In this document: piece after piece, positions 1-60,000 of the stretch | Numbering within the stretch: position 1 is the first letter of the stretch | Layout of the letters: each line of letters begins with the position of its first letter | NCBI GenBank assembly: GCA_030390025.1 | Contig: CM059431.1 | Coordinates: 141,920,001 to 141,980,000, forward strand | Length of the DNA stretch: 60,000 nt | From: Squalus acanthias | Lineage: Eukaryota | Direction: 5' to 3' | Notes under the pieces: generated by a model | Databases searched by the model: none | Seen by the model: the letters and a program-made list of their open reading frames with translations, nothing else | What the model was told of the DNA's origin: nothing | Translations under genes and position numbers: made by a program

Positions 1-94
1 GACTTCGGTGCGCTGAAGATTCTCCCCAGCATTTTTGTAATAAAGTGTTCCCGTATTGCAGCCTATCCGTGACTCCGAGTGGTTTCTTTCCACA
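1..94 (+). mobile_element. Possible 3' end of an LTR (R/U5), truncated by the window start
   Basis: AATAAA at 39-44, then ...GACTCCGAGTGGTTTCTTTCCACA ending in CA just before the satellite begins; only the end is visible. Confidence 0.3.
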
Positions 95-104
95 AAATTA
101 TACT

Positions 105-2093
105 AGGGTCTCCGCCATTAATGTTAGAGTAGGGCCAGCATCAGTTATGTTACTGTACGTTCAGCTTTCGTAATGTTAGAGTAGGGCCAGCATCAGTAAT
201 GTTATTGTACATTCAGCTTTCGCAATGTTAGAGGAAGGTCAGCAACAATAATGTTAGAGAAGAGTCACCAGCAGTAATGTTAGAGTAACGTGAGCCACCA
301 GTGATGTTAGAGTAGTGTCCCCAACAGTAAATTGATCATAGGCACAACATCAGTAATGTTAGAGTAGGGTCACCATCAGTAATGCTAGACTAGTGTCATC
401 ACCAGTAATGTTTGAACATGGTCACCAACATTTATGTTAGAGTAGTTTCAATACCAGTAACGATAGAGTAGGGTCACCACTAGTTATGATAGAACGGGGT
501 AAACACCAGTAATATTAGATTAGATTCACCAACAATAATGTTAGTGTAGAGTCACCACCAATAATGTGAGAGTCGGGCCACCACCAGTGAAGTTAGATCA
601 GAGTCACCACCAGTAATGATAGAGAAACCTCGCCACCAGTAATGTTGGAGTACGATCACCGCCAGTAAGGTTAGAGTAGGGTCACCACCAGTAATATTAG
701 AGTAGTGTCACCAACAGTAATGTTAGAGTAGTTTCAACACCAGTAACGATAGAGTAGGGTCACCATCAGTTATGCTAGAGCAGGGTAAACAACAGTAAGG
801 TTAGAGTAGAGTCACCACCAATAATGTTCGAATAGTGACATCTTCACTAATGTTAGAGTAGAGTTACCAGCAGTAATGTTAGAGTAAAGTAAGCCACCAG
901 TAATGTTAGAGTGGGGCAACACTAGTAATGTTAAAGAAGGATCACTACCATATATGTTACAGTAGGATCACCATCAGTAACGTTATCATAGAGTCACCAC
1001 CAGTAATGTTAAAGTAGGGTCACCACTAGGAACGGTAGAGTAGGGTCACAGTCAGTTGTGTTAGAGTAGGGTCAGTAAGAGTAATGTTAAACCAGCGTCA
1101 CCACCAGTATTGTTAGATAGTTTCGCCACTAGGAACGTTAAAGTAGAGTCATTACCAGTAATGTTAGAGTGGGATCACCGCCAATAATATTAAAGTGGTG
1201 TCAACAACAGTAATGTTAGAGTATGGTCACCACCAGTAAGGATAGAGTAGTTTCACCACTGTTAGAGTAGTTTCACCACTGTTAATGTTAGATTAGAGTC
1301 ACCACCAGTAATGCTAGAGTAGGATCACCACCAATAATATTAGAGTAGGATCACCAAAAGTATTTTAGAGCAGGGTCACCACCAGTAATGTTAGAGCAGA
1401 GTCATCACCAGTATATTAGAGTAGGGTCACCACCAGTAATGTTAGAGTAGGGTCACCACGGGTAATGATAGAGTAGGTTCACCAAAAGTAATGTTGGAGT
1501 AGTGCGACCACCATTAATGTTAGAGTAGGAACACCATCAGTAATGTAAGAGTTGGGTCAACACCAATAATATTAGAGTGGGGTTAACACCATTAATGTTG
1601 GATAGTTTCACCACCAATAATGTTGAAGTAGGGTCACCAACAGCAATGACAGAGTAGGGTCACAATAAGTTATGTTAGAGTAGGTCACCAACAGTAATGT
1701 TAAATCACGGTCACCACCCGTAATGTTGGAGAAGGGTCACCGTGAGTAGTTTTAAATTAGTTTCAACATAAGAAACGGTAGAGCGAGGGCGCCAACAGTA
1801 ATGTTATAGTAGGATCAACACCCTTAACGTTAGTGTTGGTACACCACCATTAATTTTAGAGTAGGATCACCACTAATAATGTAGACGTAGTATCACTGCA
1901 ATTAATGTTAGCGTAGGGTCACCACCACTAATATTAGAGTAGGTTCACCAATAATAATATTATAGTTGGGTCACCACCAGTAATGTTGGAGTAGATTCAT
2001 CACCAGTAATGTTAGTGTAGGGTCATCGCCATTAATGTCAGAGTAGAGTCACCGCCAGTAATGATAGAGTAGGGTCACCAGCAGTAAATTAAT
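105..2093. repeat. 26-bp tandem satellite, consensus CAGTAATGTTAGAGTAGGGTCACCAC (segment 1)
   Basis: Directly visible degenerate tandem units. Confidence 0.97.
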
Positions 2094-2192
2094 ACAAAAA
2101 GAAAATACTGCAGATGCTGGAAATCTGAAATAAAAACAGAAAAAGCTGGAGATACTCAGCAGGCAAGGCAGCATCTGCAAAGAGAGAAACAG

Positions 2193-2229
2193 AGTTAACG
2201 TTTCAGGTCGATGACCTTTCGTCAGAACT
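2193..2229 (-). ncRNA. Minimal type I hammerhead ribozyme motif in the Penelope pLTR
   Basis: Minus strand AGTT-CTGACGA-A-AGGTC-ATC-GACCT-GAAA-CG-TT-AACT: intact core, 5-bp stem II, 4-bp stem I, palindromic AACGTT at stem III. Confidence 0.8.
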
Positions 2230-2540
2230 GGAAAAAAGCAGGAAACGGAACAGATTTTTAAGCAAGTGTAGAGGCTGGGAAAGGCGGGAGGGGCTGAAAG
2301 AACAAAAGGAAAGATCTGTGATAGGATAGAAGGCGGTAGAGGTTAAGAGACATTAAGAGATATTCAAGGCAAAAGGATATGGTAATGGGAGAGGTTAAGA
2401 AACAAAGGATGGTTCTAGATGAAGTGTAAATTGCGCTGGCAGAATGAAAGACAGCTGCATTGTGGGGAAGAAAAAAAAAGACAGACAAAGTGTGTGGATA
2501 AAATATATATATATATATATATATATGATAGGAGCCGAGG

Positions 2541-2861
2541 TTATGATCTGAAATTGTTGAACTCCATGTTGAGTCCAGAGGGCTGTAAAGTGCCTAATCG
2601 ATAGATGAGGTGCTGTTCCTCGAGCTTACGCTGAGCTTCCGTGAAACAATGCAAGAGGCCGAGGATGGTGAGGGAGTGGAGCGGTGAATTAAAGTGACCG
2701 GAGACCGGAAGCTCGGGGTCCCCCTTACGGACTGAATGGAGGTGTTCCGCAAAGCGGTCACCCAATCTGCATTTGCTCTCCCCAATGTACAGGAGACCAC
2801 ATCGTGAGCAGCGAATACAGTATCCTAAATTGAAAGAAGTAAAAGTAAATCGCTGTTTCAC
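2541..2861 (-). pseudogene. Penelope GIY-YIG endonuclease domain fragment
   Basis: YCIRC..C..LYIGES motif, RFAEH, HFN, terminal GLN; frameshifted relative to upstream ORF pieces. Confidence 0.85.
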
Positions 2862-3218
2862 CTGGAAGGGATGTTTGGAGCCCTGGACAGTGGGAAGGGG
2901 GGAGGTATAAGGTCATGTGTTGCATCTCCTGCGCTTGCACGGGAAGGTGCCGGGCGAAAGGGAAGGGGTGTTGGGGTGATAGAGTAGTGGACTAGGAATG
3001 CTGAAACGTGAGGTGAGGGGAAGATGCGTTTGGTGGTGGGATCACGCTGGAGGTGTCGGAAATGGAGGAGGATGATCCGTTGAATGTGGAGGCTGGTGGG
3101 ATGAAAGGTGAGGACAAGGGAAACTCTGTCGTGGTTCCAGGAGGGAGGGGTAGGAGTGAGGGCAGAAGTGCGGGAGAAAGAATGGACACGGTCAAGGGCC
3201 ATGTGAACCCCACTGTAG

Positions 3219-3320
3219 AGGGTCACAATAAGTTATGTTAGAGTATGGTCACCAACAGTAATGTTAATTCACGATCACCACCAGTAATGTTGGAGAATGG
3301 CCACCATCAGTAGTGTTAAA
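3219..3320. repeat. Four satellite units trapped between the two Penelope arms
   Basis: Matches the variant units at 1656-1757 and ~9149-9250. Confidence 0.9.
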
Positions 3321-3377
3321 TGCATCTTCCCCTCAGCTCCCCTTTCAGCATTCCGTAGGGACCGCTCCCTGTGCAAC
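3318..3377 (+). mobile_element. Penelope-like element, plus-strand arm, left piece (split by CR1)
   Basis: AAATGCATCTTCCCCTCAGCTCCCCTTTCAGCATTCC is the reverse complement of ~2995-3031. Confidence 0.8.
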
Positions 3378-3380
3378 ATG

Positions 3381-6300
3381 GTGCAGATCGGAACAAAGTG
3401 TTAAGCTGCGAGTTTGGTGAGTAAGGGAGTGAATCTTAAAGGTTAATCTCTTTTTTTAATTTACAATCTTGTGTTGTGTGCATGCAATTAGCATTTAACA
3501 TAAATTGAAATTTACTGTTTCAAGTTTTAAGTTTCTTCCAGGCTTGGGCAGGGCTAAGCCAGCTCTGTGCTGGAGAGCAGGTGAGAGCAGTTAATTAATT
3601 AACTGGTCTAATCTGGTTCTGTAACTGCCAGAGAGCTCACTTATTTAAATCTCAGCAGTATAAATAAGGGAGGCCAAAGTGCAGTTCGTCACAGAGTGCA
3701 GATCGGAACAGAGTGTTAAGCTGCTAGTTTGGTGAGCGAGGGAGTGAGGTGTTCCTTTCTTTCTCTATCTTTCTCTATCTTTGTCAGCTTCCACGAGAGC
3801 AGGAGCTAAAAAGCTGCACAAGAGGGGACAGGGAACCAGCGGTGAGTATTTCTACAGTATTTCTACATTCCAGTTGTTAAAGTAAAAGTAAGGTCTCTAG
3901 TTTAGAGTAAGTAGAGTTTCAGGGGAAGTAAGGTCCCTAGTGTATTTAATATTCTTTAATTTAAAGGCAGAAAATGGTGTAAATTAAGGGTAGGACATGG
4001 CAGGGCAGCTCGGCAGCCTGGAGTGCTCCTCTTGCGCTATGTTGGAATTCAGCGACACTTTAGGTGTCCAGGGCGAACACATGTGCAGGAAGTGTCTCCA
4101 GCTGCAGCTACTCGAAATCCGCGTTTCGGAGCTGGAGCTGCGGCTGGAGTCACTGTGGAGCATCCGCGAAGCTGAGATCTTCGTGGATAGCATGTTTAAC
4201 AAGGTGGTCACACCGCAAATAAAGAGTGCACAGGCAGACAGGGAATGGGGGACCACCAGACAGAGTAAAAGATCTAGAAAGGTAGTGCAGGAGTCCCCTG
4301 GGTACATCTCCCTCTGAAACAGATTTTCCGTTTTGGATACTGCTGGGGGAGATGGTTTCTCAGGGGAATGCAGCAAGAGCCAAATCTGTGGCACTACGAG
4401 TGGCTCAGCACAACAAGAGGGGAGGAAGAAGTGTGGCAGAGCAATAGTGATAGGAGATTCTATCGTAAGGGGAACAGATAGACGTTTCTATGGCCGCAGA
4501 CGTGACTCCAAGATGGTATGTTGCTTCCCTGGTGCCAGGGTCAAGGGTGTCACTGAACGGCTGCAGGGCATTCTGAAGGGGTAGGGCGAACAGTCAGAGG
4601 TCGTGCTTCACATTGTTACAAACGACATGGATAGAAAGAGGGATGCGGTCCTGCAACAAATATTTAGGTGGCAGTTTAAAAAGCAATACCTCAAACGTTG
4701 TAATCTCTGGATTACTCCCGGTGTGACGTGCTAGTTAGTATAAGAATAGGAGGATAGAGCAGATGAGTGCGTGGCTAAAGTGTTGGTGCAGGAGGGAGGG
4801 CTTTAGTTTCCTGGATCATTGCCTCTGCTTCTGGGGAAGGTGGGATCTGTACAAGTCACACAAGTTGCACCCGAACCAGAACGGGACCAACATCCTTGCG
4901 GGAAAGGTTTGCTAGTACTGTTGTGGGGGTTTTAAACTAACTTAGCAGAGGGATGGAAACGGAATGGAGCTATAGTAGGGGGTGATGCACAGCCAAACAT
5001 AGAAAAAAAAACAAGTCAGTCAGGAAGGCAGATCAAATATGTAACGGCACAAAGCAGTACGACAAGGCTGGATGCCATTTATTTTAATGCAAGGAGTCTT
5101 GCAAGTAAGGCAGATGAATAGAAGCTGTTGATGAACATATGGGAGTATGATACTGTTACTATCACAGAGACATGTTTGAGGGAGGGGCAGGACAGGCAGC
5201 TCAATATTCCGAGGTATAGAATCTTCAGGCGAGACAAAGGGGGGCGTAAAAGAGGAGGGGGTGTCGCAATATTAATCAACGAAGCAATTACTGCTGTAAG
5301 GAGGGAAAATATATTAGCAGGTTCCTCTAATGAGGCCATATGGGTAGAACTTAAAAACAAAAAGGGGGCAAGCACTTTGCTGGGAGTGTACTATAGGCCC
5401 CCAAACAGTCAGGCGAAATAGAGGAACAGCTATGTAGGCAAGTCTCAGAAGTGTAGAAATAATAGGGTAATAATAGTAAGGGATTTCAACTTCCCCAATA
5501 TTAACTGGGATAATAAGTGTGTGAAAGGCTTCGAGGGTGCGGAATTGTTAAAGTGAATCCAGGAGAGCTTTTTGAGCCAGCATGTAGAAAGTCCTACAAG
5601 AGAGGGGGCGGTACTGGACCTAATTCTAGGGAATTTAGCCGGGCAAGTGGTAGAAGTGACCGTAGGAGAGCATTTTGGTGACAATGACAATAATTCGGTT
5701 AGATTTAAGGTAGCCATGGAAAAGGACAAAGATGGACGGAAATAAAGATTCTAAATTGGGGGAAGACCGATTTTAATATGATAAGGCAGGATCTGGCCAA
5801 AGTGGACTGGGATCAGCTATTTGCAGGAAAATCCACAAATGAGCAGTGGGAGTTTTTCAGAAAGGAAATAGAGAGTACAACGCCAACATGTTCCCGTAAA
5901 GGTCAAGGGTGGGACCAACAAGCCCAGGGAACCCTGGATGTCCAGGGATATACAAGAATGGATTAGGAAAAAAACGGAGGCTTTTGGCAGATACAAAGGA
6001 CTAAAAACAGTGGAAGCCCTAGAGGAGTATAGAACGTGCAGGGGGGTACTTAAAATGAAATTAGGAGAGCGAAGAGGGGGCATGGAAAAACACTGGCGGG
6101 CAAAAGAAAGGAAAATCCCAAGGTGTTTTATAAGTATATTAAGGGCAAGAGGATAACCAGGGAAAGAGTAGGGCCCATTAGGGACCAAAGTGGCAATCTG
6201 TCTGTAGAGTCGGAAGATGTAGGTGACGTTTTAAATGAATATTTTGCATCTGTGTTCACTATGGAGAAGGACGATGTAGGCATATAAATCAAGCAGGGGG

Positions 6301-7950
6301 ATTGTGATATACGTGAACAAATTATTATTGAGAGGGAGGCGGTACTAGCGGTTTTAGCGGGCTTAAAAGAGGATAAATCCCCAGGCCCAGACGAGATGTA
6401 TCCCAGGCTGCTGTGTGAGGCAAGGGAGGAGATTGCAGGGGCTCTGACACACATTTTCAAAACCTCTCTGGCCACAGGGAGATGCCGGAGGACTGGAGAA
6501 CAGCTAACGTAGTACCATTATTCAAGAAGGTTAGTAGGGATAAACAAGGGAATTCCAGGCCAGTGTGCCTAGCATCAGTGGTAGGGAAATTATTGGAAAA
6601 AATTCTGCGGGAAAGAGTTAGTCTCCACTTGGAGAGGCAAGGATCAAACAAGGATAGTCAGCATGGTTTTTTCAGGGGGAGATGATGTCTGACCAATTTG
6701 ATTGAATTTTTCGAGGAGGTGACTAGGTGTGTGGATGAGGGTAGTGTAGTTGATGTGGTCTACATGGACTTCAGTAAGGCTTTTGACAAGGTCCCGCAAG
6801 GGAGACTGATCAAGAACGTAAGAACCCATGGGATCCAGGGCAACTTGGAACATTGGATCCAAAATTGGCTTAGTGGCAGGAGCCAGAGGGTGATGGTCGA
6901 AGGTTGTTTTTGTGACTGGAAGCCAGTGTCCAGTGGTGTACCGCATGGATCGGTGCTGGCTCCTTTGCTGTTTGTAGTGTACATTAATGATTTAGATATG
7001 AATGTCGGAGGTATGATCAGTAAGTTCGCATGTGACACGAAAATTGGTGAAGTGGTAAATAGCGAGGAGGGAAGCCTCAGGCTACAGGACGATATAGATG
7101 GGTTGGTTAGATGGGCTGAACATTGGCAAATGGTATTTAACCCTGAAAAGTGTGAGGTGATGCATTTTGGTATGACTAACAAGGCAAGGGAATAAACAAT
7201 TAATAGTAGGACCATAGGAAGGACAGAGGATCAGAGGAACCTTGGTGTGCATGTACATAGATCCCTGAAGGCAGCAGGTCAGTTAGATAAGTTGGTTAAA
7301 AAGGCATATGGGATACTTGCCTTCATTAGCCGAGGCATAGAATATAGGAGCAGGGAGATTATGATGGAGCTATACAAAACGCTGGTTAGGCCACAACTGG
7401 AATATTGTGTGCAGTTTTGGTTGCCACACTATAGGAAGGATGTGATTGCATTAGAGAGGGTGCAGAGGAGATTCACCGGGATGTTACCTGGGCTGGAGCG
7501 CTTCAGCTATGAAGAGAGCCTGAGCAGGGTGGGGCTGTTCTCCTTAGAGCAGAGAAGGCTGAGGGGGGTCCTAATTGAGGTGTTCAAAATTATGAGGGGC
7601 ATATAGAGGGTAGTTAGAAAGGAACTTTTCCCCTTAGTAGAGGGGTCAATAACCAGCGGGCATGGTTTCAAGGTAAGGGGCAGGAGGTTTAGAGGGGATT
7701 TCCGGAAAAACATTTTCACCCAGAGGGTGTTTGGAATCTGGAACTCACTGCCTGAAACAATGGTAGAGGCAGGAACCCTCAAAACATTCAAGAAACATTT
7801 AGAGGAGCACTTGAAACGCCATAGCATACAGGGCTACGGACGAAGTGCTGGAAAATGGGATTAGAATAGACAGGGCTTCATGGCCGGCCCGGACACAATG
7901 GGCCGAAGAGCCTCTTTCTGTGCTGTATAACGCTATGACTATGATTCTAT
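3381..7950 (+). mobile_element. Near full-length, decayed CR1 LINE (5' UTR, ORF1 Zn-finger/leucine zipper/SGNH esterase, ORF2 APE-RT, CTATGA tail)
   Basis: CSSC..MCRKC and IVIGDSIVRG in ORF1 pieces; YYRPP, YMDFSKAFDKV, GVPHGSVL, VRPQLEYC in broken ORF2 pieces; many stops and frameshifts. Confidence 0.95.
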
Positions 7951-8434
7951 GACACCCTAGTCTACTCCTCTAGTCAATTTACAGCCCTCTGGACTCAACA
8001 TAGAGTTCAACAATTGCAGATCATATCCTCAGCCCCTATCATTTATATATATATTTTTTATCCAGACGCTTTGTCTGTCTTTTTTTCTTCTCCCCCACAT
8101 GGCAGCTGTCTTTTAATCTGCCAGCGCAATTTACACTTCACCTAGAATCATCCTTTGTTTCTCAACACTGTCCCATTACCATCTCCTTTTGCCTTGAAAA
8201 TCCCTTAATATCTCTTAACCTCTTCCGCCTTCTATCCTATCACAGATCTTCCCTTTTGTTCTTTCATCCCCTCCCCCACTTTTCCAGCCTCTACACTTGC
8301 TTAAAAATCTGTTCCATTTTCTGCTTTTTTCCAGTTCTGACGAAATGTCATCGACCTGATACGTGGACTCTGTTTATCTCTTCACAGATGCTGCCTGACC
8401 TGCTGAGTTCCTACAGCTTTTTCTGTTTTTATAC
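7951..8434 (+). mobile_element. Penelope-like element, plus-strand arm, right piece (3' pLTR)
   Basis: 7978-8432 is a diverged reverse complement of ~2130-2589; the hammerhead at 8333-8369 has a mutated core (GATA, TG). Confidence 0.9.
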
Positions 8435-9788
8435 CAGTAAATTAATCATAGGCTCACCACAAGTAATGTTAGAATAGGGTCACCATCAGTAATGATAGAG
8501 TAGTTTCAACACCAGTAACGATAGAGTAGGGTCACCACCAGTTATGTTAGAGCATGGTAAACACCAGTAATGTTAGAGCAGAGTCACCACCAATAATGTT
8601 CGAATAGTGTCACCATCAGTAATGATACAGTAGAGTTACCAGCAGTAATGTTGGTGTAAAGTAAGCCACCAGTAATGTTAGAGTGGGGCATCACCAGTAA
8701 TGTTAGAGTGGGGCATCACCAGTAATCTTACAGAAGGATCACTACCATATATGTTACTGTATGATCACTATCAGTAAAGTTATCATACAGTCACAACCAG
8801 TAATGTTAGAGTAGGGTCACCACTAGCAATGTTAGAGTTGGATCACAGTCAGTTGTTTTAGAGTAGGGTCAGAAATAGTAATGTTCAACCAGGGACACCA
8901 CAAGTAATGTTAGATAGTTTTGCCACCAGTAACGTTAAAGTAGGGTTATTACCAGTAATGTTAGAGTAGGATCACCACCAATAATATTAGAGTAGGGTCA
9001 ACAACAGTAATGTTAGAGTAGTTTCACCACCAGTAATGTAAGAGTGCAGTCAGCACCAGCAATGTTAGTGTGGGTCACCACCATTAATGTTGGAGTCGAT
9101 TCACCAACAATAATGTTAGAGTACGGTCGCCAACAGCAATGATAGAGAAGGGTCACAATCAGTTATGACAGAGTGGGGTAAACGAAGGTAATTTTAAATC
9201 ACGGTCACCACCAGCAATGTTGGAGAATGGTCACCATCAGTCGTGTTAAATTAGTTTCACGTGGAGAAACTTTAGAGTAAGGTCACCAACAGTAACGTTA
9301 TAGTAGGATCAACACCAGTAAGGTTAGAGTTGGGATATCACGAGTAATTTTAGAGTAGGTTCATCACTTGTAATGTTAGACTAGTTTCATGACATGTACA
9401 CTGAGAATACGATCAACTTCATTAATGTTAGCGTAGGGTCATCACCAGTAATGTAAGAGTGGGGTCATCACCAGTAATGTTAGACTAGGGTCATCAGTAA
9501 TGTTACAGTCGAGACAGCACCAGTTATGTTAGAGTAGTGTCACCAGCAGTAATGTAATCTTCCGTGTCAAAGTCAGTAATGTTGGAGTAGAGTCACCACC
9601 AGTAATGTTACAGTAGGATCACCACCAGTAATGTCAGAGTAGTGTCACCACCAGTAATGTTAGAGTAGGTTCACCACCAGTACTGTGAGTGTAGAGTCAC
9701 CACCAATAATGTGAGAGTAGAGTCACCACCAGTAATGTTAGAGTTGGGTCTCCATCAGTAATGTTAGAGTAGAGTCACCACCAGTAAT
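8435..9788. repeat. 26-bp satellite (segment 2)
   Basis: Same consensus; variant order repeats segment 1. Confidence 0.97.
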
Positions 9789-12700
9789 ACATAGATACAT
9801 AGATACATAGAAGATAGGAGCAGGAGTAGGCCATCCGGCCCTTCGAGCCTGCTCCGCCATTTAATGAGATCATGGCTGATCCTCCGATTCAGTATCCCGT
9901 CCCCGCCTTCTCTCCGTAACCATTAACCCCTTTTGCCTGTAGAAATATATCTAATTCCCTCTTAAATATATTTAATGAGCTGGCGTACACTGCCCTCTGT
10001 GGCAATGAGTTCCACAGGTTCACCACCCTCTGAGTGAAGAAATTCCCCCTCATTTCTGTCCTAAATGGTTTAGCCCTTATCCTTAAATTATGTCCTCTAG
10101 TTCTGTTCTCACCCGCCAAGGGAAACATTCCTTCTGTATCTAGTCTGTCTAGACCTGTCAGAATTTTATACACTTCTATGAGGTCCGCTCTCAATCTTCT
10201 AAACTCCAGTGTGTACATCCCTAAACTACATAGTCTCTCCTCATCGGTCAATCCCGCCATTCCTGGTATCAGCCTGGTGAATCGCCGCTGCACCCCCTCC
10301 ATGGCAAGAACATCTTTCCTCAGATGAGGCGACCAAAACTGTACACAGTACTCGAGGTGTGGTCTCACCAGTGCCCTGTACAGCTGCAGCAAGGTATCCC
10401 TGTTCCTGTATTCCAACCCTTTTGCTATGAAGGCCAGCATACTGTTTGCCTTCTTGACCGCCTGTTGCACCTGCATGCTCGCCTTCAGTGACTGGTGTAC
10501 AAGAACACCCAGGTCTCTCTGTACTTCCCCCTCTCCCAATTTATTGCCATTTAAATAATAATTTGCCCTCCCGTTCCTGCACCCAAGGTGGATAACTTCG
10601 CACTTGTCCACATTATAGTGCATCTGCCATTTATCCGCCCAATCACCCAGTCTGTCCAAATCGCTCTGGAGCTTCCTGGTCTCCTCCTCTGAGCCCACCC
10701 CCCCTCCTAGTTTAGTGTCGTCTGCAAATTTGGAAATGTTGCATCCGACTCCCTGATCCAGGTCATTAATGTAAATTGTGAACAGCTGGGGACCCAGGAC
10801 AGATCCCTGCGGTACCGCACTTGTTACTGCCTGCCATTCAGAAAATGAGCCGTTTATTCCAACTCTCTGTTTTCTATCTGACAGCCAGTTCTCTATCCAC
10901 GTCAATAGTTTCCCCTTTATCCCATGAGCTTCAATTTTCCATGCTAATCTTTTATGTGGCACCTTGTCGAAGGCCTTTTGGAAGTCCAGGTACACCACAT
11001 CTACTGGCTCTCCCCCATCTATTTTACCAGTTACTCCCTCAAAAAATTCCAATAGATTAGTCAAGCACGATTTACCCTTTGTAAATCCATGTTGACTCTG
11101 TCCTATCCTGTCCCCATTTGCTAAGTGCTCCGCTATTTCATCCTTAATGATGGACTCCAGCATTTTGCCCACAACTGATGTAAGGCTTACAGGTCTGTAA
11201 TTACCTGCTTTTTCCCTACCCCCCTTTTTGAATAGTGGGGTAACGTTAGCTACCCTCCAATCCATGGGCACTGTTCCCGAGTCTAATGAATTCTGAAAAA
11301 TCATACTTAGTGCATCCGCTATCTCTAGGGCCACCTCCTTCAGTACCCTAGGATGCATGTTATCAGGCCCTGGGGATTTGTCCGCCTTCAATCCCTTTAG
11401 CTTCCTTAACAACATATCCTTAGAGATATTGAGTTGCGTCAGTTCCTCCTTTGCCAATGTCCCTATTTTTCCCGATATCCCAGGGAGGTTTTTTGTGTTT
11501 TCCTTCGTAAAGACTGACCCAAAGTATGCATTTAGTTGGTCTGCCATTTCCTTATTTCCCGTTATATATTCCCCCGTATCTGACTGCAATGGACCAACTT
11601 TGGTTTTCACCAGTCTTTTCCTCTTGATATACTTATAAAAGCTTTTGGAGTTAGTTTTTATATTTTCCGCCAGCTTGCTTTCGTAAGCTATTTTGCCCCT
11701 CTTGATTAAGCCCTTTGTCCTCCTTTGCTCTATCTTAAACTGTTCCCAATCTTCCGCTCTGGCGCTTTTTTCGGTTATTTTATACGCCCTATCTTTGGAT
11801 TTTATGCTGTCTCTAATTTCCCCTGTTATCCACGGTTGAGTCACCTTTTTAGATTTCCTTTTATGCCAGATTGGTATAAACAATTTTTGCAATTTTGTCA
11901 TTCTATCTTTAAATGCTTGCCATTGTTTATCTACCTCCAGTCCTCCCAGGAACGTTGTCCAATCAGACCTACTCAGTTCCCGTCTAATGGCATCATAATT
12001 CCCCTTGTTTAAATTCAGGACCTTAGTCTCTGAGTCAATTTCTTCGCTCTCCATTTCGAGTGAGAAATCGATCATGTTATGATCGCTCTGACCCAAGGGT
12101 CCCCGTACAACAAGATTACTAATTAGTCCCTTCTCATTGCACAGTACCCAGTCCAATATAGCCTGTTCGCGAGTTGTTACCTCGACATATTGATCCAGAT
12201 AACCATCCCTTAAACACTCAAGGAATTCCTCCTCCTCATTATTTTTACTGATTAGGCTAGTCCAATCTATATGTAAGTTAAAGTCACCTATGATGACAGC
12301 TGTGCTCTTATTGCACGCTTCTCTAATTTCCCTCGTGATGCCCTCCCCAACCTCTATTTTACTATTTGGAGGCCTATATACCACTCCTTTTAATGTTTTT
12401 CGCCCCTCGCTATTTCTTAGCTCCACCCATATAGATTCTGTATTAACTGAGTTAATATCCTTCCTTTCAATTGCATTTATCCCCTCTTTTACCAGCAATG
12501 CTACCCCTCCTCCCTTTCTTTTTTGTCGATCCTTCCTAAATGCTGAATACCCCTGTATGTTAAGCTCCCAGCCCTGCTCACCCTGCAACCATGTTTCCGT
12601 AATCCCAATTAGATCATAATTATTAACCTCTATTTCCACAGCTAATTCATCTACCTTGTTCCTGATGCTTCTCGCATTAAGGTATAAAATCCTCAGGCTT

Positions 12701-13059
12701 TTTTTATGCTCACATTTTTTATGAATTAGTTTGGCCCTTTGTTTTTTGTTCCTCACCCTTTTACCATTTATTTCTGTCTGCCTTTCACTTTCCTCTTTTT
12801 CACTACATAGGTTTCTAGCCCCCTGCCATACTAGTTTAAATGCTCCCGAACTGCTTTATCAAAAATTACCCCGAGAACATCAGTTCCATCTTTGCACAGG
12901 TGTAGACCGTCCCTTTTGTATAGGTCACACCTACCACAAAACTGCTTCCAATGCCTCAAAAATTTAAAACCCTCCCTCTTACACCACTGCTCAAGCCACG
13001 TATTTAGCCTAACTATCCTGTTCTCTGTACTCTTACTAGCACGTGGCACTGGCAGTAAT
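9789..13059 (-). mobile_element. Young CR1 LINE, 5'-truncated inside ORF1, with intact ORF2
   Basis: (ATAGATAC)n octamer tail at 9789-9810; ORF1 C-terminus at 12831-13049 (..DGLHL.. esterase end); CAGTAAT at both junctions. Confidence 0.97.
9889..12756 (-). CDS. CR1 ORF2: apurinic-like endonuclease + reverse transcriptase, 955 aa, uninterrupted
   Basis: YLNARS, ITETW, YRPP, GDFN, SDHN (APE); NYRPVSLTS, QHGF, YLDFQKAFDKV, PQGSVLGP, FADD (RT). Confidence 0.95.
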   Translation of the reverse strand: MRNKKQRAKLIHKKCEHKKSLRILYLNARSIRNKVDELAVEIEVNNYDLIGITETWLQGEQGWELNIQGYSAFRKDRQKRKGGGVALLVKEGINAIERKDINSVNTESIWVELRNSEGRKTLKGVVYRPPNSKIEVGEGITREIREACNKSTAVIIGDFNLHIDWTSLISKNNEEEEFLECLRDGYLDQYVEVTTREQAILDWVLCNEKGLISNLVVRGPLGQSDHNMIDFSLEMESEEIDSETKVLNLNKGNYDAIRRELSRSDWTTFLGGLEVDKQWQAFKDRMTKLQKLFIPIWHKRKSKKVTQPWITGEIRDSIKSKDRAYKITEKSARAEDWEQFKIEQRRTKGLIKRGKIAYESKLAENIKTNSKSFYKYIKRKRLVKTKVGPLQSDTGEYITGNKEMADQLNAYFGSVFTKENTKNLPGISGKIGTLAKEELTQLNISKDMLLRKLKGLKADKSPGPDNMHPRVLKEVALEIADALSMIFQNSLDSGTVPMDWRVANVTPLFKKGGREKAGNYRPVSLTSVVGKMLESIIKDEIAEHLANGDRIGQSQHGFTKGKSCLTNLLEFFEGVTGKIDGGEPVDVVYLDFQKAFDKVPHKRLAWKIEAHGIKGKLLTWIENWLSDRKQRVGINGSFSEWQAVTSAVPQGSVLGPQLFTIYINDLDQGVGCNISKFADDTKLGGGVGSEEETRKLQSDLDRLGDWADKWQMHYNVDKCEVIHLGCRNGRANYYLNGNKLGEGEVQRDLGVLVHQSLKASMQVQQAVKKANSMLAFIAKGLEYRNRDTLLQLYRALVRPHLEYCVQFWSPHLRKDVLAMEGVQRRFTRLIPGMAGLTDEERLCSLGMYTLEFRRLRADLIEVYKILTGLDRLDTEGMFPLAGENRTRGHNLRIRAKPFRTEMRGNFFTQRVVNLWNSLPQRAVYASSLNIFKRELDIFLQAKGVNGYGEKAGTGY

Positions 13060-16000
13060 GTTAGAGTTGGTTCACTGTCAGTAATGTTGGAGTAGGGTCA
13101 CCACCAGTAACGATAGAGTAGAATCACCACCATTTAAGTTATCATAGAGTTACCACTAGTAATGTTCGAGTCGGGTCACCAGCAGTAATGTTGTGGTAGG
13201 TTACTCAACAGTAATGTTAGAGTAGAGTCACCACCAGTATTGTTAGAGCAGGATCATCATTGTAATGTTACGGTACGGTCACCACCAGTAATGTTAGAGT
13301 AGGTTCACCACCAGTAATGTTTGAGTAGAATCAACACCAGTAATGTTAGAGTAGGGTCACCACCAGTAACGTTGGAGTGTGATCACCATCAGTAATGATA
13401 GAGTAGAGACACGACAACATTTATGTTAGGGTATGGTCAATACCAATAATGTTAGAGTGGATTCACCTTCAGCAATGTTAGTATAGGGTCAGCATCAGTA
13501 ATGTGAGTGTAGTTCCACCAACAGCAATGCTACAGTAAGTCACCATCAGTAATGATAGTTTAATTTCCCCAACATTGATTTTAGAGTAGGGTCAAAATCA
13601 GCTATGTTAGAGCAGTGTCACCATCAGTTGTGTTAGTGTAGTTTCACCACCTGTAACGTAAGAGTACTGTTACTACCAGCTATGTTAGAGTACAGTCACC
13701 ACCAATAATGTTCGAATATGGTCAGAACCAATAATGTTAGAGTAAAGTCACCACCAGTAATATAAGAGTTGGTTCACCGCCAGTAATGAAAGAGTAAGGT
13801 CAACACCATTAATGTTGGAGTATGGCCAGCACAATTAATGTTAGAGTAGGATCAATACCAGTCGTGTAAGTGTAGCGTCACCACAATTAATTTTCGAGTA
13901 GGGTCACCATCAATAATAAAAAAGTAGAGACCCCACCAATAATGATAGAGTAGGAAAACCACAAATTTGATGTTAGAGTAAGGTCAACAAACCTAATGTT
14001 AAAGTGATACACCATCAGCAAGGCTACATTAGGGTCTCAACTAGTAATGATAGAGCAGTGTCACTACAGTAATGTTAGAGTGAGGTTTTTACCAGCGTCA
14101 CCACAAATAATGTTAGTGCAGGATTGCCATCATTAATGACAGACTAGAGTTACTACCAGTAATGTTAGAGTGAAAAAGCACATGTAATGTTAGCGCAGGG
14201 ACAACATCATTAAATTTAGAGTAGAATCACCACCATTAATTTCAAGTAGGCACACCTCCAGTAATGTTATTGCAGGGTCACCACCAGTAATGTTAGAGTA
14301 GGGTCACCACCATTAATGTTAGTGTAGGGTCACCACCAGTAATGTTAGAGTAGGGTCACCACCATTAATGTTAGTGTAGGGTCACCAACAGTAATGTTAG
14401 AGTAGGGTCACAAACAGTAATGTTAGAGTTGAGCCACCACCAATAATGTTAGAGCAGGTTCACCACCAGTAATGTTACAGTTGAGACACCACCAGTAATG
14501 TTAGAGTAGTTTCACCATCAGTAATGTTAGAGAAGGGACAAAAGCAGTAATGATAGAGTAAGGAAACCACAAGTAATGTTAGAGTGGGTCACCACCAGTA
14601 ATGATAGAATAGTGTCACCATCTGTAATGTTAGAGTTGAGACACCACCAGTAATGTTAGAGCAGGTTCACCACCAGTAATTTTAAACTAGTGTCACCACC
14701 AGAAATGTTAGAATAGTGTCCCCACCAGTAATGATAGATGAGGGTCACCGCCAGTAATGATAGAGTAGGGTCATCGCCATTAATGTTAGAATAGGTTCTC
14801 CGCCATTAATTTTAGAGAAGGCTCACCAACAGTAATGTTAGAGAAGAGACACTACCAGTAATGTTAGAGTAGGTTCGCCAAAAGTAATGTTAGAGTAGGG
14901 TCACCACCAGTAATGATAGAATAGTGTCACCATCTGTAATGTTAGAGTTCAGACACCACCAGTAATGTTCGAGTTGAGACACCAGCAGGAATGTTAGAGT
15001 AGGGTAGCACCAGTAAGGTTAGAGTAGAGTCACCAGCAGTAATGTTAGAGCAGGTTCACCACGAATAATGTTAGAGCAGGTTCACAGCCAGTAATGTTAG
15101 AATTGAGACACCTCCAGTAATGTTAGAGTGGAGTCACCACCCGTTATGATAGATTAGAGTCACCACCAGTAATGTTACAGCAGGATCACCACTAATAATG
15201 TAGGTGTACGATCACTACCAGCAATAGCAGCCTAGATTCATAACGTGTACTGTGAGTGTAGGCTCAACTTCATTAGTGTTGCACCACAAGTAATGTTAGA
15301 GTTGAGACACCACCAGTAATGTTGGAGTAAGTTCCACCCCAGTAATGCTGGAGTAGGATCACCACCAGTAATGTTACAGTAGGGTCACCAGCATTAATGT
15401 TAGAGTAGGGTCATCACCAGTAATGTTAGAGTAGGGTCACCAGCAATAATGTTAGAGTAGGGTCATCACCAGTAATGTTAGTGTTGAGACACCACCAGTA
15501 ATGATATAGTATGTTCAAAATCAGTACTGTTAGAGTAGGGTCACCACGAGTCATGATTGAGTAGGGTCACCAGCGGTCATGTTAGAGTAGGGTCAACACC
15601 AGTAATGTTAGAGTTGAGAAACCACCAGCAATGTTAGAGTTGGGACACCACCAGTAATGTTAGATTTGTTTCACCACCAGTAATGTTACAGCAGGATCAC
15701 CACTAATAATGTAGGAGTACGATCACTACCAGCAATAGTAGCCTAGATTCATCACATGTACTGTGAGTGTAGGATCAACTTCAGGAGTGTTGTTTAGGGT
15801 CATCACCTGTAATGTTACAGTAGGATGAACACAATTATTGACAGCGTCGTGTTACCAGCAGTAATGTTAGAGTAGGGTGAACAACAGTAATGTTAGAGTA
15901 GGGTCACCAGCATAATGTTAGAATAGAATCACCACCAGTAATGTTAGAATAGTGTCACCAACAGTAATGTTAGAGTAGGGTCACCACCAGTAATATTAGA

Positions 16001-19000
16001 GCAGGGTCATCAACAGTAATGTTAGAGTTGAGACGCAAACCAGTAATGTTAGAGTAGGTTCGCCATCAGTAATGTTAGAGTAGGGTCACCACCAGTAATG
16101 CTAGAGTAGTTTCACCACCAGTAATGATAGATTAGGTCACGACCAGTAATATTAGACTTGAGACACTACCAGCAATGTTAGAGCAGGTTCACCACCAATA
16201 ATGTTAGAGTTGAGACACCACCAGTAATGTTAGAGTTGATACACCACCAGTAATGTTAGAGCTGGTTCAGCATAAGTAATGTTAGCTTTGAGTCACCATC
16301 AGTAATTTTGAGTTGGATCACCAACAGTAATGTTAGAGTTGAGACACCACCAGTAATGTTAGAGCAGGTTCACCACCAGTAATGTTCGAGTAGTGTCACC
16401 TCCAGTAATGTTAGATTAGTTTCAGCACCAGTATAGTTAGAGCAGGTTCACCATAAGTAATGTTAGAGTTGAGACACCACTGTAATGTTAGAGCAGGGTC
16501 ACCGCCAGTAATGATAGAGTAGTATCACCACCAGTAATGATGGAGCAGGGTCACCATCAATAATGTTAGAGTAGGTTCACCATCAGCAATGTTAGAGTAG
16601 GTGCACCAAGGGTAATGATAGAGTACGGTCACCAACAGTAATTTGAGAGTTGATTCACCAGCAGTAATGTTAGAGTTGATACACCAACAGTAATGTTAGT
16701 GTAGGGTCACCACCAGTAATGTTAGAGCAAGTTCATCACCAGTAATATTAGAGTTGAGCCACCACCAGTAATGTTAGAGCAGGTTCGCCACCAGTAATGT
16801 TAGAGCAAGTTCATCACCAGTAATGTTAGAGCAAGTTCACCACCAGTAATGTTAGAGTTGAGACACCACCAATAATGTTAGAGTTGGTTCACCACCAGTA
16901 ATGCTATAGTTGTGACACCACCAGTAATGTTAGAGCAGGTCCACCACCAGTAATGTTAGAGTTGAGACACCACCAGTAATGTTAGAGTTGGTTCACCATC
17001 AGTAATGTTAGAGCAGGTTCACCGCCAGTAATGATAGAGTAGTGTCACCACCAGTAATGATGGAGTAGGGTCACCATCAATAATGATAGAGTAGAGTCAC
17101 CACCAGTAAGGTTAGAGCAGGTTCAGCATCAATACTGTTAGAGTATGTTCACCACCAGTAATGTTAGTGTTGAGACACCACCAGTAATGTTAGAGTAGGC
17201 TCACCAACAGTAATTTGAGAGTAGTTTCACCAGCAGTAATGTTAGAGTTGAGAAACCACCAGTAATATTAGAGTTGATACACCACCAGTAATGTTAGTGT
17301 AGGGTCATCAGCAGTAATGTTAGAGTTGAGAAACCACCAGTAATATTAGAATAGGGTCACCATCAGTAATGTTAGAGTTGAGACAACACCAGTAATGTTA
17401 GAGCAGGTTCGCCACCAGTAATGTTAGAGTTGAGACACCACCTGTAATGTTGGAGTTGGATCAGCAGCAGTACTGTTACAGTTGAGTCACCACCAGTAAT
17501 GTTAGAGCTGGTTCACCGCCAGTAATGTTAGAGTTGTTACATCACCAGTAATGTTATAGTTGAGACACCACCAGTCATGTTAGAGTTGAGACACCACCAG
17601 TAATGTTAGAGCAGGTTCACCATCAGTAATGTTACAGCAGAATCACCACTAATAATGTAGGAGTACGATCACTACCAGAAATAATGGCCTAGATTCATGA
17701 CATGTGCTGTGAGTGTAGGATCAACTTCAGTAGTGTTGCGTAGGGTCATCCCCTGTAATGTTACAGTAGGATCAACACAATTATTGACAGCGTCGTGAGA
17801 CCAGCAGTAATGTTAGAGTAGGGTGACCACCAGAAATGTTAGAATTGAGACACCACCAGTAATGATAGAGTAGAATCACCACCAGTAATGTTAGAGCAAG
17901 TTCACCACCAGTAATGTAAGAGTTGAGACACAACCAGTAATATTAGAGGTTTGCCATCAGTAATGTTAGAGTAGAGTCACCACCACTAATCATAGAGTAG
18001 TGTCATCACCAGTAATTTTTGAGTAGGGTCACCTGCAGTAATTTTAGAGTAGGGTAAACACCAATAATGTGAGAGTTGAGACACCACCAGTAAAGTTAGA
18101 GCTGGTTCACCACCAGTAATGTTACAGCAGGATCACCACTAATAATGTAGGAGTACGATCACTACCAGAAATAATAGCCTAGATTAATGACATGTACTGT
18201 GAGTGTTGGATCAACTTCAGTAGTGTTGCGTAGGGTCATCCTAGTAATGTTACAGTAGGATCAACACAATTATTGGCAGCGTCGTGTCACCAGCAGTAAT
18301 GTTAGAGTAGGGTGACCAACAGTAATGTTAGAGTTGAGACACCACCAGTAATGTTAGAGCAGGTTAACCACCAGTAATTTTAGAGTAGTTTCACCACTAT
18401 TAATGTTAGAGTTGAGACACCACCAGTAATGTTAGTGTAGGGTCACCACCACTAATGATAGAGTCGTGTCACCAGCAGTAATGTTAGAGCAGGGTCACCA
18501 CTAGTAATGTTAGAGTTGAGAAACCACCAGTAATGTTCGAGTAGGGTCACCACCAGTAATGTTAGAGCAGGTTCCCCACCAGTAATGTGAGAGTTGAGAC
18601 ACCACCAGTAATGTTAGATATGGTTCACCACCGGTAATGTTAGAGCAGGATCACCACTAATAATGTAGGAGTACGATCACTACCAGAAATAATAGCCTAG
18701 ATTAATGACATGTACTGTGAGTGTTGGATCAACTTCACTAGTGTTGCGTAGGGTCATCCCCTGTAATGTTACAGTAGGATCAACACAATTATTGGCAGCG
18801 TCGTGTCACCAGCAGTAATGTTAGAGTAGGGTGACCAACAGTAATGTTAGAGTTGAGACACCACGAGTAATGTTAGAGGAGTGTCACCACCATTAATGTT
18901 AGAGCTGAGACACCACCAGTATTGTTAGAGCAGGTTCACCACCAGTAATTTTAGAGTACAATCACCACTATTTATATTAGAGTTGATACACCACCAGTAA

Positions 19001-19160
19001 TGTTAGATATGGTTCACCACCAGTAATGTTAGAGCATGTTCACCATAAGTAATGTTAGAGTTGAGACACCACCAGTAATGCTTGAGTAGTGTCACCAGCA
19101 TTAATGTTAGATTAGGTTATCAACCAGTAATGTAAGATTAAAAGCATCGTCAGTCATGTT
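13053..19160. repeat. 26-bp satellite (segment 3), with variant units and higher-order blocks
   Basis: Same period; GTTGAGACACC and GCAGGTTCACC variants dominate after ~14430. Confidence 0.97.
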
Positions 19161-19503
19161 AGTGCCGATTCATCATCATTCATCATCACAGTACAAAACA
19201 AATCTTTATACAATGGATGAGTGACGATTTCAGCAAATTAACATGTGACTTCAAGAAGCTGATGCAGAGTCCGGGAGGGATGTTACCTTCAGTTTTCACC
19301 AGAGATTCGCAGAGCACATTCCCTCTGGGTTTACTTTCCGTTCATTGATTTTAATGGACGGAGTTTCATGGACTAAGTTGTACAATTTCCCCAGTGGCGG
19401 CCGGGGCGCACTGAAGGGGAAAATCGCCCCTTGTTTGTTAAGTGACTGTAACTAACGCTAATTATTGTGTAACATGATTTTCTCACAGGGGCAGCGGCGG
19501 TCC

Positions 19504-19510
19504 TATAAAG
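19504..19510 (+). promoter_or_regulatory. TATA box of the GPCR gene
   Basis: CCTATAAAGGGG, 85 bp upstream of the exon 1 ATG. Confidence 0.7.
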
Positions 19511-19588
19511 GGGGAGCATTTACGGATCCCCGATTGACTCTAGTCGGAACCGTAAAGCCGCTCAATCTTCACACAAATCTGCAAAATA

Positions 19589-19658
19589 ATGGCACGGCCA
19601 GCAATTCTACAGATAAAGGATATTTACCATCATGTTCTCGCAGCCTTTGGCGTTCCCG
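19589..19658 (+). CDS. GPR139-like GPCR, coding exon 1 (MARPAILQIKDIYHHVLAAFGVP)
   Basis: ATG in ATAATGG context; donor G|GTAAGT at 19659; phase 1 joins exon 2 in frame to give FGVPANLLTIVIL (TM1). Confidence 0.9.
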
Positions 19659-20396
19659 GTAAGTCAATGTATCCTGTTGCCTAATACCTGTTGACAATCT
19701 CAGTGTTAATGCAACATATTCCGAGAATGTCCTCAATGCAGATTCATTCATCCACCGGGATCAGTCGCTGAATATCAGCGGGAATCCTACCAGACCGCGC
19801 GGCCGCTGTTCTGGTGGGCAGATCCTTTGTACCGGGCGCTCAGCCTTCCTCCCTATACTGAGGGAGGGCGAGGCTAATTCCCCGGGCTCTCCAACCGTGC
19901 CTAGATCACTAAAGAACGTGTTGCTCAGTGTCTATAATGTTCACCACATTTGTGCCGTTGTTCTCTGTCGATATTAATTTGATAATTCATCGGACTGCAG
20001 CCACCTCCACCCAACAGGGGACTTTGAAAGATATTTTGAGAAATAATTTGCACTCAAGAAGAAGCTCCATAATTTGGACATAGATTGAACCTATTTGTCT
20101 CAGCTGAATGTTTAATTTGAATTATATCTTTCCATAAATTGCCGTGAAATTATTTTTAATATTTAACAAAGACTGAGTGAAGTATGCTTGAAGGATGATG
20201 GATTTTCAGTCTCTCTATATTGAATGTCCAATGAATAATTTATGTTAAACAACGTACGTTAACCCTCGCCTATGTTCATGATAACAATCCGTCTGCATAA
20301 ACCTAAGTAGGGACACATCTGAACATTTCCCCACATTATGCTGTGAGATTTAACTGAGTGACCCCGTTACTGACCTCTTGTCCCTCTTTCTCACAG

Positions 20397-21295
20397 CGAA
20401 CCTACTGACAATCGTGATTCTCTCCAGAGGAAATTGCGGCCTTTCCAAATGTATCTCTGTCTACATGGTGGCCATGGCAACAGCAGATCTACTGGTCATG
20501 ATCATCAATATATTAGTGAACCGCATTTTACGTTATCACTTTCCACATTCATTCCTGTCGTTAACTGCCGTTTGTAAGATCATTATGTTTGTGCAATGTG
20601 TCACCCTGTATTTGTCGGTGTGGTTTACAGTCTCATTCACATTTGACCGATTTGTAGCTATATGTTGTGAGAAGTTTAAAACCAAGTATTGCACAGTGAG
20701 AACTGCGGCCGCGGTTATAACAACGGTCTCTGTCCTGATCTGTTTACAGAGCCTCCCTTTTTGGTTTGCATATGAACCTGAGCGAATAATTCACAATGTT
20801 CACTGGGGTTGTCGGTCCAGAGCGGAGTTTTTCTCATCGGCTGCAGGTGTTGCGTACTACTGGTTAGAAAGTATTTTCATTGCTTGGCTTGCATTTGCTT
20901 TGATATTAATGTTAAATTGTTTGACAGTCAGACGTATTTTAGTGGCCAGTAGAGCCCGCAAGGGACTCCGGGGTCACAGCAGTGAGAATCAGATCGATCC
21001 AGAGATGGAGAACCGAAGGAAATCCATCATTTTACTTTTCAGTGTATCGGGCAGTTTTATACTGTTGTGGCTGACATCTGTTGTTAGTTATTTAACTACC
21101 AGACTGACAAGCACCGCGTTTTACCGAGGCGATAATGCAGCTCCCGCATACATCGCCACAGTAACCGGGTATATGCTCATGTATTTGAGTTCCTGTTCAA
21201 ACACGTGTATTTATGCAGCTACTCAAAGTAAATTCAGGGCAGAGCTGAAGAAGCTGATTAAATCTCCATGGAAGTTTATTGTTCTTCGAAAATGA
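20397..21295 (+). CDS. GPR139-like rhodopsin-class GPCR, coding exon 2 (spliced protein 322 aa)
   Basis: Branch-like TACTGAC, pyrimidine tract and CACAG acceptor at 20396; hydrophobic TM segments, MATADL (TM2), FDRFVAIC (TM3), ECL2 Cys, RRKSIILL (TM6 start), NTCIY (TM7); no internal stops. Confidence 0.93.
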
Positions 21296-21301
21296 AATAA
21301 A
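21296..21301 (+). terminator. Candidate polyadenylation signal
   Basis: AATAAA immediately after the TGA; a second AATAAA lies at ~21396. Confidence 0.5.
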
Positions 21302-21884
21302 ACCCGGAAACTTCCTGTCCAAACTAGAGTTAAATTAAAATTCCCTTTTAGAACGGCCGTCTTCTGTTAGGACTGAAAGGGTTTGCTGTTGTTAAAATAA
21401 ACAGGTATCAGAAAAAAAATTCCGTGACATTCTGCCGTGTGTTTGATGTCTGCTGCTTTCCCCGGGTGAACAGAATAGATTTTTTCTAAAACAGCGCCCT
21501 TCCCGCTCAAAATTCAAAGAACAGTCATGACTGAGCTTCAGCAGTGGAGTGGAACATGTGGGTCCCAGCGTTAACTGCCTCACACCGCAGGTACTGGAAT
21601 GAGACGCTCAGTTTAATTAACAGGTAATGTTTCCTTTAATGTAGAAACAATGTGTTACAATGGTGGTTATCTGTAATTCTGTAATCTCAGTGTGAATGTT
21701 GCAGGTGCTGGTATCCCCATCAGACTCCGCCCCCCCGTGTCTCCTGGACCAATAGAACGGGGCCCTGTCTCCTGATCAGTGTGTGATGGAGACAGTAGGC
21801 ACTTGACTCGTCAATGTGACATTAGACATCATTGATCACAGATATTTACTGAAAATCTCAACTGGTCATCACAATGTTCGAATG

Positions 21885-22215
21885 TTATAAGAGGGGCACA
21901 ATCCATTCGGCCCAGCAGTCCTTGTTGGCGTTTTCACTCCACCTCAGTAATTAGTTCCATCCACTTTACCCGCGCGGTTTCAACATCACTTCAACCTATT
22001 TTTATTCATCCATCTATATAATTTAATCTTCAATACATGACAATTTCTGCCTCCGTTATTTCCAGTCTCAAAACTGTCCGTGTATAGTGGCTCCTACTAA
22101 CTTTAGATCTAAATCTCTAACATATATGTATCTCTGGCCGTTAGCCCTTGATCCCTCAGCTATTGGAAGCAGTCTGCTTCTATCTATACTGTCAAGTCCC
22201 TTCTTAACTTAAATC
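21885..22215 (-). mobile_element. Old CR1 3' fragment
   Basis: CCATTCGGCCCA 3'-end motif and residual similarity to other CR1 tails in the window. Confidence 0.5.
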
Positions 22216-23944
22216 ACCTGGGTACCACACGCCAAAATATATCAATCTGCTGTCAAAGCACAATCTAGTGAAAGTCAGGTAAGTTTAGTTAAGATGGATA
22301 ATTGATAACTTTTTCTTGGAAATGGCTGTGTCCTTTTTTATTCTGAACGATGAGAAGTTTGTATTTGATAGCTTGGTCACTATCCAAAAACATCAGGACC
22401 ATGCAGGGGGAGATTCTAATCAAACACCTCCATGCCCCTGGTCGTTCTATATGATAACCAAAAAGGAGAGGGATGGCTTGTATTGGATGGCTCGCGCGGC
22501 ATAATCTTTGGAATCGCTGTGTGTGCGGAAGTGACATATCGTACATAAAGCAACCAGCATGTGAAATACTTGATGAAGAATAGGTTCGAAGACATGGTCA
22601 GTCACACTGATAACACCACTGCATGAACTGTTTAATCTGGCTCTGGAGAGTGAGAACATATGTAAAATCAAGGTGCAGAGACCTGTGCCATAGAATAGGT
22701 CGAGATAGATATATGCTGCTGATGAAAAAAAGTTTAGTATTGACCATAAATATTCTAACGCCAACAAAGGATGCAATGTAAGGAAATGGTTAATCAAACC
22801 ACCCGGAATTCTTCTGAAGCTATACTGTTTTGGGTTGTCTTTCCATTGTAGCAATGTTAACCTTGAGCCTTTTCCTGTTATACAGGGAAGTATAAATCTA
22901 CTTAAAGTACCACAGGCTGTTGGGCCAGCGCTGACGCTGCAGCAACGGTCAGTTTCAGGATGAAGTCATAAGCGATTTAATTAAACTCATGACATTGCAA
23001 AAAGATTCATCAATTTCAGGGAACTTTAATCATTTAGTAACAGTGTGGGAAGACAGTACTGCAATGCAAAAGATCCGGGCATCCATCATAATTTTGAATT
23101 AGTACAACAGATACAGAAACAAAGACGGACTTATTACTAAATGATTCATTTGGTACAATTGCAATTATATGAATCAAGAGTGAAACTATCGATCATATAT
23201 CTCAATTAAATTATCTCTATTTGGATTTTCATTTGAAATGTCATATACTCTTCTAATGCAGGGTTGTGTGGATTGTCAAGTACAGGGAATGAGAAAAATG
23301 CATGAAAACTGGCAGTTTTAATGAATATTGTTTTGATAAAGGCCTAAGCAACTCAGAACTGTGACAAGTTTGGGTCTCCAACCAATCAATATCAGGTGTG
23401 GGTGTAATTTCTACCTTTTAAATGTATACTTCAATAACATTGCGTGTATTATGTGCTTAATAAATCTATGGCACTTCACTCCAATGTTCCAGAGCCTTAC
23501 TGAAAATCTTACGCTAATAAAAGCCTTTGTACTTTAATTGTGAATGGGCTCCATTTACTTACTGTGATTAACTCTTCAACGTTTCTCTTGACCCTGACGT
23601 CATCCAAAAGCCAAAATACAATTGATTACAGGTCCCCGGGCTCTGCCAATCCGGATGGCATCCAACTTCTGGGGAAATTGCTCATTAGATGCGGACAGTT
23701 CTGTGCAAGAATCACATTCTCATTTATCTCGATTCAGACGACCCACAATATTTCAGGCAGGAGTCAGGCAGCAGGCGGAGGTGTAAATTCCAACAGTCAG
23801 CGATGTTCTGAACCCAGCTACAATCCTGAGAACGCGACCTGCAATCAACCACATCATCCGAACTCAACAGGCAATATAGAAAGCAAAGGCATGAATAATT
23901 AACAATTACATTACCGTGTCACATTCAATCTGATGTGGTTGTGT

Positions 23945-24865
23945 TTCCCCGTCCCCTGTTTCTATTTAAAATGTTTTGGTATTCCCTTTGAGTTTCTCTA
24001 TTTCTAATTAAGCAGTTATTGTGTTTCCTTAACATTGCTTGCCCTCTATTTGTTATTAAACATGATGCGGAGATGCCGGTGTTGGACTGGGGTGGACAAA
24101 AATGAGAAGTCGCACAACACCAGGTTATAGTCCAACAGTTTTATTTGAAATCACAAGCTTTCGGAGCTGCTGCTCCTTCGTCGGGTGAAGTAAAGAAATA
24201 CTTTCTTTACTTCACCCGACGAAGGAGCAGCAGCTCCGAAAGCTTGTGATTTCAAATAAAACTGTTGGACTATAACCTGCTGTTGTGCGACTTCTCATTT
24301 TTGTTATTAAACAGTAACTGTGTTCCCCTGTCAAGTAATTCTATATACATGGATACTATGTTCTTGCGCCCAAATTTCTAATTAAACAGTTACTGTGTTT
24401 CCCTGACATTCCCGTCTCCTCTATTTCTAAATAAAGAGTTACTGTCTCCCCAGTCCCCTATTTCTAAATAAACAGTTACTGTGTTTCCCCATGTCTCATT
24501 TAATTCTATTTCTTATTAGATAGTTTTCTTGATTCCCCTGAATGTCCTTGTCCTCTATTTCTAATTGAACCGTTGCTGTCTTCCCCTGTCCCCTACTTCT
24601 AAATGAAGTGTTATTGTGTTCCGCTGGTCGCTATTTCTAATATCAGTTGCCATATTCCACTGTCCTCTATTTCTAATTAAACCATCACTGTGTTCGTCTA
24701 TATTCCCTTTAGACTATTTCAAATTAACAGTTAATTTATTGCACTTCATTTTCCTGTTCTCCATTTCTAATTAAACATTTACAGTGTTCCCCTGAATACT
24801 CCTTTATTCTAATTCTACTTTTGCTGCCCGTGTTCCCCTGAACTCCCCTGTTCTCTAGATTTAAT
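23945..24865. repeat. Degenerate ~35-45-bp minisatellite (TATTTCTAATTAAACAGTTACTGTGTTCCCCTGTCCC)
   Basis: Recurring TATTTCTAATTAAACAG core. Confidence 0.85.
24063..24299. mobile_element. Palindromic mini Penelope-type insertion with hammerhead motifs on both strands
   Basis: 103-bp arms 24096-24198 and 24202-24304, 3-nt loop, one mismatch; 14-bp TSD TTTGTTATTAAACA at 24049-24062 and 24300-24313. Confidence 0.9.
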
Positions 24866-25584
24866 ATGAAGATTAGGAAGGAAGCCTGTTCCATAGATAG
24901 ACAGTCGCTCACTGAAATAATGTTTCCAGAGATTAGTTTTGAATTTACTTCTTCAATCTCAGGCCGTGTCCTCTGGTTCCCCTGTTGTGGACAAGGTGAA
25001 ACAGCTCATCATGGTCCACCTTATCTTAGTGGATTAAGAACAGTGTCTCGCATACATTCAGGTCCCGGATATTCCTGTAACCTTTGTATGTTTGTCATAG
25101 GATCGTTAACATGAAAAGTATAATTAAACTGCTGGTGTTGGGGTCAACTACAATTCAACAGTTTCAGAGTTTTACATTATATTTTAATTCAGAATCTAAC
25201 AGCCTATGTCTTCTGCCTCTATATCATCCAAAGCAGACTTGTCCTGTTACTAAAATTTCACGATGAAATCTCACTTACAAACATTCTACTTCACTACAAA
25301 GTCGCTAAAAAATAAACGCTGTGAGTGTCCCGCATGATCTCATTGGATTTACTGAGGTCCGAACCGCCAGTAAAGTTCGCACCTACCTGGTGCCTCCGTA
25401 CCTTCGATGACTCGCGCTCCTGGGTCTGCAGGCCTACACCTGAGTAAAGGCCCACATATCCCAGGAGCACATGCGGTTCATAACCGTCCCTGGGATCATG
25501 TGTGCCGGCCCAATCAATCACAAAGGGAGGTCGCTATTTCTAATATCAGTTGCCATATTCCACTGTCCTCAGAAAAAATCATTC

Positions 25585-26210
25585 TCTAACACAATGTTTT
25601 TTGAAAAACCACTGACTTATCTTTCTGAGGTCCAAAGTGGATGATCAGACACTTCCCCACATTGAAATCCATTAATCACAGATTTCACAGTCACATAACG
25701 CAGCAATGTCCTTTTACAATTCACTGCTCCAACCTACACTGCTTACTGTGCTCCAAACTTAGTGCCATCAGTAAACTTGTATATCCGGTTCTCTATTCCT
25801 TCATCTAAGTCATTTATCAATATAGTGAAAATCTGAGGCCGCAGTCCAGATCCCAGAGGACACCACTAGTCACATCCTGCCAATTGGAGCACATACCCAT
25901 TATCCATACTCTGTGCCTCCTACCTCCTAGCCAATTCCCTACCCGTGTCAATACGTTGCCTCAAATTCCATGCGCTTTGTTTTTTTCTAACAGGCTCTTG
26001 TGAGGAACCTTATCAAATGCCTGCTGGATGTCGTTATATTAAATCTAGTATATCCCTCCGGGTGTTTTAGTTTTCGTATTCTCTATGTCTCTATTAGTTT
26101 TTCCTTTCCTCTACTTTGAAGACCGATACAATGCAATTATTTAACATGTCTGCCATTTCTTTACTTTCAACTACAAAGTCGCCTGCGTCGGTTTTTAAGG
26201 TGCCCGCATT
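25585..26210 (-). mobile_element. Decayed CR1 RT fragment
   Basis: Similar to the RT region of the other CR1 copies (GGACACCACTAGT, ACCTTATCAAATGCC). Confidence 0.75.
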
Positions 26211-26479
26211 ATCCTGAGCCTCTCTGTGAGACCGTAAATAATTATGTTAATGTCCATCATTTTTTTGCAGATTGAACGAAATGCTCATACGTTTGACGGG
26301 TGACAGTGAAAATATAATAGGTTTTCTGCTCTGCATGTCTGGAACATTTAACCTTCCCGTTTTGTGCACTGTATTTTAAGAGTTTGGTTTAAAATATTCA
26401 GTGCGTATGAAACCTGGAATCTGCTGCAGCCGTTGTTAAATTTAAAAGGATTGTAGTCCCTTTCACACGAGAACAAACG

Positions 26480-26965
26480 TTCATGAGCAGCAAGTTCCCA
26501 CAGATTGTTTCCGCCCGGTGTTTCCCCATTGAGGCCCAAAGAAAGTTTCCCTCGCTCCGGTATCTGTAAATGCTGCTAGAAGGCTGAGTGGCCCGGATAT
26601 AATCGCCTCGCCTTTTCGGAAGCCTGTGCTGAGTGTACGGGGAGATTTGGCCCGGGCCGTGGCAGCTTGCATTCCAGGGATGGGCAGTAACCCGCTGATT
26701 GAGGCTGCATTCGCCGCTGTCCGCTGGCAGCGGGTGATTGGAGAGTGCGGGACCGGAATGTTGCTGCTTGTTCCGGCCTCACTCAGTCTGGAGCGCGGGA
26801 AGAGCGAATCATTGATGGGTTTGTTCCCGGGTTTGAAATGCGGCTTAGAACTGCTGTTGACCGAGGCAGCGCTGCAGGATCTTTGAATCACAATTCAACT
26901 GATATCAGTCGGAATGTGCAGCTTTGAGAGGGGCTTTCTGCACCGTCAGTACTGTTGACGGGAGC
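26480..26965. promoter_or_regulatory. CpG-rich island-like segment of unknown function
   Basis: Locally high GC and CpG content against AT-rich flanks; no recognisable protein. Confidence 0.35.
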
Positions 26966-26979
26966 GAGTGAGAGAGCAT

Positions 26980-27552
26980 CGGAACATAGGAACAGGAGGA
27001 GGCCATTCAGCCCCTTGAGCCTGTTCCGCCATTCCAAGAGATCAAGGCTGATCTGCGACCTAACTCTATACATCCGTCTTTCATATCTCTTCATACCTTT
27101 AGTTAACAAAAAACTAACAATCTCAGATTTTAACTTTACAATTGATCTAGCATCAATTGCCATTTCCGGAAGAGAGTTCCAAAATTCTACCACCCTTTGT
27201 GTGTAGAAGTGTGTCCTAATTTCACTCCTGAAATGTCTGTCTCTAATTTTTAGACTATGCCCCCTCCTCCTAGAATCCCCAAATAGCAAAAATAGTTTCT
27301 CGCTATCTACGTTATCTGTTCCCCTTAATATCTTGAAAAATTCGATCAGGTACCCCTTAACCTTCTAAACTCCAGTGAATACAATCCTAATTTGTTTAAT
27401 CTCTCCTTGTAACTTAACCCTTGAAGTCCGGGTATAATTCTGGTAAACCTACGCTGCACTCCCTCCCAGACCAATATATCCTTCCTAAGGTGTGGTGCCC
27501 AGAACTGTTCACAGTACTCCAGGTATGGTCTAACCAGCATTTGTATAGTTGC
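26980..27552 (-). mobile_element. CR1 3' fragment
   Basis: [39 protein letters not shown] tail. Confidence 0.9.
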
Positions 27553-28344
27553 AGCGACAGTGCATACAGAGATACAGAGACACTGTAGAGTTTGAATGTG
27601 TACAGAACCGAACTGAGAAACAGCAAATATAACACAGCTGAGAGATGTTGTATTTTGTTAATATCGAAACACAAATGTGAATTATTCTATATTCCTAATA
27701 TGTAATTGAACAAATTCTCAAAATATTTCTGTCCAGTTCCGAAACAGAGATATTTCCTGTGTTAAGCAAACATGATAACCAGTGCACTACGGAAATATGG
27801 CAGCAAGAATGATTTTAGGAACATAACCAGCCGTGCTGCACTTCAGAAATTATTTTTGCAGAAAAAGAATTTCGGTGCTCTATTGAGGAAGGCTGTAGAG
27901 AATGGCAGAAATTGATCTGTTAGTAGAATCATAGAATGACACAGCACAGAAGGAGGCAATTCACCCATCCTGCCTGTGCCGGCTCTTGGAAAGAGCTCGA
28001 CAATTAATTCCACTCACCTGCTCTTTCCCCACAGCCCTGCACATTTAACACTTTCAAGTAATTATCCAATTCCATTTTGAAAACTGAGAGTTTGGAAAAA
28101 CAATATTCTCAGAGGTGCTGGAGCCTCTGCAGTGTCGATGCACAGTGTGTGGTGACTGACGAAGTTTCCTGATCCAATTACATAAAACTGGATACCGGGA
28201 TTCTTATACAGTTTCTAAAAAAAATAATTTGTGGAATTGATTTCAAATCGAAATTTTTAAACAGTTTATTCCGGTCAAACGAGTTCTTATTTGCCGAGTT
28301 GGTATATACAATGCAATCACACGAGCTGTATAATCGGTTACAGA

Positions 28345-28640
28345 GGCAGTTATACAAAGGGGAGAAAGTGTTGCTACAGCTGTACAAATTCCTGGTTAGA
28401 GCACCTCTGGAGGACTCTGTACAGTTCTGGGCACCGCACCTCAGAAAGGTTTGACATTGGCCTCGGAAGCAGTGCAGCACAGATTCACCAGAATGTTTCC
28501 AGGGTCCAATGGTTAGATTATTAGGCGAGATTACATAAACTAAGCTTGTATTCCTTGGAATATAGAAGGTTAAGCGCTGATTTCATTGAGATTTTTAGAA
28601 TTATGAAAGGAATAAATAGAGTTAAACTAGAGAAACGTGT
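28345..28640 (+). mobile_element. CR1 RT C-terminal fragment
   Basis: Degenerate LQLYKFLVRA.LEDSVQFW region. Confidence 0.75.
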
Positions 28641-29829
28641 TGTTGACTTGATCAGTGTGCACAGGACCCTTACTTAGAAAAATGATCGATAACTTTCAAT
28701 GACGTTGGAGTATTTTTGTTGTCCTATTCTGCAAATTCTGTCATCAATCTACCCGCTGAAAGGGTCTGGTAGCACAGGTGTTGGACAAACTCCATGTGTC
28801 ATTATACAAGTCAGTTGCTTTACACGTGGTGCGTTGTGCTCTCATCTTGAAATGCGAGTCTCTTCAACATCCAATACAAACTGAATTGCAAACTTGAAGG
28901 ACAAGCATAGGAATACAAGTCACTAGTGAACACAAACCACATGCTGCTCATTTTCAAAGTCATGGCAGTCAGCTTTTACATAAAGTGAAATAAATGTGCA
29001 TTGATAAGATTTGGAAATAGATGTTACTTGTATTTGTGTGTTTTGTTGTTCTATTTATTAAACTTTCTGGCGTCTGACTCCCGTTGAGTCTCTTCTTCCT
29101 CTATTGAATTTGAAAGGAGGAGTTTGACGTTGGCCAGACCCGCACTGCGCCTGATATTTGTGAGCTCATCTTATATTTAGTGTTTTATGCCCCTTTGATC
29201 GGCGTCAGCTTTAGCTCATTATATTATACAAATATGGAACTGTTAAGATGGTTGACCCAAACTGCTCAAAGCCTTCGGTTTTAAGGAGGGTCTAAAAGGA
29301 GGTGAGGGAGGGGTAAAGATGGAGGGGTTTAGGCAGGGAGTTCCAGAGCATGACGCCTACACAAATATTGCATCATGTTCGCATGTGCCTGCTGTCAGAC
29401 CGCAGTGTTTTACAACGTTTTGCATTGAAAAAATACAGTTAGTAGCTGCAGCTAAATTATCACTAAAATGGCCCAGCGTGTTTTAAATTGTTTTCCCTAA
29501 TACCAGCTGTAGAATAGCCACACATTCAATGTAGCCTCACACGGTGCGATGGCGTGTTCCAGTTCTATATATGGAGATACAGAATCAATTTCCATCAGTT
29601 TATTTGAACCCAATAACTTAATATATTTCGAACGGGTTGGATGGAGGAACATGATCCATCGGCATGTTTTTATCATTAGATTTGAAATGAGTACTCATAA
29701 AATTATTTGGTTGGAAATTTACCAGATAACAGCACAGCTGGCAATGTGTGCGGAATATTTTCTTGCAGCCAAAGCACACATTGACAATCTGGCAATGAAT
29801 CACAAAGGGAAAAAAACCGTTAAAATCTT

Positions 29830-29843
29830 CGTCCCTGGGTGGA

Positions 29844-29874
<31 letters not shown>

Positions 29875-29904
29875 AAACGCGCTAACCGATTGCGCCACAG
29901 AGAC
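29830..29904 (-). tRNA. tRNA-Asn (GTT), variant or young pseudogene
   Basis: GTCTCTGTGGCGCAATCGGTTAGCGCGTTTGGCTGTTAACCGAAAGGTTGGTGGTTCAAGCTCCACCCAGGGACG, nearly the vertebrate Asn-GTT sequence; 8-nt T-loop; T4 and T7 terminator runs downstream. Confidence 0.92.
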
Positions 29905-30304
29905 GTCCGGGTGCTGGCGTCTAAAATTCCCTAAACCAGGCTGTCAGTTTGTTACAGTTTTAGATTGCTGCGACCGGAATAGCAATTGTCCACTCTCAGT
30001 TTTATATTTCCAAATTAAAGAATGGGAATTCATTGTGAACACACAGAGACTATCTGGTCCGCATACTGCAGACACACCCATGTCACCGTGAACCAGCTCT
30101 CCTGCTAACGGTGCGGTCTCCCTTCCAGCCTTTTGGTGCCTTGTTTGTTCCGAATTACTCTGATTGTACCGAAACCAACGTTGCGTTTGATTTCCTGATC
30201 TGCAGTAACGAGAATCCTTTAAATGTCTCAGTGCAGTTAATGTCACCGATATCATCAGAGAAGATGTTCCAGCGTCTGAAACCAGGTAACGGTGCCTTAA
30301 CCGC

Positions 30305-31844
30305 CTGTGTGAGGCAAGGGAGGAGATTGCAGGGGCTCTGACACAAATTTTCAGAAACTCTCTGACCACAGGGGAGGTGCCAGAGGACTGGAGGACAGCT
30401 AACGTATTACCATTAGTCAAGAAGGGTAGTAGGGATAAACCAGGAAATTACAGGCCAGTGAGCCTAACATCAGTGGTAGGGAAATTATTGGAAAAAATTC
30501 TGAGGGGCAGAATTAGTCTCCACTTGGAGAGGCAAGGATTAATCAAGGATAGTCAGCATAGCTTTGTCAGGGTGGAGGTCATGTCTAACCAATTTGATTG
30601 AATTTTTCGAGGGGGTGACTAAGTGTGTGGATGTGGGTAGTGCAGTTGATGTAGTCTACATGGACTTCAGTAAGGCTTTTTGACAAAGTCCCGCATGGGA
30701 GACTGGTCAAGAAGGTAAGAGCCCATGGGATCCAGGGCAATTTGGCACATTGGATCCAAAATTGGCTTAGTGGCAGGAAGCAGAGGGTGATTTGTGAAGG
30801 TTGTTTTTGTGACTGGAAGCCTGTGTCCAGTGGTGTACCGCAGGGATCGGTGCTGTGTCCCTGGCTGTTTGTAGTGTGCATTAATGATTTAGATATGAAT
30901 GTAGGCGATATGATCAGTAAGTTCGCAGATGACACGAAAATTGTTGAAGTGGTAAATAGCGAGGAAGCAGGCCTCAGGCTAGAGGACGATATAGACGGGT
31001 TGGTCAGATGGGCAGAACAGTGGCAAATGGAATTTAACCCTGAAAAGTGTGAGGTGATGCATTTTGGGAGGACTAACAAGGCAAGGAATACACAATGAAC
31101 GTTAGGACCCTCGGAGGGACAGAGGATCAGAGGGACCTTGGTGTGCATGTACATATATCCCTGAAGGCAGCAGGACAGGTAGATAAGGTGGTTAAGAAGG
31201 CATTTGGGATACTTGCCTTCATTAGCCGAGGCATAGAATATAAGAGCAGGGAGCTTATGATGGAGCTGTACAAAATGCTAGTAAGACCACAGCTGGAATA
31301 CTGTGTGCAATTCTGGTCGCCACACTCTAGGAATGATGTGATTGCATTGGAGAGGGTGTAGAGGAGATTCACCAGGATGTTACCTGGGCTGGAGCGTTTC
31401 AGCTATGAAGAGAGACTGGTCAGGCTGGGGTTGTTTTCCATAAAGCAGAGAAGGCTGAGGGGGACCTGATTGAGGTGTACAAAATAATGAGGGGCATAGA
31501 TAGGGTAGATAGAAAGGAACTTTTCCTCTTAGTAGCGGGGTCAATAACCAGGGGACATAGTTTCAAGGTAAGGGGCAGGAGGTTTAGAGGGGATTTGAGG
31601 AAAAACTTTTCACCCAGAGGGTGGTTGGAATCTGGAACTCACTGCCTGAAAGGATGGTAGAGGCAGGAACCCTCACAACATTCAAGAAGCATTTAGATGA
31701 GCACTTGAAACGCCATAGCATACAAGGCTACGGACCAATTGCTGGAAAATGGGATTAGAATAGATGGGGTTTGATGGCCGGCTCAGAAACGATGGGCCGA
31801 AGGGCCTCTTTCTGTGCTGCATAACTCTTTGACTCTATGACTCT
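30305..31844 (+). mobile_element. CR1 RT/3' part (inner nested element, copy A)
   Basis: WRTANV, NYRPVSLTS, KFADDTK, VRPQLEYC; CTATGA tail. Confidence 0.93.
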
Positions 31845-33058
31845 AAAATTCATAGATTCTGGAACGGTTCCCGTGGATTTGAATGTAGCAAATGTAAACC
31901 CACTATTGAAGAAAGGAGGGAGAGAGAAAACGGGGAACTACAGACCAGTTAGCTGACATCAGTAGCAGGGAAAATGCAAGAATCTATTATTAAGGAAGTG
32001 GTAACAGGGCTCTTAGAAAATAATAATAGGATTGGGCAGAGTCAACCCGGATTTATGAAAGGGAAATCGTGTTTGACAAATCAGTTAGAAATTTCTCATT
32101 TTGTAACTAGCAGAATACATAAGGGGGAACCAGGGAATGTGGTGTATTTGGATCTTCAGAAGGAATTCGATAAGGTGCTACACAATGGGTTATTAAACAA
32201 AATTAGTGCTCATGGGATTTGGGGTAATGTACAAGTATGAATTAAGGATTGGTTAACGGACAGAAAACAGAGAGTAGGAATAACCGGTTCTTTTTCGGTT
32301 TGGCAGGCTGTATCTAGTGGGGTACCGCAAGGATCAGTGCTTGGGCCTCAGCTATTCAGAAACTACATCAATGATTTGGATGAGTGGACCAAAAGTAATA
32401 TATCCAAGTTTGCTGATGATGCAAAGTTGGGTGGGAATGCAAGTTGTGAGGAGTATACAAGGAGGCTTCAAGGGGATATAGACAGGGTGAGTGGGCAAGA
32501 ACTTGGCAAATGTCATAAAATGTGGAGAAATGTGAAGTTATCCACTTTGGTAGGAAATCTAGAAAAATAGATTATTTTTAAATGGTGAGAGATTGGGAAA
32601 TGTTGTTGTTCAGAGAGAGCTGGGTCTCCTTGTACACGAATCACTGAAAGTTAGCATGCAGGTGCAGCAAGCAATTAGGAAAGCAAATGGCATGTTGGAC
32701 TTTAATACAAGAGGATTTGAGTTTAAGATGAAAGACATCTTACTGCAATTATATAGGGCCCTGGTGAGACCACACCTGAAGTATTGTGTACAGTTTTGGT
32801 CTCATTACCTAAGGAGGGATATACTTGCTATCGAGGGAGTGCAACGAAGATTCAGCAGACTGGTTCCTGGTATTGGAGATTGTCCTATGGAGAGAGATTA
32901 AATAGACGAGGCCTATAAGCTCTAGTAATGAGAAGAATGAGAGGTGATCTCATTGAAACATACAACGTTCGTACTTGGCTTGACAGGGTAGATGCGGGAA
33001 GGATGTTTGCCCTTATTGGGGAGTCCAGAATCAGACATCACAGTCTCAGAATAAGGGG

Positions 33059-33271
33059 AAGTCGCAAAACACCAGGTTATAGTCCAACAGATTTATTTAA
33101 TTTTACAAGCTTTCGGAACAGTTCGCTCCTTCGTCAGGTCTGCTAACTTACCTGACGAAGGAGCGAACTGTTCCGAAAGCTTGTAAAATTAAATACATCT
33201 GTTGGACTGTAACCTGGTGTTGTGCGACTTCTCATTTTTGTCCACCCCAGTCCAACGCCGGCATCTCCACA
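33059..33271. mobile_element. Palindromic mini Penelope-type insertion with hammerhead motifs
   Basis: 82-bp arms 33058-33139 and 33150-33231; 13-bp TSD TCAGAATAAGGGG at 33046-33058 and 33272-33284; empty site in the paralog at 55162-55174. Confidence 0.92.
33148..33186 (+). ncRNA. Minimal type I hammerhead ribozyme motif, intact core
   Basis: TTAC-CTGACGA-A-GGAGC-GAACT-GTTCC-GAAA-GC-TT-GTAA. Confidence 0.8.
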
Positions 33272-33924
33272 TCAGAATAAGGGGTCAGCAATTTAGGACT
33301 GAGATGAGGAGACATTTTTCACTCAGTGGCCGCTGAATCTTTGGAATTCTGTAACACAGAGAGGGCTATGGACTCTGAATCGTTGAGTATATTCAAAACA
33401 GAGATTGATTGAATTTTGAATATGAATGGAATTAATGGATATGGGAATATTGCAGGAAGGTGGAGATGACGTAGAAGATCAGACATGATCTTATTGAATG
33501 GCGGAGTAGGCTCGAAGGGCCGAGTAGCTTTCTTTTACTCCTATTTCTTATATTGTTATGTTCTTAAGATCGGGGTGAAATCATAGAATGATACAGCACA
33601 GAAGGAGAGGATTCGGCCCATTGTGTCCGTGTCGGCTCTTTGAAAGAACAAACCCATCAGTCTCACTCACTGCTCTTTTCGCTAGCCCAACATTACTTTA
33701 TCCTTTTAAAGTATTTATCCAAATTCCTTTTGAAAGTTCCCATTGAATCTGCTTCTACGGCCCTTTCAGGCAGTGCATTTCAGCACATAAGAACTCATTG
33801 TGTAAAAATTCAGTCTCCTGATCACCCCCTCTGTTTGTTTTAACAATTGCCTTAAATCTGTGCCTTTGGTTTCTCGACGCACCTGCCAATAGAAACGCTT
33901 TCTCCTTCTTTATTCTAGGGATCA

Positions 33925-34328
33925 GCCAGAGCTCAGTGTATTGCCCTCACGAGTCAGTAGCTCGTGGGTTCAGATCCCACTCCAGAAACTTGAAGCACTG
34001 CACCAGCAGAGGTGCCGTACTTCAGATGAGATGTTAAAACGAGGTCACATCTGCCCTCTCGGAGGGATGTAAAATATCCCATGGTTATTTCGAAGTAGAG
34101 CAGGGGAATTCTCCCATGTTCCCTGGGCCATTATTTATCCAGCAACCAACATCACTGAACACAGATTATCTGGTCAATATCCCATTGCTGTTTGTGGGAG
34201 CTTGCTGTGCAAATTGCCTGTCACGTTCCGTGTCACATTATAACAGTCACTACATTTCATAAAGTATTTCATTGTCTGTAAAGCACTTTGGTCTGCCACG
34301 AGGTTGTGACAGGTGCTATATAAATGCT
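33925..34328 (+). mobile_element. tRNA-headed Deu-domain SINE (DeuSINE/SacSINE1-like), copy A
   Basis: GGTTCAGATCCC B-box-like head; GAGGTGCCGT..GATGAGATGTTAAA..CAGATTATCTGGTCA..GCTGTTTGTGGGAGCTTGCTGTG Deu core; GCTATATAAATGC tail (recognised from memory). Confidence 0.75.
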
Positions 34329-34639
34329 TTATCAGAACCCATCGTATTTTTGAACACGTCTATTAAATGTTCACGTAACCTTCTCTGCTCTAAATAATTC
34401 CTCTGGGATTCTACCTGTAGGGCCTCTGTAATTTTGGCAGGAATTCCGTTGTGTCCGCACAGGCCATTCTTGGGAACCATCCGGATTTCAAGGCTGTATG
34501 TGTTAGCCAAGAATGCCTGACGGCTAATCATGGTCCTTGCTTTTGATTTGCTCCTGTAGCGTGGCGACACTGGAAGGGCAGCATATGTTATTCATACCTA
34601 GTTGCCCTGAGGGCTTTAAGTGTATAATACTGGCCTTGC

Positions 34640-35420
34640 CGGCATCGATCCATCCCAAGAATGATTCGGTGGCACCGCACACGTGCCGGGCAATGAACAT
34701 CTCCAAAAATAGTGAGCCTAACAATCTCCCCTTGACATTCAATGACATTACCATCGCCCAATTGGCCCATCATCAATAGCGTATGGAGCAACTTTGGCCA
34801 GAATCTCAACCGCACCAGCCACATAAATGCAATGGTACTGGAGCAGGTGAGAGGCGTGTTATTCTGTGGTGAGTTTCTCACCTCCTGATTCCACAGTGAC
34901 TTTTCACCACCTACAAGTCACAAGTCAGGAGTGTGCTGGAATACTCTCGAATTGTCTGTATGAGATGCAGCTCCAACAACACTGAAGAATCTCGACATCA
35001 TCGAGAATACAGTCCGCTTGATGAGCACTCCATCCACCATATTGAACATTCACTCCCTCCACCACAGTCGCAACGCGGCTGCTGTGAGTAGCAGCTACAA
35101 AATGGACTGCAGAAACTCGCCAAGGATTTTTCGACAGAAGCTTTCAATCCACGAACTCTATCACCGAGAAGGACAAGGACAGCAGACGTATGTGAACACC
35201 ATCAACTCCAATTCCTCTCCAAGTTACACACCATCCTGACTTGAAAATATATCACCGTTGCTTCATCGTCGCTTTGTCAAAATCCTGGAACTCCCTCCCG
35301 AACAGCACTGTGGGATTGTCTCACTATATGGACTGCAGCGGTTCAAGAAGGTGGCTCACCACGACCTTCTCAAGGGCAATTAGGGATGGTCAACAAATGG
35401 TGTCTCTGCCAGCGAGGCTG
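34640..35420 (+). mobile_element. Decayed non-LTR retrotransposon 3' fragment (family not assigned)
   Basis: YKSQVRSVLEYS-like RT C-terminal motif and KSWNSLP motif; duplicated at ~59360-60000. Confidence 0.7.
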
Positions 35421-35613
35421 ACATCAGTAGAATATTTTTAAAAAACATAACATTGGATATTATACTGAACTTTTAACTCCAACGAGCGGCATTTGTCATC
35501 CTCTGTTGTTCCTCTACAGTTGACCATCCCAAAGCCAAAGTCTTCTAATTCCTAATTGTTTGTCGTGACTGGGAGACCGAGAAAGTATCGCAAAAGAGGA
35601 AAATGGAAATTAC

Positions 35614-35855
35614 CTGCAACTTTAGCAGCAAATCAATGCGAGGAATTCTGCGTAGAGCACACTTCATCACAGATAAAATCTTTTCTTCGGCCCCATACTT
35701 TCTCTTGATCACATCCTCTAGAATGCAAGCGTCAGCTTTCTCGATTTTCCCAGCCGGGATTCCATATTCTACCAATATTTGTTTGAACTTTTTCAGCTCA
35801 TCGGCTGTCAGTTCCTCTAGAATATCTCCAACTCGAAAGATGATCTCCTGACAAT
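35614..35855 (-). CDS. PYRIN (PYD, death-fold) domain exon
   Basis: Open frame QEIIFRVGDILEELTADELKKFKQILVEYGIPAGKIEKADACILEDVIKRKYGAEEKILSVMKCALRRIPRIDLLLKLQ fits the PYD pattern LE.L...ELKKFK..IP.G..E.AD..YG.E..I...DL..KL; pyrimidine tract with AG acceptors (exon start 35855 or 35847); CAG|GTAATT donor at 35613. Confidence 0.82.
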
Positions 35856-35929
35856 CTAATTAAATGAAAACAAAGGAGGTGTATTATACTGTAAGACTAT
35901 GTTTCTGGTATATGATACAATGGCGTTTA

Positions 35930-36190
35930 AGAACACAAGAAATAGTAACAGGAGTAGGCCATACATCCCCTCGAGCCTGCTCCGCCAATCAGTAAGATCA
36001 TGGCTGATCTTCTACGTTAACTTCACTTTACTTCCCTATCCCCATATCTCTTGATTAACTTGTTGTCGAAAATCTATCGATCTTGCTCTTGAATATACTC
36101 ATCGACTGAGCATCCACAGCCCTCTGGGGTTGAGAATTCCAAAGATTCACCACCCTTTGAGTGAAGAAATTCCTCCTCAACTCAGTCCTA
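35930..36190 (-). mobile_element. CR1 3' end fragment
   Basis: GGAGTAGGCCAT..CTCGAGCCTGCTCCGCCA..GATCATGGCTGAT, as in the CR1 tail at 9815-9880. Confidence 0.85.
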
Positions 36191-36704
36191 AGTATGCAAC
36201 TTATTTTCTGGAGACTATTAGGGTTTCTGAGGGTTATAACTTGTAATTAGCAGTTCAATATTTGTACTTCATCCAACAAAAATGTTTAGTTACAGCCCTA
36301 GGGCTCTCTTGCGTTGTGCGCTCCCAGTTATCAAGAAAATCTGCAATTCATTAAGAGAGACTGGGATGGATCAGAAACGGACTTTTCACCTCTGAGAATT
36401 GAGGTCAAGTCAAGTAGCAGTGAGAAGGGCTGAAGGGCTCCTCTCTCTGGTTGGACAATGGGCTGGGCAGAGAGTCATATACTGATCCTTTATCCTATCG
36501 TCCCCGGGTTAAAAAAACAACCCCAGAGAGAGGAGCTAAAGTATTCGTCTCTCTGATGGGGAATTAGTCGGCACTGGGACAACACTGACCTTTAACCGTT
36601 TGGGTCTTTTAGTCAAATCAACTCCACATACTGTGGATGAAGCCACTCCTTCTGTGGTCGGAAATAGATGGTCATTGTGTTAGATCATTTCGGTACTTTA
36701 ACAA

Positions 36705-36910
36705 ATGCTACGATAGTGTAGCGGTTAAAGCACTGGACTCGCAATCCAGATGTCTTGAGTTCATAATGCTACCAATGCAAGTTATGAAGCTGAATGTGAT
36801 AAACCTGGCACCAACAATGTAACCATCAAAGCTGTGGTAAAAACCATGGTTTCAAAATCGAATTAGCTCAATAATTCCTAAAGGGAAGGGACCCTGCTAC
36901 CATCACCCTA
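36705..36910 (+). mobile_element. Degenerate tRNA-derived SINE head
   Basis: GTGTAGCGGTTAAAGCACTGGACTCGCAATCCAG..GAGTTCA with no acceptor stem. Confidence 0.5.
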
Positions 36911-37072
36911 TGTGTCGGCAAGCGATGCCAGTCCCGGGATGAACAGCAACAGGAGTCTTGCCTGTGTTGCATCCCGAGACCAAAAGCTGTAACAATTCAA
37001 GAGTAAAGATACATGGTCCAACAGGTATGGACTGGGAGGTCACTAAGTTCGAACAGAGAGGAAATGCAAGCT

Positions 37073-37320
37073 TCAGCACACAACAGCAAAGTAAATGACC
37101 AGCTCATCTGTTTGAACAATGCTGGTTGAGGGATAATTATTAGCTAGGATGCCTGGAAAAACACTCCTTATTTCCTCTTCCAATGGTGCCGTGGGATCCT
37201 TTACGTCCACCTCAGAGGCTATACGGGATGTATGTTTAAAGTCTCCGCAAGGGCGGGGGGTATTGAACTTATGACATTCTGATTCAGCGGTGAGATTTGG
37301 TACCCACTCAGCCACAGCTG
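37073..37320 (-). mobile_element. Deu-domain SINE fragment
   Basis: Reverse-complement similarity to 33950-34200. Confidence 0.6.
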
Positions 37321-37329
37321 CAACCTACT

Positions 37330-38325
37330 AGCTCCCTTGCTTGTTGTGGTATATATCAATGATTTTGAATTCAATGTAGGGGGCTTGATTAACAAGTTTG
37401 CAAAAGATACAAAAAATGTCCGTGTGGTTGGTTATGAAGCAGAAAGCAGCAGAATGTAGGAAGATATCAATGGACCGGACAGGTGGGCAGACAAGTGGCA
37501 AATGGAATTCAATCTGGAGAAGTGTGAGGTAATGCATTTGGGGAGGAATAGCAAAGCAAGGGAATACACAATAAATGGTAGGATACCGAGAAGTGTAGAG
37601 GAACGGAGGGACCTTGGAGTGCATGTCCACAGATCCCTGAATGTAGCAGGACAGGTAGATAAGGTGGTTAAGAAGGCATACGGGATACTTTCCTTTATTA
37701 GTCGAGGGATAGAATATAAGAGCGGTATAAACTGTATAAAAGCTAGTTAGGCCACAGCTAGAATACTGCGTGCAGTTCTGGACACCACATTACAGGAAAG
37801 ATGCAACTGTACCAGAGAGGTTTTCAGAGAAGATTTACGAGGATGTTGCCAGGACTGGAAAATTTTAAATATGATGAAAGATTGGATTGGAGGAGGCTGA
37901 GGGGAGACTCAATTAATGTGCATATAATTATGAGGGGCCTAGATAGATTGGATAGGAAGGGCCTAGATAGAGTGGATAGGAAGGGCCTAGATAGAGTAGA
38001 TAATAAGGACCTACTTCCTTTGCAGAGAAGTCAATAACCAGGGGACGTAGATTTAAAGTAATCGGTAAAAGGATCAGAGGAGAGTTGAGGAGACATTTTT
38101 TCACCCAGAGGGTGGTGGGGTCTGGATCTCACTGCCTGAAAGGGTGGTAGAGGCGGGAACTCTCATCGCATTTAAAATGTACTTGAATATGCACTTGAAG
38201 ATCCGTAACCTACAAGGCTATGGACCAAGAGCTGGAAAGTGGGATTAGGCAGGATAGTTCGTTTTCGGCCGGCACAGACACGATGGGCCGAATGGCCTCC
38301 GTCTGTACCGTAACGTTATATGATT
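37330..38325 (+). mobile_element. CR1 3' fragment with an internal 24-bp triplication (~37936-38007)
   Basis: MEFNLEKCEVMH, DLGVHVH, GLDRLDRK-GLDRVDRK-GLDRVDNK. Confidence 0.9.
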
Positions 38326-38529
38326 GGAAGACTAGGCCACAATAAAATAAAGGCTCACTGTTAAGCAAGGTCTGTTTGCAATCTGTGCTGTTTAAATTGG
38401 AAAGAATTTCCTATTGTCTTAGGACCGAATTATTTTTTAGTAAGGTGTACAAGGTGCAACGATCCGATAAAGTGCCTTCCGGCTCCTGTGTTCTAAATGA
38501 ATCAGGCTGCGATACTTAATGATCTCCTT

Positions 38530-39275
38530 TGTGTGTGTGTGAGTGTGTGAGTGAGTGAGTGAGTGAGAGACAGAGAGACAGCGAAAGAGAATGCGTATGT
38601 ATCAGTGAGTGACTCTGTGTATGTGTGTGTGCTTGTGTGTGTGAGAGAGAGAGAGATAACGCGTGTGTATTTGTGAGTTACTCTGAGTGTGTGTGAGAGA
38701 GAGAGAGAGATAACGCGTGTGTATTTGTGAGTTACTCTGAGTGTGTGTGAGAGTTAGGCACACACACACACAGACAGAGACAAAGGATGCATATGTACCT
38801 CACTGAGTAACTTGAGTGAGTGTGTGTGTGTAAGAGAGAGAGAAAATTACACAAAGAGACAGAATGCGTGTATATATCAGTAAGTGAATGATTGTATGTG
38901 TGAGAGACAGAGATATTGGAAGCGAGTGACTGTCAGTCATTGTGTCTGTGCGAGAGACGTAGAGAAAGTCAATGGGACAAAAATTCATCCCGCTGCGCGA
39001 GAGTACGCACTGCCTTACCCCCGCGGGAACAGATCGAGATCAATTTCTGGGCCAATGTGTGTGTATATCAGAGTGACTGTTATGTATATCTGTGTATGTG
39101 ATGCGGAGATGCCGGCGTTGGACTGGGGTGGACAAAAATGAGAAGTCGCACTACACTATAACCTGGTGTTGTGCGACTTCTTATATCTGTGCAAGTAAGA
39201 GAGACAGAGAGACTGACAGAGAGAGAAAGAGAAAGGAAGCTTCTGTATATCAGTGAGTGATTCTGAGTGAGCATG
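38530..39275. repeat. Compound (GT)n/(GA)n low-complexity tract
   Basis: Dinucleotide runs with a ~55-bp internal duplication. Confidence 0.85.
39100..39181. mobile_element. Internally deleted copy of the palindromic mini element
   Basis: Same GATGCGGAGATGCCGGCGTTGGACTGGGGTGGAC tail and inverted GAAGTCGCAC/GTGCGACTTC ends; imperfect 15-bp TSD at 39085-39099 and 39182-39196. Confidence 0.85.
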
Positions 39276-40693
39276 TGTCCGTTTGTCTGTGGAAGAGAAG
39301 CAGCAGGATGTTGAAATCTAACCTTTAACCATCGACATCTTCTGCACTCCTATACAGAATGGTATTTAACAAGTTAAATTGACAAAGACCCTAGTCCCTT
39401 ATCAGAGGTTGCTTCAGACACAGCAAGTGCTACCTACGTGTGAAGTGCAAAAACAACTTATGCATATCGAGCCAAAGTTGGAGGAAGTGACTTGCCCACA
39501 AAGGGAAACCTTTGCTTCTGTGTCTGCTAGTTGCAGCATTTTGCTTTTACTTTGTATTAGCTCGTGCACACAGATGTTGAGACCCCTTCAGTTTTATTTC
39601 ACTAGAACGTTTATTCAAACCCGCTGTGTTTTGATTAAAATGGCACTGAGGTGCAAATCGCCCGAACCTCCACTTGAGGATTATGGGGTCCTGAGCAGTT
39701 TTGAAATTTTAGTTTTGATTGATTCTCCGCGTTAGGTTTCATTTTTCAACTTTGCTCGCCGTCTAATTTCTACCGAGAACCGGTGTCCGTGGATGGAGAA
39801 ATGTGACCTACTTTTAACGCCATTCCGCAGGTTGCAAACCGCAGTCAGCAGAGGCTCGCGATGCAACAGTTTCTCACGCTTGCTGACGAATTACAACCGC
39901 CAAATTGGAAAAATAAGTGTTTGGAAATGTGTGTTACTTCACTTGTATTTGTATTTAAAAACATCCATATATATCCCCGCTATTTCTTAACAATGATATT
40001 ATTTATAACGGTCGCTTTGTAATATTAAAGCACCTGGGCACGCTATACTTTCAAATTAAAGATTCTTCCTCTCACTGATATTTTGAAACCACAAAATAAA
40101 ACTTGGTCCACAATTTACATCTGTTAAGTAAAATTAAAGATATTTATTAATCGATACACGGAAGGTTAGCACATCGTTTGAAGAATATGTGTCGATAACC
40201 ACAAGTCACAGACTTAAGATAATTGGCAAAAAAAGGGGAGGGGGATGTAGAGATTGTTTTTATACAGCGAGTTGTTGTGATCTGGAATGCACTGCCTGAA
40301 TGGACGGAGGAATCAGATTCAATATTAACTTTCAAACGGGAATTGGATATATATACGCATTGAAAATATTACTGGGCAGGGGAGTGGGACTATTTGCGGT
40401 GCTCTATGAAAAAGATGCACAGGCACGATGGGCCGAATGATCTCCTGTGCTGTAAGAATCTGCGACAGTATTCTATGATTCTAATTCACATAAACCGCCA
40501 CAGATTTTTATGAAGTGTTCTGCAATTAATGCAGGCATATATTAACTTTTATATAACATTAGGCTCCGAGTCCAAATAACTAAGGCGCCCGTTTGACCTT
40601 CACATCTCTTTCGCCTCTCCATCACTTTCATGCTCTCCTTCCCTTCCCGACGACATTTTTCACGCCCACACTCAGACATTCTCAGTAACTCAC

Positions 40694-40865
40694 CCAATTC
40701 GACGATTGAAAAGACTGAAGCAACCCTCGATCCCGTCCGAGCGGCTCCCGTCCCCAGTCAAGACTCTGGCGCTGGGGGATTGGTCCGGTCACTGTGCCTT
40801 GCTCCCCGTTCCCCAGGCTCTGAGTGGAGCCCTCCAGGAAGTGTCACCGCGCATGTGCGCCTGGA
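40694..40865 (-). promoter_or_regulatory. Candidate CpG-rich promoter and non-coding first exon
   Basis: NRF1-like CGCGCATGTGCG (~40848), ETS CAGGAAGTG (~40835), CCAAT (~40779), consensus donor TGG|GTGAGT at 40693 on the minus strand. Confidence 0.5.
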
Positions 40866-41029
40866 TCTCGCTATCCTACTCAAATGTTACTCAAATATGA
40901 AGTTTGAGTGCAGTATCATCCGACTCCTAGTGTTTCCTTTACATTTCCGAATTGCTGATTCATTTCGTTTTGATGCGAGATGAGTTTTCAAAGCTTTGAT
41001 TTACAACCCCACCCCCTCTGATTTGAATC

Positions 41030-41630
41030 GTAGAATCATACAGCACAGAGGCGGCCATTCGGCCCATCGTGTCTGTGTCCTGCTCTTTGAAAGAGCTCTC
41101 CAACTAGTCCCACTCGCCAGCTTGTTCCCCATCGCACTGCAATTTCAATTATATATCCAATTCCCTGTTGAAATTTAATAAGGAATCTGCTTGCAACATC
41201 CTTTCATGTAATGTCTTCCAAAACATATTCTCTGGTTGCCGACCCTCCTGCCAGTTGAAACAATTTCTCATTTACTGTATGAAAACCCCTCAGAATTTTT
41301 AACAACTCAATTAAATCTCCCCAAAACCTTCTCTTCTCTAAGGAGAATAATCCCAGCTTCTGTAGCGTCTTCACATAAGTGAAGTCCCTCATCCCTATTA
41401 CCATTCTAATAAATCTCCTCCTAACACTTTCCAAGGCCTTGACATCCTTCCTGAATCGTGGTGCCAGAACTGAGGCCTAACCGGTGATTTATTCAGGTTT
41501 AGCATAAATTATTTGCTTTTGTATTATATGCCTCTAATATTATCATCTTATCATGTCACTTTCAAAGATGTGTGTATGTGAAATCCCAGGTCTCTCTTTT
41601 CCTGCTCTCCCATTAAAATAGAGCCATTTT
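41030..41630 (-). mobile_element. CR1 3' fragment
   Basis: ESVRRRFIRM, LGLFSLEKRR. Confidence 0.85.
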
Positions 41631-42229
41631 ATTGTTATGTTCTGGAATGCACTGCATGAAATGGTGCCGTCCGATTTCACGGGTGCACCATCCTCAGGAG
41701 CCACCCTCAGTAGGATACTCTCCCTGGGTGACCATATAGAGTGGGTATTGATTCCTATTAATTGATGGGACCAATCACAGCTGAACAGACCCTGTCATTA
41801 TCCTGAACCCAAACAGGTTCACTGCCCAGCTACGTCACTGTGCACAGAAACTTAGCAGGAAAACTGGGTAATGTTACTTCCAAACCCAGGAATACTGAGT
41901 GTAATTGTCAGGGTCCCACTGCAGCCGAGACTGAGCCCGAGCCTGGGCTCTTCCTGTCTGGGCATTTCCCCCGTGCCCAATTGGGGGACATTCAGCCCCG
42001 GTTATCCTGCAGAAGCAGCGCTGTGGAGCCGGGTGGATGAGTCTCGTGACCCTGTTGCTAGGTCTCTGACGTCACACTGGGATTTTACCCGGAATGCACC
42101 GGAACAGCCTCGTCGATGACGTCACAACAGTTATTGTCTTGCTGATAATGTGTGCTGACACGTCACACATTAGACCCGTCCATCCAATTTCTCCAGCCCT
42201 CCTCTTTTACCGTGACATTGGCAGCATCC

Positions 42230-42910
42230 TCCTATTTAGTGAAATCAGATGAAAATTCTTATTTATAACTCAACCATGCCGCCTACCTCGTAAGAAGTTT
42301 GGCCTTCCTTTGACGGTCATTTAAATCTTCATATGTATTTAACAGACTTTTGTGTTCTTTTTTATGTTACCCACTAATCTGTTCACCTTTTATTTTCCTG
42401 TAAAGTTTCCCTCTAAACTTTCTGTATTCTGCTTGAATCTCTCTGGTATCAAGAGCCTCATATTTATCCAATGCCTCATTTTATTCTTAATTTCTTCAGT
42501 CATCCAGGAAGCTCCAGCATTGGATGTCCTTCTTTCCGCCCTTCGTCTGAGCCTGAACTATCTCCTCCTTGTATTCCACCCATTGCCCATTACTGTATTA
42601 CGTAATAATCCTTGTTTCCAATCCACCTGGGCATGATCCACTTTCAACTCACTGAAATTAGCCCTCTTCCAGCTGAGTGTCTTCAACTTTGATTGTTGTT
42701 TTTTGCAATCCATGGCTAATCTAAGCCTAATGATATTGTGATAATTCTTTCCAAGAAGTGCTCCCGAAGAAACATTCTGCACTTGCCGCATTTGATTCCC
42801 CAGAACTTGATCCAGCCCTGTTTCCTTCCCTGTTGGGCTGGAATCATACTGATTATGACCTGTAGTCATTTTGGGAATTTCTCCCTCTCTTTGCCCTTTA
42901 CAAGGATTTT
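42230..42910 (-). mobile_element. Old CR1 ORF2 internal fragment
   Basis: LDQVLGN, YHNIIR, WKRANF, VDW motifs. Confidence 0.7.
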
Positions 42911-43044
42911 GTCTCAATCAGATCTGAGAATCACAGGGACAAAGAAGGGAAGATGTGCAATGATATGTCTGCCTCCGTAGTAATTTGAACCAAAGAATTG
43001 CGATTCCTATATAATTGCTCAACAGGAACCAAATATATACACAC

Positions 43045-46000
43045 AGATTGTCACATGATATCACACTCCAGCTCTAACACTCCAGCTGCCATATTCTGGA
43101 TGTCACAATCCAGATTTCACATTCCTTAGGGCACGCTGCAGCTGTCACAACCCAGTTGTTATACTCCAGATGTCACATGCGTGATTTTAATCTCCAGATG
43201 TCATTCGCAACATGTCACGTTCCAGAAGATACATACCTGGTGTCACACTCCAGATGTCACACTCCATCTGTCAGAGCCCTGATGTCATATTCCAGATGTG
43301 GGAATACTGATGCCACGTTCCAGCCGGTACACTCAAGATGTCACATTATAGATCTCACAATGCTGATGTCATAATGCTGATGTCACACAGCAGATCTCAC
43401 ACTCCAGCTCTCACACACCAGATGCGACACGCCTGATGTCATACCTCAGATCTCACACACCAGATGCCACACTCAAGATGTCACAATCCAGATGTCACAC
43501 TCCTTATGGTACACTGCAGTTGTCACTCCCCAGATGTCACTCCAGATGGAACACTACTGATGTCAAAGCACTGATGTAGCCCTCTAGATATCAAACTCCA
43601 GATTTCACCATCATGATGTCACAATGCAGATGTCACACTCCTTATGGTACACTGCAGTTGTCACACTCCAGATGTCACACTCCAGATGGAAAACTGCTGA
43701 TGTCACAGCACTGATGTAGCCCTCTACATATCAAACTCAAGGTTTCACTCTCATCTCGCACTGCAGATGTCATATGCCAGATGTGATTCTGCAGATGTCA
43801 CACTCCAGATGTCACACTGCTGATATCACACGACTGATGTCACTCTCCAGATGTAGCACTCATAAGGTCATACTGCTTATCTCGCAATCCAAATGTCACA
43901 TTCCAGATAGCAAACTCCTGATGTCACACTCCTGATGTCACACTCCTGAGGTCGTACTCCTGATGTCGTACTCCTGATGTCAGACACAACAGGTCACATT
44001 CCAGAAGGTACATACCTGCTGTCACACTACAGTCAGACTCCAGATGTGACAATACAGATGTCACGTTCCAGGTGGTGCACACAAGATGTCACATTCCAGA
44101 TCTCACACTGCTGATGTCACACAGTAGATCTCACACTCCAGCTCTCACACTCCTGATGACACACTTCAGATGTCACACAGCTGAAGTTACATTCCAGATA
44201 TGAGACTGGAGCTGTCAGATCCCCGATGTCACACCCCAGATAAAGAATACAGATGTCACCTTCCAGCCGGTACACTCAAGGTATCACATTGCAGGTCTCA
44301 CACGACTGATGTCACACAGCAGATTTCACAATCTAGCTCTCACACTCCTGATGACAAGCTCCAGATTTCACACTGCTGAAGCCACACTCCATTTCTCTAA
44401 CACCAGATACCACGCTCTAGATGTCAACCTCCAGATGTCACACAACTGATGTCACACTCCAGATGTCACACTTCTTATCTCACACTCCAGCTCTCACACA
44501 GCTGATGACACACTCCAGATGTCACACACCAGATGCCAAACTCTAGATGTCACTATACAGTTGTCAAACACCTTATGGCACATTGCAGATGTCACACTGC
44601 TGATGTCACACTGCTGATGTCACACTCATAATGTCACACTCATTAATGTCACACTCAATGTCACATTCATAATGTCACACTCATAATGTCACACTCATGA
44701 TGTAGCCCTATAGATGTCACACTCCAGGTATCAAACTCAAGATTTCACACTCATGTCACACTGCAGATGTCACACGCCAGATGTTATACTCCAGATGCCA
44801 CACTCCACATGTCACACTGCTGATATCACAAGACTAATGTTACTCTCCAGATGTCGCACTCATAAGGTCATGCTTCTTATCTCGCAATCCAAATGTCACA
44901 CTCCTGATGTCAGACGCAACATGTCACGTTCCAGAAGTTACATATCAGATGTCACACTACAGATGTCACACTGCTGATGTCATACTACTGATGTCACTCT
45001 CCAGATGTCACACTCATAATGTCATACTTCGTATCTTGCAATCCAGATGTCACACTCCAGATATTAAACTTCAACTTTCACACTCATGATGTCAAACTCC
45101 TGATGTCACACTCCTGATGTCGTACTCCTGATATTACACGCCAGATGTCATACGCAACATGTCACCTTCGAGAAAGTACATGCCTGCTGTCACACTACAG
45201 ATGTCACACTCCAGATGTGAAAATACAGATGTCACGTTCCAGATGGTACACACAAGATGTCACATTCCAGATCTCACACTGCTGATGTCACACATTAGAT
45301 CGCACACTCCAGCTCTCACACTCCTGATGACACGCTCCAGATGTCACACAGCTTAGTTGCACTCCAGATTTCAAACTTCAGCTGTCACATCCCAGATGTC
45401 ACACTCCAGATGTGAGAAGACAGATGTCACGTTCCAGCCAGTACACACAAGATGTCTCTTTCCAGGTTTCACACTGCAGATGCCACACAGCAGATGTCAC
45501 ACTCCAGCTCTCACACTCTAGCTCACACACTCCTGTTGACTAACTCCAGATGTCACACTGCTGAAGTCAAAATCCAGATTTCACACTTCAGTTGTCAGAC
45601 CCCTGATGTCACACTCCAGATGTCACAATGCTGATGTCACACTCCAGATCTCTCACACCATTTGCCAAACTCTGGATTTCACAATACAGTTGTCACACAA
45701 CAGAGGTCAGACTCCAGATTTCATACTCCAGCTGTCACACTGCTGATGTCACACTACTGATGTCACACTGCTGATGTCACACTACTGATGTCATACTACT
45801 GATGTCACACTTCTTATCTCGCAATCGAGATGTCACACTCTAGATGTCACACTCATAATGACACACTTCTTATCACAAACTCCAGGTCTCACACTCCTGA
45901 TGACACACTCCAGATGTCACAATGCTGAAGTCACACGCCAGATTTTACACTCCAGCTGTCAGACCACTGATGACATACTCCAGATGTGAGAATACAAATG

Positions 46001-46470
46001 TCAATTTCCTGATGGTACACTCAGGATGTCACATTCCAGATCTCACACTATTGATACCACACAGCAGAGCTCACACTCCAGGTCTCACATCCTGATGAAA
46101 CATTTCGCAATTATGAAGGCACACTCCAGATCTTAAACTACAACTGTCAGACCCCTGGTGGCACGCTCCAGATGTCACACTCCTGATAATACTCTCCAGA
46201 TGTCATACTCAAAATTTCAGGTTCAAGAACGTACATACCTGGTATCACACTACATTTGTCACACTCCAGATGTTACAACACAGATGTCACATACCAGATC
46301 CCATACTGCTGATGTCACACAGCAGATATCACACTCCAGCTCTCAACCTCCTGGTGACATACTTCAATTGTCATTCAGCTGACGTCACACTCCAGATAGA
46401 ACAATCCTGTTATCAGACACTTGATTTCGCATTATAGGTGCCTCACTGCTGATGTCACACTCCAGATACC
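43045..46470. repeat. 14-bp minisatellite, consensus CAGATGTCACACTC, ~3.4 kb
   Basis: Directly visible; frame-cycling ORFs (MSHSRCHTPDVTLQ) fit a 14-nt period. Confidence 0.97.
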
Positions 46471-46483
46471 GTCACAGAATCAA

Positions 46484-46702
46484 AGCAGGAGTAGGATCAT
46501 CACAAACCACTACAGGAGTAGAATCATCACAAACCACTACAGGAGTAGAATCATCACAGTCCACTACAGGAGTAGAATCATCACAGACCACTACAGGAGT
46601 AGAATCATCACCGACCACTACAGGAGTAGAATCATCACAGACCACGAGAGGAGTAGAATCATCACAGACCACTACAGGAGGAGAATCATCACAAACAATT
46701 AC
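46484..46702. repeat. 27-bp tandem repeat ACAGGAGTAGAATCATCACAGACCACT, ~8 copies
   Basis: Homogeneous units. Confidence 0.95.
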
Positions 46703-46888
46703 ACGCAAGAAGCTCGACGCTATCCAGGACAAAGCAATCCACTTGATCGGGAGCCCATCCATCATCTACACATCCTCCTCTTCCACCTTTGGCGCTTCTT
46801 GCCTGCAGTGTGTACTGTGGAATGACAGCGTTCTGATTGCGTGAAATATCTGGTTGAGGAAGATTCAGCATAATCTTTGAGCACTCAC

Positions 46889-47030
46889 CTGAAGGTGCGT
46901 AATTCATTTCGATTGGCTCACTCTGTAGTAGGACCTGTTGATGAGGAGCTCTGTCTTTGGGACTGTTTGATGATTTAAAAGTATCAAATGGTATCCATTT
47001 CTTCTCCTGACCGTCAGGTGCATCGTTACA
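46889..47030 (-). CDS. Candidate internal coding exon, phase 0 to 1 (CNDAPDGQEKKWIPFDTFKSSNSPKDRAPHQQVLLQSEPIEMNYAPS)
   Basis: Strong acceptor CCTTATCTTTGCAG| and donor CAG|GTGAGT; 142 nt, open frame. Confidence 0.6.
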
Positions 47031-47259
47031 CTGCAAAGATAAGGACATCAGCGAATCTCAGTACTGTACCACTGGAATTGCACATGTGATCACAAGGACT
47101 TGTGAAGGGTCTCGAGTCAATATTGAGACTCCCAGACTGTAATCCATCATTCATGTTCCTCTGGTATGTCTACCCTGCCGGTGGAATGGAGTTTAGGATG
47201 TTGGCTCTCTGAGTAGGATTATGTCAGTCCGTCTCGTCTGAGGCCTTTCCAACTACTAG

Positions 47260-47570
47260 CAGCAGCAACTTTAATTTATATCGCGCCTTAAACGCAGTAA
47301 AAACGTCCCAATAGGGTTCACAGAGGGGAAATGACACCGAGAGAAAGAAGCAGCCATTAGAAACACTAATCAATCAATCATTGGGTTTTAAGGAGAGCCT
47401 TAAAAGAGAAGAGACAGAGAGAGGTGGGGAGGCTTAGCGTGGGGCGGGGGGGATTTCAGAGCTTAGGGCCTTGGCAGTGAAGGCACGCACGCCAATGGTG
47501 GGGAAAAGGGAGTGGGGATGCACAAGAGGCCAGAATTGGAGGAACGGAGAGTTTAGCTGGATACAGGGCT
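47260..47570 (-). mobile_element. Old L2-like LINE 3' fragment
   Basis: ATTTATATCGCGCC tail and TTCAGAGCTTAGGGCC motif; related piece at ~29275-29360. Confidence 0.5.
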
Positions 47571-47721
47571 GGAACCCCCAGATGTTGACGAGGAGGCCTT
47601 TGGAGCTTCAGCACGACTGAGATTGTCGGACACTCAGTCCTGAAGAGGTGCCTGGGTCTTTGGCGATGGGCCCGTCCATTTTGACATTTCTTATTGAATT
47701 CAATATGACAACTAGTCATAA

Positions 47722-47860
47722 TACAAAAGCAAAATACTACGGATGCTGGAAATCTGAAATAAAAACAGAAAATGCTGGAAATACTCAGCAGGCCAGGCAG
47801 CACATGTGGAGAGAGAAACAGAGTTAATGGTTCAGATCGATGACTTTCCGTCAGAACTGG
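47722..47860 (-). mobile_element. Short Penelope pLTR end
   Basis: Matches 2093-2231; hammerhead motif degraded. Confidence 0.88.
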
Positions 47861-48177
47861 TAGATGTGAGAGAAGAACATAGTCTATACTTCCCGCTCCC
47901 TTTGCTATTCTGCTGTAACCATCTACACCCACTCTGGACAAAGCGTATCTCTTGCACTATCTCAACTCGCATGCATTGTTGAGGTGTGGATTCGGTCTGC
48001 ATCATCAGAAGTAAACCCACGAGGACAAAGATGGGGCGAAACTGCATTAAACGCAATCGCTGTTTGTGGTACTTTACAGCAAGTTCCCTCTTTGACCGTC
48101 TCCCCTCCGTGATGGTCTATTTCTAGCTCACAAACTGCAACTTAGCTAAGTCGTTTTCGGTTGTCCCGATTATTATA

Positions 48178-48700
48178 AAAAAGGATATAGAGGCTCTGGA
48201 GAAGGTTAAAAAAAGATTTTCAAGTATGATAGCAGAAATGAGAGGGAAAAAATATCAGGAAAGACTGAACAGGCTGGGTCTCTTTTCTCTTGAAAAGTGA
48301 ACGTTGAGGGGTAGCCAAATAGAGGTCTTTAAAATTATGAAAGCTTTTGATAGAGTGGTTACAGAGAGAATGCTTCCACTTGTGGGGAAGAGCATAACTG
48401 GAGGCCATAAATATAAGAAAGTCACCAAGAAATCCAACAGGGAATTGAGAAGAAACTTCTTTACCCAGAGGGTGGTGAGAATGTAGAACTCGCTACCACA
48501 GGAAGTGGTTGAAGCGAATAGTGTAGATCGATTTAAAAGGAGGCTTATTACATACATGAGGGATAAGGGAATAGAGGTTTATGTTGATAGGTTAGATGGG
48601 GAAAAACGGGAGGAGGCTCGAGTGTAGCATAAACGCCGGCATGGACGGGTTGAGCTGAATGGCCTGTTTCTGTGCCGTATATCCCATGTAATCCTATGCA
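48178..48700 (+). mobile_element. CR1 3' fragment
   Basis: IEVFKIMK, RRNFFTQRVV. Confidence 0.88.
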
Positions 48701-48833
48701 ATAAGGCTGACGAAATGAAAGGGCACCGAAATAGGGAGCAGCAGGAAATTATCATAAACCACAATTCATCGATGGTAAAAAAGACTGGCGAGAAATTGGT
48801 CACGGAGAAGACAAAATCCCTAATTAGAAGCAA

Positions 48834-51800
48834 AGAGCCGTCTGCACAGATCGGGATTAAACGGAGTGGACTTGAACAGAGTGCTTTATTTGGGAATTTG
48901 GGGAAAGTGGGAATTTCTGGTAAGTATTACGTTAGTAGAAGTTGTAAGAAGTGAAATTTAGTTCAAGATTTTCATTTTACCCCAGAAATTTAAAAATTGT
49001 AGTTTGCAGAAGTTGCCAGCCAGTGGCAGTTCACTGTCAGTCAGCTGTAAGTGTTTGTCTTGAATCGGCGCTAATCACCAGGAGCAGGGGAGCTGAGTCA
49101 GCACTTGTAAATTGGGTGAGGCTCCTTGAGTATAAAAATAAACATTTCTGCAGAGCACAGAGCGATCTGCACAGAGCGGGATTAAACGGTGTGGACTGGG
49201 TCAGTGTGTTTTTTGGGGAATTTGGAAAACGTGGGAATTCGGAGAAGAGATGGATGGAGTTGATGCTTTTTGCCTATACTAATTGGACTGATTTATGTTA
49301 CAGGTAGATATTTAATTTCAATACCCTTAACTTAATCTAGATCAAGTAAGTAGTCAAGAAACTACACTGTAAATTAAGTTAGCTAAATACAAATTTAATT
49401 ATATTTAATTAATTAAAACAAGTTCATATAGGGATGGCCGTTCAGGTGGTGTGCCACAACTGCAGCACGTGGGAGTTTGTGGAGAGAATTGTGATCCCGG
49501 ATAACCAGGTGTGCAGTAAGTGCTTGCATCTTGAGGAACTTCAGCTCAGAGTTTTGAGCTGGATTTTGAAGTTGAGACAATGCGGGGCATCAGGAAGGGG
49601 GAGAGTTACCTGGACACTTTGATCCTTAGTGTTACAGGTCTGGTTAGTGGTCAGGGACAGAAGGGTGTGACTGCAACTCAGGCAGGTAAGGGGTCCACAG
49701 GTGCAGTGCTGGAGGAGCCTCATCCTTTGCCCTTGTCCAACAGGTATGAGATTCTTGCTGCCTGTGTGGATTAGGGAAAAGCCTGCAGGATGGATGAGCA
49801 GGCTGACAACGGCACCATGATGCAGGAGGTCATTCAAGTGAGGGGAATGAAAGGTAATGTAGTTGTGGTAAGTGACAGTATAGTCAGGGTGATAGATACT
49901 GTTCTCTGGAGCCGCGACAGAGAGTTCCATAGATTGTGTTGCCTGCCCCTTGCCAGATTAAAACACATCTCCTAGTGGCTGGATAAGTACTTGGAGTGGG
50001 AGGGGGGGAACCTGGCTCAGTGGTCCACCTGGGAACCAAAGAAGTAGTTATAACTACGAATGAGGTTCAGGTGAGGGTATTTTGAGGAGCTAGGATTCAA
50101 ATTAAAAAGCAGAAACTCAATGGTAATAATCTCTGCATTGTTGCCTGAGTCACACGCAATTTATTATCGGGACCAACAGATTAGAGGTTTAAATTCGTGG
50201 CTCAAAGAGTGGTGTGGGAGTGAGGGGTTTCAGTTCATGGGGCACTGGCACCAGTACTGGTGAAAGAGGGAGCTGTACCTTTGGGACGAGCTCCACTTAA
50301 ACCGGGCTGGAACTAGTGCCCTGGTGAACCAATTAATTAGGGCAATAGACAGGGCTTTAAACTAATGAAGTTGAGGGGAGGGGGGAGGATTCAGAGTAAA
50401 TTTTAAATCAACGAGAGAAATGTCAAGATTCTAGAGCAGAGTAGAGTTTTAGGTAAAAATAACTAGTGTGGGTCAGGAGGGGACAGAGAGACTAACAGAA
50501 GTAATAAGGCATCAGTGACTAAGGTTACATCAGGGGAAAATAGAAATAAGTCAAAGCTCAAGGTATTATATCTGACTGCGCAAAGCATTCCCAACAAAAT
50601 AGATGAATTAATAGTGCAGATAGAAATTAACAGGTTTGATCTTATGGGCATAACGGAGACATGATTGCAAAGTAGCCAAACTTGGAAACTAAATATTCCA
50701 GGATACTTAACTTATAGAAAAGATAGGCAAAATGTAAAACGAGGAGGGGTAGCCCTGATAATAAAGGATATGATAAAGTCAGTGGAGAGAAAGGATCTTA
50801 GCTCCGAAAATCAAGTAGTATAATCAGTTTGGATGTAGCTATGAAACATCAAGGGGCAGAAAACATTGGTGGGAGTTGTTTATAGGTCCCCAAACAGTTT
50901 TTGCAATGTAGGGCAGTGCATAAATCAGGAAATTAGAGGCGCATGTAACAATGGTAATTCAGTGATCATGGGGGACTTTAATTTACATATAGACTGGTCA
51001 AACCAAATTTGCAGTAATAGTGTGGAGGACGTATGCATGGAATGTATGCAAGATAGTTTCTAGATTACAATGTGGAGGAACCAATTAGTGAGCAGGCTAT
51101 TTTCGATCTAGTGTTGTGCAATGAGAAAGGGTCAATTAATAACATTTTAGCAAAGGGGCCTTTCGGAAATAGTGACCATAATAAGCTAGAATTTTATATT
51201 GATCTTGAAAGCGATTGAGTTAAATCAAAAACTAGGTTCTTAAATCTAAAGTAAGCAGGTATGAGGGGCGAGTTGTCTAAGGCAGATTGGGAAACAACAT
51301 TAAAAGGTATGATGATAGATAAGCAATGTCTAGCATCTAAATAATTAATACATAACTTACAACAAATATACATTCCTTTAAGGCACAAGAACACCACAGG
51401 AAAAGTGTCCAAACTTGCCTAACAAGAGACGTTAAAGATCGTATTAGATCAAAGGAAGAGCCTTATAATTTTGCCAAAAGGAGTAGTAAGCCTGAGGATT
51501 GGGAGGATTTTAGAACTCAGCAAAGGATGATGAAGAATTTGATAAAGAAATGGAAAATAGAATATGAGAGTAAACTAGTGAGAGACATTAAAACAAACTG
51601 TAAAAGCTTCTGTACGTATGTAAAAAGGAAAAGATTAGCGAAAGTAAATGTGGGTCCGTTACAGGCTGAGACCGGAGAAGTTATAATGGCGAATAAGGAA
51701 ATGGCAGAGAAATTAAACAAAAATATTGTGTCTGTCTTCATGGAAGAAGACGCAAAAATCTTCCCGGAAATAGTGGTGAACCAAGGATCTCGTGAGAATG

Positions 51801-54800
51801 AGAAACTGAAACAAATTAGTTTGAGCAAAAAAAAAATACTCGAGAAATTTATGGGTCTGAAAGCCCTGGACCTGATAGCCTACATGCTAAGGTTTCGACA
51901 GAGGTGGCTATACAGATAGTGGATGCATTGGTTGTTCTTTTCCAAAATGGATGTCAAGGGATATACAAGAATGGATTAGGAAAAAAAGGGAGACTTTTGG
52001 CAGATACAAAGGACTAATAACATTGGAAGCCCTAGAGGAGTATAGAAAGTGCAGCGGGGTACTTAAAAAAGAAATTAGGAGAGCAAAGAGGGGGCATGAA
52101 AAAACACTGGCAGGCAAAATAAAGGAAAATCCCAAGATGTTTTATAAGTATATTAAGGGCAAGAGGATAACCAATGAAAGAGTAGTGCCCATTAGGGACC
52201 AGACTGGCAATCTCTGTGCAGAGCCAAAAGATATAGGTGAGGTTTTAAATGAACATTTTGCATCTGTGTTCACTCTGGAAAAGGACATTGTAGGCATAGA
52301 AATCAGGCAGGCGGATTGTGATATACTGAAACAAATTAGTATTGAGAGGGAGGCGGTACTAGCGGTTTTATCGGGCTCAAAAGTGGATAAATCCCCAGGC
52401 CCAGACATGTATCCCAGGATGCTGTGTGAGGCAAGGGAGGAGCTTGCAGGGACTCTGACACAAATTTTCAGAACCTTTCTGGCCACAGGGGAGGTGCCTG
52501 AGGACTGGAGAACAGCTAACGTTTTACCATTATTCAAGAAGGGTAGTAGGGATAAACCAGTGAATTACAGGCCAGTGAGCCTAACATCAGTGCTAGGGAA
52601 ATCATTGGAAAAATTCTGAGGGGTAGAAATAGTCTCCACTTGGAGAGGCAAGGCTTAATCAAGGATTGTCAGCATGGCTTTGTCAGGGTGGAGGTCATGT
52701 CTAACCAATTTGATTGAATTTTTCGAGGGGGTGACTTAGTGTGTGGATGAGGATAGTGCAGTTGATGTAGTCTACATGGACATCAGTAAGGCTTTCGCAA
52801 AGTCCCGCATGGGAGACTGATCAAGAAGGTAAGAGCCTATGGGATCCAGGGCAATTTGGCACATTGGATCCATAATTGGCTTAGCGGCAGGAGGCAGAGG
52901 GTGATGGTAGAAGGCTGTTTTTGTGACTGGATGATTGGTGTCCCGTGGTGTACTGCAGGGATCGATGCTGGGTCCCTTGCTGTTTGTAGTGTACATTAAT
53001 GATTTAGATATGAATGTAGGAGATATGATCAGTAAATTCGCAGATGACACGAAAATTGGTGGAGTGGTAAATAGCGAGGAAGGAAGCCTTAGGCTGGAGG
53101 ACGATATAGACCGGATGGTCAGATGGGCAGAACAGTGGCAAATGGAATTTAACCCTGACAAGTGTGAGGTGATGCATTTTGGGAGGACTAACAAGGCAAG
53201 AAAATGCACAATGAACGGTAGGACCCTCGGATGGACAGAGGATCAGAGGGACCTTGGTATGCATGTACATAGATCCCTGAAGGCAGCAGGACAGGTAGAT
53301 CAGGTGGTTAAGAAGGCATATGGGATACTTACCTTCATTAGCCGAGGCATAGAATATAAGAGCAGGGAGCTTATGATGGAGCTGTACAAAATGATAGTTA
53401 GGCCACAGCTGGAATATTGTGTGCAGTTCTGGTTGCCACCCTATGGGAAGGATGTGATTGCATTGGAGAGGGTGCAGAGGAGATTAACCTGGATGTTACC
53501 TGGGCTGGAGCTTTTCAGCTATGAAGAGAGACTGGACAGGCTGGGGTGTTTTCCTTAGAGCAGAGAAGGCTGAGGGGGACCTGATTGAGTTGTACAAAAT
53601 TATGAGGGGCATAGATATAGTAGATAGAAAGGAACTTTTCCTCTTAATAGAGGGGTCAATAACCAGGGGGCATAGTGTCAAGGTAAGGGGCAGGAGGTTT
53701 AGAGGGGATTTGAGGAAAATCGTTTTCACCCAGAGGGTGGTTGGAATCTGGAACTCACTGTCTGAAGGGATGGTATAGGCACGATCCCTCACAACATTCG
53801 AGAAGCATTTAGATGAACACGTGAAACGCCATAGCATACAAGGCTACGGAACAATTGCTGGAAAATGTGATCAGAATAGATCGGATTTAATGACCGGCGC
53901 AGAAACGATGGGCCGAAGGGCCTCTTTCTGTGCTGTATAACTCTATGATTCTGTGACTCTAAAATTCATAGATTCTGGAACGGTTCCCGTGTATTTGAAG
54001 GTAGCAAATGTAACCCCACTATTGAAGAAAGGAGGGAGAGAGAAAACGGGGTACTACAGACCAGTTACCTGACATCAGTAGCAGGGAAAATGCTAGAATC
54101 TATTATTAAGGACGTGGTAACAGGGCTCTTAGAAAATAATAACAGGATTGGGCAGAGTCATCCCGGATTTATGAAAGGGAAATCGTGTTTGACAAAACAG
54201 TTGAAAATTTTTCATGTTGTAACTAGCATAATACATAAAGGGGAACCAGGAAATATGGTGTATTTGGATTTTCTGAGGCATTCGATAAGGTGTTACACAA
54301 GAGGTTATTACTCAAAATTAGGGCTCATGGGATTGGGGGTAATGTATTAGCATGAATTAAGGATTGGTTAACGGACAGAAAACAGTGAGTAAGAATAACC
54401 GGGTATATTTTCGGGTTGGCAGGCTGTATCTAGTGGGGTACCGCAAGGATCAGTGCTTGGTCCTCAGCTATTCAGAAACTACATCAATGATTTGAATGAG
54501 GGGACCAAATGTAATATATCCAAGTTTGCTGATGATACAAAGTTGGGTGGGAATGTAAGTTGTGAGGAGTATACAAGGAGGATTCAATGGGATATAAACA
54601 GGGTGAGTGGGCGAGAACATGGCAAATGTGATAAAATGTGGAGAAATGTGAAGTTATTCACTTTGGTAGGAAATCAAGAAAAAGAGATTATTTTAAAATG
54701 GTGAGAGATTGGGAAAAGTTGGTGTTCAGAGGGACTTGGGTGTCCTTGTACACGAATCACTGAAAGTTAACATGCAGGTGCAGCAAGCAATTAGGAAAGC

Positions 54801-55355
54801 AAATGGCATGTTGGACTTTATTACAAGAGGATTTAATTATAAGATTAAAGACGTCTTACTGCAATTATATAGGGCCCTGGTGAGACCACACCTGGAGTAT
54901 TGTGCACAGTTTTGGTCTGATTACCTAAGGAAGGATATACTTGCTATCGAGGGAGTGCAACGGAGAATCAGCAGACTGGTTCCTGGGATGGGGGATTGTC
55001 CTATGGAGAGAGATTGAATAGACTAGGCCTCTATTCTTTAGTGTTTAGAAGAATGAGAGGTGATCTCATTGAAACATACAAAGTTCGTACTTGGCTTGAC
55101 AGGGTACATGCAGGGAAGATGTTTGCCCTGTTTGGGGAGTCCAGAATCAGACATCACAGTCTCAGAATAAGGGGTCAGCAATTTAGGACTGAGATGAGGA
55201 GAAATTTATTCACTCAGAGGGTGCTGAATCTTTGGAATTCTCTAACCCAGAGAGGGCTGTGGACTCTCAATCGTTGAGTATATTCAAGACAGAGATTGAT
55301 TGAATTTTGAATATGAATGGAATTAAGGGATATGGGAATATTGCAGGAAGGTGGA
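48834..55355 (+). mobile_element. Full-length decayed CR1 (outer element, copy B); its 3' tail resumes at 58181-58280
   Basis: Repeated 5' UTR, ORF1 CHNC..VCSKC and VVSDSIVR, ORF2 GDFN and RT motifs; interrupted by two younger CR1s. Confidence 0.92.
51949..53960 (+). mobile_element. 5'-truncated CR1 nested in the outer CR1
   Basis: Same family as 3381-7950; AAAAT at both junctions (51944-51948, 53961-53965). Confidence 0.92.
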
Positions 55356-58180
55356 CTTAAGAACATAAGAACATAAGAAGTAGGAGCAGGAGAAGGCGAT
55401 ACGACCCTTCGGGCCTGCTCCGCCATTCAATAGTATCATGTCTGATCCGAACCTAAACTCACGTCCACGTCCCTGCCCGCTGCCCATAACCCTTAATTCC
55501 CTTATCAGCTAGGAAACTGTCTATCTCCGTTTTAAATTTATTTAATGTCGCAGCTTCCACAGCTCTCTGAGGTAGCAAATTCCATACATTTACCACTCTC
55601 TGAGTGAAGAAGTTTCTCTTCATCTCAGTTTTGAAACGGCAGCCCCTTATTCTAAGTTTATGCCCCCTAGTTCTAGTCTCACCCATCAGTGAAAACATCT
55701 TCCCCGCATCCACCCGATCAAGCCCTCTCACAATCTTATATGTTTCGATAAGATCGCCTCTCATTCTTCTGTATTCCAAAGAGTGGAGGCCCAAACTACT
55801 CAACCTTTCCTCTTAAGTCAACCCCCTCATCTCCGGAATCAACCGAGTGAAACTTCTCTGAACTGCCTCGAGAGCAAGTATATATTTTCTTAATTATGGA
55901 AACCAAAACTGTACGCAGTATTCCAGGTGTGGCCTCACCAGTACCTTGTATAACTGAAGCAAGACTTCCCTGCTTTTATACTGCATCCCCCTTGCAATAA
56001 AAGCCAAGATTCCATTGGCCTTCCTGATCACCTGCTGTACCTGCATACTAACCTTCTGTGTTTCATGCACCAGGACCCCCAGATCCCTTTGTACTGTAGC
56101 ACTTTGCAGTTTCTTTCCATTGAGATAATAACTTGCTCTTTGTTTTTTTCTGCCAAAGTGCATAACCTCACACTTTCCAGCATTATATTCCATCTGCCAA
56201 ATTTATGCACACTCACTTAGCCTGTCTATGTCCTTTTGCAGGTTTTTTATGTCCTCCTCACTCACTGCTTTCTCTCCCATCTTTGTATCGTCTGCAAACT
56301 TGAATACATTGCACTTGGTCCCCTCCTCCAAATCGTTAATATTGATTGTAAAGAGTTGGGGTCCCAGCACTGACCCCTGCGGAACACCACTAGTTACTGA
56401 TTGCCAAACCGAGAAAGAACCATGTATCCCAACTGTCTGTTTTCTGTTAGATAGCCAATCTTCCACCCATGCCAGTATATTACCCCCAATCCCGTGATTT
56501 TTTATCTTGTGTAGTAATCTTTTGTGTTGTACCTTGTCAATTGCCTTTTGGAAGTCCAAATACACCACATCCACTGATTCCCCTTTATCCACCTTGTTTG
56601 TTACATCCTCAAAGAATTCGAGCAAATTTCCCCTTCATAAAACCATTCTGACTCTGTCCGATTAAGTTATGCTTATCCAAATGTCCTGTTATTGCTTCCT
56701 TAATAATGGACTCCAACATTTTACCAACCACAGATGTTAGGCTAACTGGTCTATAGTTTCCAGCCTTTTGTCTACCTTCCTTTTTAAATAAGGGTTTTAC
56801 ATTAGCAGTTTTCCAATCTGTTGGGACCTTTCCTGAATCCAGGGAGCTTTGGAAAATTACCACCAATGCATCCGCAATCCCTACCGCAACTTCTCTCAAG
56901 ACCCTAGGATGTAAGCCATCAGGACCAGGGGATGCATTCGCCTTAAGTCCCATTATCTTACCGAGTACCATCTCTTTAGTGATTTTAATCGTGTTTAGCT
57001 CCTCCCCCCTATAGCCCCTTGTTTGTCCAGTGTTGGAATATTTTTAGTGTCCTCTACTGTAAAGACTGATACAAAATATTTGTTTAGCGTATTTGCCATC
57101 TCCATGTTCCCCATTACTATTTCCCGGTCTCGTCCTCTAAGGGTCCAACATTCACTTTAGCCACACTTTTTCTTTTCATATAACTGTAGAAACTCTTGCT
57201 ATCTGTTTTTATATGTTTTGCGAGTTTACTTTCATAATCTATCTTCCCTTTCTTAATTAATATTTTAGTTATTCTTTTCTGGTTTTTAAATTCTTCCCAA
57301 TCTTCTATCCTCCCACTAGATTTGGCTACTTTAAAAGCCCTTGTTTTTAGTCGGATACTATCCTTTATTACTTTACTTAGCCACGGATGGCTATCTTTTC
57401 TTTTACGCCCCTTTTTCCTCTGTGGAATATATTTTTCTTGAAAGTTGTGAAATACCTCCTTGAATGTACACCACTGCTCCTGTACCGTCTTACACCTTAA
57501 TTTATTTTCCCAGTCCACTTTAGTCAACTCTGCTCTCATACCTTCATACTCTCCTTTATTTAGGCTTAGTACGCTGTTTTGAGATCCAACTCTCTCACTC
57601 TCCAACTGAATTTGGAATTCAACCATGTTATGGTCACTCATTCCAAGGGGATCCTTTACTAGGATATTTTTTATTAATCCTGTCTCATTACACAGGACCA
57701 GATCTAAGATTTCCTGCCCCCTGGTTGGTTCAGTAACATACTGCTCAAGGAACCCGTCCCTAATACACTCTATGAACTCTACCTCAGGGCTGCCCTGCCC
57801 AATTTGATTTGTACAGTCCATATGAAAGTTAAAATCTCCCATGATTATAGCTGTTCCCTTATTACAAGCCCCAACTATTTCCTGATTAATACTCCGACCA
57901 ATTGAGTTGCAACTGTTAGGAGGCCTATAGACTACACCCACTGGTGACTTTTCCCTTTATTATTCCTTATCTCCACCCAAACTGTTTCACTATCCTGATC
58001 CTTTGACCCAATATCATTTCTCACTATTGCAGTGATTTCATCCTTTATTAACAAAGCCACACCACCTCCCTTTCCTTCCTGTCTGTCCTTCCTAATAGTC
58101 AAATACCCCTGGATGCTTAGTTCCCAGTCATGGTCACCTTGCAGCCATGTTTCTGTAATGGCCACCACATCAACATTGAA
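55356..58180 (-). mobile_element. CR1 inserted after the duplication (copy B only)
   Basis: (GAACATAA)n tail; ITETW, YRPP, GDFN, SDHN, FADD in frameshifted pieces; empty site GGTGGA|GATGAC at ~33464 in copy A. Confidence 0.93.
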
Positions 58181-58644
58181 GATGACGTAGAAGATCAGAC
58201 ATGATCTTATTGAATGGCGGAGTAGGCTCGAAGAGCCGAGTGGCTTTCTTTTACACCTATTTCTTATATTGTTATGTTGTTAAGATCGGGGTGAAATCAT
58301 AGAATGATACAGCACAGAAGGAGACGATTCGGCCCATCGTGTCCGTGTCGGCTCTTTGAAAGAGCTAACCCATCAGTCTCACTCACTGCTCTTTTCCGCT
58401 AGCCGAACATTACTTTATCCTTTTAAAGTATTTATCCAAATTCCTTTTGAAAGTTACCAATGAATCTGCTTCTACGGTTCTTTCAGGCAGTGCATTTCAG
58501 ACCATAAGAACTCATTGTGTTAAAATTAGGTCTGCTCATCAACCCTTCTGTTTGTTTTACCAATTGCCTTAAATCTGTGCCTTTAATTTCTCGACGCACC
58601 TGCCAATATAAACCCTTTCTCCTTCTTTATTCTAGGGATCATTC

Positions 58645-59045
58645 ATAGCTCAGTGTATTGCCCTCACGAGTCAGTAGGTCGTGGGTTCAGGTCCCGCTCC
58701 AGAAACTTGAAGTACTGCAACAGTTGAGGTGCCGTACTTCAGATGAGATGTTAAAACGAGGTCACATCTGCCCTCTCGGAGGGATGTAAAATATCCCATG
58801 GTTATTTCGAAGTAGAGCAGGGGAATTTTCCCATGTTCCCTGGGCCATTATCTATCCAGCAACCAACATCACTGAACACAGATTATCTGGTCAATATCCC
58901 ATTGCTGTTTGTGGGTGCTTGCTGTGCAAATTGCCTGTCACGTTCCGTGTCACATTACAACAGTGACTACATTTCATAAAGTATTTGATTGTCCGTAAAC
59001 CACTTTGGCAAGCCCCGAGGTTGTGAGAGGTGCTATATAAATGCT
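58645..59045 (+). mobile_element. Deu-domain SINE, copy B
   Basis: Paralog of 33925-34328. Confidence 0.75.
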
Positions 59046-60000
59046 TTATCAGAACCCATCGTAATTTTGAACACGTCTATTAAATGTTCACGTAACCTTT
59101 TCTGCTCTCAATAATTCCTCTGGGATTCTCCCACTAGGGCCTCTGTAATTTTGGCAGGAATTCCGTTGTGTCCGCACAGGCCATTCTTGGGAACCATCCG
59201 TATTTCAAGGCTGTATGTGTTAGCCAAGAATGCCTGACGGCTAATCATGGTCCTTGCTTTTGATTTGCTCTTGTGGTGTGGCGACACTGGAAGGGCAGCA
59301 TATGTTATTCATACCTAGTTTCCTGAGAGCTTTGTGTATTATACTGGCCTTGCCGGCATCGATCTATCCCAAGAATGATTCGGTGGCACCGCACACGTGC
59401 CGGGCAATTAACATCTCCAAAAATAGTGAGCCTAACAATCTCCCCTTGACATTCAATGACATTACCATCGCCCAATTCGCCCACCATCAATAGCGTATGG
59501 AGCAACTTTGGTCAGAATCTCAACCGCACCAGACACATAAATGCAATGGTGCTGGAGCAGGTGAGAGGCGTGTTATTCTGTGGCGGGTTTCTCACCTCCT
59601 GATTCCACAAAGCCTTTTCATCACCTACAAGTCACAAGCCAGGAGTGTGCTGGAATACTCTCCAATTGTCTGTATGAGATGCAGCTCCAACAACACTCAA
59701 GAATCTCGACATCATCGAGAATACAGTCCGCTTGATGAGCACTCCATCCATCATATTAATAATTCACTCCCTCCACCACCGTCGCAACGCGGCTGCTGTG
59801 AGTAGCAGCTACAAAATGGACTGCAGAAACTCGCCAAGGATTTTTCGACGGAAGCTTTCAATCCACGAACTCTATCACCGAGAAGGACAAGGACAGCAGA
59901 CGTATGTGAACACCATCAACTCCAATTCCTCTCCAAGTTACACACCATCCTGACTTGAAAATATATCACCGTTGCTTCATCGTCGCTTTGTCAAAATCCT

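Follow-up and report, generated by a model that had tools for sequence, protein, structure and literature searches.

The window analysed here, the whole 60-kb stretch of Squalus acanthias DNA, is rich in repeats, including minisatellites and LINEs with reverse transcriptase (RT) and AP endonuclease. One LINE ORF2-like frame at 9889-12855 on the minus strand runs uninterrupted for 988 codons and contains AP endonuclease and RT domains. A single-exon rhodopsin-family GPCR open reading frame (ORF) at 20354-21295 on the plus strand (7tm_1, E 7e-22) and a tRNA with a GUU anticodon at 29830-29904 on the minus strand (Rfam, 60.6 bits) were also recognized, the former 2.8 kb from the insertion studied here. 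This insertion, copy A, occupies a degenerate host minisatellite (23930-24866) with units of about 37-49 bp. Its left flank (23650-24048) is multi-copy among contigs from public runs, and many of the differences are common to most of these contigs, so that the locus may belong to a segment that was duplicated and has since diverged.

The copy A insert is 237 bp long and is bounded by an exact 14-bp direct repeat, the target-site duplication (24049-24062 and 24300-24313), of which 12 of 14 positions are A or T. Two inverted arms of 103 nt (24096-24198 and 24202-24304) are identical at 102 of 103 positions, the one mismatch pairing 24120 with 24280, and they meet head to head at a symmetric centre with a loop of 3 nt (24199-24201). 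The sense of the element is the minus strand. Outside the arm, and on one side only, lies a 33-nt 3' tail (24063-24095, minus strand; A or C at 25 of 33 positions), the terminal segment of a family whose ends cluster at 24061-24062. The tail-bearing arm extends from 24096 to 24198 on the minus strand, and comparison of the arms places the tail-less, inverted arm at 24202-24299 on the plus strand. At its outer end the right arm runs 5 nt (24300-24304) into the target duplication, which indicates microhomology between the target and the element, the first 5 nt of the right-hand duplication being the element's own continuation. Excision of the insert in silico regenerates one minisatellite unit that aligns with 7 of 7 neighbouring units tested; as the empty site is an intact unit, we conclude that the insertion and its duplication are real. 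The 5-nt match to the element is present in the target unit and absent from all seven neighbouring units aligned. The fold of copy A has a z-score of -30.7, and an equal or better fold was obtained in 0 of 200 shuffles. A first-pass annotation of this DNA had described the insert length, the 14-bp duplication, the 103-bp arms with one mismatch, the 3-nt loop and a tail of ~33 nt, and the sequence confirmed every one of these values.

Sister copies and abundance of the family

Two further copies were found in the window. Copy B (33046-33284, plus strand) lies within a LINE and has a 13-bp duplication, arms of about 81 nt plus partial microhomology, a 10-nt centre, the tail and an intact hammerhead core; its empty site comprises 48 nt identical to a paralogous LINE. 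Copy C (about 39085-39196, minus strand) consists of the tail and a short asymmetric inversion, with a duplication of 10 bp if exact or 15 bp with 2 mismatches, and it lacks the hammerhead because it is truncated below the motif. The tail is the same in copies A, B and C, and an inverted 5'-truncated copy adjoins the 5' end in 3 of 3. The arms measure about 98, 81 and <30 nt, respectively, and the centres differ: that of A is symmetric, the tail arm of B is 10 nt longer, and the tail-less arm of C is 11 nt longer with a 2-nt overlap at the join. The points at which the tail-less arms stop (unit positions 100, 94 and 96 in A, B and C) differ by no more than 6 nt. In two of the three copies the fold-back point is 10-12 nt upstream of the hammerhead motif, the copy A arm extending 12 nt upstream. 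The duplications of these three copies are 14, 13 and 10-15 bp long, with A/T at 12/14, 7/13 and 11/15 positions. Variants are common to both arms in copy A (102/103 identical) as well as in copy B, in agreement with the earlier proposal that the arms were copied from one template.

Contigs from four public runs were aligned to a query consisting of one arm, the tail and the left flank, which yielded 16,734, 11,397, 2,761 and 1,878 contig pieces. The flank had about one thousandth of the summed depth seen over the element, a ratio that is not a copy number. Among the 24 of 459 loose-end rows listed, the outer ends fall into two clusters, one at the tail end (24061-24062) and one at the tail-less end (24093-24103), and the flanks at these clustered ends are unrelated, with agreement of 0.36-0.46. 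The family is a high-copy repeat, and clustered ends with unrelated flanks indicate many independent insertions with two kinds of end. Among the pieces from the four runs, none spanned the copy A locus. Family contigs occur in X12, the one putative RNA run, and are uninformative on transcription of the copy A locus. In one contig of run X1 the tail (24094 to 24063) is repeated after 15 other letters, which may represent a tail-only insertion into an existing copy.

Hammerhead motif and its predicted folding

A descriptor search placed a minimal type I hammerhead motif with a U4-to-C change at 24151-24188 on the minus strand, in the tail-bearing arm, and at 24212-24249 on the plus strand, in the inverted arm, with predicted cleavage after 24245. 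An AATAAA hexamer is read from the sequence of each arm, at 24140-24145 (minus) and 24255-24260 (plus). The motif, TCAC-CCGACGA-A-GGAGC-AGCA-GCTCC-GAAA-GC-TT-GTGA, occurs once per strand in copy A. It has GAAA, NUH, helices I and II, an extra base after A9, G10.1-C11.1 and a palindromic 15.2-16.2. The core reads CCGACGA on both arms and does not match the consensus CUGANGA; the core of copy B (33148-33186) is intact, CUGACGA. Motif, hexamer and core change on each strand are thus as the first-pass annotation had reported them. The hammerhead search that it recommended gave a divided outcome. With a descriptor relaxed to accept U or C at position 4, we identified 4 motifs in the window, and none of 20 shuffles contained any, whereas none of the Rfam hammerhead families matched copy A at the gathering score or at E<=10. 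The term ribozyme is accordingly used on the strength of the descriptor and of the published traits of minimal hammerhead ribozymes (min-HHRs; Cervera and De la Pena 2014, PMC4209133).

These traits bear out the assignment to the minimal type I class. In PMC4209133, the min-HHRs of Penelope-like elements (PLEs) share with copy A a 4-bp helix I, the extra base after A9, G10.1-C11.1, GAAA, a palindromic 15.2-16.2 and a helix III that is not stable; copy A differs in its U4-to-C change and in a helix II of 5-6 bp. The same paper describes min-HHRs in metazoan PLE repeats as mostly solo motifs from truncated PLEs (2014), and dual min-HHRs on opposite strands, about 100-700 bp apart, in some PLEs. 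Unlike those dual motifs, the two in copy A mirror each other exactly, and their starts are separated by only about 23 nt.

A conserved core and stem covariation, whose absence from other copies the earlier annotation had named as counting against its reading, are seen in copy B. In addition to the intact core of copy B, stem I is UUAC/GUAA in copy B and UCAC/GUGA in copy A, a compensatory change between the two motifs compared. Among the loose-end rows listed, CUGANGA was read in 4 of the 6 that cross the core and C4 in 0 of 6, these rows being biased toward variants unlike the reference. Judged from these sequences, the U4-to-C change is probably a variant of copy A or of its source.

Structure prediction gave very different results for one arm and for the palindrome. 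In a single arm the hammerhead is the minimum-energy structure, with predicted pairing probabilities of 0.99 for stem II and about 0.8 for stem I. In the full insert the predicted pairing probability of both hammerhead stems is 0.000, and adopting the hammerhead fold within the copy A hairpin carries a predicted penalty of 68.6 kcal/mol on either strand. The AATAAA lies inside the same duplex as the motif. Whichever strand is transcribed, the antisense arm comes first and the transcript contains a single sense motif, which precludes a dimer in cis. Cleavage as a dimer was reportedly described by Lunse et al. in 2017. According to PMC4209133, a min-HHR monomer is inactive and dimer activity is low, and PMC3088659 states that U4C considerably reduces activity in vitro and is tolerated in a viroid. 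The copy A hammerhead is likely a mutated passenger that, according to structure prediction, would not form within the hairpin, and the motif is probably inert. The claim of a working ribozyme on whichever strand is transcribed was therefore not sustained, given the 0.000 stem pairing predicted in the palindrome, the single motif per strand and the mutated core. The wider claim that either strand supplies a ribozyme and a poly(A) signal holds as text and is unlikely to hold as function, both being predicted to lie within the duplex. Rfam miRNA matches fell under their gathering scores and reflect hairpin shape only; a miRNA identity was rejected.

Relationship to Penelope-like elements

PLE insertions are strongly 5'-truncated, often with an adjacent inverted truncated copy at the 5' end, and carry a tail of 30-40 bp that is often at one end only, as described in PMC8557442 (Craig et al. 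2021) and PMC8969392. Head-to-head junction palindromes with a duplication were reported in PLEs in 2013 and interpreted as self-priming (Arkhipova et al. 2013, PMC3846280). PMC8557442 calls the origin of the tandem and inverted structures and of the tail undefined, and PMC11167929 leaves it unvalidated. Copy A resembles the complex insertions of EN+ PLEs in PMC3846280 and PMC8557442 in its 5' truncation, inverted truncated copy, palindromic junction, 30-40 bp tail at one end and flanking duplication, and its anatomy thus upholds the Penelope link proposed earlier. It differs from the EN+ insertions described there in that its family keeps only the terminal 100-140 nt, the insert is itself the palindrome, and no ORF is present. 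Duplications are 13-15 bp in the copy A family versus 8-10 bp in the Adineta PLE examples given in these two sources.

A second point of comparison is Poseidon PAc of Anolis carolinensis (Frangieh et al. 2024, PMC11167929). In that paper, purified Anolis PLE acts on both strands, cutting and extending each, and it starts at two internal sites that bracket the tail. As in the copy A family, two genomic end classes bracket an AC-rich tail and the hammerhead lies upstream; for PAc, insertion in vitro is independent of hammerhead cleavage, the motif being dispensable. The PAc motif overlaps the ORF start, whereas the copy A family is known from ORF-less copies. Initiation by PAc in vitro is not homology-based, the start site not being homologous to the cut DNA; this differs from the partial homology at the tail-less ends of copies A to C. 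Non-autonomous PLE derivatives are described in PMC8557442 and bioRxiv 10.64898/2026.07.22.740005. Animal non-LTR retrozymes, as presented in the latter, are like copy A in being short, non-coding and PLE-related and in having a type I hammerhead; they are head-to-tail tandems with a motif per unit, whereas copy A is head-to-head with one motif per strand, and we rejected a retrozyme reading of it on this ground.

Copies A, B and C contain no ORF. No RT/GIY-YIG ORF linked to the copy A family was found in the window or in viral, metagenome and prokaryote collections, and exact-pattern scans gave 0 matches in viral contigs and 0 in prokaryote genomes. As for 78 metagenome loci considered as relatives, they were dismissed as chance 17-mers (1 of 78 extended, to 24 nt). 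A second PLE-type family is represented at 2085-3230 (minus strand), with further 3' pieces at 8007-8432 (plus) and 47719-47860 (minus). It includes a GIY-YIG-like C-terminal remnant (2541-2912; Pfam E 0.009, below the cut-off) that is 55-69% identical to most of the relatives listed, the named best being from skates, rays and whale shark; relatives of the remnant carry RT and GIY-YIG. Downstream of the remnant, at 2225, is the min-HHR of this family, with an intact core. The remnant and this min-HHR together indicate that hammerhead-bearing PLE-type elements exist in this genome, though of another family: no 3' similarity was found between the two. On the 5' side of the second PLE fragment, a 37-nt inverted repeat (2995-3031 and 3318-3354; 89%) flanks a minisatellite piece and is possibly an inverted or rearranged 5' end.

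Because no ORF-bearing parent was found for the copy A family, its PLE origin is argued from anatomy. On this basis we consider it highly probable that copy A derives from a PLE, with the proteins supplied by an ORF-bearing parent. Our principal reading, to which we assign a probability of about three in four, is that copy A is a dead, heavily 5'-truncated PLE insertion in which the terminal 100-140 bases of the element were deposited twice in head-to-head orientation, with the hammerhead as a passenger. Weighing against it are the failure to link an RT/GIY-YIG ORF to the family, the lack of an Rfam hammerhead match and the A/T content of the copy B duplication, only 7/13. It is a fresh instance of an already described form of PLE insertion, an extreme stump.

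Origin of the palindrome

To account for the palindrome we propose a pathway with two primers. A GIY-YIG endonuclease would make a staggered cut, the nicks lying about 14 bp apart. One target strand would prime reverse transcription at the tail end, and the second would prime on the same RNA at a point about 35-40 nt more internal, aided by short homology. Both cDNAs would halt just past the hammerhead, and joining of their 3' ends would give a palindrome that is tailed at one end. A host read-through transcript would then form a long hairpin hiding the ribozyme motif and AATAAA. That a staggered cut was followed by priming of both target strands on one RNA has, in our estimate, an even chance of being correct.

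The junctions supply the evidence for this pathway. Compared with the continuation of the element, the target at the tail-less junctions of A, B and C is identical at 5/10, 6/10 and 6/10 positions, respectively, a total of 17/30 versus 7.8-8.8 expected (P 0.0004-0.001; three copies, in a 10-base window chosen by the analyst). Two of the three opposite-strand contig joints listed connect a tail-only arm (24097 to 24179; 24099 to 24191) to sequence upstream of the hammerhead, the direction of each joint being inferred from side lengths in contigs that under-report symmetric hairpins. Variable centres, closely spaced tail-less ends, junction homology and tail-only joints together favour priming of both target strands on one RNA, and the differences in arm length and centre fit formation of the palindrome at each insertion. 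Against this pathway, the symmetric centre and 3-nt loop of copy A fit a simple fold-back equally well, the PAc start site in vitro is not homologous to the cut DNA, and the basis is three copies and three contig joints.

The same PLE stump could also arise if a single tail-primed cDNA folded back and copied itself, before microhomology, or an endonuclease cut at the boundary of the tail, allowed it to be joined with the other end of the target. The perfect symmetry and minimal 3-nt loop of copy A are what such self-copying would leave, as are the variants common to both arms in copies A and B, and the longer tail arm of copy B fits a loop; junction palindromes were also taken as self-priming in PMC3846280. 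The difficulty comes with copy C, whose tail-less arm has 11 nt absent from the tail-bearing arm, and with the tail-only arm in two of the three contig joints listed. Fold-back explains copies A and B equally well, and copy C only if its centre was deleted afterwards, an event known from long palindromes. We regard self-copying as a serious, if rather doubtful, possibility. The first-pass annotation favoured a non-coding, Penelope-mobilised fold-back element that supplies double-stranded RNA, a ribozyme motif and a poly(A) signal on either strand. On this view copy A would be a distinct, non-autonomous palindromic element, transcribed and retrotransposed as a unit and kept for these products. 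Copy A is indeed non-coding and flanked by a duplication, the turn lies 10-12 nt upstream of the motif in two of the three copies, and non-autonomous PLE derivatives exist. However, no two of copies A, B and C have a centre or ends in common, arm lengths differ, copy C has no hammerhead motif, and an inverted copy plus tail is a published form (PMC8557442 and PMC3846280). A function maintained through the ribozyme also sits poorly with one motif per strand, a predicted fold penalty of 66-69 kcal/mol and a U4C change that considerably reduces activity in vitro, yet is tolerated by a viroid (PMC3088659). We consider such an element improbable.

A MITE or foldback DNA transposon, with terminal inverted repeats that resemble a hammerhead by chance, would likewise be short, non-coding and of high copy number with long inverted repeats. 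It is contradicted by duplications that are long and variable (14, 13 and 10-15 bp) instead of short and fixed, and by a tail outside the repeat on one side only. Further arguments against it are the unequal arms (about 98, 81 and <30 nt), the covariation in the stem and the failure of 20 shuffles to yield any motif, and this alternative was rejected as very improbable.

We return to the pathway with two primers. In the twin priming reportedly described for LINE-1 by Ostertag and Kazazian (2001), the second target strand is said to prime internally by short homology, leading to 5' inversion. Internal second-strand priming by short homology is the likeness to our proposal. L1 inversions are not known to duplicate the inverted segment, whereas the arms of the copy A family mostly cover the same sequence, so that twin priming here would need strand displacement or a second pass. 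Among openly accessible papers, judged by title and abstract, we found none on twin priming in the PLE mechanism, and a search of open literature also gave no paper on such palindromes in sharks. We suggest, tentatively and with somewhat less than even confidence, that the stumps are footprints of an undescribed PLE integration step, namely twin priming of one RNA by both cut target strands at the start sites on either side of the tail, with microhomology guiding the inner one.

As an object copy A matters little, since PLE ends left behind in this published arrangement are very numerous. Stumps whose empty site is clean are useful in that both priming points and the centre can be read from them. 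If twin priming is true, the head-to-head palindromes and their tail at one end would be accounted for with no need of the antisense template put forward in 2013, counting junctions among the many young shark copies would offer a test of the step, and every such insertion would leave a preformed hairpin directed against the 3' end of the element itself. Three palindromes in 60 kb could be a source of hairpin RNA where they lie within transcripts, and from the folding model a read-through hairpin from copy A is plausible.

In copy A (24063-24137, minus strand) and in copy B (33200-33257, plus strand), structure prediction pairs the tail with the segment that follows AATAAA, forming a stem of 9-10 bp. 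The predicted energy of this region is ~-18 kcal/mol, and it is a candidate protein-binding or RT start structure.

Follow-up and report, generated by a model that had tools for sequence, protein, structure and literature searches.

A dead, 5'-truncated insertion of probable Penelope-like origin with head-to-head ends and a hammerhead motif in Squalus acanthias

A 213-bp insert near 33 kb of the window (the whole stretch of 60,000 nucleotides of Squalus acanthias DNA that was analysed) is very probably a dead, 5'-truncated EN+ Penelope-like element (PLE) insertion, formed by two head-to-head pLTR ends, one of them tailed, in a CR1 remnant. Both the layout and the ribozyme motif of this 33 kb insert are already published for PLEs, and the locus alone matters little, as one among thousands of PLE stumps. 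Where such stumps abound in a genome, however, the positions and polarities of their centres can separate the joining of two cDNAs from self-priming, and can also test limits on cDNA length near the hammerhead.

Results

Structure and class of the insertion

The insert (33059–33271) is bounded by exact 13-bp direct repeats at 33046–33058 and 33272–33284, in agreement with the target-site duplication (TSD) described in an earlier, sequence-only reading of this DNA. Its left arm (33059–33139, – strand) is an inverted, tail-less copy of the pLTR end, with a hammerhead core at 33137–33111. A 10-nt centre (33140–33149, + strand) of sense family sequence, including the TT of stem I, runs into the right arm (33150–33230, + strand), a sense copy of the pLTR end whose limits come from the comparison of the arms. 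The arms had been given as 82 bp; they are indeed inverted, with three mismatches, and measure 81 bp, the longer figure being reached only if one TSD base is included. At two sites the mismatch is private to the right arm, the alternative letter making up 99% (33196) and 98.5% (33209) of the depth in X1, one of the public data runs described below. Contigs of runs X5 and X8 align across 33141–33203, that is, through the centre, which is thus family sequence.

The right arm alone continues into a 41-nt tail (33231–33271, + strand), a feature absent from the earlier description, with loose ends of the family near 33234 and 33268. The first three bases of the TSD (TCA) are also the tail end of the family (CATCA), so the TSD proper may measure 10 bp, the other 3 bp being microhomology.

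The 33 kb insert holds no ORF and so no RT gene within it, and no RT or GIY-YIG frame linked to its family was found in the window; class membership therefore rests on layout and motif. Four features of the EN+ PLE layout are present: an inverted 5'-truncated copy, a one-sided tail, a short TSD with an empty site, and a minimal hammerhead. PLE inserts with an inverted 5'-truncated copy and a one-sided tail of 30–40 bp are described by Craig et al. 2021 (PMC8557442), TSDs of 8–10 bp and palindromes at the inverted junction by Arkhipova et al. 2013 (PMC3846280), and the same canonical insertion layout in PMC8969392. The 33 kb insert shares with these canonical EN+ PLEs (PMC3846280, PMC8557442) the head-to-head pLTR, one-sided tail, short TSD, junction palindrome and non-LTR host element. 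It differs in that both its copies are stumps of about 80–130 bp without an ORF, and in a TSD of 13 bp as against 8–10 bp in rotifers.

The duplicated segment lacks the insert

The flanks without the insert align to 55062–55274, gapless at the insertion site, and the 13-mer occurs there as a single, insert-free copy (55162–55174) inside a CR1-type LINE remnant. The alignment belongs to a segmental duplication of 30305–35286 versus 52422–60000 at 92–95% identity, which reaches the window end; the duplicate at 52422–60000 carries its own later CR1 LINE insert of 2.8 kb (55356–58176). We rejected the idea that the paralog merely reflects two unrelated LINE copies, since the duplicate covers several LINEs and 1.8 kb at 95% beyond them. 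Further, distant CR1 copies without the insert lie at 10074–10083 and 55643–55653. The claim of a real insertion after the duplication is borne out by a gapless empty site in a true segmental duplicate, and this empty paralogous site fixes the order of events at the locus. Arm divergence (3/81; 3.7%, interval 0.8–10.4%) does not differ significantly from that of the flanks (86/1823), and the duplication gives 4.7% and 7.8%. The divergence of the arms thus fits, without proving, an insertion later than the duplication.

A hammerhead motif predicted to be inert in place

The right arm holds a minimal type I hammerhead motif at 33148–33186 (+ strand). It is built from stem I (TTAC/GTAA, 33148–33151/33183–33186), the core CTGACGA (33152–33158), an unpaired A (33159), stem II (GGAGC/GTTCC, 33160–33164/33170–33174), GAAA (33175–33178), GC and TT. 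The boxes CUGANGA and GAAA, the NUH triplet, the G10.1–C11.1 pair and the unpaired base before helix II are all present. A descriptor search recovered the intact core that had been proposed (CTGACGA...GAAA-GC-TT, with predicted cleavage after 33182). Based on a strict minimal-hammerhead descriptor, there are four matches in the window and none in 500 dinucleotide shuffles (60 kb, both strands). No Rfam hammerhead model matched the insert, whether at gathering score or with E allowed up to 10, and none matched the sense motif alone.

When the motif is folded alone its stems pair, with predicted probabilities of 0.77–1.0. The whole insert is predicted to fold as a hairpin of –139.5 kcal/mol, in which the hammerhead stem probability is 0; the same value is predicted for a transcript ending at 33190. 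Because a read-through RNA of the insert would form the 81-bp hairpin, the hammerhead is predicted to be unable to fold in place. In these models it is inert where it lies, and we reject in-place ribozyme activity. Models of miRNA precursors applied to 33100–33190 returned shape-only matches to the long hairpin, all under gathering scores.

Helix III of the motif is AGCU, a palindrome that permits dimers. Two motif copies co-folded are predicted to pair through their AAGCUU stretches (–18.5 kcal/mol), with helix I not formed. The copy in the left arm keeps its boxes; the junction leaves its stem I with 2 bp, and it consequently fails the descriptor. The proposal that the palindrome folds back at stem I is therefore half right: of the two arms only the left one stops within stem I, with its end 2 nt upstream of C3, and that of the right arm lies 12 nt upstream.

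The splice-donor consensus is CAG|GTAAGT, and the antisense strand across the border of stem I and core (33145–33153) matches it perfectly, possibly by chance; the match is not conserved in the copy at 24 kb.

Other copies of the family

The window contains two further copies. The first (24063–24304, – strand, tail on the left) has 103-bp arms with one mismatch, a 3-nt centre (24199–24201) and a TSD of about 14 bp that overlaps an arm end. The 33 kb insert is of the same family and reversed relative to this copy, as had been noted. The core reads CCGACGA in both arms at 24 kb (24216 and 24184), not CTGACGA, so that either the template already had the mutated core or later homogenisation made the arms alike. 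The second (39099–39181, – strand, tail on the left) has arms of 16 nt and 25 nt, no hammerhead and a 10-bp TSD. Centres and arm lengths differ in all three copies.

The family is abundant in public data (contig or read counts for four of the 22 runs listed). Contigs matching the 132-bp sense arm number 7330 in X1, 5780 in X5 and 1092 in X8, and X21 contributes 8 reads. Loose ends with heterogeneous flanks of low agreement lie behind 33234 in at least 40 (X1), 29 (X5) and 5 (X8) contigs and behind 33268 in at least 41, 28 and 11, and lesser clusters lie at 33244 and 33248. These counts show that the family is present in many copies and has two favoured 3' ends, about 35–40 nt apart, which bound the tail. 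Patterns of the family had no matches in viral, prokaryote-genome and metagenome collections, and hence gave no longer copy. In three runs the consensus past the tail end, taken from the loose ends at 33268–33272, starts CATCATG, with low agreement beyond (0.49–0.57); the start codon of the source element may thus come directly after the tail.

A second family and conservation of the fold

A second PLE family is recognised by a different hammerhead, also of minimal type (2225, – strand), and by a weak GIY-YIG match in a decayed frame, the only one in the window (E 0.009, below the Pfam cut-off). It forms a head-to-head pair at 2094–about 3213 and 7971–8434, within a 26-bp satellite. The pair is flanked by a 12-bp direct repeat, a 12-mer occurring only at 2082 and 8435; only its left arm bears a tail, of 36 nt, and its 4.7-kb centre contains satellite and LINE pieces. 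A stump of the same family (47719–47860) has its 5' end 6 nt upstream of C3 and a decayed core, and a search for its TSD found none.

To compare the stems we took the pair counts from the descriptor output, because a sequence alignment of the five copies is out of structural register for the second family. Among three variants with an intact stem I (TTAC/GTAA, TCAC/GTGA and AGTT/AACT), all 12 cells are Watson–Crick, and stem III is AGCU or ACGU across motif variants, each self-complementary. The compensatory change proposed for stem I, TTAC/GTAA versus TCAC/GTGA at 24212, is confirmed as a single event between two subfamilies; by position alone, two changes among eight stem positions would be partners with a chance of 1 in 7. 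In other contigs the loose-end consensus has TTCAC ahead of the core and GTGATTTC behind it, the halves not being linked on any one listed record. The stem I type at 24 kb is on this ground a subfamily and not a private change.

For stem II, both arms do carry the G-U pair at 33171 that the earlier reading had pointed out; it is a minority allele, with C at 93% (X1), 97% (X5) and 99% (X8) of the depth, and is weak evidence for conservation of the fold. A further G-C to G-U change, at 33173, accounts for 49% of the X1 depth, 31% of that in X8 and 0.2% of that in X5, frequencies that may be driven by a few deep contigs. The suggestion that the RNA fold is selected in the source elements is upheld mainly through the comparison with the second family (the 12 stem I cells and stem III). 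Judged from these patterns, the source elements have probably kept the fold, and PLE hammerhead families are described as 'full of covariations' by Cervera and De la Pena (PMC4209133).

Discussion

Two cDNAs or one strand folded back

In the mechanism that we propose, the PLE RT-endonuclease would nick both target strands about 10–13 bp apart. Each 3' end would then prime cDNA on uncleaved pLTR RNA, at the tail end for one and at the tail-less start site for the other; both cDNAs would cross the hammerhead, halt slightly upstream and be joined head to head. The hammerhead would be a passenger of the source element, where its fold appears conserved and where it probably acts in dimeric form or assisted by a protein.

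A tail is found on one arm only in all four TSD-flanked head-to-head inserts of the window, which come from two families. Poseidon of Anolis carolinensis (PAc; Frangieh et al. 2024, PMC11167929) has two RT start sites bounding the tail, cuts and extends both target strands in vitro, and uses uncleaved RNA as its dominant template. PAc and the 33 kb insert are thus alike in two 3' ends that bound a tail, a hammerhead upstream and an uncleaved RNA template. They are unlike in that PAc is a complete element whose RT and EN have been tested, whereas the 33 kb insert is known from sequence and has no ORF, and the work on PAc leaves the inverted copy unexplained. The origin of tandem and inverted PLE structures is called unresolved in PMC8557442.

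The mirror half could instead come from self-priming of one strand (snap-back), for which the template may have been antisense; the tail would then be what remains when the outer ends are resolved unevenly. Only in the joining step does this reading depart from ours, and we regard it as a possible but not a probable route. Self-priming was proposed for rotifer PLEs (PMC3846280), the tail was attributed to endonuclease resolution (PMC8557442), and a centre contiguous with the tailed arm, as at 33 kb, is what simple snap-back predicts. Against it, the RT start sites of PAc coincide with the tail ends (PMC11167929), and the 39 kb copy (39085–39191) has the other polarity: the 9 nt of its centre are in sense orientation and connect to the tail-less arm through a 2-nt overlap. 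Snap-back of a tailed cDNA gives the reverse polarity, and snap-back of a tail-less cDNA gives no tail, so that this copy better fits two separately primed cDNAs. A hairpin intermediate unevenly trimmed at its outer ends would also explain the 39 kb junction. The two-cDNA step draws on this one informative junction, the 33 kb centre being compatible with either route.

Inner ends upstream of the core

Relative to C3, the inner ends lie at –2 and –12 in the 33 kb insert, at –14 to –17 at the centre of the 24 kb copy and at –6 in the second-family stump (47860). In total, three of six inner-end clusters in the window are 2–17 nt upstream of C3 when the arms of the 2–8 kb pair are counted separately. 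Under a post hoc geometric truncation model the clustering has P = 0.0004–0.009, values that are inflated because the copies were found partly through holding the motif. We therefore describe a weak clustering of inner ends 2–17 nt upstream of the core.

Given a real pile-up, the 5' end of the RNA or a splice junction is a simpler cause than the ribozyme. RT would then start in the 5'-most pLTR of the transcript and run off the end, an account that we consider rather unlikely but worth setting out. In the D. virilis Penelope, 46 bp separate the start site from the beginning of the intron (PMC2377424), whose 3' end falls in the 5' strand of helix I (PMC4209133). A pyrimidine run followed by CAG, acceptor-like and perhaps there by chance, overlaps the 5' strand of stem I in the second family, and in PAc reverse transcription begins within the 5' portion of the RNA (PMC11167929). 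Set against these points, the sequence upstream of the core varies among copies, and there are three cases.

That the ribozyme region itself decides the point at which cDNA synthesis ends or turns back, be it by cleavage, by pairing of stem I or as a protein-bound fold, appears improbable to us, the inner-end positions above being the evidence in its favour. As an effect of cleavage or of priming from stem I, the earlier claim that the ribozyme sets the cDNA turn is unsupported, since both arms hold the whole core; the template was thus uncut there and stem I was not a snap-back primer. A cleaved template would halt cDNA at 33183, but the arms go 33 and 43 nt past the predicted cut (33182/33183). 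We therefore rejected a cleavage-defined centre, the cDNA having run through the cut site, and a stem-I-primed snap-back, which would be expected to leave one core in the loop and not two. An RT travelling 3' to 5' would also reach the 3' strands of the stems first. Among the four TSD-flanked head-to-head inserts of the window, the centre is near stem I in two and far from it in two: in the 39 kb copy the arms turn 54 and 65 nt downstream of C3, and in the 2–8 kb pair about 370 and 990 nt upstream. The X1 depth across stem I climbs evenly (188k, 357k, 503k, 726k, 936k), a weak test as contigs lie near the edge of a short reference, and the features listed include no strand-change joints at all and no end pile-ups at stem I. 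In vitro, hammerhead mutants leave the insertion product unchanged (PMC11167929).

Our preferred mechanism can be widened into a general proposal, offered tentatively and with the odds against it. PLE head-to-head inserts would consist of two cDNAs, one per nicked strand, started from the sites that bound the tail in a manner like twin priming, and their inner ends would cluster in the roughly 20 nt upstream of the core through a local feature (RNA 5' end, splice junction or protein-bound ribozyme). In a search outside which most subscription journals fell, we found no published statement of two-cDNA joining with an inner-end pile-up for PLEs. If the proposal is true, stumps like the 33 kb insert record an unexplained step of PLE integration, through centre polarity and position across thousands of copies.

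Comparison with hammerheads and retrozymes

The motif closely resembles the minimal hammerhead of PMC4209133, whose accessible text describes an unpaired base before stem II, a palindromic stem III and opposite-strand pairs 100–700 bp apart. Both are of type I, with a 4-bp helix I, an unpaired base between A9 and G10.1, the pair G10.1–C11.1, a palindromic helix III, opposite-strand pairs from truncated PLEs, and apparent covariation among families. In contrast, helix II here has 5 bp (6 with a further G-U) as against 7–8 bp in Schistosoma, and sharks are not among the taxa named in that text. For dimer cleavage of PLE hammerheads, PMC6765202 cites PMC5785218; as the copies are head to head, the 33 kb insert would give no dimer in cis.

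Non-LTR retrozymes (Li et al. 2026, bioRxiv 10.64898/2026.07.22.740005) are likewise PLE-derived and non-coding, have a type I hammerhead and occur in the one chondrichthyan sampled. Their units, however, are head-to-tail, each with the motif, whereas the 33 kb insert is head-to-head. With head-to-head copies and no tandem array found at the locus, we rejected its assignment to this class. A stand-alone palindromic mini-element, MITE-like or retrozyme, acting as a fixed mobile unit or as a functional hairpin or ribozyme RNA in place, is highly improbable: the near-perfect arms, the TSD, the miRNA-precursor-like hairpin shape and the presence of the family in X8 (RNA by guess, with no listed X8 piece tied to the 33 kb locus) speak for it, and against it stand three centres and three arm lengths in three copies, by which a fixed MITE-like unit is rejected, motifs on opposite strands and not in tandem as in retrozymes (bioRxiv 10.64898/2026.07.22.740005), stems predicted unable to form in the insert, and arms with private mutations.

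Sequence context

The window is vertebrate DNA with many CR1-type LINEs, satellites, one GPCR gene and one tRNA gene. Its LINE sequence is presumably shark-type, and one CR1-type LINE keeps an open 988-aa frame with endonuclease and RT domains (9889–12855, – strand). The 26-bp satellite forms three blocks (104–2087, 8449–9788 and 13053–19137), and a 14-bp satellite occupies 43057–46339. The tRNA-Asn(GTT) gene (29829–29905) accounts for the only Rfam matches at gathering score in the window, and a single-exon frame of 313 aa (20354–21295, + strand) belongs to the rhodopsin family of GPCRs (7tm_1, E 7e-22).
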